Positions 1 through 64,000 of a stretch of 64,000 nt of DNA are shown piece after piece; the stretch's first letter is position 1, and every line of letters begins with the position of its first letter. The DNA is taken from assembly GCF_044704955.1 (NCBI RefSeq), contig NC_091980.1, positions 26,784,001-26,848,000 on the forward strand, written 5' to 3'. The translations under genes were made by a program, and so were the position numbers. The notes beneath the pieces were generated by a model that did not search any database, was not told the DNA's origin, and saw only the letters and a program-made list of their open reading frames with translations. The DNA comes from Pristiophorus japonicus. Its lineage: Eukaryota.

Positions 1-344
1 CTCCTAAATGCTAGCTTGCATAGCATTCCATGGGCACTGTCTACTCTCTGGTACCTGACCCAAATGGCTATTGTTCATGTGTAAGCCTTGAGGGTGGATG
101 TTGACAGCCTATTTGCCCTTGGTGGGCATCATAACCGAGCCTACTTGTGACCTCACCAAATACCCACAAATGTACACATCCAAATGTGGGAGCTGACTAG
201 CATCAGGGGCAGCACCCCTGGTCAATGGTGGCCTCCACATCTCAATTAGCGGTGGCTAATTGCAACGTCCCTGTGTTCACCGCCCCAGCTAAGCTGAGCC
301 AATGTGGTATGTGGGAGCAAGATCAAACTGGGATCATCCTTGTC

Positions 345-2182
345 CCAGTTCTGGGCAGTTCTGTGCACCATAACTTAGGAAGGATGTATTGGACTAGGAG
401 GGAGTGCAGTGCAGGTTTACCAGAATGATACCTGCACTCCAAGGATTAAATTACGAGGAGAGATTGCACAAACTATGGTGTATTCCTCAGAATTTAGATG
501 GTTAAGGGGTGATTTGATCGAAGTTTTCAAGGTCCTAAGGGGAGCAGATAGGGTAGATAGAGAGAAACTATTTCTGCTGGTTGAGGATTCTAGGACGAGG
601 GGGCATAGTCTAAAAATTAGAGCCAGACCTTTCAGGAATGAAATTAGGAAACACTTAGAAATATAGAATCATAGAAAATTTATGACACAGAAGGAGGCCA
701 TTCGGCCCATCATGTCCATGCCGTAGCCCTGTAGGTTACGGCTCTTTATGCGCACATCCAAATACTTTTTAAATACCTTTCAGGTAGTGAGTTCCAGACC
801 CCCACCACCCTCTCTAGGTGAAGAAATATTTCCTCATATCCCCTCTAGTCCATCCACCAATTACTTCAAATCTATGCCCCTGGTTATTGACCCCTCTGCT
901 AAGGGAAATAGACCCTTCCTATCCACTCTATCTAGGTTCCTCATAATTTTTTACATCTCAATTAAATCTCTCCTCAGCCTCCTCTGTTCCAAGAAAATCG
1001 ACCGCTGCTTATCCAATCTTTCCTCATAGCTACATTCTCATATTCCTGGCAACATCCTTGTAAATCTCCCCTGCACCCTCTCTAATGCAATCACATCCTT
1101 CCTGTAGTGTGGTGACCAGAAGTGCACACAGTACTCCAGCTGTGGCCTAACTAGTGTTGTAGTCTTCCAGTTGCAAAAACTCCCCTCAATTGTTACCCTT
1201 TGTTTCCTGCCACTGAGCCCATTTTGGATCCAATTTGTCACTCTCCTATGGATCCCATGGGCTTTTACATTTTTGATCAGTTTACCATGTGGGGCCTTGT
1301 CAAAAACCTTGCTGAAATCCATGTAAACTATATCAAAGGCACTGTCCTCATCGACTGTCCTTGTTACCTTCTCAAAAAACTCAATCAAGTTAGTCAGACA
1401 CGACCTTCCCTTAACAAATCCATGCTGACTCTCCTTGATTAATCTGTATCTTTCTAAATGAAGCTTTATACTGTTCCTCAGAATTGATTCCAGTAATTTG
1501 CCCACCACCGAGGTTAAACTAACTGGCCTGCAATTGCTCGGTTTATCCCTTCCTCCCTTTTTAAACAATGGTACAAGGTTCGCAATTTTCCAATCCTCTG
1601 GCACAACTCCTACAGCCAGGGAGGATTGAAAAATGATGGTCAGAGCCTTCGCAATTTCTTCTCTCGCTTCTTTTAATATCCTTGGATATATTCCTTCGGT
1701 CCTGGTCATTTACTTCAAGGATGCTAAACCCCTTAATACATCCTCTCTTACTATATTTATCCCATCCAATATTTCATAATCTTCCTCCTGAACAACATCA
1801 GCATCGTCCCCCTCTTTTGTGAAGACAGCCGCAAAGTATTCTTTAAGTACCTTACCCATATCCTCCGCCTCCATTTTGATCCCTAATAGGCCCTACCCAT
1901 TCCTTAGTTATCCCCTTGCTCTTTATGTAATTGTAAAACATCTTTGGTTATATACACAATAGGTGGTAGAAGTTTGGAACTCTCTTCCACAAATGGCAAT
2001 TGATGCTAGATCAGTAGTTTTATTTAAATCTGAGATTGATAATTTTTTGTTAACCAAAGGTATGAAGGGATATCGTACAAAGGCGGGTATATGGAGTTAG
2101 ATCACAGATCAACCATGATCTCATTGAATGGTGGAACAGGCTCGATGGGCTAAATGACCAACTCCGGGTCCTATGTTCCTAT
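345..2182 (+). mobile_element. CR1-type LINE 3' fragment, split by a second CR1 insertion (658-1950)
   Basis: ORF 409-666 gives CR1 C-terminal motifs (LRGDLIEVFK...SRTRGHSLKI). The sequence breaks at 'aggaaacactt' (657) and resumes at 'acacaataggtggtagaagtttggaactc' (~1953), ending in a ctatgttcctatg tail. Confidence 0.8.
658..1950 (-). mobile_element. CR1-type LINE fragment (RT, internally deleted) with 3' tail
   Basis: ORF 1038-1709(-) has CR1 RT motifs (PVSLTSVVGKLLE, QHGFVKGRSCLTNL, DFSKVFDK); tail repeat near 658-675. Confidence 0.85.
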
Positions 2183-2410
2183 GCTGTCTCTATGGTTCAC
2201 CAACTCTCTCTATAACTTCACTGAGCCATTAGTCAGCTAACTTCTGTGGTCCTTCCATGATGAACTACTGATTGGTTGCAGTCATTAACCTCCCCGCCAT
2301 TTTATGTAAATACTGAATGTTGCTAACATCAATGTAGATAATGCTTTAGAATAGTTATAGGGTCCATCAGTGTGAGTAACCTGAACAAGCATCAGCAGAG
2401 ATATGAATCA

Positions 2411-2625
2411 CCATTGTCACCGAGAGCCTGCAGAAACCAAGCGCAGACAGTGGAAGGAGCGTGCGGCAAACCAGGCTCCCCACCTACCATTTCTTTCAAC
2501 CACTGTCTGTCCGACCTGTGACAGAGACTGTAATTCCCGCATTGGACTGTACAGTCATCTGAGAACTCACCTTTAGAGTGGAAGCAAGTCTTCCTCGATT
2601 TCAGGGGACTGCCTATGATGATGAC
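2411..2625 (+). mobile_element. RTE-type LINE 3' end
   Basis: Encodes CPTCDRDCNSRIGLYSHLRTH, followed by a 'gggactgcctatgatgatga' tail. Confidence 0.8.
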
Positions 2626-2802
2626 GAAATCACCATCCATATATATCAAAATCTCCCGTATATGTTGTACAAAGTAACAATGGAAATGGCAAAAATCTGT
2701 AAAGAAGATAGGAAATGCTAGAAATACACGATGTCCGACTCTGTGACGTTATCTCAGCTCCCTCTGACAGTGAGGCTCAATATTGTTAGCTCAGCTCCCT
2801 CT

Positions 2803-3456
2803 TCATCATCGGCAGTCCCTCGGAATCGAGGAAGACTTGCTTCCACGCTAAAAATGAGTCCTTAGGTGGCTGAACAGTCCAATACGAGCGCCACAGACTC
2901 TGTCACAGGTGGGGCAGATAGTTGTTGAGGGAAGGGGTGGGTGGGACTGGTTTGCCGCACGCTCCTTCTGCTGCCTGCGCTTGATTTCTGCATGCTCTCG
3001 CCGATGAGACTCGAGGTGCTCAGCGGCCTCCCGGATGCACTTCCTCCACTTAGGGCAGTCTTTGGCCAGGGACTCCCAGGTGTCAGTGGGGATGTTGCTC
3101 TTTATCAGGGAGACTTTGAGGGTGCCCTTGTAATGTTTCCTCTGCCCACCTTTGGCTCGCTTGCCGTGAAGGAGTTCTGAGTAGAGTGCTTGCTTTGGGA
3201 GCCTCGTGTCTGGCATGTGGACAATGTGGCCTGCCTGGCGGAGTTGATCAAGTGTGGTCAGTGCTTCAATGCTGGGGATGTTGGCCTGGTCAAGGATGTT
3301 AACGTTGGTGCATCTGTCCTCCCAGGGGATTTGTAGGATCTTGCGGAGATATCATTGGTGGTATTTCACCAGCGACTTGAGGTGTCTACTGTACATGATC
3401 CATGTCTCTGAGCCATAAAGGAGGGCGGGTATTACTACAGCCCTGTCGACCATGAG
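2803..3456 (-). mobile_element. RTE-type LINE, 5'-truncated, inserted in a short tandem repeat
   Basis: ORF 2848-3216(-) RLPKQALYSEL...CPTCDRVC...HLRTH. Flanked by the direct repeat tattgttagctcagctccctct (2781-2802, 3457-3478). Confidence 0.85.
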
Positions 3457-3746
3457 TATTGTTAGCTCAGCTCCCTCTTGTGGTCAGGCTCAGTAGTGTT
3501 AGCTCAGCTCCCTCTTATAGTCAGGCTTGATCGCCGCTGGAGGCGGGAATGGAGGCCCGGTCGCCTGGTTGGAGGCTCACCTGGCTCACCAGCCATCATC
3601 GAGGATCAGGAATCGGGTGGGGCAGCTGAGTCGACATCGAAGGAGGAGGCCGCTGAAGGAGGGAAGAGGTCCAGGCCCAGATCGCCACCGCAGGAGGCCT
3701 GGTCGTCGCTGGCAGTCTGGCACTGAAGTATGGTGGAGAGGCACTG

Positions 3747-5165
3747 TTGGTTCGAATACTTGACCTCTTCTCTCTTATCTGGAGGGAGGAGAGCATGCCA
3801 GGAGATCTCAGAGATGCAGTGATCATGACCATCTTTAAAAAAGGGGACAAGTCCGACTGCGGCAGCTACAGAGGAATCTCCTTGTTATCAGTCATTGGGA
3901 AAATCATCGCCAGAGTCCTCCTCAACCGTCTTCTCCCTGTGGCTGAGGAGCTCCTCCCAGAGTCAGAGTGCAGATTTTGTGCCCTCCGGGGCACAACAGA
4001 CATGATTTTTACAGCAAGACAGTTGCAGCAAAAATGCAGGGAACAGTGCCAGCCCTTATACATGGCCTTTTTTGACCTTACAAAGGCCTTTGACACTGTC
4101 AACCGCGAGGGTCTATGGAGTGTCCACCTCCATTTCGGATGCCCCCAAAAGTTCATCACCATCCTCTGCCTGCTCCACGATGACATGCAGGCTGTAATCT
4201 TTACCAATGGATCCATTACAGGTCCAATCTATGCCCGGACCATAGTCAAACAGGGCTGCATCATCGCCCCAACCCTCTTCTCAATCTTCCTCACTGCCAT
4301 GCTCTACTTCACAGTCAACAAGCTCCCCGCTGGAGTGGAACTAAACTACAGAATCAGTGGGAACCTGTTCAACCTTCGTCGCCTCCAGGCCAGGTCCAAG
4401 ATCGCCCCAACCTCTGTCGTCAATCTACAGTACGCGGACGATGCCTGCATCTGCGCACATAGAGAGGCTGAACTCCAAGTCATAGTCAACGTATTTACTG
4501 AGACATATGAAAGCATGGGCCTTATGCTAAACATCCGTAAGACAAAGGCCTCCACCAACCTGTCCATGCTGTTCAGCACTGCCCCCAATCATCAAGATCC
4601 ACAGTGCGGCCCTGGACAACGTGAACCATTTCCCATACCGCGGGAGCCTCTTATCAATAAGAGCAAATATTGCCAACGAGATTCAACACCGCCTCCAGTG
4701 TGCCAGTACAGCCTTCGGCCGCCTGAGGAAAAGAGTGTTTGAAGACCAGGCCCTCAAATCTGCCACCAAGCTCATGGTCTACAGGGCTGTAGTAATACCC
4801 GCTCTCCTATATGGCACAGAGACATGGAGACATGGACCATGAACAGTAGACACCTCAAGTCGCTGGAGAAATACCACCAACGATGTCTCCGCAAAATCCT
4901 ACAAATCCCCTGGGAGGACAGATGCACCAACATTAGCGTCCTCGACCAGGCCAACATCACCAGCATTGAAGTACTTGATCAACTCTGCTGGGCAGGCCAC
5001 ATTGTTCGCATGCCAGTCACGAGACTCCCAAAGCAAGCGCTCTACTCGGAACTCCTTCACGGCAAATGAGCCAAAGGTGGGCAGAGGAAACGTTACAAGG
5101 ACACCCTCAAAGCCTCCCTGATAAAGTGCAGCATCCCCACCGACACCTGGGAATCCTTGGCTCAG
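3747..5165 (+). mobile_element. RTE-type LINE reverse transcriptase region (frameshifted)
   Basis: ORF 3747-4742: YRGISLLS, DLTKAFD, VKQGCIIAP, QYADD. Continues in other frames to RLPKQALYSEL. Confidence 0.9.
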
Positions 5166-6430
5166 AGCACGTTCCCGCCTCGGGACCGTCTTCTCCCGTA
5201 TCCGTCCAAGCAGTGCTTCGGCTGTCACCGCACCCCCCCCCCCGCCCCCCAAATGAAGCATCGCCTGAGGGCCTCTTCGGCCAGGCGGCATGGAGTCAGG
5301 AGGGGAAGGGGAAGGAGTAGAGGTGGGGAAGAGAAGCGGGGCGGGGAAAGGATTGGTTTTTACAGGAATACTAATGATTTCAGACTAATGTTTGGTTTAG
5401 ATGTTTTTTATTTAACAAAACCTTGTAGCACATTGGCTCAGATTGCTGCACCATTACACGCTGGTGATTCCTTGACATCACACTTAACTTTAATCAATTT
5501 AAACTTTAACTGTCACTAAAGTGATGCCCACCATTGATATATGACCTGCACACCCAGCAGTGTGTCAGCCTTGTAAATAACACCAATGTTCTTTCAGGCA
5601 AAGCAATCATTGATGAGCTCCTGACATAAGGCTCTTGCAGCTATCATGCCACCAGGGGCCCTTTCATGTGGTCTACAGGGTAGCAGGGGGCATGGCTTCA
5701 GCATCAGCCTGATTGTCTGGGCCGATGTCAGCGTCCGCCTCTTCATCCTCCTCTTCCTCTCTCTGGTGAAGGGGACTGTCAGACTCATCAGGCAATTCTT
5801 GTCCCTTCCTAATAGCTAAGTCGTGTAGCATTGAAGCACACCACCACGAATTGAGCTACCTACTCAGAGTGGTATTGAAGATCAGCTCCTGAGTGGTCCA
5901 GGCATCTAAAGTGTTGCTTCAGCATTCCAATGGTTTTCTCCACGATATTGCGAGTTGCTCTGTGGCTCTCGTTGTATCACCTCTCAGCCTCGGTGTGGGT
6001 GTCACGCAGTAGGGTCATCAGCCAGGTGGCAAGGCCATATCCTTTGTCCCCAAGCATCCAGCATTGACCTTGTGGCTCATTGTTAAACAAGTCAGATACA
6101 GTGCTCCCACGCAGGCTGTGAGCATCATGGATGCTGCCCGGAAATTGAGCATTCGCTGCCAGTATAATTTGCTGGTGATCGACAACCAGTTGGACATTCA
6201 GGGAGTGGAATCCCTTGCGGTTCCTGAAAACCTCAGCATCCTGAAAAGGTGCCCGCATCGCGATGTGCGTACAGTCTATTGCTCCCTGCGTCTTGGGGAA
6301 GTTTGCAATTCTGGAGAATCCTAGAGCCCTCTCACTCTTTCATAGGGAAGCTGATCAAGTCGCTCCTACGTGCGTACAGGGCGTCAGTGACCTGTTTAAT
6401 GCAGCAATATGTGGCATGCTGGGAAAGTCC
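5166..6430 (-). mobile_element. Harbinger/PIF transposon fragment: DDE transposase C-terminal half (-), with a probable end of the Myb/SANT partner gene (+)
   Basis: ORF 5977-6258(-): FRNRKGFHSLNVQLVVD...PGSIHDA...LGDKGY...WLMT, i.e. HARBI1-like DDE motifs. An RGRGR-rich tail lies on + near 5280-5340. Confidence 0.85.
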
Positions 6431-6659
6431 GTTCTACTTGCCCAGATGACTGTGGGTGATAAGGACAGTGTAAGTTCCATGTAATGTTCAGTAACCTACA
6501 AACTTCTTGGCAAACAGCACCCGTAGAATGGGTTCTTTGATCGGAGTCAATACTATTTGGAACCCCCCATTGGGGAATATAATCCTTGCACAGGACCTTG
6601 GCAGTGTGGGTGGCCGTGGCCCTTCTGGTTAGTACGGCCTCTACCCGTCTGGAGAATCA

Positions 6660-7270
6660 GTCGACGATCACCAGAACGTCGGTAAAACAGTGAAGATAAC
6701 TCAATGAGAAACAGTGTGGTACTTGGGTGGGTGGTAGAGAATGATGATTTTTAATGAGAGGCGAGTGGGATGGAACAAGGTGAGTTGGTGAAAAGGTGCC
6801 AGAGGAGAAGGGGACAGGCCAAAGTGTGATTTAGTGATCAGACCACACCACAACTGGGGCGGTTTGGGCGGGGCAAGGGGTAGAAGGTATAGGCAGGTGG
6901 GGAGGCTTCATTAAAGCTGAAGGTTTCATCACCAATCAGCCAGGTTTCTGTCAAGGCCAGGTTGTTGATGCAATCATCTACAATAAGCTCATGGATGGCA
7001 AGGGCCTTGTTCAAAAATGAACAGGCATTCTGGAGGGAGATTCGGAGAGCGGTGGTGATAGCCAATCTGCTCGCAGAGTCTGCAGAGTCAGCATTGGGAA
7101 AGGTGAGTGGGGCAGTAAGGAGATTGGCAAGATTTTCCCCCACCAGGCACGCTAGGTGGGAAGGTCGGTGAGGGAGTAGGATGGGGCAGTTGGGGTTGCT
7201 GTTCAGAAGGAGCCAGCAGCAAGTGTCTCAATGGGCCATTCGGAGGATGCCAGGAGAGGCAAAGAGGGAA
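6660..7270 (-). mobile_element. L2/CR1-clade LINE endonuclease N-terminal fragment
   Basis: ORF 6838-7143(-): LQNACSFLNK...LALTETWL...PRPNRPSCGVV (APE endonuclease motifs). Confidence 0.7.
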
Positions 7271-8056
7271 GCTCGAGGCTTATATAAGAGGGAGTCAAGC
7301 CTTGGCAGGAGAGTAAGAAGGTCAAGGGGTGGTGAGGTGTTGGGGTGGGGATTTGTCAGAGCAGAGTGCCCAAGAGGGGAGAAATGAAAGGGAACATAAT
7401 GACAGGAGAGAGGAATCTAGGAAAGGTAACGAGAAAAGAAGAAAAGAAACAAAGAAAAAGAATGATGATTGACTGCCAGATTCAGATTTCCACAGAGCAA
7501 CATCTCAGGGTGTTTGGAGGATATCAGGTAGACTCTCTGTCAGAGGTTTGAAGATACTAATGATTCCAGTCGCTCTGTTCTCACACAGATTTGCAATCAT
7601 CAGCCTTCTGACCCTTCTTTTAGATGAATTGCAAGAGACTGCTCCGAGGGGCCAAGTCTCCCTCATCACAGCAGCTCAGGGGAACTCTCAGGATTGTCCT
7701 CCCAGATGCCTTCACAAGAAAGAGTTGCTCTGTAGACCCAGATTACTGAGGATCCAAACCCAGAGAAGCAAGTTGTGGTGGGTCCATCCTAAGACTCAGC
7801 AATCCCGAGAGTAGGCCCACCTCTGGCTTCGGATGTTCAATCCAAATGACAGGAGACATTTACATCACAAAAACCAGGGCCAAGTGTGGCAAGTATAAAT
7901 GTTAGAACAGGGCAAAGAGATATTGTCAAGTAACAAGGGATAAGCACAGTGACAATCCTTAGTTAATTGTGATTAAAGTTCTTCAAGACTGATGATGTCA
8001 TATTTTGTGATTCTTTGACCATTCCAGAAAGGATTTGGAAAAAGAGTTCACTTTAA

Positions 8057-8217
8057 ATACAAAAGCAAAATACTGTGGATGCTGGAATCTGAAATAAAAA
8101 CAGAAAATGCTGGAAATACTCAGCAGGTCAGGCAGCATCTGTGGAGAGAGAAACAGAGTTAGCGGTTCAGGTCGATGAGGAAGGGTCATCGACTGAAAAC
8201 TTTCACTCTGTTTCTCT
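8057..8217 (-). mobile_element. Short Penelope-type repeat with inverted terminus and decayed hammerhead core
   Basis: Same family as 23900-24030 and 20678-21090. Contains gggtcatcgac...gaaa and an inverted copy of agagaaacagagt. Confidence 0.55.
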
Positions 8218-8245
8218 AGTTACTTTTAAATGTTGGGATTTAACG

Positions 8246-8743
8246 TGAAGTGTATTCACACAAGTTATTCTAACATACGTGGTCAAAATGCTTCACAGAT
8301 AAACTCTGATGTTGTTTCCCTGTGGATTGTAGATTATAACCAATTTGTTAAACTGTCTCAGCAATTGATTATCAATGAATGCCTCTACCCATTGTGTTGG
8401 GCACCTCTGGTCTCCTCGGGTTAACAGCAGAAGATAAAAAGAGAGAGACATAGGCAGTTCAACATCATTCTGGCTTAAAACAGAAGCTGCAAGGGCCAGC
8501 TTGGGCCGGGCTTAGAGAGTCGATAGAGAGGAAGGTAGTTAGGAGTTAAGATAGGTGACCAATTGGTTTGGAAAAGAATAGCTGCTCCTAATTTTGAAAT
8601 TATATAAAAAGACAGGTTGTACTGATCGAACTAAATGAATCTGATCATAATGATTATTCTGTATATTCACTCGCTGTGAAATAAAGCAGCTAAACAATTC
8701 ATCTCAGCCTTGTCTCACCAAGGGGTTTTTTGGTCCACCTTCA
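8246..8743 (+). mobile_element. Candidate solo LTR
   Basis: TGAAG...CTTCA termini, TATATAAAAA at 8601, AATAAA at 8680, length ~500 bp. The TSD is imperfect (taacg/aaatg). Confidence 0.45.
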
Positions 8744-9139
8744 AAATGACTAAAGAAGTGAACATGCGATAGACAGGAATATCCAGTTCAGATGACAAAG
8801 GGGTCTTATTCTTACACCCTTAAGATATGCTGTCATATGGTTAGATATTGGGCAGAATGAGAACATCCCTAAATGTAAGACATTCAGGGCCGAAATTCAA
8901 TAGCACCGCATTTCAGACGATAACTTTTTAAACATTGACGATCTAGCGCCCTGCGAGATGGCCTGGGAAATTGTGGGAAATTGGGCAATTTTCCCTCAGA
9001 AATGAAGCAAGGCGGTATCAGGCGCTAATGGCCTCATGGGGGCGCTGCAGGGGCGCTATTACCAACGCTGCACACAATCTCACCTGACTTTCTTTCACTG
9101 ATAATGAGGTTGCTGTTCATTCCAGTTCTTAAAGGGGAT

Positions 9140-9648
9140 GTCTGGAGTATGGCATACAGTTTTAGTCTCCTTATTTAAGGAAGGATATACTTGCATTGGA
9201 GGCAGTTCAGAGAAGGTTCACAAGGTTGATTCCTGAGATGATTGGGTTGTCTTATGAAGAAAGCTTGAGCAGGTTGGGCCTATACTCATTAGAAGAATGA
9301 GCGGTGATCTTATTGACATGTATAAGATTCTGAGGGGGCTTGACAGGATTGATGTGGAGAGGATGTTTCTCCTCATGGGGGAATCTAGAACTAGGGGGCA
9401 GAGTTTCAGAATAAGGGATTGCCCATTTAAAATGGAAATGAGGAGGGAGGCTGGGTCATTGAATATATATAAGGTGGAGATAGACAGATTATTAACCGAT
9501 AAGGGAGTCAAGGGTTATGTGGAGCGGGCAGGGAAATGGAGTCGAGGCCAGGATCAGATCAGCCATGGTCTTATTGAATGGCGGAGCAGACTCAAGAGGC
9601 AAAATGGCCTACTCCTGCTCCTATTTCTTATGTTCTTATGTTCGTATG
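9140..9648 (+). mobile_element. CR1 3' fragment
   Basis: GDLIDMYKILRGLDR...SRTRGQS; tail cttatgttcttatgttc. Confidence 0.8.
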
Positions 9649-10144
9649 TTGTTTCGGGCAGCACCTGGTCAATCTCATCATTTGTTCAGTTGACTGAGCT
9701 GCAAGGAAGGTGTGCAATGGGTGCTGCAAGGTAATATGCAAGGAGCACTCAGTTCAGTGAGCTGGAGTTGGAGACATTGGTGGGGGCAGTCGAGAGAAGG
9801 AGGGATGCACTGTTCCCTCCATCTGGGAGAAGGCCAACTCCACAGATTTTAAGGGCGATGTGGGCAGAGATGGCTGCGGAGGTATCGGGTAGCACGGTGG
9901 TGGATAGAGCCCCTACACAGTGTCGCAAAAAATTCAATTACCTCACTCGGGTGATCAAAGTGAGTACATGTTTCCACAACTCTTACATAGCAGCCTCTGA
10001 GCCTAGTCTGTGCACACTCTGCTAACCAGCACTTAACCCAGCAGGTAGCCACCAACCTTCTGTGCCTACTCACACTCACAGCCTCATTTCAAGACCTCGG
10101 ACTAGCCTTCATCATGACTATGCCTGAGTGGGTGCTGTGTAGGT

Positions 10145-12980
10145 CACGTATGAAAGTTTTCCTGCCTTTCTTTGGCAAGTAACGCGGCTGCCCCATAAGA
10201 GGCAATCTGAATGGAGCGACATTTCATCTTTACGACGGTGAAACGGCTTGATCTCGTCTTGCATGTCTCTAGGGTCCACTGACCAGCTCCCATTGAGGAC
10301 GTAACTTTTTACAAGGGATAGCAGAGGATCCTGACTGGTCCAGGTCTTAACTTGTCAGGCCGTTACGGGTGACCCTTCGCTATCAAAGGTATCCATGGCC
10401 AGTAGCAGGTCTGCAGGCTGCACCGTTTCCACCCCATAGGCAACGGTAGTCGGCTGAGGGCATCGGTGCAGTTTTCAGTGCTTGGCCTGTGGCGGATCAC
10501 ATAGTCGTAGGCAGACAATGTTAGTGCCCATCTTTGGATTTGAGACGAAGCATTGGTGTTTATGCCTTTGCTTTCCGAAAACAGTGAGATTAGGGGCTTG
10601 TGGTCCGTCTCTAACTCGAACCTGAGTCCAAACAAATATTGGTGCATCTTTTTTACACCGTAAACACAGGCTAAAGCCTCCTTTTCGACCATGCTGTAGC
10701 CTCTTTCGGCCTTTGATAGGCTTCTGGATGCATATGCAACTGGTTGGAGCTTGCCCACTGCATTGGCTTGCAGCAAAACACACCCGACACCGTACAACGA
10801 CGCATCACATGCTAAAACTAGACGTTTACATGGGTCATATAATACCAGCAACTTATTCGAACACAGCAGGTTTCTGGCCTTCTCAGAGGTGGCCTCTTGA
10901 TTTTTACCCCAAGCCCAGTCGTCTCCCTTGCGTAACAGCTTGTGCAATGGTTCCAGCAAGGTGCTCAACCCTGGAAGAAAGTTACCGAAATACTTGAGGA
11001 GTCCCAGGAACGAGCACAACTCCGTTACATTTCGTGGTGTGGGTGCATTCTTGATGGCCTCTGTCTTTGAGTCCGTGGGTCTGATGCCGTCTGCCGCAAT
11101 CTTCCTCCCCAGGAATTCTACCTCTGGCACCAGGATCGTTTCACCTGGAGTCCAACTCTGCTTAAAACTTCTTCCAGGTTGTGCAGGTGTTCGGAGGTGT
11201 CGCGGCCAGTGATGAGGATGTCGTCCTGAAATACGACAGTGTGTGGAACTGATTTCAACAGGCTCTCCATGCTTCTTTCGAATATGGCTGCAGCCGAGCG
11301 AATCCCGAACGGGCACCAGTGGTACATGAACAGTCCTTTGTGCGTGTTAATGCATGTTAATTTTTTTGACGACTCAGGTAAGCGGAGATTAGATCCAGCT
11401 TGGTGAACGCCTTTCCCCCTGCTAATGTCTGGAAAAAGGCATCGGCTTTGGGTAGTGGGTACTGGTCCTGTAACGAGACTCGGTTGATCGTTACTTTGTA
11501 GTCGCCACAGATTCTGACCGTGCCATCGCTCTTTAGTACTGGAACAATCTGGCTGGCCCACTCATTGAACTGGACTGGCGATATGGTTCCCTCGCATTGA
11601 AGTCTGTCCAATTCGATCTCCACTTTCTCCCTGATCATGTTGGGGACCACTTGAGCCTTGTGATGAATGGTCCATGCCTCGGGGCCATGTGGATCTGTAC
11701 TTTGGCGCCTGTGAAGTTGCCGATGCCGAGTTCAAATAAAGATGGGAACTTGCTCAGCACTTGAGCACAGGAAGCATTGTCCACTGACGATAATACTTTG
11801 ACATCTTCCCAGTTCCACTGAATCTTCCCCATCCAACTTCTGCCAAGCAGCGTTGGCCCATCGCCTGGTACAATCAACAGTGGCAGCTCATGTGCCTCTC
11901 CATCATGGGATACTTTTACATTTGCACTGCCAATAACTGGTATCAGTTCCTTGGTGTAAATGTGCAGCTTTATCTGAATCGGGCTCAGCTTGGGTCTTTG
12001 TGTTTTGTTGCCCCACAGCCTTTCAAATGCCTTCTGGCTCATAATTGACTGACTCGCCCCCGTGTCCAGCTCCATGAATACAGGAACGCCATTTAATTTG
12101 ACTTTTATCATCATGGGAGGACTTTTTGTGGAGAGGGTGTGCACCCTGTACTCTGCTCCCTTGGGCTGAGTTGCCTCTCTAGCTTGTGCCTTGCGATCCA
12201 CGCTGGATCGGGACTCTTCTGCCGACTCCACTGCCACATGGTGAGTTGCAGTACATTTGCACATTCGCTGGAGGTGCCCCATGACTACCCCCACAACGCT
12301 AGCATTGTGTTAATGATTTCGCATTTACACCCCTTGGCGGCCTAGTTGCAGCAGGCATGTAGGCTCTGCTCTGTACAGTTCTTATTAGTTCAACAGTTCT
12401 GCCTGCAATCGGCGTTATTTTACGTACAGTACTTGCCAGTGAGCTCCGATTCTGATAGGAAGTCATCTGTATGGTATCGCGAATTAGTTCAGTCAGCTCA
12501 TCATATGTCTTATCCTTGGCCTACCTGGGTGCCAGCAAGGCTCTATGAGGCGGTAGACCTCGGGCCCACAACTGGTCAGCAGTATAGCCTTGCGCTTCTC
12601 CGCCAATGTGTCCGTCTCCCCTGTCAGTTCGTTTGCCACGAAATATTGCACGAGTCTTTCCTTGAAGGCATCCCAATCATCAGCCTCTGTGAAGTCTTTT
12701 AGTATGCCAAAGGTAGCCATAATCGCGTGAAATAACTCATCGCCAGTTATTATATCTGCAATTACCATTGAATAACTCCACAAGGCCTTGTACTGTGAGT
12801 AAGAGCTGTGTGACTTCAGTCCATTTAATACAACTGCAAAGTGAGGAGCAGCATGGCTGGCTCCCTTTTATATCCCCCTCACACCAGGGTAAGCAACCCC
12901 TGAACCTCCACAAGCAACGTCCTCAGGTGGTACATCATACATAGTTACATAGTGAATACAAAGAGTTTGCATACATGACA
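10145..12980 (-). mobile_element. Ty3/Gypsy (Mag-like) LTR retrotransposon, 3'-truncated; 5' LTR ~12750-12980
   Basis: Begins TGTCATGTATG on -, PBS TGGCGATGAG just inside the LTR. Gag (GILKDF...), protease ELDTGASQS, RT CPFG..FQDDILI, RNase H ACDAS...EKEALA...ETDHKPL; frameshifted. Confidence 0.9.
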
Positions 12981-14139
12981 CTGATGGCGGCATGGCTCGC
13001 ATTGTACGAGTCTTGGCCAGGAGTGTTGCAATTGTGGAGGAGAGGCATGAACCAGGTGCATAGCGGATAGCCCTTATCTCTGAACAGCCAGCCACGAGCT
13101 TCATTTGGAGGCTGGAACAGAGCTGGCACACTGGTCTGACGCAGGATGAAGGCACCGTGGCAGCTGCCAGGATAGCGGGCATTGACGGTCATTATTTTAT
13201 GTGTGTGATCGTACACCAACTGTACATTCAGTGATAGCCGTTGCGGTTACGGAAGATCACTGGATTGTGCCGCAGTGCCCGCAAAGCGAATTGGCTGCAG
13301 TCAATAGCACCCTGCACCATGGGGAAGCCCACTGTCCTGGGAAAGCCACATGCACACTCATGCTGCTTCTCTCTGCTCATGGGGAAGGAGATGTAGCCCC
13401 TCCTCCTTCTGTACAGAGTATCTGTGACCTCGTGGATGGAGCAATGGTCGCGAAACTGAGAGATGTTGGCGATGGCTCCTGTCGCACCCTGGAAGGGTCC
13501 ATTGGGCATAGAAATTGAGCACGATGGTGACATTGACTGCCACTGAGAGAGCCGTCCTCACCCTCGTCTGAGGCTCGAGATCTCATTGCAGAAGATGGCA
13601 GAGCTCTGTGATCACATCCTTCCTGAAACGCAGCCTTCGCACACACTGTTTCTCACTGAAATTTATGCAGGAGAACTGCTGGTGGAATACCCTGGGAGAG
13701 AAAGGCCTTCTGTTGGATGTGCTTCTCCCTGTGGTTCTGGATGTGCTGCTCTGTGCCTCTCCATTTCCCTCTCCTTTCCTTATAATTGTGCCTCTCCCTG
13801 TGGCATGCTTCATGGCTTTTTCCATAGACTTCTTCATGGGCCTCTCCTAGTTGTAGCATTTCTCTCTCACTCTCCTGATGCCATTTCCTCTGTAATTGGC
13901 AGTGCCATTGTCTTCAGCGAAGCATCCTCTAATGGTGAAGTTGGAGCAGGCGGTCGACTGCCACCACAGACCACAAGAAGTGACATAAATGGTACAAAGT
14001 TGAAAGTACCCTGAGTGATACAGGGGAAAAGGTAGGAGATAGCACAATGATTGAGCAAACAATCACTGAGATCGGTTCAGCAGCCACACTGACTAACTGC
14101 TGCAACCAGAGATAGGTAATGGCCAACAAAAAAAAATTT

Positions 14140-14387
14140 GCAATTTCTTCACACAGAGGATCGTGAATCTTTAGAATTCTCTACCCCAGGGAGCCGTGGA
14201 AGCTCACTGATGAATATACTCAAGACAGTGATCGATAGATTTTTGGATATTAAGGGAATCAAGGAATATGGGGATAGTGCAGGCAAGTGGAATTGAGGTA
14301 GAAGACCAACCATGATCTCATTGAATGTGGAACAGGCTCAAGAGGACAAATGGACTACTCCTGCTCCTATTTCTCATGTTCTTATGT
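14140..14387 (+). mobile_element. CR1 3' end
   Basis: 'aatttcttcacacagagg...aattctctacccc' and a ctcatgttcttatg tail. Confidence 0.7.
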
Positions 14388-14765
14388 GAGGGAACAGCTC
14401 CACTCTACACAAGAAAATGTCTCAGGAAAGACCCGAATCTTATAACACCTGTGTTGGGATCCTTTAATTTGTTCATATTTCTCTATTCCAATATAGACTG
14501 GAATTGCAGTTGCTTTTCTCGATTCATTGATTTAATTCTTTTTTATTCATACATGTGAATCAAAATGAATCCATTGAGTTCACCTTTTTGTTTACATCAG
14601 CTTGTAATGTCACCATTTTATATTTACACCCATGTTCCAGGATAAAAAAAAGGATCACATTCTGCAGTAAAAGCCCACAGGGTGCCTGTGCTCGCTGTAC
14701 TTTGTGTGTAACAGTTTTATATCAGTAACTATTTAATACCTACTGCAAGGTAGCTTTGGACTTAC

Positions 14766-15035
14766 TCTGATCCACATCAACATTTGTGTTTCCAGTGAGA
14801 ACAATGGAGTAATTTTCCTGCACTTCCCATGTATACAAATTCTGATTTTCTGCTCCAACGTGTGTGACAATCAGATAGACTGTGTTATTCAGCTGGATCT
14901 CATCAGTGTTCCTCCTGTCTTGCTGAGATGAGTCTCGTGGTTTCCACTGAAGACTGACTGTATCTGAGAGTCTGGAGATGGTACAACTGAGGGTCATGTC
15001 ACTGCCCATTACAGGCCTCTGTGAATCTGTCTCAA
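14766..15035 (-). pseudogene. Ig-superfamily gene, C2-like Ig exon (270 nt, phase 1-1)
   Basis: tttttacag acceptor and gtaagt donor. Peptide VETDSQRPVMGSDMTLSCTISRLSDTVSLQWKP...LYTWEVQENYSIVLTGNTNVDVDQ has the B-strand Cys and C-strand Trp; the F-strand Cys is replaced by Trp. Confidence 0.8.
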
Positions 15036-15189
15036 CTGTAAAAACAGATAAATGACGTGTAATATAGATTTCCATAAACTTCCTGAATTATTGCTTTCAG
15101 AATTTTCTTTTCACTACAGAACAGTCAGACAAATGCTAACCGGCCGTGCTTAGTGCTGACTATCTAAATTTCCCAGATAGTGTCGACTT

Positions 15190-15490
15190 GTCTCTCTTGG
15201 CCCCTCCTCTTCCTCATCTACTTCCTGCCCCTTGACAACACCATCCAATGACATTGGGTCAGCTTTTACATGTATGGTGATGACACCCAGCTCTACCACT
15301 CCACCACCTCTCTCGATCCTTCCACTGCCTCTGTGCTCTCAAATCGCTTATCTAACATCTAGTCTTAGATGAGCTGCAATTTCCTCTAGTTAAATATTTG
15401 AAAGACGGAAACCATCGTCTTCGACCCTCGCCACGAATACAATATCATCGCCACCAGTTCCCTCTCCCTTCCCGGCCATTGTCTTAGGAA
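15190..15490 (+). mobile_element. L2-type LINE RT fragment in an Ig-gene intron
   Basis: Decayed LGPLLF and 'gatgacacccagctctac' (DDTQLY). Confidence 0.65.
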
Positions 15491-15712
15491 TTTTAGGAGG
15501 ATAGACAAAAAATAGTGTACAAATGCTAATGTTCACAATCAAAATTACTCACCCTTAGTTCTAATGCACAGAGGATTTTTACCCACATGGCTGTTTTTAA
15601 AGAGAGATTCATTCTGGGCTGTGTGATAGAACTGGAAAATCATGACATCATCCCGAGATTCTGTTAGGAATATTGGTGGAATTATTATTGTACCCTTTCT
15701 AGTACTACTTAC

Positions 15713-15910
15713 CTTTAATCCCAAATGCTTCATACTGTTTCAGGATTTGCTTACTGTGACCTTCTCTGTGAAAAGTTCCCAATTGCTTTGTAGTTTGTTG
15801 CCCTGAGTGTGGTCTCCATTCCCAGACAATGGAGCCATTTCCAGGATTGTTTGGCCCTTTCAATACAAAGTTACCTTCCTGATCAAAAAAATAAATATAA
15901 TTCCGGCCTC
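15713..15910 (-). pseudogene. Ig-superfamily gene, shortened V-like exon (198 nt, phase 1-1)
   Basis: ttttcttgcag acceptor and AG|gtaagt donor. Peptide GRNYIYFFDQEGNFVLKGPNNPGNGSIVWEWRPHSGQQTTKQLGTFHREGHSKQILKQYEAFGIK splices in frame to 15035. Confidence 0.7.
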
Positions 15911-16031
15911 CTGCAAGAAAAGAGGAAAAACATTTTAAAATTAGATAGCAACTTCTCAATCCGATCTGTGTAATTATTGTTACTGTAGGCACTTATTACA
16001 ATGGATTGTGGTTTCTCATACATTCTCTCAC

Positions 16032-16105
16032 CTCCCAAAGCTTTAACAAAAAAATGGACATTTATGTAGCAAAGAAACTATTATGAAAGAAACTCTCCAA
16101 GACAC
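16032..16105 (-). pseudogene. Putative leader (signal peptide) exon of the Ig gene, with GTG start and +1 frameshift
   Basis: (V)SWRVSFIIVSLLHKCPFF[+T]VKALG, then GGAG|gtgaga phase-1 donor and a 121-bp intron to the V-like exon. Confidence 0.55.
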
Positions 16106-16269
16106 TTTACAACTTTTTGTGTTAATCTTGATATCGCTCGCAAGTTTCTTATTGTATTTCCTTTATGCAGTTCTTACTATTTTGCTTTGCTGTTCTTCAT
16201 ATCTCTCCCAGTCCCCTAGATCTACACTACTTTTTGCACTTCTCTATGCTCTTTCCTTTAGTTTCATAA

Positions 16270-17017
16270 TGGCCCTGAAATTTCATTCGACCTCTTCCCG
16301 TGGGGAACCGACCTAAAAAAAGCAGAAAAATACGCACTTACCTGCTGCTGCTGCGACTGTTCGAACTTCCCAGCATGAGGCCCAGAGGTGACTGCGCGCA
16401 CAGCTCGTCCACATGGGGACGTGCGCAGGCTGGGATCTAGCGACAGCAGCCAATCAGGTGCAGTATAGTTTCTCATTCATAGCAGTACGGAACTCCTATT
16501 GCTATGAATGAGAACCCCCCCGCCACCGCCAAACACTTAAAAAAACAATAACAAATAGAAAATAAAGTACACAATTAATATGCATTTAAATTAAAGTTGT
16601 TATATAAAAAAATTGTTTTCCGACTTTTTAAAAATATTTTTTTATTAACACGTAAAGTAAACTTACCGTAGTGGGGAGGGTTTTTAAACGTAAAAAGTGC
16701 TTTTATAACTTTATTTTCTATTTGTATGTGTATTTTTAACCACGTGCACCTGTAAAAGTAGGCTTTACGCCTGCTTTTTCAGGCGCAGGATTTTAAAGGA
16801 CATTTGCAGGGCAAAATATTGATAAATATCGGAAATCTTACCCTGCAAGTGTCCTAGCTCCCAAGATACGGCCATCTGTCAAAACCATAAACTTGACAGA
16901 TTGAAAAAGTAGTTTTCCAGCGCATGCACATTGCGCGCTAGAAACCCGGCTTTTCTGATGCCTTCCCGGGTCCGTAGGAAATTCTTACGGACCCGGGACA
17001 TCGGAATTTCAGGGCCA
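16270..17017. mobile_element. Non-autonomous Harbinger-type (MITE-like) element with internal hairpins
   Basis: Terminal inverted repeat tggccctgaaatt / aatttcagggcca, preceded by TAA. Confidence 0.75.
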
Positions 17018-17275
17018 TTTTCTCTCACTTCTTTTGTCGATCAAGGCTGTTTTATTTGGTAAGTAGAGCTCTCGGCCCACAGGAGTATATACTGGTCCTA
17101 CATTAAGCTAAATTTCTTTTTGAACACCTCACACTGATGACAGCAAACTGGTCTACACTGTCATTGAGTATAACGCCTCTGTAATTTTACTGATGACAGT
17201 TTTGACTCGTTGACTGTGGTCAGTCTCTGCCTTACCCTGTTAAAGTTAGATTTACTAAAATTTAGACTCACTAAT

Positions 17276-19121
17276 GGGCCCAAGTTTGCCCCCACGCATA
17301 GAACGGCGCACTTCCGTGGGGTGCGCCGACTTTTTAGAACAAAAATTGCGCCTAAAAGTTACCTTGCTATTCTCCCCGAAGCTGGAACGATGAAGGCCCT
17401 TGACGTAGCGCAGCACAAGGGGTGGGGGGTGGAGCCAGGTCCCTGTGCTGAAAACAGTGCCGGGACCTCTGCACAAGCGTGCTCCTCACCCCCAAATCTG
17501 TGTAGGATGTGCAGGAGGGGCCTGAAGCACGCCGCCCCTAGCCCTGACCGAATGGGTTCCCTGCCGCGACCTGCGGGAACAGTGCCTGCCGCGTTCAGCC
17601 GGGAGTACTATAAAGAACATAAAGTCTGGAATGAGAAAGGGCCATTTGAATCACCAAGCCTGCACCATCCCGAATTCATGCCTTATTGTTGTATCATGGA
17701 ACAAGGAGGGAAGTCAGTGAGCATTTATTTACACAAAGAGTAATGACGTTGTGGAAGAAGTTGCTCGAGAGAGAGAGAGAGAGAGAGCAATAGAGAGTAA
17801 TAATATAAATGAGTTTAAGGTAAGTTTCTGGAGAGAAAATGATTGAAGGGTATGGGGAAAAGCTGGGTTTCTGGGGTTGAGATTCTTTAAAAAGGGATGG
17901 GCTTGTTCCTAAACATGTGTCTGTTCTCCCCCACCCCATGGAGTTGTGGGTTTTTGCATTATTTTCTGAAGAAGCAATTACACTCAGCTTTCTCACAGTG
18001 GCTCAGCCAGTTGGGGGTTTACAATGACAAAGCTAAAAATGTAATGTCGTGCAGACAGTTTCAAATAATTTGATAAACTATACAAAAGTCACTTGAGGGT
18101 GTAAAGATCCTGTGTTACTGGATGTTTAAATTGTTATTGTTTTAAAGCACTTTATGCAGCTTTTATCTCCACCTACCTGTTGCTTGTAAATTTATGTTAT
18201 TTTACCTAGGATTCTGTAAAAGCAATCAATATGGTAAAGGAGGGGCAGTTCTGAAGCACGTCTGATTTAGCAATGCATGAAGCAGTAAGCTTGTAATCCA
18301 AGGCGTACGTTCGGAGGAACTGGCTGCGATAGTTGGTTGTGATTAGGCATGTCAACAGTTAATTAGCAAATTTACTACGTCAAAAAATAGTTATGGTGTG
18401 GGATGGTGTAATCATTTTCAAAACATTATAGTGATATAGTCAATAACAGATGGGGGCTTACTCCTGTCCATCTGCACAACACATTCATCTCCATATGCAT
18501 TTAGGGGCAACAATTAAATGTGGGATTGAGGAATTTCTATATTACAAAATTTTAATGAAATGCAAATCTCTTTGATTATTGCCAAGGGTAACATTAGCAG
18601 AGCCAATTATTCTTCCTCAGGCATTTATTTCTCTGTGGATAGCATAGGAGTGTTTGCAGGAGGAGATTCTTTGATATATTTAAAAAGATTGTTTGTATTT
18701 TGTATTCTTTGGAATTTATAGCATAGTTGCTCTCTTTGTTGTGATAAAGACTATGAACTGCAAATATACTTCTAACTGTTGGATAAGCACTAACTCTCAC
18801 TTCCCTCCCCGCCCCATCTCTGGCTATCTGCGCTGATTTCTTAAGTCTCCACGAGGTGTTTCTGAGCATACAAAAGTGGACAGATGCTGGCCTAAGTTAG
18901 TTTGGAGTAACTTTTCGCTGGCTAAATTTGCTTAAATGGCCAAAACAGGTGTGGGTGGCTGGTAACACCCACTTTTGAAAAAAAAAATGAACTGAAAAGA
19001 AACTGAACTAACTCACTTAAACTGGAGCAAACTAAATGGGGAGAATTACGATTTTTAAGATACGCCAAAAAAAACTAGTTGCTCCAAAAAATAGGAGCAA
19101 CTCCTAGGGAAACTTGGACCC
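17276..19121. mobile_element. Harbinger-type TIR ends (17276-~17600 and ~18780-19121); one element or two half-elements
   Basis: gggcccaagttt at 17276 and aaacttggaccc ending at 19121, with GC-rich subterminal segments. Confidence 0.45.
17767..17787. repeat. (GA)n microsatellite
   Basis: gagagagagagagagagagag. Confidence 0.9.
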
Positions 19122-19149
19122 TACAGTAACTGTGTTAGGTTTGAAAGGG

Positions 19150-20175
19150 AGAAACATAACATTGAATTCAATCATATCATGATTAAATAAATGTACCCTT
19201 ACTATTAGATTATTCACGAACTCAGTCTCATAACCCATTACTAAATCTAGTATGTCCTGCCCCCTTTTAGTTTTTACAGCCTACTAATCCAGAAATCTAT
19301 CTTGAAAGCACTCAAAAAATTTGACTCATTTCTGACTAGAGCTACTCTACTCTTCCTAGCCCATATGAAAATTAAAATCTCCCAATAAAACAACTCGTCT
19401 TTTGCTCATCATCATCATCATCATCATCATAGGCAGTCCCTCGGATTCGAGGATGACTTGCTTCCACTCTAAAAGTGAGTTCTCAGGTGACTGAGGAGTC
19501 CAATCCGGGACCTACAGTCTCTGTCACAGGTGGGGCAGATAGTGGTTGAAGGAAAGGGTGAGTGGGGAGTCTGGGTTGACGCACGCTCCTTCCGTTGTTT
19601 ACGCTTGTTTTCTTCTTATACTCAGCAATGGGACTTGAGGTGCTCAGCGCCCTCCCGGGTGCTCTTCCTCCACTTTGGGCGGTCTTGGGCCAGGAATTCC
19701 CAGGAGTCCATGGGGATGTTGCACTTTGTCAATGAGGCTTTGAGGGTGTCCTTGAGGTGTTTTTTTCTGCCCAGTTGGGGCTCGCTTGCTCTGTCGAAGC
19801 TCCACATAGGGCACTTGCTTTGGGAGACGGGCATATGGACGATGAGGCCCGCCTAATGGAGCTGATCGAGCGTGGTCAATGCTTCGATGCTGGGGATGTT
19901 GGCCTGAGCGAAAACACTGACATTGGTGCGTCTCCTCTACTTTCCTCTCCAATCTCTGAATTAATAATTCTGCCACTTCATTGCTCCTATCAGGAAGCCT
20001 GTAGACAACTCGCATAGCAGTTTTAAGTCCTCTCTTATTGGTCAATTCTAACCACAGAGTAACCATTGATTGCTTTTCCTGAATTCTATCCTATCTTACT
20101 AATGTTTTAATAGTATCTTGCGTCAATAAAGCTACCCCTTCTCCTCTTCCAGTCCCCCTATCCTTCCTAACGATG
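19150..20175 (-). mobile_element. Old CR1 endonuclease fragment containing an RTE 3' end (19407-19932, -) with a (CAT)n tail
   Basis: TLWLELTNKRGLKT..VVYRLP (CR1 EN). RTE part: HLKDTLKASLTKCNIP...; catcatcat run at 19407-19431. Confidence 0.75.
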
Positions 20176-20677
20176 GGAATTACACACATAGAATTCTAAG
20201 GAATGATTTTCAATGAGGTCAGATTTTTGAAGGTTTTATTTTAAAATAGTCTGTGTAAAAATGAAATAGTGGAAGATGTTTTAAAATGGTAACTTCTGCA
20301 TAGAAACAGGATGGATCTGTAACCCAGTGAATGTTCCCTTCTGGTTATGTCAGAATCTAGTGAGTGACACATGGAGATAGTTTCGGTGGAAAAAATTGAG
20401 GGGGGTCAAACGACATGATCCAAGTCTTTAAGATGATGAGGGTGACTGACAATTTAGCTGTGAGCAGGTAGGTTAAATTGAATTATGATTATAAACCTAC
20501 AGGAGCTGGGTCAAAATATGTGATCTGAGGGCAGAGTTGAGATAATAAGCTGTACTGGATTGAAAGGGGTTTATCATGGTCTGTTATCTTGGCTGCATTC
20601 ACAAAATTGATGAAAGGCATCCATTCAAAAGGAAAGGGAAATGTATTCTCCCTATTTTTGCAACGTGGCTAAAGAGG

Positions 20678-21090
20678 AATAAAAACAGAAAATGCTGCAA
20701 AGCCCTCAGACCATCAGACAGTATCTGTGGAGAGAAAAACAAAGTTAATGGGTGGAATTTTAGCTGGGCCCTTTGATGCAAGGGAAACCCGGAAGTCCTG
20801 ATTGATTGACTGGCTTCCAGTCAGGAGGCCACAACCACAGGTAGGTGTGAGCCTGGGAGGACAGGGGGATTTGATCACCGAACCCGGGGACAGGGGTCCA
20901 TCCGATCGCCAGGGCGCACCCCCGTCCCACCTCCGTTAAACTAGGAAGTGAGCAGGTTGGAGGTGGGTTGAGGGTGGCATTCACATAGTTAATATTTTAA
21001 TCTCCCACCTGACCCCAACCCACCCATATTTGGGATTAAAATTCCCTCCACTGTTTCAGGTCGATGAGCTTTCAACAGTCCTGGAAGATG
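20678..21090 (-). mobile_element. Penelope-type short repeat interrupted by a ~300-bp MITE (20750-21049)
   Basis: Left half aataaaaacagaaaatgctg...aaagttaat; right half gtttcaggtcgatgagctttcaacag. MITE TIR gggtggaatttta / taaaattccctcc. Confidence 0.55.
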
Positions 21091-21137
21091 TTAGAGATTT
21101 AACAATTTCTATGCAAGTAGCTCCCTGTTTTCTCTCT

Positions 21138-22112
21138 CTATCCTTTCTTGAATAGCAGGGTTACATTTGTTACCTTCCAATCTGCTGGTACCGTTTTGGA
21201 ATCTAGGGAGTTTTGGAAGATCACAAACAAAGCATGCACAATCACTGCAGCCGCCTCTTTTAGAACCCTAGGATGTAGGCCGTCAGGTCCAGGGGATTTG
21301 TTGGCTTTTAGTCCCCTTAGTTTCTCAAGTACTTTTTCTCTCCTGATTTTAATTGCTTTAAGTTCCTCACTCTCATTAGCCCCTTGGTTCCCCACTATTT
21401 TTGGTATGCTTTTTGTGTCTTCGACAGTGAAGACAGAGAAAAAATATTGGTTTAAATTCTCTGCCATTTCCTTATTCCCCATTATAATTTCTCCTGTCTA
21501 AGCCTCTAACGGTCCCACGCTTACCTTTACTGTTCTCTTCCTTTGTACATGCTCTCCCAATCCTCAGGATTACTATTATTCTTTGCAACATTATAAGACT
21601 CTTCTTTTAATTTAATACTATCCTTAACTTCTTCAGTTAGTCACGGATGGATCGCTTTCCTTGAGAAGTTTTTATTTCTCAATGGAATGTATATTCATTG
21701 AGAATTTTGGAATCTTTCTTCAAAGTTTTACCACTGCTTATCTACTGTCATACCTTTTAATCTAATTTCCCACTCTACCTTAGTCAACTTGCCCCTTGTA
21801 ATTGGCTTTAGTTAATTTTAATCTCTTGTGTTTATTTAAGTATTTCACTCTCAAACCCAATGTGAAATTCTATCATATTATGATTACTCTTCCCCAGAGG
21901 ATCCTTTACTATGAGATTGCTAAATAACCTTGTCTCATTACACAATACAAAATCTAAATAGATTTGTCCCTGGTTGGTTCCATGCTGTGTTGTTCTAGGA
22001 AACTGTCTCAAATGCATTCCATGATTTCATCCTCCAGACTACCTTTGCCAATTTGATTTACCCAGTCTATACGAAGATTAAAGTCCCCTACCTTTGTTAC
22101 AAGCTCCTATTA
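21138..22112 (-). mobile_element. CR1 ORF2 fragment (EN end to start of RT)
   Basis: KSPGPDGLHPRVLKE...WKVTNVTLLFKKG; LDFVLCNE...PLGKSNHNMIEF. Confidence 0.85.
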
Positions 22113-22826
22113 TTTAATAATAAAGGATGACTAAGGATAGTAGAGAGAAAGTATCTTGGCTCAGAAGATCAGGGTGGAGACAAGGAATAACAAGGGGCAG
22201 AAAACAATGGTGGGAGTAGTATATAGGCCTCCTAACAGTAGCTATACCATTGGACAGAATATTAATCAAGAAATAGTAGGAGCTTGTAACAAAGGTAATG
22301 TAATAATCATGGGGGACTTTAATCTTCATATAGACTGTAAAAATCAAATTGGTAAAGATAGTCTGGAAGACGAGTTCATGAAATGCATTCAGGACAGTTT
22401 CCTAGAACAATACATTATGGAACCAACCAGGGAACAGACTATTTTAGATCTTGTATTGTGTAATGAGACAGGGTTAATTAGCAATCTCATAGTAAAGGAT
22501 CCTCTGGGGCTGAGTGATCAGAATATGCTAGAATGTCATGTTACATTTGAGAGTGACTTGCCTAAGTCTGTAACTAGAATCTTAAACTTAAATAAAGCCC
22601 TTTACAGAGTATGAAGGGCGAGTTGGCTAAGGTAGATTGGAAAAATAGATTAAGACGTATGGCAACAGATAAGCAGTGGCTAGCATCTAAAGACATATTT
22701 CATCATTCTCAACAAAAATACATTCCATTGAGAAAAAAAAACTCCACGGGAAAAGTGATCCATCCGTGGCTAACTAAAGAAGATTAAGGATAGCATTAGA
22801 TTGAAAAAAGAAGCTTATAATGTTGC

Positions 22827-23306
22827 AATTGAAACACTGACCACACTCGACCAGCTCCGATGGGCAGGCCACATAGTTCGCATGCCAGACACGAGACTCC
22901 CAAAGCAAGTGCTCTACTCGGAGCTCCTTCATGGCAAACAAGCCAAGGCCAGGCAGCGGAAACGCTACAAGGGAACCCTCAAAGCCTCCCTGATAAAGTG
23001 CGACATCCCCACTGATATTTGGGAGTCCCTGGCCCAAGAACGCACTAAGTGGAGGAAGTGCATCCGAGAGGGCGCGAAGTACCTCGAGTCTCAACGCTGA
23101 GAGCATGCAGAAATCAAGCGCAGGCAGCGGAAAGAGCATGCGGCAAACCAGTCCCACCCACCCCTTCCCTCAATGACTATCTGTCCCACCTGTGACGGAG
23201 ACTGTGGCTCTCATATTGGACTGTTCAGCCACCAAAGAACTCACTTCAGGAGTGGAAACAAGTCTTTCTCGATTCCGAGGGACTGCCTATGATGATGATG
23301 ATGATG
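22827..23306 (+). mobile_element. RTE 3' fragment with (GAT)n tail and 10-bp TSD
   Basis: TSD ataatgttgc at 22817-22826 and 23307-23316; peptide DQLRWAGHIVRMPDTRLPKQ. Confidence 0.9.
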
Positions 23307-23899
23307 ATAATGTTGCGAAGAATAGTAGTAAGCCTGAGGATTGCGAGAGTTTCAGAAACCAGCAAAGAATGACCAAAAAGTTGATAAAAAGAGAAAAATA
23401 AACTATGAGAGAAAACTAGCAAGAAATATAAAAACAGATTGTAAAAGCTTCTACAAGTATGTAAAAAGGAAGAGAGTAGCAAAAGTAAACATTGGTCCCT
23501 TAGAGACTGAGGCAGGAGAAATTATTATGGGGAATAAGGATATGGCAGAAATATTGAAAAAAATTTCACATCTGACTTCACAGTAGAAGACATAAAAAAC
23601 ATATCTAAAATGGTGGAGAACCAAGGGTCGACTGAGAGTGAAAAACTTAATGTAATTAATATAAGTAGAGACAAAGTACTCGAGAAACTAATGGGGCCAA
23701 AAGTTGACAAATCCCTGGACCTGACGGCCGACATCCTAACATTCTAAAAGAGGTGGCTGCAGAGATAGTGGATGCATTGGTTTTGGTCTTTCAAAATTCC
23801 CTAGATTCAAGAATGGTCCCAGTGGATTGGGAGGTAGAAAATTTAACACCGCTATTCAAGAAAGGAGGGAGCGAGAAAACGGAAATACAGGCCAGTTAG

Positions 23900-24030
23900 A
23901 AAAAGCAAAATACTGCGGATGCTAGAATCTGAAATCAAAACAGAAAATGCTGGAAATCTCAGCGGGTTAGGCAGCATCTGTAGAGAGAAATTGAGTTCAC
24001 GTTTCAGGTCGATGACCCTTTATCAGAACT
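23900..24030 (-). mobile_element. 131-bp Penelope-type element with a hammerhead-like 5' end and 12-bp TSD
   Basis: TSD caggccagttag at 23888-23899 and 24031-24042. The minus strand starts AGTT-CTGATAA-AGGGTCATCGACCT-GAAAC-GTG-AACT. Confidence 0.7.
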
Positions 24031-25214
24031 CAGGCCAGTTAGCATGATATCAGTCGTCGGGAAAATGCTAGAATCCATAGTTAAGGAAGTGGTATCAGGA
24101 CACCTAGATAATCATAACATGATTAGCCAGCGTCAACATGGTTTTATGAAAGGGAAATCGTGTTTGACAAATTTTTGGGAGTTTTTTGAGGATGTAACTA
24201 GCAGGTTACACAAAGGGGAATCATTCGATGTAGTATATTTGGATTTCCAAAAGGCATTCGATAAGGTACCACATCAAAGGTTATTACACAAGATAAGGGC
24301 TCATGGGATTGGAGGTAATGTATTAGCATGGATAGAGTATTGGTTAATGGACAGAAAACAGAGAGTAGGGATAAACAAGTCTTTTTCAGGTTGTCATTCT
24401 GTAACTAGTGGGGTGCCGCAAGGATCAGTGCTAGGGCCTCAGCTATTTACAATCTATATTAATGATCTAGATGAAGGGGCTGAGTGTAATGTAAACAGGC
24501 TTGCTAATGATACAAAGCTAGATGGGACAGTAAGCTGTGAGGAGGACACAAAGCATCTGCAAAGGGATATAGATAGACTAAGTGAATGGGCTGTAAGTTT
24601 GGCAGATGGAATATAATGCAGGGAAATGTGAGGGTATTCACTTTGGTAGGAAGAATAGAAAAACCAAATACTTTTTAAGTGTTGAGAAACTTTAAAATGT
24701 TGGTGTTCAGAGAGATTTGGGTGTTCTTGTGCAAGAAACACAGAAAGCTAACATGCAGGTACAGCAAGCAATAAGGAAGGCAAATGGTATGTTGCCCTTT
24801 ATTGCAAGGGGGTTGGAGTATAAGAGTAAGGACATCTTGCTACAATTGTACAGGGCCTTGATGAGACTACACCTGTGCACAGTTTTGGTCTCCTTATCAA
24901 AGGTAGGATATACTTGCCCTGAAGGTGGTACAACAGAGCTTCACCAGATTGATTCTTGGGATGAGTGGGCTGTCTTATGATGAGAGTTTGTGTAGGATAG
25001 GCCTGTACTCTCTGGTGTTTAGAAGAATGAGAGGTGATCTTATTGAAACATACAAGATTCTGAAGGGGATTGACAGGGTAGATGCTGAGAGGTTGTTTCC
25101 CCTGGCTGGAGTGTCTAGAACTAAAGGGCACAGTCTCAAGATAAGGGGGAGGCCATTTAAGACAGAGATGAGGAGGAATTTCTTCACTCAGAGGGTGGTG
25201 GAATCTTTGAAATT

Positions 25215-26400
25215 ATCTGCTCACAATACTCCAGGTGTGGTCAAACAGGGCTTTGTACAGCTGTAGCCTAACTTATGCCTTCTTGTATTCTAATCCTCTA
25301 GATATACAGGCTAGCGTTCCATTAGCCTTTTTTATTATTCTCTGTGCCAGTTCATGACATTTTAATGATCGATATACCCGAACCCCCAAGTCTGTTTGCC
25401 CATCCACTTCTTCTACCTTTTCACCATTTAGAAAGTACCTTGTTCTATCCTTTTTAGGTAGATACCTCATATGTGCTTACGTTAAAATCTATTTGCCACA
25501 GTCTGTCCATTCATGAATCTATTAATATCTCTTTGTAATTTTATGCTTCCATCTACATTGCTTACAATGCCACCTATCTTTTTGTCATCAGCAAACTTGG
25601 AAATGTAGCTTTCTATCCCACCATCTAAGTCGTTAATAAATATGGTTGAGGCCCCAACACAGATCTGTGCGGGACACCACTAGTCACATCCTGCCAATTA
25701 TCGTATCTGCTCATTATCCCTAAACTCTGTCTCCTGCCACTCAGCTAATTTCCTAACTAGGTTAAAAGTTTGCCTCCAATTCCATGCTCTTCAACTTTAG
25801 ATAACAGTATCTTCCTAGGGCCTTTATCAAATGCCTTCTGGAAGTCCATATATATATAACATCCATAGAAGTCCCCCTGTCCACTACTTTTGTCACTTCT
25901 TCAAAAGATTCAAGCAGGTTCATCAGGCATAAACTACCCATAATAAAATCTATGCTGGCTCTCTCTGATCAGCTGCAAATTTTTAAGTTGTTCAGTCACT
26001 CTATCCTTAATTATAGATTCTAGTAATTTCCCGACAACAGGTATTAGGCTAACTGCTCTATAATTCCCTGGTTTCCCTCTCTTACTCTTCTTAAATATGG
26101 GCAATTTTCCAATCTAAAGGAACAGTTACTAATCGAGAGAACTTCAGAAGATTATATTTAAGCCATCTGCAATGTTCTCACCTACTTCCTTTAAATCCCT
26201 GGGATGGAAACTATCTGGTCCTGGGGATTTGGCACTCCTTAGTACCATTATTGTCCTCATTAATCTGCTTACGTTAATTCTGGTTAGTCCCTGTCCCTGA
26301 TTCAATATTTGTTTCCTTGGAAAATCCGCCATGCTGTAAATACTGAAGCAAAGTCATTATTCCAGATGTCCGCCATTTCCTTATTTTCATTGACGCTATC
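25215..26400 (-). mobile_element. Old CR1 RT fragment
   Basis: KSPGPDSFHPRDLKE; IIKKANGTLACISRGLEYK; decayed FADD. Confidence 0.8.
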
Positions 26401-26783
26401 GCTGTAATTTTTACTGCTTTAACAAACAATTTTTCAAATATTGGTTTCAGGCAATTGGCAAGTTATTAATTTCCAAATGGAATATTTCTCATTGTAAATG
26501 AAATGAAAAATTATAAAACCTAAATATTGGGCTCCTGGTGTAAGCAATGTTCATTAATTTTCTGTTACTATCTCATTCATTGATAATCAGAAATTTCCCT
26601 GATTCCTTCCTCACTGGAACTTGCAAACATATGAAGTGGTTGAGGCGAATAGTACAGCTTCAGTTGAGGGGAAGCAAGATAAGTAGATGAGGGAGAAAGG
26701 AATAGAAGGATATGTCGACAGGCTGAGATGAAGTAGGGTGGGAGGAGGCTCGTGTAGCGCATAAACTGTGCTGTAAATTCGAT

Positions 26784-29700
26784 AGGCTAGAGCTTCCACT
26801 CTTTTTGCATGCTTAACGCCCACATAATGCCCATTTTACTGCTGAAATGACGTACAACACCCATATATCGCCCATTTTGGCACAAAATGGAAACTGACAA
26901 GCATTTTTAAGAAACTTCGCCAAGCGTTACTTTCCCCATGTGCTTACCGCCGGGGAAATATATTACCGCCCGTCCACTTTTTTGGGGCGGAATCATCAGA
27001 ATGGGCAAAATCAATGCCCATAATATCGACCAGCATTATTTTCCACAAGGAATTAACGTCGAGATTCAATAATACCGCCCACCCACTTTTCTTTGTCGTA
27101 AAGAGCACATTTGACGAAACTAACGCCCAGGAGATCGCCCACTGTCACTTTCACCAGCTTGCACACATATCGCCCACAATATCGCTCGCCTAAAAAACTG
27201 CCCACAAAAAGTGGAACTGTTCTGAACGAATGCCAGCAGTGTGGCTGCCATTTTTTTAAATCGCAGGTCGCTTCATTCAAAAGGCTACTTCAACTTTGGG
27301 GGAGTTTGCATTGACTCTGGAGTTCTTCTCAGGTGAAGTGAACATCTCAACAGACATATTTTCAGACTCTGGACTACTGGGGTTTGCTCTAGGCGTATTT
27401 TAGTGAGAAAATCATTGCTTCTAATCAATCGCTATTATACTTTCATTGCAATGGAGCCAGCCATTTCTCAGCCTGCATCGATTAATACACAGATGCTGCA
27501 GAGTGCAGATGGCTCAATGTGTGATGCACATCATTATGTCCCCAATTTAAGATGTGCAAGAATGGGGAGGAGGGCCAGACCATATACACCCTGCAGGTAC
27601 AAGGAAAAGAGGTCTTACCTCGACGTCTTCGACCACACCTGCCTTCGGAGACTGTGCTTCCACAAGGTGGTGATCAATGAAATATGTGAGCACATCAGGC
27701 CACATATGCAGCATGCCATCAGGACATCAGTGTCGGTCAAGGTCAAGGTCACCGCGGCACTGTCTTTCTACACATCCTGTTCCTTTCGGGCCTCCGCGGT
27801 CGAGGTTTGCCCTCTCTCTCACCATGCAACCCATCGTTGCATCAGACAGGTCACGGAGGCGAGAAGAATGGACTTTATCTGCTTCCCCATGACCACGGAG
27901 GATCAGACTGACAAGGCTTGAGCATTCTACCACATTTCTAAGTTCCCCAGAGTACAGGGAGCTATACAGTACACTCACATCGCCATGCGGCCACCTTCTC
28001 AGGACTCGGAGTGTTTTCGTAACAGAGAAGGATTTCACTCTCCGCTCTCGTGGCGCTCGTGGAACAGACCTGCTGCGTCCACGAGGCCTCCGCTGAGTAG
28101 GCGCCGTCCTGGGGACAAATAGGGTGCCCTGTGGCGAGGTGCTTGGGGCCGGAATCTCCAGAGTGGAGGCAGGAATGACTGGAGAACCACTAGATGGTCT
28201 TGGGGTAGAATGGCTTCTGGATCATGGCGATGCAGGTTCCTCGAAGTCCACGTTCTCATCCATGGAGAACAGATCCAGCGGATTGACGGGCGAGAATCTG
28301 AGCTCCTCAGCAGCAGATGTAGGATTGTCCGGAGAGTCGGGCCCCGCGCTCCCCACCTTCTGGCCTCTGTGGTCTTGCCTGGGTCCACGCTGCTGGCTGA
28401 GCTTCAAAACACAAATAAGGTTATGAGAGGAGAAGTGGGTGCTAGGGTCACAAGGTTAGTCCAGTGCTACACACAGCATATGCATGAGAAAAGCACCACC
28501 GCTCTCAAAATCATCACAGACATCACATTTCATAATCATCAACACATTTGCATTGCAATGATTTTCATTAGACCAGCATTATTTATAGGACAACTTTAGA
28601 AATCATCAAATGTATATGATTGTTCGGATATGAGTAGGTGTGGCATCTATTGACTTTACATCACGCAATGGTGTAAGCTTTACTCACGTGGCATCACTTC
28701 AGGGTCTGCAGATGCTTCTGTGACTGTCCGGGGGTGCTTCCCCACAAGTGCGAGCACCTGCTCCTCCATTTCAGTGATGTTGCTGGGGGTGGCCCGCCAG
28801 CTGTTCGCCTCTGCATGGACCTCATCATCGATAGCTTCTTCTGTAAAAGGTGACAGGACGACATGGCATGAGATCATTGCTTGATATCATTGCTAGGTAT
28901 TGTCATAGAGACTGATACAACACATAACCGACAGATGTAATCATGATTATTATGAAAATTATCATTCTTTACCTAAAGATGTGTACCGTGACTGAAGGCT
29001 TTGAGTAAAACATTTCCAGTAAAAGTGAAAGAAACATAGAAACATAGAAAATAGGTGTAGGAGTAGGCCATTCGGCCCATCGAGCCTGCACCACCATTCA
29101 ATATGATAATGGCAAGTTCAGTACCCCATTCCTGCTTTCTCGCCATACCCCTTGATCCCTTTAGCCATAAGGGCCACATCTAACTCCCTTTTGAATATAT
29201 CTAACGAACTGGCATCAACAACTTTCTGTGGTAGAGAATTCCACAGGTTCACAATTCTCTGAGTGAAGCAATTTCTCCTCATCTCGGTCCTAAATGGCTT
29301 ATCCCTTACTTTTAGACTGTGACCCCTGGTTCTGGACTTCCCCAACAACGGGAACATTCTTCCTGCATCTAGCCTGTCCAACCCCGTCAGAATTTTATAT
29401 GTTTCCATGAGATCCCCTCTCATTCTTCTAAATTCCAGTGAAAATAAGCCTAGTCGAACCAGTCTTTCTTCATATGTCAGTCCTTCCATCCAAGGAATCA
29501 GTCTGGTGAACCGTCGCTGCACTCCTTCAATAGCAAGAATGTCCTTCCTCGGCCTTCAATCCCATCAATTTCCCTACCACAATTTCCTAACTAATAAGGA
29601 TTTCCTTCAGGTCCTCCTTCTCGTTAGACCCTCGGTCCCCTAGTATTTCCAGAAGGTAAATTGTGTCTTCCTTAGTGAAGACAGAACCAAAGTATTTGTT

Positions 29701-31542
29701 CAGTTGGTCTGCCATTTCTTTGTTCCCCATTATACATTCATCTGATTCTGACTGCAAGGAACCTACATTTGCCTTCACTAATCTTTTTCTCTTCACATAT
29801 CTATAGAAGCTTTTGCTGTTAGTTTTTATGTTCCCTTCAAGCTTACTCTCATACTCTATTTTCCCCCTCCTAATTAAACCCTTTGTCCTCCTCTGCTGAA
29901 TTCTAAATTTCTTGCAGTCCTCAGGTTTATTGCTTTTTCTGGCCAATTTATATGCCTCTTCCTTGGACTTAATATTATCCCTCGAAGGATGAGAGGGGAT
30001 CTCATAGAAACATATAAAATTCTGACGGGACTGGACAGGTTAGAAGCAAGATCAATGTTCCTGATGTTGGGGAAGTCCAGAACCAGGGGACCACAGTCAA
30101 AGGATAAGGGGTAAGCCATTTAGGACCGAGATGAGGAGAAACTTCTTCACTCAGAGAGTTGCTAACTTGAGGAGTTCTCTACCACAGAGAGTGGTTGATG
30201 CCAGTTCGTTGGATATATTCAAGAGGGTGTTAGATATGGCCTTTATGGCTAAAGGGATCAAGGAGTATGGAGAGAAAGCAGGAAAGGAGTACTGAGATGA
30301 TGATCAGCCATGATCTTTTTGAATGGTGGTGCAGGCTCGAAGGACCGAATGGCCTACTCCTGCACCTATTTTCTATGTTTTTATGTCTATGCTGTACCTT
30401 TATTGCACGCATCCCTAATTTCCTGTTTGATGCCATCCCCAACCTCACTACCACTGTTTGATGGTCTGTACACAACTCCCACTGGCGTTTTCTGCCCTTT
30501 GGTGTTCTGCAGCTCTACCCATACAGATTCCACATCATCCAAGCTAATGTCCTTCCTTACTATTGCGTTAATCTCCTCTGTAACCATCAACGCTACCCCA
30601 CCTCCTTTTCCTTTCTGTCTATCCTTCCTGAATATTGAATACCCCTGGATGTTGAGTTCCCAGCCTTGGTCACCCTGGAGCCATGTCTCCATAATCCCAA
30701 TTACATCATGTCCGTTAACAGCTATCTGCGCAGCTAATTCATCCACCTTATTACGAATGCTCTTCAATTACATGTAAATCAATGTAATACTTACTCTTGC
30801 GGATCACACAAGGTCGTTCCATCGTTTGCGGCATTGGTTGCCCTCACGAACCTCGATGGTCGCCGACAAGACCACCTCTGTTATTTCGGTCCATTTTTTC
30901 TGGTAGGTCTTTGGGGTGGGCTTCCCACGCCCTTCCTGTGTCAAATCACCCCAGCGTAACTCAACCTCCTGCAGGAGGGAGGCATTTTCCTCATCTGAGA
31001 GCCTCCTCGCTCTTTTGTGCCCTCCAATGTGCTCCTCTCCCACCTCACTACTCTCTCCAGCATCAGTCTCCACAGCGTGATGTGATGCCTCCTCATCTCC
31101 CACCATTATAGGCCAGATTCGGGCAAATATATGGCTGGTAACAGCTAATTTTTGTTTCCCTATTTGCTGTAAAACTCTAAACTCTCCCTCCTTGCTCCCA
31201 AACCAGCCACACCGCACCCAGACACGCCTTCAGTCCCTCTGAGCAACCTCTCTCACTGTCTCCTCTTCTGCGCATGTCATGATGACCCTTGACCTCCTGA
31301 ATCGTGGGAATCGAACGTTGCCTAGCCATTGCTAAGGATGGCGACACTTTATGGCAGAAGGTCAGCGAAATGTAATGCTACGCCCATTTCATATCGCTCG
31401 CAGTAATGCCCATTTTCAAAAATGGAGACTAGGTGCTTTGAGAATGGGCGAGAAGCCAGCGATCTGAAAACCCTTTTTTACCGCCCATGCTGGAAATTAC
31501 GCACATTTTGGGCGATAAGCACAAAAGTGGAAAATCTAGCCC
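26784..31542. mobile_element. Harbinger transposon with both TIRs: truncated transposase (+, 27451-28043) and spliced Myb/SANT gene (-, exons ~31109-30796, ~28842-28688, ~28400-28045)
   Basis: TIRs aggctagagcttccact / agtggaaaatctagccc. HARBI1-like N-terminus (CLRRLCFHK..VKVTAALSFY..FRNREGFHS). Myb/SANT motif RLSDEENASLLQEV..W..W..QCRKRWNDLV with gtaagt and gtgagt donors. Confidence 0.85.
29032..30765. mobile_element. Nested CR1 fragments within the Harbinger intron (- 29032-29985, + 29985-30388, - 30389-30765)
   Basis: CR1 C-terminal, linker and EN peptides in ORFs 29118-29522(-), 29587-29946(-) and 30387-30767(-); tails ctatgttt. Confidence 0.85.
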
Positions 31543-31549
31543 TATGTAA

Positions 31550-31930
31550 TTCAATGTAAACATACTGAACAATACAGATTACCTCACATCCTTAAGTTAA
31601 GTTTGAACTTTCCACTCGTTACCACATTTCTGTGCCTCTCGCCGCAACAGTTCCCATTTTACATCTTGCTTCACCCAGAAGCACACAGCTTTGAAACCAC
31701 TCCTTCCTCGAACACAAACCTGACTTTTCTTTTGAAACGACTGAGATTTGACTATGAGTAAATCAGGTGAACCAAACCTGCCACAGAGGAAGTGGTTTAC
31801 AGAGCGACAAATTCATTTCTGGGCCCCAACACTACTGCAGCTTTCTATCACCACCTGGCCACAGCAACAAGAATAACAGCACACGTTAAAAATACCTTCC
31901 TTCGTTAAACAATCACGAAGCTGGCTGCAC
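31550..31930. promoter_or_regulatory. Unique-looking island with ETS/PU.1 and RUNX-like motifs and a minus-strand splice donor; possible non-coding first exon or enhancer
   Basis: GAGGAAGTGG near 31786, ACCAC/ACCACA motifs near 31621 and 31696, and GAG|gtaat on - near 31583. Confidence 0.3.
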
Positions 31931-33525
31931 CATAGAATCATCGAAATATACGACAGAAAAGGAGGCCATTCAGCCCATCATGTCCGTGCCGGCCAATGAA
32001 GAGCCATCCAGCCAAATCCCACTTGTAATCCCACTAAAGGCTCTTGTTCTGTAGGCTTGTAGGTTACATTACTTCAGCTGTATATCCAAGTACTTTTTAC
32101 ATGTGATAAGGGATTCTGCCTCGATCACCCTTTCAGGCAGTGAATTCCCACCACCCTCTGGGTGAAATAAATTCTCCTCAACTCCTCTCTAAATCTTCTA
32201 TCAATTACTTTAAATCTATGCCCCCTGCTAATTGATCTCTCAGCTAAGGAAAATAGGTCCTTCCTATCCATTCTATCTAGGCCCCTCATCATTTTGTACA
32301 CAATTAAATCTCGCCAGACTCCTATCTAACCTATCCTCATAACTAAAAATCTCCTGTCCTGGCAACATTCTCATAAATCTCGTCTGTACCCTTTCTAATG
32401 CAATCACATCTTTCTTGTAATTTGGTGATCAGAACTGTACGCAGTACTCTAGCTGTGGCCTAACTAGTATGTTATTCAGTTGTAGCATAATTTCCCTGCT
32501 CTTATATTTTATGCCTCAGCTAATAAAGGAAAGTATCCCATATGCCTTCTTAACCACCTTATCTACCTGACCTGCTACCTTCATGGATCTGTGGACATGC
32601 AATCCAAGGTCCCTCTGTTAGGAAGGCAAATGGTATGTTGTCCTTCATTGCAAGAGGATTTGAGTACAGGAGCAAGGATGTCTTACTACAGTTATACAGG
32701 GCCTTGGTGAGACCACACCTGGAGTATTGTGTGCAGTTTTGGTCTCTTTACCTAAGAAAGGATATACTTGCCTTAGAGGAGTGCAGCGAAGGTTCACCAG
32801 ACTGATTTCTGGGATGGCAGGACTGTCTTATGAGGAGAGATTGGGTCGACTAGGCCTGTATTCACTAGAGTTTAAAAGAATGAGAAGGGATCTTATTGAA
32901 ACGTATAAAATTCTGACGGGGTTGGACATACTGGATACGGGGAGGATGTTTCCCCTGGCTGGGAAGTCTAGAAGAAGGGGTCACAGTCTCATGATACGGG
33001 GTAGGAAATTTAGGACTGAGATGAGGAGAAATGTCTTCACTCAGCGGGTGGTGAACCTGTGGAATTGTCTACCACAGAAGGCTGTGGAGGCCAAGTCACT
33101 GAATTTAATTAAAAAGGAGATAGATAGATTTCTAGACACAAAAGACATCAAGGGGTATGGGGAGAAAGCGGGAATATGTTGCGATAGAGGATCAGCCCTG
33201 ATCATATTGAATGGTGGTGCAGACTCAAAGGGCCAAATGGCCTATTACTGCTCCTATTTTCTATGTTTCTATGTTTCCTCTACACTTCTCAGTAGGCTAC
33301 CGTTTATTATGTATTCCCTTGCCTTGTTACCCTTCCCCAAATGCATTATCTCACACTTCTATAGATTGAATTCCATTTGCCACTTTTCTGCTCACCTGAC
33401 CAGTCCATTGATATCTTCCTGCAGTCTGCAGCTATCTTCCTTAGTATCAACCACAGGGCTAATTTTTGTATCATCTGCACACTTCTTAATCATGCACCTA
33501 CATCAAAGTCTAAATCATTTCTGTA
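31930..33525. mobile_element. CR1 3' fragment (-) interrupted by a CR1 3' fragment (+, 32619-33275)
   Basis: ORF 32727-33590 gives CR1 C-terminal peptide; the minus copy resumes at 33276. Confidence 0.8.
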
Positions 33526-33779
33526 TGTTATTGTGCAATGGTCAGACAGAAACTGTCAGTGATATAAAGGAACTGTGTGTAGTTTCATAGCTTTAAAATA
33601 ACCACTGCACCAAATAAGGACCTAGAAGCATTACGTCAGAAGCCATCTGCCATCCCAGGATGTACAACTCCCCTCAAACACAGATTAGCTGCGTTGACAC
33701 TGACACTCGGACCGCTCCCATGTCGTCTTGTGTCTGATGCAGTAGAACGTGAAAGCTAATCACCTACAATCCTGTTCAA

Positions 33780-33900
33780 CTCAACACTTCCAGGTTTACA
33801 TCAGTGTGCTGAAGGAGATCAAACTGACTGCTCATCTAACAGGATTCAACCTGCAACCCAGAAGGATTCTTCAGTAACTAGAACGTGGTTTCATCCTCAG
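33780..33900 (+). promoter_or_regulatory. Possible non-coding first exon/promoter of the Siglec-like gene
   Basis: Non-repeat-looking stretch with an ETS core CACTTCC (33784), ending in a CAG|gtaaaa donor at 33900/33901. An acceptor exists upstream of the ATG at 35653. Confidence 0.35.
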
Positions 33901-33904
33901 GTAA

Positions 33905-35420
33905 AATCCTTGTGCATTTCACGACCTCAGGACAACCCAGACACTTTGAAGTTAAGTCCTTTTGTTTGAAGTGCAGTCACTGCTGTAATGTTGGGAAATG
34001 CAAAGCCAATTTTCACACAGCAAGGTCCCACAAATAACATTATGGTAATTAAAAGATAATCTATTTTTTAACGATGTGGGTTGAGCAATAACAGGTCCCA
34101 GAGAGAACTCCCATGCTCTTCTTTGCAATAGTGGCCATGGGATCTTTTAGATCCACCTTAAAGCGCCTCGGTTTAATGTCTCATCTGAAAGACAGCACCT
34201 TTGTGCTTCCCTCAGACAGTGCAGCGCTCTCTCAGAACTGCCCTACCGACAATGCAGTGCTCACTCAGTACTGCCCCTCCGACAGTGCAGCACTGCCTCG
34301 GTGCTGCTCCTCCGACAGTGTAGCACTCCCTCAGTACTGACCCTTGGACAGTGCAGCACTCCCTAGTACTGACCCTCTGACAGTGCAGCACTCCCTCAGT
34401 ACTGACCCTTGGACAGTGCAGCGCTCCCTCAGTACTGACCCTTGGACAGTGCAGCACTCCCTCAGTACTGACCCTCTGACAGTGCAGCACTCCCTCAATA
34501 CTGACCCTTGGACAGTGCAGCACTCCCTCAGTACTGACCCTCTGACAGTGCGGCATTCCCTCAGTACTGACCCTCTGACAGTGCAGCACTCCCTCAGTAC
34601 TGACCCTCCGACAGTGCAGCATTCCCTCAGTACTGACCCTTGGACAGTGTAGCACTCCCTCAGTACTGACCCTCCGACAGTGCTGCGCTCCCTCAGTACT
34701 GACCCTCCGACAGTGCAGCACTCCCTCAGTACTACCCTACCAACAGTGCAGCACTCCCTCACTACAGCCCCAACGACAATGCAGCACTGCCTCAGTACTG
34801 CCCCTCCAAGAGTGCAGCACTCTCTCCGTACTGCCCTACCGACAATGCAGCACTCCCTCAGTGCTGCTCCTCCGACAGTGTGGCACTCCCTCAGTGATGC
34901 TCCTCTGACAGTGCAGCACTCTCTCAGTACTGACCCTCCGACAGTGCAGCACTCTCTCAGTACTGCTCCTCCAACAGTGCAGCACTCCCTCAGTACTGAC
35001 CCTCCGACAGTGCAGCACTCCCTCAGTACTGACCCTCCGACAGTGCAGCATTCCCTCAGTGCTGACCCTCCGACAGTGCAGCACTCTCTCAGTACTGACC
35101 CTCTGACAGTGCAGCACTCCCTCAGTACTGACTCTCCGACAGTGCAGCATTCCCTCAGTGCTGACCCTCCGACAGTGCAGCACTCTCTCAGTACTGACCC
35201 TCTGATAGTGCAGCACTCCCTCAGTACTGACTCTCCGACAGTGCAGCATTCCCTCAGTGCTGACCCTCCGACAGTGCAGCACTCCCTCAGTGCTGGTGCC
35301 GAGGAGTGTCAAGCTAGATTATGAGCTCAGGTCCCTGGAGTGGTAACGCAAACCCTCAACCATCTGACTCGGAGGCAAGAGAGAGATAGAGAGAGAGTGC
35401 TAACCCCACTGAGCCATGGC
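33905..35420 (-). mobile_element. Deu-domain tRNA-derived SINE (SacSINE1-like) with an internal minisatellite expansion
   Basis: Deu core on - (gatgagacattaaaccgagg...aaaagatcccatggccac); tRNA-like head near 35330-35420. Confidence 0.7.
34213..35295. repeat. 33-bp minisatellite, roughly 33 copies (ccctccgacagtgcagcactccctcagtactga)
   Basis: Direct tandem units; they produce spurious 11-aa repeat ORFs (STDPPTVQHSL). Confidence 0.95.
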
Positions 35421-35670
35421 TGAGAATATCCCACACCCAGCGAAGGAGATGACGGGCAGACTGATAGTTATCTGTTTGGCCATGGTTTTGACCATGCCTT
35501 CCCAATCTCTCCTTCCTTGGCTTGATGTTGGCGAAGCACCTTAGGCTGTTATTTCTACCTGAAAGATGCAATCTAAATGCAAGATATTGTTGGTTGAGGA
35601 AGGAAGGCTGGCTCAAACTTGTTAAAAATACTCCCTATTTATGTTTTTACAGTTAGGAGAGGATCTGAAG

Positions 35671-35716
35671 ATGGATGTACTCAGACTGATGCTGATCCTT
35701 CTCAGCTTGCTACCAG
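35671..35716 (+). CDS. Signal-peptide exon of the MAG/Siglec-like gene (exon 35653-35716)
   Basis: tttttacag acceptor, aagATGG Kozak context, MDVLRLMLILLSLLP, then CCAG|gtacaa phase-1 donor. Joins in frame to 45398 (G-ALSEEW). Confidence 0.8.
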
Positions 35717-35845
35717 GTACAATTTATTTTCTGAGCTGATTTTAAGAAATTGGATTCATTATTGCCCATGGATTTAGAGAGGAACCATTGAACAAAACAG
35801 AACAGATTTGGCCTTTAATTGTAGAGTGAGCAGGTATAGAATCAT

Positions 35846-35920
35846 AGAATGAGTGAGTGTGTGTGTGAGTGCATGTATGACTGTGTGTATATAAATGTAT
35901 GTGTATAAGAGTGTGTGTGA
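35846..35920. repeat. Degenerate (GT)n microsatellite
   Basis: gagtgagtgtgtgtgtgag...gtgtgtgtgag. Confidence 0.7.
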
Positions 35921-36224
35921 GCAACTGCTTAATGTGGGAAAACATAGTTGGTGTTAAATCATAAAGTGACCGGATATCTTACAGTGCAGAATGAGGCCAT
36001 TTGGCCCACTGTGCCTGTGCCACCCAGTGAGCAATAAGGGAACCTTCACTATAGAATTGCAATCATTCTTGCCAAGCTGTTAACTGAAAAAGTTGTAGTT
36101 AGGTTTACGCTAACTAATCAATGTAATAATAATAACTTTTATTTATATAGCAATATAATTGTAATGATATTTGCACAACAGGTATGTTATAATGCAGTGT
36201 TGCATTTATTTTTTGATTTATGTC

Positions 36225-36735
36225 ATGTTGAGGAAGGACATTCTTGTTATTGAGGGAATGCAGCGAAGGTTCACCAGACTGATTCCCGGGATGGCGGGAC
36301 TGACATATCAAGAAAGACTGGATCAACTGGGCTTGTATTCACTGGAGTTCAGAAGAATGAGAGGGGATCTCATAGAAACATTTAAAATTCTGACGGGTTT
36401 AGACAGGTTAGATGCAGGAAGAATGTTCCCAATGTTAGGGAAGTCCAGAACCAGGGGTCACAGTCTAAGGATAAGAGGTAAGCCATTTAGGACTGAGATG
36501 AGGAGAAACTTCTTCACCCAGAGAGTGGTGAATCTGTGGAATTCTCTACCACAGAAAGTTGTTGAGGCCATTCACTAAATATATTCAAAAAGGAGTTAGA
36601 TGTAGTCCTTACTACTAGGGGGATCAAGGGGTTTGGTGAGAAAGCAGGAATGAGGTACTGAAGTTGAATGGCAGTGCAGGCTCGAAGGGCCAAATGGCCT
36701 ACTCCTGCACCTATTTTATATATATGTTTCTATAT
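36225..36735 (+). mobile_element. CR1 3' fragment (same family as 54362-58785)
   Basis: LRKDILVIEGMQRRFTRLIPGMAGLTYQERLDQLGLYSLE... Confidence 0.85.
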
Positions 36736-36983
36736 GAAAGAGCTATCCAATTAATCCCACGATCCCAGCAGCCCGCACCCCCAACCCGCTTCACCATGCT
36801 CTTTCCCTATAGCCCTGCAAATGCACTTTCCTTTTTGAAAGTTATTATTGACTCTGCTTCCACTGTTCCATCAAGCAGTGCATTCCAGATTACAACAACT
36901 CGCTGTCTACAAAATGTTTCCTCATCACCCCGTTTGGTGCTTTTGCCAATAATCTTAAATCTGTGTCCTCTGGTTACTGCTGT

Positions 36984-38110
36984 GTCAACTGTGGCTCAGT
37001 TGGTGGCACTGTTGCCTCTGAATCAGAAGGTTGTGGGTTCCAGTCCGACCATTAGGACTGGATTTTCAACTTTTATGTTTTTGGGGCGATAATGGCAGCG
37101 GGGTGGGAAAGCTAGCGCTCAAGAATAGTTTGTGCCTCAGTAATTACGTTTGGGCAGCTAGGCTCTGTATCAGGGGGCTCAGCATTAAGGGAGGCATTGT
37201 ACCTGTCTTAGTCATTAGGATGGGAAACTCCCAAGCTAAAGAGCCAGGCCGGGAGCACTCTGAGAGATGCCTGGGGGTGGGAAAAATTACCTAAAAAAAA
37301 ATCACAAAAACATTCCCAAAACATTGACCACACCACCACAACACAAATCGCAAAAAAATTAAAAGAAAAACAATCACACTTACCTTAGGAGTCCATTACT
37401 CACCTCATTATTAATGGGATGGTTGGACTGCCTGATTTCCCAGACATTCACTGCGGGGCGCACTGCAGGGCAGACAGGTCAGGCAAGAGTCAAGCTCTTC
37501 CGGGTGGTGCTGCTCCATGCCGCCGCAAAAATAGACCGGAAGATCACTGCGCAGCGCTGGAGGCTGAACACCCAGCTAAAACACCTCACCGTCGCCATTG
37601 TCGCCACTCCGGGGCGAAAAACGGAGCAGAGAAGACCCGAAAATCCAGACCCAAGAGACTCGAGCACAAAAATCTAGGGTGACACGCCAGTGCAATAATG
37701 AGGGAGTACTGCACTGTTGGAGGCGTTGTCGTTCGAATGAGATGTTGAACTGAGGCCTTGTCTGCACTCACAGGTGGACATAAAAGATCCCATGGCACTA
37801 TATCGAAGAAGAGCAGGAGGAGAGAAGAGAGGTTCAGGATGGGAATTTCAGAGCCTAGGGCCCAGGCAGCTAACAGCATGGCTGCCAATGGTGTCCTGAC
37901 CAATATTTATCCCTCAATCAACATTACTAAAAATAACACAGATTGTCTAGTTGTTATCACATTGGTGTTTGAGGGAGCTTGCTGTGCGCAAATTGGCTGG
38001 CACATTTCGTACATTGCAACAGTGACTGCACTTCAAAAGTATTTCATTGGCTGTAAAAGGCTTTGGGATGTCCAGAGGTTGTGAAAGGCGCAATATAAAT
38101 GCAAGTCTTT
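36984..38110 (+). mobile_element. Deu-domain tRNA-derived SINE split by a MITE (37054-37652)
   Basis: A box gtggctcagttgg, B box gggttccagtcc, Deu core at ~37735-37930. MITE TIR aggactggattttc / gaaaatccagaccc. Confidence 0.8.
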
Positions 38111-38114
38111 CTTT

Positions 38115-38395
38115 TTTACCGACCCTCCTACCACTGGAAACAGTTTCTCCCTATTTACTCTATCAAAATCCCTCATAATTTGAACAATTGCATTAAATCT
38201 CCACTTAATCTTCTCTGCTCTAAGGAGAACAACCACAGCTTCTCTAAGTCTCTCCACAAAACTGAAAACCCTCATTCCTGGTACCATTCTGGTAAATCTC
38301 CTCTGCTCCCTCTCCAAGACCTTGACATCCTTCCTAAAGTGCAAAGCCCAGAATTGTACACATACTCCAGCTGAGGCCTAGCCAATGGTTCATGA
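38115..38395 (-). mobile_element. CR1 3' fragment
   Basis: HFRKDVKVLEREQRRFTRMVPGM on -. Confidence 0.75.
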
Positions 38396-38519
38396 AGAGA
38401 CTTTGGGGGCTGAAATTGGTTGTGGACATGGGTGTGTAAAACAGATGGAGGATTCGTTAATAATCACATAGAGCAGAGCATCAGAGAGCTCTCATTCAAC
38501 AACATACTACCAAGAAGAA

Positions 38520-41500
38520 GAAGTGTGAACTATTAGATGAAATAAACATAGTGAGAGAGGAGGTGTTAAGGGGTTTAGCAGCTTTGAAAGTGGATAAATC
38601 CCCAGGCCCAGATGAAATGTATCCCAGGCTGTTAAGGGAAGTAAAAGAGGAAATAGCAGAGGCTTTGAAGATCATTTTCCAATCCTCTCTGGCTTCAGGT
38701 GTGGTGCCAGAGTACTGGAGGACTGCTAATGTGGTACCTTTGTTTAAGAAGGGAGAAAGGGATGGACCAAGTAATTACATGCCAGTCAGCCTAACCTCAG
38801 CAGTGGGAAAATTATTGGAAAAATTCCTGAAGGACAGGATAAATCTTCACTTAGAAAGACACGGATTAATCAAGGGCAGTCAGCATGGATTTATTAAGGA
38901 AAGGTCGTGTCTGACTAACTTGATTGAATTTTTCGAGGAGGTAACCAGGAGAGTCAATCAGGGCAGTGCATATGATGTAGTGTATATGGATTTTAGCAAA
39001 GCTTTTGATAAGGTCCCACATGGCCACAAAAGTAAAAGGCCATGAAATCCAGGGCAAAGTGGCAAGTTGGATCCAAAATAGGCTCAGAGGCAGGAAGCAA
39101 AAAGTTGATGGGTGTTTTTGCGACTGGAAGGATGTTTCCAGTGGGGTTCCGCAGGACTCAGTACTAGGTCCCTTGCTTTTTGTGATATACATCAATGAGC
39201 TAGACTTGAATATAGGGAGTATGATTCAGAAGTTTGCAGATGATACTAAAATTGGCTGTGTGGTTGATAATGAAGAAGAAAGCTGCAGACTGCAGGAAGA
39301 TATCAATCAACTGGTCAGGTGGGCAGAACAGTGGCAAATGGAATAAGTGTGAGGTAATGCATTTTGGGAGGGCTAACAAGGAAAGGGAATACACATTAAA
39401 TGGTGGATACTGAGAAGTGTAGAGGAACAAAGGACTTAGAGTGCATGTCCACAGATTCCTGAAAGTAGCAGGCCAGGAAGATAAGGTGATTAAGGTGTCA
39501 TGTATGTACATGCTGTTTGTAGCTACCAGGTGGTGCCATTGCTGGAGGCCACTGAGCAGCACGCACATGGTGCTGCTCTGGTATAAAAGGCCAGCCATTT
39601 TGTGAGTCAGACATTTTGGGCCAAAATAAAGTAGAAGCAAGGTTGTCTCTTGCTTAGTTAAACAGTACTCAGTTTGAACTTTTATTGCACAACATAGCAT
39701 TTGGCGATGAGAATACAAGAACATTTGTTTGCAAAATGAGCACGATTGGATTTTTAGAGCGATCCGTGGAGAGAGTAGATTGGGCAGACTTTGTGAGCCG
39801 TTTGAACCAGTACTTCATGGCCAACAAAATGGAGGGGGTCGACAATGCAGATCGGTGCCGGGCCGTGTTCCTCATTATGTGCGGTTCAAAGATCTATGGT
39901 CTGATAAAGAATCTACTCATGCCTAGTGATCCAATAGAGAAAACGTACGAGGAGCTGTGTACATTGGTATGAGAGCACCTGAAGCCAGAGGACGGCATCA
40001 TCATCTCGAGATACAGGTTTTATACACACATTCGATCGGAGGGCCAGAGCGCAGCAGAATTTGTTGCCGATCTGAGACGTCTAGCGGGACGGTGTTGGCC
40101 GATATGCTGCGGGACTTCTTTGTTATCGGTATCAACCACGAGGTGATCCTGCGTAAATGTCTGGTGGTGGAGGAGTTGGATGTAAAAAGGGCTATCCAGA
40201 TCGCTCAATCATGTATGACGACGACGGACAGGAGTCGAAAGCAAATAGCAGTGAAGAACCGAACCTCAGCAAGTAATGTAAATGCGAGTGATTCAGCGTT
40301 CGGCAGAGCGGCATATGGCAGGGCCTATCCGGCTACGATCGTGAAACCTGTGGCTGCCCAAAGTACGCCAGCGGAACTGTATCCGAGTTCTCCGTGTTGC
40401 CGTTGTGGGGAAAATCATCGGCCCCAGCAGTGCCGATTTAAGCAATACAGTTGCAAAGGCTGTCTGAGAATAGGGCATCTCCAGCGCAAGTGTCCGCAGA
40501 TGAGCAAGCGAGCTGCGAAGCACCATGTGGAGGATGAGAGCCAGACTAGCGCGGATCCAGATACGCAATCCGAGATGCCAGAGGAGGAAGTGTATGGACT
40601 GTACTCCTTCATAACCAAGAGTAAACCAATTTTGATTGACGGGAAGTTTAATGGGATACCGGTATCGATGGAACTGGACACAGAGGCGAGTCAATCGATC
40701 ATGAATGAGAGGGCATTTAATAAGCTGTGGGATACTAAGACTGTGAGGCCCAGGCTGAGCCCTGTTAATGTCAAGCTGCGCACATACACCAAAGAACTGA
40801 TAAAGGTGATTGGCAGTGCACAAATTAATGTGTCGTATAACAGTGCGGTTCACGAGTTCGAGGCAATGGCCCAACGTTGCTCAGCAGGAGCTGGTTGGAG
40901 AAAATCAGATGCGACTGGAATGACATAAAGGCGTTGTCGTCAGAGGAAGATACATGTGCCCAAGTATTGAGCAAGTTCCCCTCACTGTTCGAACCCGGTA
41001 TCAGCAACTTCATGGAAGCCAAGTTGTAGATCCAGGTCCATCTCCCTCATCATATGCTCGGGCAGTGCCGTATATGATGAGGAAGATGGTCGAAATCGAA
41101 CTGGACAGACTCCAGCGTGGAGGGATCATATCACCGGTCGAATTTAATGAATGGGCCAGCCCCATTGTTCCTGTGCTGAAAAGTGATGGCACAGTCAGAA
41201 TCTGTGGCGACTGCAAGGCTATGATCAACAGGGTTTGGAAACAGGATCAGTACCTGTCACCGAAGGCTGATGACTGGTTTGCGACGCTAGCCGGTGGGAT
41301 GTCATTCACAAAACTGGACTTGACGTCGGCCTATATGACGCAGGAGTTGGTCAAGATGTCGAAGAGACTTACGTGCATTAACACGACAAAGGACTATTTA
41401 TTTACTACAGGTGCCCGTTTGGAATTCGCTCAGCTGCAGCAATATTCCAGGGGAATATGGAAAGTCTACTGAAGTCTGTTCCCAGAACTGTCGTGTTCCA

Positions 41501-44500
41501 AAATGACATCCTGATCACAGGTGGTGACTCCAAGGAACATCTGAACAACCTGGAAGAGGTTCTACTGCATTTGAACAGAGTGGGACTCAGACTTAAACGT
41601 CCGAAGTGTGTCTTCATGGCACCGGAGGTCGAATTCCTCGGGAGGAAAATCGCCGCTGATGGTATCAGACTACTGACGTGAAAACCAAAGCCATCAAGAA
41701 TGCACCCAAGCCGCAGAACGTGACGGAGCTGCGTTCATTCCTGGGTCTACTCAACTTCTTTGGTAAATTCCTACCTAAATTGAGCACCTTACTTGAACAT
41801 GCTATTGAGAAAAGGCATGGAGGGCTTTGCAAGACAGAGCCTTCGAGAAAGCCACCAATCTGCTTTGCTCGAACAAGCTGCTGGTACATTATGACCCATG
41901 TCAACATTTAGTTTTGGCCTGTGATGCATTACCTTATGGAATTGGTTGCGTGTTACAACAAGCCAATGAGTCGGGGAAACTTCAACCTGTCGCATATGCA
42001 TCCAAAAGTTTGTCTAAAGCAGAAAGAGCTGACAGTATGGTAGAAAAAAAAGCTTTAGCATGTGTGTATGGTATTAAAATGATGCATCAATACCTGTTCG
42101 GTCTGAGGTTTGAATTAGAGACCGATCACAAGTCGCTCATTTCGTTGTTTTCCGAGAGCAAAGGTATTAATACCAATGCTTCATCCCGCATCCAAAGGTC
42201 GGCGCTGACATTATCTGCCTATGATTATGTCATTTGCCACAGACCTGGTACAGAGAATTGTGCCGATGCTTTGAGCCGGTTGCCGTTGCTGACACTGGAG
42301 GTGGAAACGCCACAACCGGCATATTTAATGTTAATCATGGATGCGTTTGAGAGTGAAGGTACCCCTGTCATGGCTCAACAAGTTAATACCTGGACCAACC
42401 AGGACCCAATATTATCGGTGGTAAAGGGTTGCATCCTCAAAGGGGGTTGGTCTGCCATACCTAGGAAATGTGTGAGGAGGCCAAACCGTACATTCGTCTC
42501 AAGGACAAGCTGTCTATTCAAGCAGATTGCATATTGTAGGGCAATCGAGTTGTAATGCCTAAGAAAGGGAGAGAGAAGTTTGTGCGTGGGTTACACAGCA
42601 CACATTCTGATATAGTGATGATGAAGGCCATCACCAGGTCCCATGTATGGTGGCCAGAAATTGATTCTGAGCTAGAAGTATGCGTGCATCAGTGCAACAC
42701 CTGCATGCAGCTCAGCAAAGCACCAACGGAATCGTCGCTGAGCCTGTGGTCATGACCATCCAAACCTTGGTCCAGGATCCATGTAGATTTTTCAGGTCCC
42801 TTCCTGGGCAAAATGTTTTTAGTGGTGGTGGATGCCTTTTCGAAGTGGATAGACTGCATAATCATGTCATCCAGTACATCCACGGCAACCACAGAGAATC
42901 TCAATGTCATGTTCGTGACATGGTCTGCCTGACACAGTGGTGAGCGACAATGGAACACCAGTCAGGAGTTTCAGGAGTTTGTAAAACTTAATGGCATAAA
43001 ACATGTAAGGTCAGCACCATTCAAGCCTGCGTCCAACGGGCAAGCAGAATGTGCAGTACAAGTTATCAAGCTAAGCATGAGGAGAGAATCCAAGGATCAC
43101 TGCAGACCCACTTGTCTTGCATACTGCTGAGTTACAGGACAAGATCCCACACACTCAGAGGTCTCACCTGCTGAATTTATGATGAAAAGAGGTCTTAGAC
43201 CATGTTATCTCTTGTACAGCGGGATTTAAGTAATCATGTTGAATACAGAAGACAGAGTCAACAAGGGTACCACGATCGCACAACTGTGTCACGCGAAATT
43301 TCTGTGAATGATCCTGTATATGCATTGAATTATGGTCAGTGTCCCAAAGGGATTGCTGGTACACGCATGGCCAAGGAGGGAAACAGAGTATTTGTTATTA
43401 AGCTCAAGAATGGGCAAACTTGCAGGAAACACATGGATCAGACAAAGCTGAGGCACACAGACGAGCCAGAGCAGTCGGACGAAGAAACCGTCGACGACCA
43501 ACCAACCTACCAGCAGCCTTCAGTGGACTCAAGGGTCATCAGTGAACCCGGAATTCCCATCATGGACTTGTTCAATAAAAATAGACTTACAATTCCTGAC
43601 ATGACCACTGCCACCCCCAACAAGTCAGTCATCCAGCCACCAGCCACAACAGACTCCGCACATTCACCCAAGGCCGGAATCGAACTGAGACGGTCAACCC
43701 GGGAGCGTAAAGCACCGGACCATCTCAACCTGTGAAAAACTGTGATAAGATCTCAGAGGAGGGTATTGTCATGTATGTACATGCTGTTTGTAGCCACCAG
43801 ATGGTGCCATTGCTGGAGGCCACTGATAAAGCAGAAGCAAGGTTGTACCTTGCTTATTTAAACAGTACTCAGTTTGAACCTTTATTGCATACATAACAGA
43901 AGGCATACGGAATGCTTGCCTTTATTTGCCGAGGCATAGAATGTAAGAGCAGGGGGCTTATGCTTGAACTGTATAAAACACTGGTTAGCCACAGCTTGAG
44001 TACTGCATGCAGTTCTGGTCACCACATTACAGGAATTACGTTATTGCACTGGAGCGAGTACAAAGGAGATTTACGAGGATGTTGCTGGGAATGGAGAATC
44101 TAAGCTATGAGAACAGATTAGATAGGCTGGATCTGTTTTCATTGGAACAGAGGAGGCTGAGAGGAGACCTCATTGAGGTGTATAAAAATATGAGGGGCCT
44201 AGATATAGTGGATAGTAAGGGCCTATTTCCCTTAGCAGAAGGGGCAACAAGCAGGGGCCATAAATTTAAAGTAATTGGTAGAAGGTTTAGAGGGGATTTG
44301 AGGGGAAATTTCTTCACCCAGAGGGTGGTGGGTGTCTGGTACTCATTGTCTGAAGTGATAGAGGCAGAACCCCTCACCACATTTAAAAATTACTTGGATG
44401 TGCACCTGAAGTGCCGTAACCTGCAGGGTTACGGATCTAGAGCTGGAAAGTGGGATTAGGCTGGATAGCCTCTTGTTGGCCGGCACGGACACGATGGGCC

Positions 44501-44542
44501 GAAATAGCCTCCTTCTGTGCTGTAAATTTCTATGATTCTATG
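38520..44542 (+). mobile_element. CR1 RT-to-3' end fragment split by a Gypsy insertion
   Basis: RT ORFs 38551-39346 (KSPGPD, GVPQDSVLGP, KFADDTK). Resumes at 43899 (KAYGMLAFI...) and ends in a ctatgattctatga tail. Confidence 0.9.
39496..43898 (+). mobile_element. Full-length decayed Ty3/Gypsy (Mag-like) element; LTRs 39496-39699 and 43767-43898
   Basis: TGTCA...CA LTRs, PBS TGGCGATGAG (39702), PPT agaggaggg, TSD taagg/gaagg. Gag with two Cys/His knuckles, then PR, RT, RNase H and IN with many frameshifts. Confidence 0.95.
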
Positions 44543-45335
44543 AACAACAACAACTTGCATTTATACAGCGCTTTCAACACAGTTGCATACCCCAAGGCAC
44601 TTTACAGGAGCGTTATCAAATTAAATTTGACACGGAGCTGCATAAAGAAATATTAGGGCGGATGACCAAATGTTTGGTAATAGAGGTAGGTATTAAGAAT
44701 CGTCTTAGAGGAGGAAACAGAGACAGAGACGTGGAGAGGTTTAGGGAGGAATTCCAGAACTTAGGGCCGAGGCAACTGAAGGCATGACCACCAATGGTGG
44801 AGCGATTAAAATCAAGAGGACAGATTTGGAGGAGTGCAGATATCTTGGAAGATTGTAGAGCTAGAAGGGTTAGAGAGATAGGGAGGGCCGAGGTCATGGA
44901 GGGATTTGAAAACATGAGAATGAGAATGTTACAATTGGAGCATTGCTGGACCGAGAGACAATGTAGGTTAGCGAGCAATGGGGTGGGGTGGTGGGGGGGC
45001 GGGAGTGGTGCTGATGGGTGAATGGGACTTGGTGCGAGTTAGGATATGTTACAGCAGAGTTTTGGATGAGCTCCAGTTCATGGAGGATGGAGCATGTGAG
45101 GCCAGCCAGAAGAGCATTGGAATAGTAAAGTCTGGAGGTAACAAATGCACAGATGAGAGTTTCAGCAGATGAGCTGAGGCAGAGGTGGAGACGGGCGATT
45201 TACGGAGGTGGAAGTAAACGGTCTTGGTGCTGACACGGATACCGTGATTGGAAGCAATCCCGGGGTCAAATACGGCACCAAGGATGCGAAGGCTCTGGTT
45301 CAGCCTCAGGTAGTTGCCAGGGAGAGTGATAACCG
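44543..45335 (-). mobile_element. L2-type LINE 3' fragment
   Basis: (AAC)n tail plus 'ttgcatttatacagcgc'. On -: RSTIGGHAFSCLGPKFWNS and LRILGAVFDP. Confidence 0.75.
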
Positions 45336-45397
45336 GATCAGACATTCTTTGCTGTACACTGTTTCATTCACTTCTTTGCCCCCTCATTCCTTTTCAG

Positions 45398-45754
45398 GGG
45401 CACTGTCGGAGGAATGGTCTATCCGAGCTCTGCCCAGGAAGGCAGTGAGCCGATCTTGTGTGGTGATACCCTGTACTTTCGACTTTCCTTCACACCCTTA
45501 CATAGCCCTGCACGGAGCCTGGTTTAAATACTGGTATAAATGGAAATACACAGTCTACTACAGCAAAGATCCCAAATATGCGATGTCCACATTCATGGGG
45601 CGAGCCAAAATAATTGGAGACCTGGAGCAGAAGAATTGCTCCTTGAGGATCAATAATCTCAGACCCGAAGACAGTGACATGTATTACTTCTATGTGGATT
45701 TGGAGGGCTTCAAGGATCATACTTTCACAGACCCTGTCCAGCTACAGGTTGTCC
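45398..45754 (+). CDS. V-set Ig exon of a MAG/Siglec-like protein (357 nt, phase 1-1)
   Basis: Polypyrimidine/ttttcag acceptor and C|gtaagt donor. Siglec signature W...SCVVIPCTFDFP...HGAW...FMGRAKIIGDLEQKNCSLRI...DSDMYYFYVDLEG...TF, closely paralleling MAG D1 (CVSIPCRFDFP...LGDLGLRNCTL...YYFRGDLGG). Confidence 0.92.
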
Positions 45755-45792
45755 GTAAGTCTCAGTTCCTTTGACACTCAGTCTATCCGTAT

Positions 45793-46790
45793 CAGCCATG
45801 GCTCAGTGGGTTTAACACTCCCTCTCTCTTGTCCCTGAGTCAGAAGATCATGGGATCAAATACCTGCTCCAGGAGATTTGAGCACATAATCCAGGCTAAC
45901 ACTTTTTGTAGTACTGAGGGATCACTGTTCTGTCAAAGGGTCAGTACTGAGGGAATGCTGCACTGTCAGAGGGACAGTACTGAGGGAGTGCTGCACTGCC
46001 AGAGGGACAGTACTGAGGGATCACTGTTCTGTCAGAGGGTCAGTACTGAGGGAATGCTGCACTGTCAGAGGGGCAGTACTGAGGGAATGCTGCACTGTCA
46101 GAGGGGCAGTACTGAGGGAATGCTGCACTGTTTGAAGGGGCAGTACTGAGGGAGTGCTGCTCTGTCAGAGGGACAGTACTGAGGGAATGCTGCACTGTCA
46201 GAGGGACAGTACTGAGGGAATGCTGCAGTGTTCGGAGGGGCAGTACTGAAGGAGTGCTGCACTGATTGGAGGGGCAGTACTGAGGGAGTGCTACACTGTC
46301 AGAGGGGCAGTACTGAGGGAATGCTACACTATTTGGAGGGGCAGTACTGAGGAAGTGCTGCACTGTTTGGAGGGGTAGTAATGAGGGAATGCTGCACTGT
46401 CAAAGAGGCAGTACTGAGGGAAAACTGCACTGTCAGAGCAGCAGTACTGACAGAGTGCTGCACTGTCGGAGTTTCAGATGGGACTTTAAACCGAGACTCC
46501 ATCTGCCCTCTCAGGTGGACATAAAAAAATCCCCTGCCGCTATTCGAAGAAGAGCAGGGGAGTTCTCCCTGGTGTCCTGGGGCTAACATTTATCCCTTGA
46601 TCAACATCACGACAAAATAATATGATCTGGTCATTTCTAACCTTGCTGATTGTGGGAGGTTGCTGTGCGCAAATTGGCTGACACGTTTCCTACATTACAG
46701 TGACTACAATTCAAAAGTACTTTATTGGCTGTAAAGCGCTTTGGGATGTCCTGCGGTGGTGAAAGGCGCTATAGAAATGCAAGATTTTTT
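45793..46790 (+). mobile_element. Deu-domain SINE with an internal minisatellite (45909-46470)
   Basis: Head tggctcagtgg...gggatcaaatacc; ~17 units of agtactgagggaatgctgcactgtcagagggc; Deu core at ~46477-46610; L2-like tail. Confidence 0.85.
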
Positions 46791-46939
46791 TGTGTTGGTC
46801 TTTCGGTCACGTTGCTGGACCAGATTGTGGGATGTCAATGCCTGGAGCAAAACTGTTTCCAAAAATTGCCCTCAGTAATTGCGTCAGGAGCAGTCCTTCC
46901 CTTTCAGAGAAGCCCTAGGGTCAAGATTGTCCAGAAGGT

Positions 46940-49230
46940 GAGATAAGCATATAGAGGTCTTTGGGCTTTTTAAATAGAGGCCTAGAGTACAAAAGAATGG
47001 TTAGAATGGTTATAGCACAGAAGGAGGCTATTTGGTACATCGAGCCCATGCCGACTCTCTGCAAGAGCACTTCAGCTAGTCCCGCCCTCCCGCCCTTTCC
47101 CCATAGCCCCGTAAATTTTTTTCCTTCAGGTACTTATTCAATTCCCTTTTGAAAGCCATGATTGAATCTGCCTCCACCACCCTTTCAGGCAGTGCATTCC
47201 AGATTTTAAGTACTCACTGAGTAAAAAGGTTTTTCCTCATGTTGCCCTTGGTTCTCTGCCAATCACATGAAATCTGTGTCCTCTGGTTCTTGACCCTTTC
47301 GCCAATGGGAATAGTTTCTCTCTAGCTACTCTGTCTAGATCCCACGTGATTATCACTGGTTAAGCCCCAGCTGGAGTGTTGTGTCCAGCTCTGGGCACCA
47401 CACACCTCAGAATGAATGTCGAGGTTGCAAAGGAGATTTACTAGAACGATACCAAGAATAAGCAATTTCATTTACGTGGAGAGAATGGAGAAGCTGGGAT
47501 TGTTCTCCTTGGTGCAGAGAGGGTGAAGACATTTAATAGAGGTGTTCTAAATCATGAATGGTTTTGATAGAGTAAATAAGGAAAAACTGTTTCCAGTGGC
47601 AGGAGGGTCGATAACCAGCAGGCACAAATAATTGGCTAAAGGACCAGGGTGGAGATGAGAAATGTTTTTACATATTGAATTGTTGCAATCTGGAATACAC
47701 TGTCTGAAAAGATGGTGGGAGCAGATTCAATAGTAACCTTCAAAAAATATTTGGATAAATATAAACATAGAAACATAGAAAATAGGTGCAGGAGTAGGCC
47801 ATTCGGCTCTTCGAGCCTGCACCGCCATTCAATGAGTTCATGGCTGAACATGCAACTTCAGTACCCCATTCCTGCTTTCTCACCATACCCCTTGATCCCC
47901 CTAGTAGTAAGGACTACATCTAATTCCTTTTTGAATATATTTAGTGAATTGGCCTCAACAATTTTCTGTGGGAGAGAATTCCACTGGTTCACCACTCTCT
48001 GGGTGAAGAAGTTTGAAAAGAACAAATTTGCAGGGCTATGGGGAAAGTGGGGCAGTGGGACGATTTGGATAGCTCTTTCAAAGAACCGGCACAGGCATGA
48101 TTGGCCAAATGGTCTCCTTCTGTGTTGTATGATACTGAGTCAAAAGTGGAGATAATTTTGAAGTCAGAGATTGATAAAAAAAAGAAAGAACTTGCATTTA
48201 TATAGCGCCTTTCATATCTTCAGGACGCCCCCAAAGCATTTCAGAGCCCCTGAATTACCTTAAAACTGTAGTCACAGCTTCAATGTAGAGAATTGTAGCA
48301 ACCGATTTACACACAGCAAGATCCCAGATTGAAGAGGATAGAACAGAATGTCGTGCAAGGAGCAAAGCAGGCGGTCGATTTCCCTGCTGATCAATGTTAA
48401 AATCACCCTCATTTGTGTATGGTGTCGTGTGAGAAAATGATTGACTGGATCTTAATTCCCTACACGTCCAAATCCTCTGTCAATGCTCACTATCTGGGTT
48501 CACACGCGATATAAGATTGTCACTAATAAATCCAATCAGCTATTCCGGAGAAAGGTCTTTGCCCAGAGATTGGTGAGAATGTGGAACTCGCTGCCACTGG
48601 GAGTGGTTGAGACGAATAGCATAGATGCATTTAAAGGGAAGCTGGATAAGTACATGTGGGTGAAAGGAATAGAGGGTGTACTGATAGGGTGAGATGATCT
48701 AGGGTGGGAGGAGGCTCATGTGGAGCACACACACTGGCATGGACGATTTGAGCAGAATGACCTGTTTCTGTGCTGTAGACTCAATGTAACTCGATCCAAA
48801 ATGAGATACCAGAAGATGATTTGTTTTGGTTTTATCTGTCTTGAGGTGCAGACACACCCTACTTGCCCTGAGAGGGTAATAGTGGGACTTTTAAGACCAT
48901 AAGAAATAGGAGCAGGAGTAAGCCACTCGGCCTGCTCCGCCATTCAATAAGATCATGGCTAATCTACCTCAACTACACTTTCCCGCACTATCATCATATC
49001 CCTTGATTCCCTTAGTATCCCAAAATCTGTTGATCTCTGTCTTGAATATATGACTGAGCATCCACAGCTCTCTGGTGTAGAGTATTCCAAACAATCACAA
49101 CCCTTTGAGTGAAGAAATTATTCCTCAGCTCAGTCTTAAATGGTCGACCCCTTATCCTGAGACTGTGACCCGAATCAATCAGAGGAAACATCTTCCCAAA
49201 ATTTACCTTATCAAGCCCTTTAAGGATTGT
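46940..49230. mobile_element. Mosaic of short CR1 3' fragments on both strands plus a SINE tail
   Basis: Repeated CR1 3' motifs and tails at ~46995-47350(-), 47350-47760(+), 47762-48012(-), 48013-48135(+), 48505-48790(+) and 48893-49230(-). Confidence 0.7.
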
Positions 49231-49607
49231 AAATTGTTGTCATGACTGAGCCACCTCAACATATGTCAACCGCACGGTGTGGGATTGGAATCATGCAGAG
49301 GTCCAGACCAGCTATGGATGGTCGGTCCTCTTCACTACAGGACATTAATGTCCCAGTTGGGTTTTGCTTTTTTGAACAATCTGGCAGATTCCATGGTTAT
49401 TTTATCTGGTGCCTTTCCACAAATTACCAGATTTGTTGAATATATCTTGCCCTGATGGGATGTAAACTCATGAGCATTGAGTTCCTAGTCCAGTATCAAG
49501 ACCAGTAAACTTCAAACATTGAACCACATGTCACTAAGCGCCATCTGCGTAAGAGATTTGCAGATGAAACAAAACTTGGCAAAGTAGTAGGTAATGATGA
49601 GGATAGT

Positions 49608-52600
49608 CATCATCAACATCATCATAGGAGGTCCCTCGGAATCGAGGAAGACTTGCTTCCACTCCTGAAGTTATTTCTGTTCAGCATCCCAGCATCCCTT
49701 GGGAGCACTGTACATAAGCCGGCCCCTAAGGCCTGTTCCTCATTCTGGAGTGCCTTATTAAAGACTGAGGTCACTGTTACTTTAACCTCCCTGGGTGCAG
49801 TCTCATCTGTGTTAGGAACACAATAACTGCGACGAGTATACAGATCCAACGCAAAGAGGCAGCAAACTGTGGGCATCCTGGAGAAGTTCTCGGAGGGTGA
49901 GGACTGGGAAGCCTATGTCGAACAGCTAGACCAGTACTTTGTAGCCAATGAGCTGGACGGAGAAGGAAGTGCTGCAAAAAGGAGAACGGTCTTCCTCGCA
50001 GTCTGCAGGGCACCGATCTACAGCCTCATGAAGAATCTTCTGGCTTCGGTGAAACCCACAGATAAGTCATATGAGGAGCTGTGTACACTGTTTTTGGAAA
50101 ATCTTAACCCGAGGGAGAGCGTGCTGATGGCGAGGTATCGGTTCTACACGTGCCAGCGATCTGAAGGTCAGGAAGTGGCGAGCTACGTCGCCGAGCTAAG
50201 GTGACTTGCAGGACAATGTGAGTTTGATGGCTACCTAGAGCAAATGCTCAGAGATTTTTTTGTACTGGGCATTGGCCACGAGTCTATCCTACGAAAACTT
50301 TTGACTGTAGAGACACCGACCCTCAGTAAGGCCATTGCGATAGCACAGCGTTTATGTCCACCAGTGATAATACCAAACAAATCTCACAGCACACAAGTGC
50401 TAGCAATGTTCATAAATTAACTGGAACTGTGTTGTGAGCAGAAATGTACAGGGCAGAAACCACGAGTCTGCAACTGCCAGCAGGTCTCAGGAGACCCAGA
50501 TGACTCAGAGTCAGCAACAAAGGATGAATGCAAGACAATTCACACCTTGTTGGCATTGTGGAGACTTCCATTCAGCCTATTCGTGTCGCTTCAAAGGGTA
50601 TGTTTGCAAGAGCTGTGAAACAATGGGGCACCTCCAATGAGCTTGCAAACGAGCTGCAAGCTCTGCAAAACCTGCTAACCACCACGTGGCAGAGGAAGAT
50701 CGGTCCATGGTGGATCAAAGCAATTTCGAGCCTCAGAGAGAGGAGGCAGATGCTGAAGTACACGGGGTGCACACATTTTCGATGAAATGTCCACCTATAA
50801 TGCTAAATGTAAAATTGAATGGCTTACCCGTAGCCATGGAATTGGACACTGGCGCTAGCCAATCCATCATGAGTAAAAAGATGTTTGAGAGGCTGTGGTG
50901 CAACAAGGCATTCAGACCAGCCCGGAGCCCCATCCACACGAAACTGAGAACATACACCAAAGAGCTTATCACTGTCCTGGGCAGCGCCATGATCAAGGTC
51001 ACCTACGAGGGCACGGTGCACGAACTGCCACTCTGGATTGTCCCGGGCGATGGCACCACACTGCTTGGAAAGAGCTGGCTGGGCAAAATCCGCTGGAACT
51101 GGGATGACATCCGAGCACTATCACATATTGATGAGGCCTCATGTACCCAGGTTCTTAACAAATTTCCTTCCCTTTTTGAGCCAGGCATTGGAAACTTTTC
51201 CGGAGCGAAGGTACAGATCCACTTGGTCCCAGAGGCACGACCTATTCACCACAAGGCACGAGCGGTACCTCACATGATGAGGGAGAGAGTGGAAATCGAG
51301 CTGGAGAAGCTGCAAAGCGAGGGCATCATATCCCCAGTGGAATTCAGCGAGTGGGCCAGCCTGATTGTTCCAGCAGATTTGCGGCGATTATAAAGTAACT
51401 ATTAATTGTTTCTCGCAACAGGACCAATACCCGCTTCCTCAGGCAGACGACCTAATTACGATGCTGGCAGGAGGCAAGACATTCACCAAGCTCGACCTGA
51501 CTTCGGCCTACATGACGCAGGAGCTGGAGGAGTCTTTGAAGGGCCTCACCTGCATCAACACGCACACGGGACTGTTCATCTACAACTGATGCCCATTCGG
51601 AATTTGGTCGGCTACAGCGATCTTCCAGAGAAACATGGAGAGCCTACTGAAGTCGGTACCATGCACGATGGTCTTTCAGGACGACATATTGGTCATGGGT
51701 CAGGACACCGTCGAGCACCTACAAAACCTGGAGGAGGTCCTCCAGCGACTGGATCGCGTAGGGCTGCGGCTGAAGAGGTCAAAATGCATCTTCATGGCAA
51801 CAGAAGTGGAGTTTTTGGGGAGAAAGATCGCGGCAGACGGCATTCGGCTCACAGACGCCAAGACAGAGGCTATCAGGAACGCGCGCAGGCCACAAAACGT
51901 CATGGAGCTGCAGTCGTTCCTGGGACTCCTCAACTATTTTGGTAACTTCCTACTGGGGTTAAGCACCCTCTTAGAGCCCCTGCATGTGTTATTGCATAAA
52001 GGTGAGAACTGGGTATGGGGAAAAAAACAAGCAATTGCTTTTGAGAAAGCCAGAAACATTTTATGCTCCAACAAGCTGCTTGTATTGTATAACCCGTGTA
52101 AAAGACTTGTGCTAGCATGTGACGCATCATCGTACGGAGTCGAGTGTGTATTACAACAAGCTAACGTTGCAGGAAAGTTGCAACCTGTCACCTATGTTTC
52201 CAGGAGCTTGTCTAAGGCCGAGAGGGCCGACAGCATGATTGAGAAAGAGGCATTAGCGTGTGTGTTCGGGGTCAAGAAAATGCATCAGTACCTGTTTGGC
52301 CTCAAATTTGAGCTGGAAACTGATCACAAGCCCCTCATATCCCTGTTCGCTGAAAACAAGGGGGTAAATACTAATGCCTCAGCCCGCATACAAAGGTGGG
52401 CACTCGCGCTATCAGCGTATAACTATACCATCTGCCACAGGCCAGGCACCGAGAACTGTGCGGATGCTCTCGGTCGGCTACCATTGCCCACCACGGGGGT
52501 GGACATGGCGCAGCCTGCAAACTTGTTGATGGTGGCGCAGCCCGCAGTCTTGTTGATGGTCATGGAAGCGTTTGAAAATGATAAATCACCTGTCACGGCC

Positions 52601-54267
52601 CGCCAGATTAGGACTTGGACCAGTGAAGATCCTCTGCTGTCCCTAGTAAAAAACTGTGTTCTGCACGGGAGCTGGGCCAGATCCCCATTGAAATGCAAGA
52701 GCTAATCAAGCCGTTACAGTGACGAAAGGATGAGCTGTGCATTCAGGCAGACTGCCTGGTAACCATGTCGTGCTACCAAAAAAAGGGCAGGGAGACGTTC
52801 ATCTCGGATCTCCACAGCACACACCCGGGAATAGTAATGATGAAAGCGATAGCCAGATCCCAAATGTGGTGGCCCGGTATCGACTCTGACTTAGAGTCCT
52901 GTGTACGGCAATGCAGCGTGTGTGCTCAGTTGAGCAATGCGCCCAGAGAGGCGCCACTAAGTTTGTGGTCCTGGCCCTCCAGACCATGGTCGAGGATCCA
53001 TGTCGACTATGCAGGCCCGTTTTTCGGTAAAATGTTCCTGGTGGTGGTGGATGCTTTTTCAAAATGGATTGAATGTGAAATAATGTCGGGAAGCACCGCC
53101 ACTGCCACCATTGAAAGCCTAAGGGCCTTGTTTGCCACCCATGGCCTGCCTGACATACTGGTCAGTGACAACGGGCCATGTTTCACCAGTGCCGAATTTA
53201 AAGAATTCATGACCCGCAATGGGATCAAACATGTCACCTCGGCCCCGTTTAAACCAGCCTCCAACAGGCAGGCAGAGCGGGCAGTACAAACCATCAAACA
53301 GAGCCTCAAATGAGTCACAGAAAGCTCACTCCAAACTCGCCTATCGTTAGTACTGTTCAGCTACCGCACGAGACCCCACTCGCTCACAGTGGTGCCCCCG
53401 GCTGAGCTACTCATAAAAAGGACACTTAAAACCAGACTCTCACAGGTTCCCCCCAACCTGCATGATCAGGTAAAGAGCAGGCGGCAGCATCAAAATATAA
53501 ATGATGGTCGCGCCACTGTGTCACGGGAAATTGATCTGAATGACCTTGTATATGTGCTAAACTACGGACATGGTCCCAAGTGGATCGCGGGCACGGTGAT
53601 AGCTAAAGAAGGGAGTAGGGTGTTTGTAGTCAAACTGGACAATGGACAAATTTGCAGAAAGCACCTGGACCAAACGAGGCTGCGGTTCACAGACTGCCCT
53701 GAACAACCCACAGCAGACACCACCTTTTTTGAGCCCACAACACACACCCAAAGGATCAACGATACCATGCCAGACCAGGAAATTGAACCCATTATGCCCA
53801 ACAGCCCAACAAGGCCAGGCTCACCTAGCAGCCCTGCAAGGCCAACAACACGCCAGCCCAGCGAGGGCACAGCCAACACACCAGAACAGACATTTGTACC
53901 GAGGCTGTCCACCAGGGAAAGAAAGGCTCCCGACCGCCCCACCTTGTAAATAGTTTTCACTTTGACTTTGTGCATGATGTTGTGCATCTGTAAAGCATGC
54001 ACTCCCATGTTCCGCCACCAGGGAGCTCATCCCCTGAAGTCCCAAGGGATCCCAGCATCCCTTGGGAGCACTGTATATAAGCCGGCCCCTAAGGCCTATT
54101 CCTCACTCTGGAGTGTCTTATTAAAGACTGAGGTCACTTACTTTAACCTACCTGTGTGCAGTCTCATCTGTGTTAGGAACACGATAAGTTCTTTGGTGGC
54201 TGTACAGTCCAGTACGAGAGCCACAGACTCTGTCACAGATGAGACAGACAGTCGTTGAGGGAAGTGG
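49608..54267 (-). mobile_element. Short RTE 3' end (49608-49677 + 54187-54267) split by a Gypsy; 10-bp TSD
   Basis: TSD tgaggatagt at 49598-49607 and 54268-54277; (CAT)n tail. Confidence 0.8.
49678..54186 (+). mobile_element. Full-length decayed Ty3/Gypsy (Mag-like) element; LTRs 49678-49825 (deleted) and 53978-54186
   Basis: Shared LTR sequence atcccagcatcccttgggagcactg...ggaacac, PBS tgcgacgag, TSD atttc/agttc. Gag, ELDTGASQS, FQDDILV, ACDASSYG, IN with HHCC, HVDYAGP, VSDNGP and QAERAV. Confidence 0.95.
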
Positions 54268-54361
54268 TGAGGATAGTAATAGGCGTCAGGATGACATCAA
54301 CAGGATGATGAAATAGACAGGAGCATGGCAGGTAGAGTTCAAAGTGGAGAAGTGTGAAGAG

Positions 54362-54650
54362 TGTCGGCGGCAGTCGGGAGCAGCGTCGGAGGTGTGTGGA
54401 GAGGTCTATAAAAGGCACAGCAGGGAGCCCGGGGCCTAGCGCGGCGGCAGTCGGGAGCAGCGTCGGAGGTGCGTGGAGAGGCCTATAAAAGGCACAGCAG
54501 GGAGCCCGGGGCCTAGCGTCGGCGGCAGTCGGGAGCAGCGTTGGAAGTGCGTGGAGAGGCCATTAAAGGCAAAGCAGGGAGTCCGGGGCCTAGCGCGGCG
54601 GCAGTCGGGAGCAGCGTCGAGGAGATGCGTGGAGAGGCCTATAAAAGGCG
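54362..54650 (+). repeat. ~77-bp GC-rich tandem monomers (about 3.7 copies), each with a TATA-like box
   Basis: gtcgggagcagcg recurs at 54373, 54450, 54528 and 54604. TATAAAAGGC in three units, cattaaaggc in one. Confidence 0.9.
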
Positions 54651-57600
54651 AGCCGGTGCAGCTACAGGCAGAAGGCAAAAAAGAAGTAGAAAGAAACAGA
54701 AAGGTGATGTCACAGCCAAGGGGGTAAGTGATTGGCTGGTGATTGGTGAGTAGGTTTTCTTTATTCTCTTCTATAACAGTGAGTAAACTTTAGCATTGTT
54801 GTTGCTTAACTAAGGGTTAAGTCATGGCAGGACAGCTCGGTCACGTGTTATGCTCCTCCTGTACCATGTGGGAAGTCAGGGACGACTCCAGTGTTCCTGA
54901 CAACTGCATGTGCGGGACGAGTATCCACCTCCAGCTCCTGACGGACCGCGTTGCGGAGTTGGAGCTGAGGGTGGATTCACTCTGGAGCATCCCATGATGC
55001 TGAGAATGACGTGAGTAGCACGTGTAGCGAGTTGGTCATACCGCAGGCAAAGGGTCCACAGCCAAATAGGGAATGGAAGACCAGCAGGAAGAGCAGTGCA
55101 ATGAAGGTAGTGCAGGGGTCCCCTGTGGTCATCCCCCTGCAAAACAGATACACTGCTTTGAGTACTGTTGAGGGGGATGACTCATCAGGCACCGTGGCTG
55201 CCTCTGTTGCACAGGAGGGCAGGAAAAAGAGTGGGAGAGCGATAGTTATAGGGGATTCAATTGTAAGGGGAATAGATAGGCATTTCTGCGGCCGCAACCG
55301 AGACTCCAGAATGGTATGTTGCCTCCCTGGTGCAAGGGTCAAGGATGTCTCGGAGCGGGTGCAGGACATTCTAAAAAGGGAGGGAGAACAGCCAGTTGTC
55401 GTGGTGCACATTGGTACCAACGACATAGGTAAAAAAAAGGGATGAGGTCCTACGAAACAAATTTAAGGAGCTAGGAGCTAAATTAAAAAGTAGGACCTCA
55501 AAAGTAGTAATCTCGGGATTGCTACCAGCGCCACGTGCGAGTCAGAGTAGGAATCGCAGGATAGCGCAGATGAATACGTGGCTTGAGCAGTGGTGCAGCA
55601 GGGAGGGATTCAAATTCCTGGGGCATTGGAACCAGTTCTGGGGGAGGTGGGACGAGTACAAACCGGACGGTCTGCACCTGGGCAGGGCCGGAACTAATGT
55701 CCTAGGGGGAGTGTTTGCTAGTGCTGTTGGGTAGGAGTTAAACTAATATGGCAGGGGGATGGGAACCAATGCAGGGAGACAGAGGGAAACAAAAAGGAGA
55801 CAAAAGCAAAAGACAGAAAGGAGATGAGGAAAAGTGGAGGGCAGAGAAACCCAAGGCAAAGAACAAAAAGGGCCACTGTACAGCAAAATTCTAAAAGGAC
55901 AAAGGGTGTTAAAAAAACAAGCCTGAAGGCTTTGTGTCTTAATGCAAGGAGTATCCGTAATAAGGTGGATCAATTAACTGTGCAAATAGATGTTAACAAA
56001 TATGATGTGATTGGGATCACAGAGACGTAGCTCCAGGATGATCAGGGCTGGGAACTCAACATCCAGGGGTATTCAACATTCAGGAAGGATAGAATAAAAG
56101 GAAAAGGAGGTGGGGTAGCATTGCTGGTTAAGGAGAAGATTAATGCAATAGTTAGGAAGGACATTAGCTTGGATGATGTGGAATCTATATGGGTAGAGCT
56201 GCAGAACACCAAAGGGCAAAAACCGTTAGTGGGAGTTGTGTACAGACCTCCAAATAGTAGTAGTGATGCTGGGGAGGGCATCAAACAGGAAATTAGGGGT
56301 GCATGCAATAAGGGTGCAGCAGTTATAATGGATGACTTTAATATGCACATAGATTGGGCTAACCAAACTGGAAGCAATACGGTGAAGTAGGATTTCCTGG
56401 AGTGCATAAGGGATGGTTTTCTAGACCAATATGTCGAGGAACCAACTCGCGGGGAGGCCATCTTAGACTGGGTGTCGTGTAATGAGAGAGGATTAATTAG
56501 CAATCTCGTTGTGCGAGGCCCCTTGGGGAAGAGTGACCATAATATGGTGGAATTCTGCATTAGGATGGAGAATGATACAGTTAATTCAGAGACCATTGTC
56601 CAGAAGTTAAAGAAGGGTAACTTTGAAGGTATGAGGCGTGAATTGGCTAGGATAGATTGGCGAATGATACTTAAGGGGTTGACTGTGGATGGGCAATGGC
56701 AGACATTTAGAGACCGCATGGATGAACTACAACAATTGTACATTCCTGTCTGGCGTAAAAATAAAAAAGGGAAGGTGGCTCAACCGTGGCTATCAAGGGA
56801 AATCAGGGATAGTATTAAAGCCAAGGAAGTGGCATACAAATTGGCCAGAAATAGCAGCAAACACGGGGACTGGGAGAAATTTAGAACTCAGCAGAGGAGG
56901 ACAAATGGTTTGATTAGGGCAGGGAAAATGGAGTACGAGAAGAAGCTTGCAGGGAACATTAAGACGGATTGCAAAAGTTTCTATAGATATGTAAAGAGGA
57001 AAAGGTTGGTAAAGATAAACATAGGTCCCCTGCAGTCAGAATCAGGGGAAGTCATAACGGGGAACAAAGAAATGGCAGACCAATTGAACAAGTACTTTGG
57101 TTCAGTATTCACTAAGGAGGACACAAACAACCTTCCGGATATAAAAGGGGTCAGAGGGTCTAGTAAGGAGGAGGAACTGAGGGAAATCCTTATTAGTCGG
57201 GAAATTGTGTTGGGGAAATTGATGGGATTGAAGGCCGATAAAACCCCAGGGCCTGATGGACTGCATCCCAGAGTACTTAAGGAGGTGGCCTTGGAAATAG
57301 CGGATGCATTGACAGTCATTTTCCAACATTCCATTGACTCTGGATCAGTTCCTATCGAGTGGAGGGTAGCCAATGTAACCCCACTTTTTAAAAAAGGAGG
57401 GAGAGAGAAAACAGGGAATTATAGACCGGTCAGCCTGACATCGGTAGTGGGTAAAATGATGGAATCAATTATTAACGATTTCATAGCAGCGCATTTGGAA
57501 AGAGGTGACATGATAGGTCCAAGTCAGCATGGATTTGTGAAAGGGAAATCATGCTTGACAAATCTTCTGGAATTTTTTGAGGATGTTTCCAGTAGAGTGG

Positions 57601-58785
57601 ACAAGGAAGAACCAGTTGATGTGGTATATTTGGACTTTCAGAAGGCTTTCGACAAGGTCCCACACAAGAGATTAATGTGCAAAGTTAAAGCACATGGGAT
57701 TGGGAGTAGTGTGCTGACATGGATTGAGAACTGGTTGTCAGACAGGAAGCAAAGAGTAGGAGTAAATGGGTACTTTTCAGAATGGCAGGCAGTGACTAGT
57801 GGGGTACCGCAAGGTTCTGTGCTGGGGCCCCAGCTGTTTACACTGTACATTAATGAATTAAACGAGGGGATTAAATGTAGTATCTCTAAATTTGCGGATG
57901 ACACTAAGTTGGGTGGCAGTGTGAGCTGCGAGGAGGATGCTATGAGGCTGCAGAGCGACTTGGATAGGTTAGGTGAGGTTATCCACTTTGGTGGTAAAAA
58001 CAGAGAGACAGACTATTATCTGAATGGTGAAAGATTAGGAAAAGGAGAGATGCAACGAGACCTGGGTGTCATGGTACATCAGTCATTGAAGTTTGGCATG
58101 CAGGTACAGCAGGCGGTTAAGAAAGCAAATGGCATGTTGGCCTTCATAGCGAGGGGATTTGAGTACAGGGGCAGGGAGGTGTTGCTACAGTTGTACAGGG
58201 CCTTGGTGAGGCCACACCTGGAGTATTGTGCACAGTTTTGGTCTCCTAACCTGAGGAAGGACATTCTTGCTATTGAGGGAGCGCAGCGAAGGTTCACCAG
58301 ACTGATTCCCGGGATAGCAGGACTGACCTATCAAGAAAGACTGGATCAACTGGGCTTGTATTCACTGGAGTTCAGAAGAATGAGAGGGGACCTCATAGAA
58401 ACATTTAAAATTCTGATGGGTTTAGACAGGTTAGATGCAGGAAGAATGTTCCCAATGTTGGGGAAGTCCAGAACCAGGGGTCACAGTCTAAGAATAAGGG
58501 GTAAGCCATTTAGGACCGAGATGAGGAGAAACTTCTTCACCCAGAGAGTGGTGAACCTGTGGAATTCTCTACCACAGAAAGTTGTTGAGGCCAATTCACT
58601 AACTATATTCAAAAAGGAGTTAGATGAAGTCCTTACTACTAGGGGGATCAAGAGTATGGTGAGAAAGCAGGAATGGGGTACTGAAGTTGCATGTTCAGCC
58701 ATGAACTCATTGAATGGCGGTGCAGGCTCGAAGGGCCGAATGGCCTACTCCTGCACCTATTTTCTATGTTTCTATGTTTCTATGA
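54362..58785 (+). mobile_element. Near full-length CR1 LINE: tandem 5' monomers, ORF1 (Zn-finger + SGNH esterase, ~54823-55735) and ORF2 (EN-RT, ~55740-58700), with stops
   Basis: ORF1 IGDSIVRG...CLPGA...HIGTND...DGLHL. ORF2 EN (LNARSI, ITET, VYRPP) and the 790-aa ORF 56472-58844 with KFADDTK. Tail (ctatgttt)n. Confidence 0.95.
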
Positions 58786-58810
58786 TGCACTTTGTGAGGA
58801 CTAATAATGT

Positions 58811-60160
58811 AAATCATAGAATCATAAAACCATATAAATTATGATACAGAAGGAGAGCATTTGGCCGCTCGTGTCCGTGTCAGTCGAAAAAGAGCTACCC
58901 AACCTAATCCCACTTTCCATCACTAGGTCCATAGCTCTGTAGATCACGGCTCTTTAAATGCATATCCAAGTACTTTTAAAATATTATGAGTATTTCTGCC
59001 TCTACCACCCTTTCAGGCAGTGAGCTCCAGACTCCCACCATCCTCTGAGTGAAAATATTTGTCCTCTGCTCCCCGCTAATCCTTCTACCAAATACTTTAA
59101 ATCTATGCCACCTGGTTATTGACCCCTCTGCTCAGAGAAATAAGTCCTTTGCATCCACTCTATCTCGGATCCTCATAATTTTATACACCTCAATTAAATC
59201 TCCCCTCAACCTCCTCTGTTCCAAAGAAAACAACCCCAGCCTATCCAATCATTCTTCATAGCTAAAATGTTTCAGTCCAGGCAACGTCCTCGTAAATCTC
59301 CTCTGCACCCTCTCTAGTGCAATCACATCTTTCCTGTAATGTGGTGACCAGAACTCTATGCAGTACTCTAGCGGTGGCCTAACTAGTGTTGTATACAATT
59401 CTAGCATAACTCCCTTGCTTTATATTCTAGGCCACAGCTAATAAAGGAAGACATTCAGTCTGCCTTTTTAGCTACCTTATCGATCTGTCCTGCTGCATTT
59501 AAGTCTCAGTGGACATACACTCCAAGGTCCCTCTGACCCTCCGCACCTCTCAGTATCCTTCCATTTATTCTGTATTCCCTTACCTTGTTGCCCCTCCCCA
59601 AATACATTATCTCACACTTTTACGGATTGAATTCCATTTTCTACTTTTCTGCTCAACTGACCAGTTCATCGAAATCTTCCTGCAGTGTAAAGCTTTCCTC
59701 CTCGCTCTCAGCCACACAGCCAATTTTTGTATCATCTGCAAATTTCTTTATCGTGCATCTAACATTTAACTTTAAATCATTAATATATACTACGAAAAGC
59801 AAGGGACCGAGTACTGAGCCCTGTGGAACTCCGCTGGAAACAACCTTCCAGTCTCAAAAATACCCATCAACCATTACCCTTTGCTTCCTGTCATTGAGCC
59901 AATTTTGGATTCAATTTGCCACTCTCCCTTGGATGCCATGGGCTTTTACTTTTTTGATCAGCCTGTTATGTGGGACCTTGTAAAAAGCCTTGCTAAAATC
60001 CATGCAGACTACATCAAATGCATTGCTCTCATTGACCCTCCTTATTACCTCCTCGAAAAATTCAATCAAATTAATCAGACACAACCTTCACTTAACAAAT
60101 CCGTGCTGACTGCCCTTGATTAATCCGTGTCTTTCTAAGTGAAGATTTATTCTGCCCTCT
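58811..60160 (-). mobile_element. CR1 RT-to-3' fragment
   Basis: Reverse complement of CR1 RT motifs (GVPQGSVLGP, FADDTK); tail at 58811-58835. Confidence 0.85.
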
Positions 60161-60251
60161 GGTGAGTGGGTCAATAACTGGAAGTCAGAGATTCAAAATC
60201 GTTGGCAAAAGATCTAGAGGGGAGATAAAGAGAATAGTTCTAACTCCGAGC

Positions 60252-63200
60252 TGTCATGTTTGTAACCTTCACATAACTGTAACCTTTATGTAACAACACT
60301 GTACACTGTCTACATCTGGGAAATACACACCTTGACCACAGGGGTTGAACTTGTGGGAGACACTCCTCACCTGGTCATCCAGGTATATAAAGGGAGGTCC
60401 CACTCAGGGTCATCACTTCTTGGTCCTGTGAATAAAGGTACAGGTCACAGAGTGACCTTGTCTCTCGTGTTCATTTGCTGTCGTGTGTAAGGACACAACA
60501 TTTGGCGACGCGAAACTGGAATTAATGACTCAAGAGAATGGCCACCAGTAGCACGGAGGAACGGGACTGTGAGGGTAAGGACTGGGACAATTTCATTGAG
60601 AGGTTCCAGCAGAGCTTTGTCATGAAGGACTGGCTGGGAGCAGCAGCAGCTGACAAGCGAAGGGCGCATCTACTGACCAGCTGTGGACCTAAGACGTACG
60701 CGCTGATGAAAGACCTGCTCGCACCCGAGAAGCCGGCGGACAAGACCTTTGAGGAGCTCAGCAAACTGATCGGTGAGCACCTCAAAGCGGCGAGTAGTAT
60801 ATACATTAGCCCGACACCGATTCTATACGCACCGACGTCGGGAAGGGCAGAGCATACCGAACTTCATTGCGGACCTTCGGCGCTTGGCCAGCCTCTGTAA
60901 GTTCACAGACGCCTGGAGGGGGGAGATGTTATGGGATTTCTTCATTGAGGGCATTGGTCATGCCGATATTTTTAGGAAGCTAATTGAGACCAAGGACTTG
61001 AGCTTGGAAGCAGCGGCGTTGATGGCTCAAACCTTCATGGCGGGGGAGGAGGAAACCAAGATCATATATGCGCGCAACTCTGCTGCCAACGTGGCGATGG
61101 AGCAGGGAGTTAACATGGTAAACGCGACTCAGAACCCCGCAGGCAGGCAAGGGCAATTCGACACCAACCAGGCAGTAACAGACTCTAGGGTGGGTCCTCA
61201 ACAGAGACAATGGCAGGTTGAACGGACATTTACACCATCACAAGGGACAATACGTCCCGGGATGGGACCATTGACATCCACAAACAGCGTGCTCAAGAGT
61301 AATCAAAGAGACAATCAGAGAGGAATGCCTGGTAAAAGCTTTTTTGTTCACAACAATCTCAGCTCATGCTGGAGGTGTGGGGGCAAACATGCTGCGAAGA
61401 CCTGCCGGTTTCAACAATTCATCTGCAGAAATTGTAACTTGACTGGACATTTAGCCAGGATGTGCAGGAAGCCCACAGTGAGGCTGGTTTACAAAGTGGA
61501 TGAACCACAAGAGGGGTCTGCAAGGCAAGGGTATGCCTGGGACACAGCAATGGACGCTGAAGTTCAGCAGGTCCAGGTGGCAAACATCCACAGCTCATAC
61601 ACAAAGACGCCACCTATGATGCTGAGAGTACTGTTAAACGGCATCCCGGTACGCATGGAGCTGGACACAGAAGCCAGCCAGTCACTTATGAGTGTCCAAC
61701 AATTCAAGAAACTGTGGCCACTCAGAGCTAGCAGACCCAAACTAGAACGCATTGACACGCAATTACGGACGTACACCAAAGAGATCATCCCAGTGCTAGG
61801 CAGTGCAATGTTGGTGGTCACACATAATGGATCTCGGAACTGGCTGCCATTCTGGATTGTCCCGGGAAATGGTCCCGCGCTTTTGGGGAGGAGCTGGCTA
61901 GCCGAGATGAACTGGAAATTGGGGGATCTGTACGCCATTTCATCTGCGGAGCGAAGTTCATGCTCACAGGTCCCACAAAAGTTGAGTCATTATTTCAGCC
62001 TGGCGTCAGGACTTTCAAAGGCACCAAAGTAAGGATATGCATCACCCCGGACACCACATCAGTGCACCACAAAGCCAGAACTGTGCTGTATGTGATGCGG
62101 GAGAAAATTGAGAGTGAGCTGGACAGGTTGCTAAGAGAGGGCATAATTTCACCCGTTGAATTCAGCGACTGGGCAAGTCCCATTATCCCTGTTCTAAAAA
62201 CGGATGGCTCGGTCAGGATCTGTGGCGACTACAAGGCCACCATCAACCGAGTGTACCTTCAGGACCAATATCCGCTTCCGAGAACGGAGGATCTTTTGCC
62301 ACATTGGCAGGCGGCAAGCTGTTCACCAAGTTGGACCTCACTTCGGCCTACATGACCCAGGAACTGGCCGAGAATCCAAGCTACTGACCACCATCACCAC
62401 GCACAAGGGGCTGTTTGTTTACAACAGGTGTCCATTTGGCATTCATTCAGCAGCCGCTATCTTTCAGAGGAACATGGAAAGCCTGCTCAAATCAATCCCC
62501 GGAACAATTGTATTTCAGGACGACATCCTTATAATGGGTCGAGACACCGAGGAACACCTCCACAACCTGGAGGAGGTGCTACGCCGACTGGACCGGGTAG
62601 GCCTGCGACTAAAGAAGTCCAAGTGTGTGTTTTGTCCCCAGAGGTCGAGTTTTTGGGCAGGAGGGTTGCCGCAGACAGGATCCGGCCTACCGAATCCAAA
62701 ACGGAGGCGATCCGTCGCGCACCCAGGCCCGGCAACACATCGGAGTTGCGTTCATTTCTGGGACTATTGAACTATTTCGGGAACTTTCTACCGAACTTAA
62801 GTACATTGCTGGAGCCGCTACACATGCTCCACCGTGTCAGGGGACTGTCAGGAACGGGCTTTCAATCGGTCGCGGAACCTGCTTTGTTCTAATAAGTTAT
62901 TTACCTTGTACAACCTCTAAGAAATTGGTTTTGACATGCGATGCATCATCCTATGGGGTTGGATGCGTGCTGCAGCAGAGTAATGATGAGGGCCAACTCC
63001 AACCTGTGGCTTATGCCTCCAGGTCGCTCTCCCAAGTAGAAAGGGGATATGGGATGGTTGAAAAGGAAGCACTTGCATGTGTCTACGGGGTGAAGAAGAT
63101 GCATCAGTACCTTTTTGGCAGAAGGTTCGAGTTAGAAATGACCACAAGCCGTTAACATCCCTGTTGTCCAACAGCAAAGCTGTCATTGCCAATGCGTCAG

Positions 63201-64000
63201 CTCGCATACAGCGATGGGCTCTCACGCTGGCTGCATATGACTGCACCATACGGCACTGGCCGGGCACCAAAAATTGCGCTGATGCGCTCAGCAGGCTTCC
63301 ACTGGCCACTACTGAGGGGGCAGCGGAGCAAAGCGCTGAGATGGTCATGGCTGTCGATGCCTTTGACAGTGCAGGCTCCCCCATCAAGGCTCACCAGATC
63401 AAAACCTGGACAAACAGAGATCCCTTCCTATCTCTGATTAAGAAATGTGTCCTGACTGGGGATTGGGCGCCCGCACACGGAGCATGCCCTGAAGAGCTCA
63501 GACCGTTTCACAGTCGGATGGATGAACTCTCCATCCAAACCGACTGCCTACTATGCCCCAGGGAAGCATTCATCAGGGAACTCCACAGCAAGCACCCAAG
63601 CATCGTTCTAATGAAGGCCATTGCCCGGTCACATGTATGGTGGCCAGGAATTGACTTAGACCTGGAACACTGTTCGCAGATGCACGACGTGTGCCCAGCT
63701 GGGCAATGCCCCCAGGGAGGCCCCACTCAACCCGTGGTCCTGGCCCACCAAGCCATGGTGATGTATTCACGTAGACTACACGGGTCCGTTCATGGGAAAA
63801 ATGTTCCTCATTGTTGTTGATGCATACTCGAAATGGATCGAGTGCATCATTTTGAATTCGTGCATGACATCCACCACAGTGGAGAGTCTGCGTGCAGCCT
63901 TTGCGACCCACGGCTTGCCGGACATCCTAGTTAGCGACAATGGCGCGTGTTTCACTAGCTATGAATTCCGGGAGTTCATGTCAGGTAACGGCATTAAACA
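60252..64000 (+). mobile_element. Ty3/Gypsy (Mag-like) element running off the window; 5' LTR 60252-60500
   Basis: TGTCA...AACA LTR with TATATAA and AATAAA, PBS TGGCGACG, gag from 60538. CWRC..H..C/CRNC...GHLARMC, ELDTEASQS, FQDDILI, TCDASSYG and integrase start. Confidence 0.95.

Follow-up and report, generated by a model that had tools for sequence, protein, structure and literature searches.

An intact Siglec-like V-set exon of Pristiophorus japonicus with tyrosine at the essential arginine position belongs to a conserved family of sharks and rays

Does an exon that has the appearance of a sialic-acid-binding Siglec domain, but carries a tyrosine at the position of the essential arginine, encode a retained receptor, and what might such a receptor recognize? 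The exon in question is located at positions 45398-45754 (plus strand) of the window, namely, the whole stretch of 64,000 nucleotides of Pristiophorus japonicus DNA that was analyzed. It is flanked by an acceptor AG (45396-45397) behind a pyrimidine tract and by a donor GT at 45755, both of its ends are in phase 1, and its reading frame is open for 118 full codons from position 45400 (P0001). The Pfam families V-set and Ig_CD22 both exceeded their curated cut-offs, so that the V-set assignment is not a chance match. The first-pass annotation had considered the exon intact and its leader exon clean, and both statements were confirmed. The leader (signal peptide) exon was located at 35671-35716 (plus strand) and consists of an ATG start, 15 codons plus one base, and a GT donor at 35717; in a six-frame comparison with the leaders of the family described below, it was the top match with a score of 50, against 35 for the runner-up. 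The putative intron 1 (35717-45397, plus strand, ~9.7 kb) has GT..AG ends, agrees in phase 1, and contains LINE-like and LTR-retroelement-like fragments, as judged from repeat ORFs and high repeat depth. The joint between the leader and the V exon has no entry among the contig joints listed for this stretch, which is swamped by repeats.

A tblastn analysis with 353 proteins found no downstream Siglec exon between the V exon and the end of the window (>18 kb), and matches with E <0.01 were obtained only at the exon 45398-45754. Some 20 kb upstream, another gene with Ig domains is likely represented by two exons on the minus strand (14743-15060 and ~15708-15910). The first of them matched Pfam Ig_3 with an E value of 8e-4, which is below the cut-off, and its atlas matches were generic Ig clusters; no similarity of these two exons to Siglecs was found by tblastn with the same 353 proteins. 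Tandem arrays with units of ~30 bases are present near the leader (34092-35324) and past the V exon (45890-46460). The window furthermore contains a LINE-like frame of 817 codons (56391-58844) and broken LTR-retrotransposon-like elements at 10100-12900, 39600-43750, 49800-53950, and 60500-64000, in which reading frames resembling protease, reverse transcriptase, and integrase, broken by stop codons and frameshifts, were recognized by eye.

Two of the features that define Siglecs were found. The first is an N-terminal V-set domain with Siglec fold behind a signal peptide. The second is the three-cysteine pattern, which the first-pass annotation had already claimed: the cysteine codons at 45457, 45472, and 45637 (C20, C25, and C80) match the three cysteines of domain 1 of MAG and sialoadhesin (Siglec-1) in the alignments, and Cys20 and Cys25 (45457-45474, plus strand) are both invariant in the family. 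The bonds of this pattern are inferred, with Cys25 and Cys80 (45637-45639) predicted to form the intra-sheet bond and Cys20 predicted to link to domain 2. The extra cysteine of a C-P-D/E motif was found in domain 2 of relatives and in P0018; in the gene of the exon 45398-45754, the corresponding region lies outside the window. An AlphaFold2 model of the V domain based on 69 sequences reached a pLDDT of 90.6 and superseded a first model based on 16 close sequences (pLDDT 66.8). The comparison of this model with 48,161 chains returned sialoadhesin as the top structural match (Z 19.4, rmsd 1.3 Å, 113 aligned residues), and MAG matched with a Z score of 18.6. The look-alikes in the atlas were generic CD22/CD33/V-set clusters only. 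In a prediction made without an alignment, the homodimer score was 0.17, as compared to a mark of 0.32, which speaks neither for nor against a homodimer.

The third feature, the essential arginine on the F strand, is absent. The HMMER alignment placed Tyr98 (TAT, 45691-45693, plus strand) without gaps on R118 of MAG (YYF-R-GDL) and on the corresponding arginine of sialoadhesin (YNF-R-FEI), in agreement with the first-pass annotation. A misalignment of the F strand was ruled out by the sequence and structure alignments. Tyrosine occupied this column in all 26 matches of the first homologue search and in all 26 distinct V sequences present in the 31 proteins of the family, which are kin and not independent observations. 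The species named for this Tyr-type family amount to 16 and comprise sharks as well as sawfish, skates, and rays. The tyrosine is thus fixed across orthologues and paralogues, a point that the first-pass annotation had proposed to check, and since it is found family-wide, a private mutation or a sequencing error was ruled out. The change from arginine to tyrosine occurred once, in the ancestor of the family. It is true that this change requires at least two substitutions, as the annotation had argued, but the argument is weak because a single ancestral change is involved and, by the genetic code, both steps would be CpG transitions if the starting codon was CGT or CGC. The conservation throughout the family is much stronger evidence for a retained receptor than one clean exon.

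We also considered whether a nearby arginine substitutes for the missing one. The C, C', F, and G strands carry no arginine, and the pocket strands of the family contain no conserved arginine, which, on the basis of strand assignment and distances aside, argues against a substitute. The sole invariant arginine of the family is R68 on the D strand, which we take to be the structural V-set arginine. The annotation had furthermore contrasted DHTF in the G strand with QYTF in MAG; this reading is right for the exon 45398-45754, but the family as a whole has not lost the aromatic, as position 107 of the 26 distinct sequences is His in 20 cases and Tyr in the other 6. Of the aromatics in the Siglec pocket, the one on the A strand is kept: Trp6 (45415-45417, plus strand) falls in the same alignment column as the N-terminal Trp in MAG-type rows and is Trp in 24/24 family sequences that cover the position. 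Classical Arg-dependent binding of sialic acid has very probably been lost in the family.

The family is well delimited. When 1.84 billion representatives were searched with a profile, scores of 211-241 bits were obtained for full family domains and of 160 and 98 bits for two partial family domains, whereas the next domain reached 82 bits. Among the 190 domains with at least 35 bits, the Arg column contained Arg in 117, Tyr in 32 (28 of them from the family), Trp in 18, and Lys in 6 cases; the remaining 17 had another residue or no coverage. Trees were built with the Arg column removed, and the Tyr-type family formed one clade both with the V domain alone (100/99; 70 rows hand-picked from 175) and with domains 1 and 2 (100/100; 58 rows). 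In the latter tree, the 8 shark rows formed a group of their own (99/99) to the exclusion of the 5 batoid rows; this suggests that one gene predates the shark/ray split and that local duplication came later. At least three Tyr-type paralogues are present in one species (P0003, P0004, and P0018). No chimaera member was seen among the named matches, the wide profile search providing names for 30 proteins only. In four species, Arg-type Siglec scaffolds are equal in length to the scaffolds of Tyr-type genes, so that the Tyr-type family likely lies next to canonical Siglecs instead of taking their place. The database labels MAG-like, CD22-like, and sialoadhesin-like conceal this family, and we found no description of it in the open-access literature; subscription papers on Siglec evolution were outside this scope, and an earlier mention is possible.

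The predicted protein models provide information on the remainder of the receptor. The UniRef model P0018 of P. japonicus is 100% identical to the translated exon over residues 62-118. It begins at an internal Met without a leader and adds three further unbroken Ig domains, but past the fourth Ig domain it continues with V domains of the Arg type and looks like a fused gene model. Because of this fusion and the end of the window, the transmembrane and tail exons of the P. japonicus copy were not seen. In relatives, the predicted models contain C2-type domains, an uncharged transmembrane segment, and tyrosine motifs. A hydrophobic transmembrane-like segment is present in 27 of the 31 family proteins, in none of the 27 with a charged residue inside, and the tails of these 27 proteins, isoforms and paralogues counted, contain an ITIM pattern in 16 and a Tyr-Glu/Ala-Asn motif in 17 cases. 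Such a tail, as predicted, would mediate inhibitory signaling. The C-termini of 29 models were of the family's own type in 18, resembled the Arg-type family in 10, and were of neither type in 1 case; the predicted tails may therefore be mis-joined. The models that combine a Tyr-type V domain with an Arg-family-like C-terminus are P0002, P0003, P0006, P0007, P0009, P0010, P0018, P0022, P0023, and P0025; they come from several species and may reflect exon shuffling, read-through within a tandem cluster, or an error of annotation. Typical family proteins have 430-650 residues and few Ig domains. The lamniform models P0008, P0011, P0012, P0014, and P0015 have 970-1155 residues; in P0008, the third Ig domain is present in about eight nearly identical copies, and stalk length is highly variable in the family.

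Two contigs of relatives, X1 and X2, which come from two studies, are ~92% alike, and represent RNA by guess, end their alignment exactly at 45754: X1 (record 8) aligns over 45525-45754, and X2 (record 24) aligns over 45404-45754 and continues for 373 further letters. As a genomic contig should enter the GT, the stop at the donor is a weak hint of splicing in the relatives, and it is silent on the P. japonicus copy. This copy might be a tandem duplicate in the course of decay while the family as such is functional, considering the three or more paralogues in one species, the truncated and fused P0018, and the >18 kb that follow the V exon without a next exon. We regard such decay as highly improbable, since the leader, the V exon, and the splice sites are intact, P0018 adds three unbroken Ig domains, and P0001 sits on a short branch (0.078) of the V tree.

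The first-pass annotation had described the domain as MAG/Siglec-like; a specific likeness to MAG is not supported. Domain 1 of the family is 33% identical to MAG and 31-32% identical to other Siglec groups, whereas MAGs share 53-75% among themselves. The sugar contacts of MAG are R118, Y65, N125, Y127, and T128 (PMC7226832). In the family, R118 is replaced by Tyr, N125 is variable, Y127 corresponds to His in 20 and Tyr in 6 sequences, T128 is kept in 24/26, and the position aligned with Y65 is mostly Tyr. Neither the identity level nor the contact set expected of a MAG orthologue was thus found. Support for a grouping with MAG differed between analyses, with 0.946 in FastTree, 88/55 in IQ-TREE with the V domain alone, and no resolved sister in the tree of domains 1 and 2; an AU test did not reject the grouping (p 0.375). 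In domain-1 identity, the family is about as far from MAG as from the other Siglec groups.

We also inspected the distribution of MAG itself. The MAG profile gave 126 matches at E <=1e-60 among 5,532 candidates. No MAG of a cartilaginous fish was present among the 120 matches listed, in which the sole cartilaginous entry, P0347, is not MAG; the search is insensitive, as teleost MAGs are also few among the matches listed. MAGs of coelacanth, bichir, paddlefish, and bowfin are present among them. Sharks may be without true MAG and have the Tyr-type family as its replacement, but this profile search does not establish it. As for the conservation of domains, shark and ray members of the family share 66% identity in domain 1 and 56% in domain 2 (40 pairs). 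The corresponding values for rat MAG versus five others are 53-75% and 39-52%, and those for Arg-type shark Siglecs versus one ray protein are 41-47% and 55-60% (4 pairs, possibly paralogues). On these identities, domain 1 is kept better than domain 2 in the Tyr-type family, as in MAG and in reverse of the Arg-type shark Siglecs tested.

The replacement of the arginine is accompanied by changes on the same face of the domain. The model shows a tight C-C' hairpin made up of strands 36-45 and 48-54; residues 41-54 (45520-45561, plus strand), rich in Trp, Tyr, and Lys, are the hallmark of the family and its proposed ligand surface on the basis of conservation and the model strands. W41, Y44, W45, W48, K49, Y50, and Y54 are present in 25/25 family sequences. 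The segment contains 8 to 10 aromatic residues in the 22 family domains, versus 1 to 7 (mean 3.3) in 153 other domains; three Trp residues were found in 22/22 family domains, whereas at least three were found in just 3/153 others. F42, Y44, Y96, Y98, and F/Y109 are nearly fixed in the family, Thr108 is present in 24/26 sequences, and position 46, which aligns with Y65 of MAG in a shorter loop, is mostly Tyr. The F-G loop with His107 at the position of MAG Y127 (45694-45720, plus strand) is acidic: columns 98-107 have a net charge between -2 and -4 (mean -2.8) in 26/26 family sequences, whereas 92 Arg-type segments average +0.24, of which the Arg itself contributes +1. Taken together, the aligned sequences indicate that the pocket face is rebuilt and conserved in the family, the geometry of the pocket being derived from strand alternation only.

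The reading that we prefer, with a probability of roughly two in five, is that of a Siglec-like inhibitory receptor that would not bind sialic acid in the classical manner but would read membrane lipid or glycolipid surfaces. With Tyr98 in place of Arg, the classical salt bridge to sialic acid would not form, and the conserved Trp/Tyr/Lys hairpin would contact a membrane lipid or glycolipid surface. A ligand that is chemically invariant would explain the conservation of the hairpin. The combination of Trp, Tyr, and Lys at the hairpin tip is the usual composition of bilayer-interface anchors. Siglec-6 is described to bind bilayers via an exposed Lys-Trp pair, with no need for a ganglioside (PMC12953582). 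This pair is located a few residues past the Arg, outside the C-C' loop, so that the analogy is functional and not positional. The argument for a lipid ligand is one of composition and analogy, and an aromatic face is equally compatible with a protein or a neutral glycan.

V domains use the GFCC' face for protein contacts, and the near-fixed F42, Y44, Y96, Y98, and F/Y109 are placed on this face by strand alternation. The aromatic GFCC' face could hence bind a conserved protein, such as a self ligand, a partner chain, or another copy, and the receptor would then be a protein-sensing checkpoint on a Siglec frame. Such a role has a parallel in Siglec-5, the binding of which to neutrophils without Arg119 is ascribed to a protein ligand (PMC13324755). 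However, no candidate partner was found, and the near-invariance of the surface Trp, Tyr, and Lys residues would fit a lipid or glycan that does not drift somewhat better than a co-evolving protein. We consider a protein ligand possible and nearly as likely as a lipid surface. It is unlikely that the domain is a lectin for a neutral or cationic glycan of host or microbial origin, which would stack on Tyr98, Trp6, His/Tyr107, and the hairpin aromatics and form hydrogen bonds with the acidic F-G loop. Trp6, Thr108 (24/26), the aromatic at 107, and mostly Tyr at 46, aligned with MAG Y65, are kept and correspond to sugar contacts of MAG (PMC7226832), but the three extra Trp/Tyr residues at the hairpin tip would surpass the needs of a Siglec sugar site, and no precedent for a neutral glycan was found in the literature cited.

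The first-pass annotation had deduced a functional Siglec-fold receptor with a non-sialic ligand. A Siglec fold retained without the canonical arginine in a cartilaginous fish is supported by our data, but the non-sialic ligand does not follow from the loss of the arginine, as the case of Siglec-6 illustrates. According to PMC12953582, the loss of Arg only weakens binding by Siglec-6, and MAG and Siglec-11 are reported to work without it. By this precedent, the loss of Arg leaves room for ganglioside binding, and sialylated glycolipids (gangliosides) could still be bound in the membrane in a non-canonical mode, as is partly the case for Siglec-6. K49, invariant in the family, would be consistent with this mode. 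We nevertheless judge it very unlikely, as the F-G loop, net acidic in 26/26 sequences, would repel a carboxylate; moreover, the same paper indicates that free sialosides need the Arg and that the binding of polysialylated gangliosides by MAG appears to depend on it (PMC12953582). Recognition of a lipid or glycolipid surface without classical sialic-acid binding remains the reading that we favor.

A second Arg-less clade, mostly with Trp at the Arg column, was found in bony vertebrates (97/85 in the V tree). Its named members are from gar, tarpon, knifefish, caecilian, tailed frog, and soft-shell turtle, and the proteins include P0031, P0091, P0100, P0055, P0141, P0034, P0044, and their kin. 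The Arg column contains Trp in 18/27 and otherwise Tyr, Gly, Ser, or Ile. In teleost models, V domains of this clade adjoin Arg-type V domains within one protein. A Tyr three residues past the C-strand Trp is present in 22/22 domains of the Tyr-type family and 18/27 of the Trp clade, as compared to 0/126 others; the Trp group was defined after the FastTree tree had been viewed, and the counts stem from two clades and should not be read as independent events. An AU test with 13 Tyr-type and 5 Trp-clade rows (P0165 left out) did not reject a union of both (p 0.432), whereas the free trees separate them. It is doubtful, although suggested by this shared Tyr, that both groups form an Arg-less Siglec branch spanning all jawed vertebrates, with membrane lipids and not sialic acid as what it would sense.

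The Siglecs without Arg known so far are, for the most part, accidents of recent date in primates. A lineage without Arg that has been kept and duplicated since before the shark/ray split, its surface rebuilt and conserved, speaks for an additional, ancient class of ligands of the Siglec fold, and the ligand of the Tyr-type family bears on what early Siglecs recognized. The predicted design is that of an inhibitory Siglec, but the essential Arg is absent, and we therefore file the family as Siglec-like. Among primates, PMC7379906 and PMC6288428 describe human Siglec-XII with R122C, great-ape Siglec-5/14 with Arg to His, and one orangutan SIGLEC14 with Arg to Tyr. These share with the Tyr-type family a Siglec fold and a signaling tail without the essential Arg, and they provide a precedent for the change from Arg to Tyr. 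However, the primate mutants are recent, often polymorphic or being lost, and otherwise unchanged in the pocket, whereas the Tyr-type family is fixed across sharks and rays, is duplicated, and has its whole face rebuilt and conserved.

Sialoadhesin is the best structural match for domain 1, but the Tyr-type proteins differ from it by the missing F-strand Arg and by their few Ig domains. Siglec-6 is the model for how the domain may work, as its exposed Trp and Lys engage the bilayer; it differs in that it keeps the Arg and that its Lys-Trp pair is located just past this Arg and not in the C-C' hairpin (PMC12953582). The Arg-type multi-V Siglecs of sharks and rays, annotated as 'Siglec 8/12/13-like', share the Siglec cysteines and, in four species, scaffolds of equal length, but they form a separate clade (100/99), have Arg or Lys in most domains, often contain several V domains, and have a faster-evolving domain 1. 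MAG, finally, is the best sequence match among solved structures (E 7e-17) and shares with the Tyr-type family the three cysteines, the C-P-D/E motif of domain 2, a domain 1 that is more conserved than domain 2, and a related membrane-proximal domain (E about 1e-11). In contrast to MAG, the family has Tyr for R118, a variable N125, and mostly His for Y127, its C-C' loop is shorter and Trp-rich, its tail is unlike that of MAG, and its identity to MAG is no higher than to other Siglec groups.
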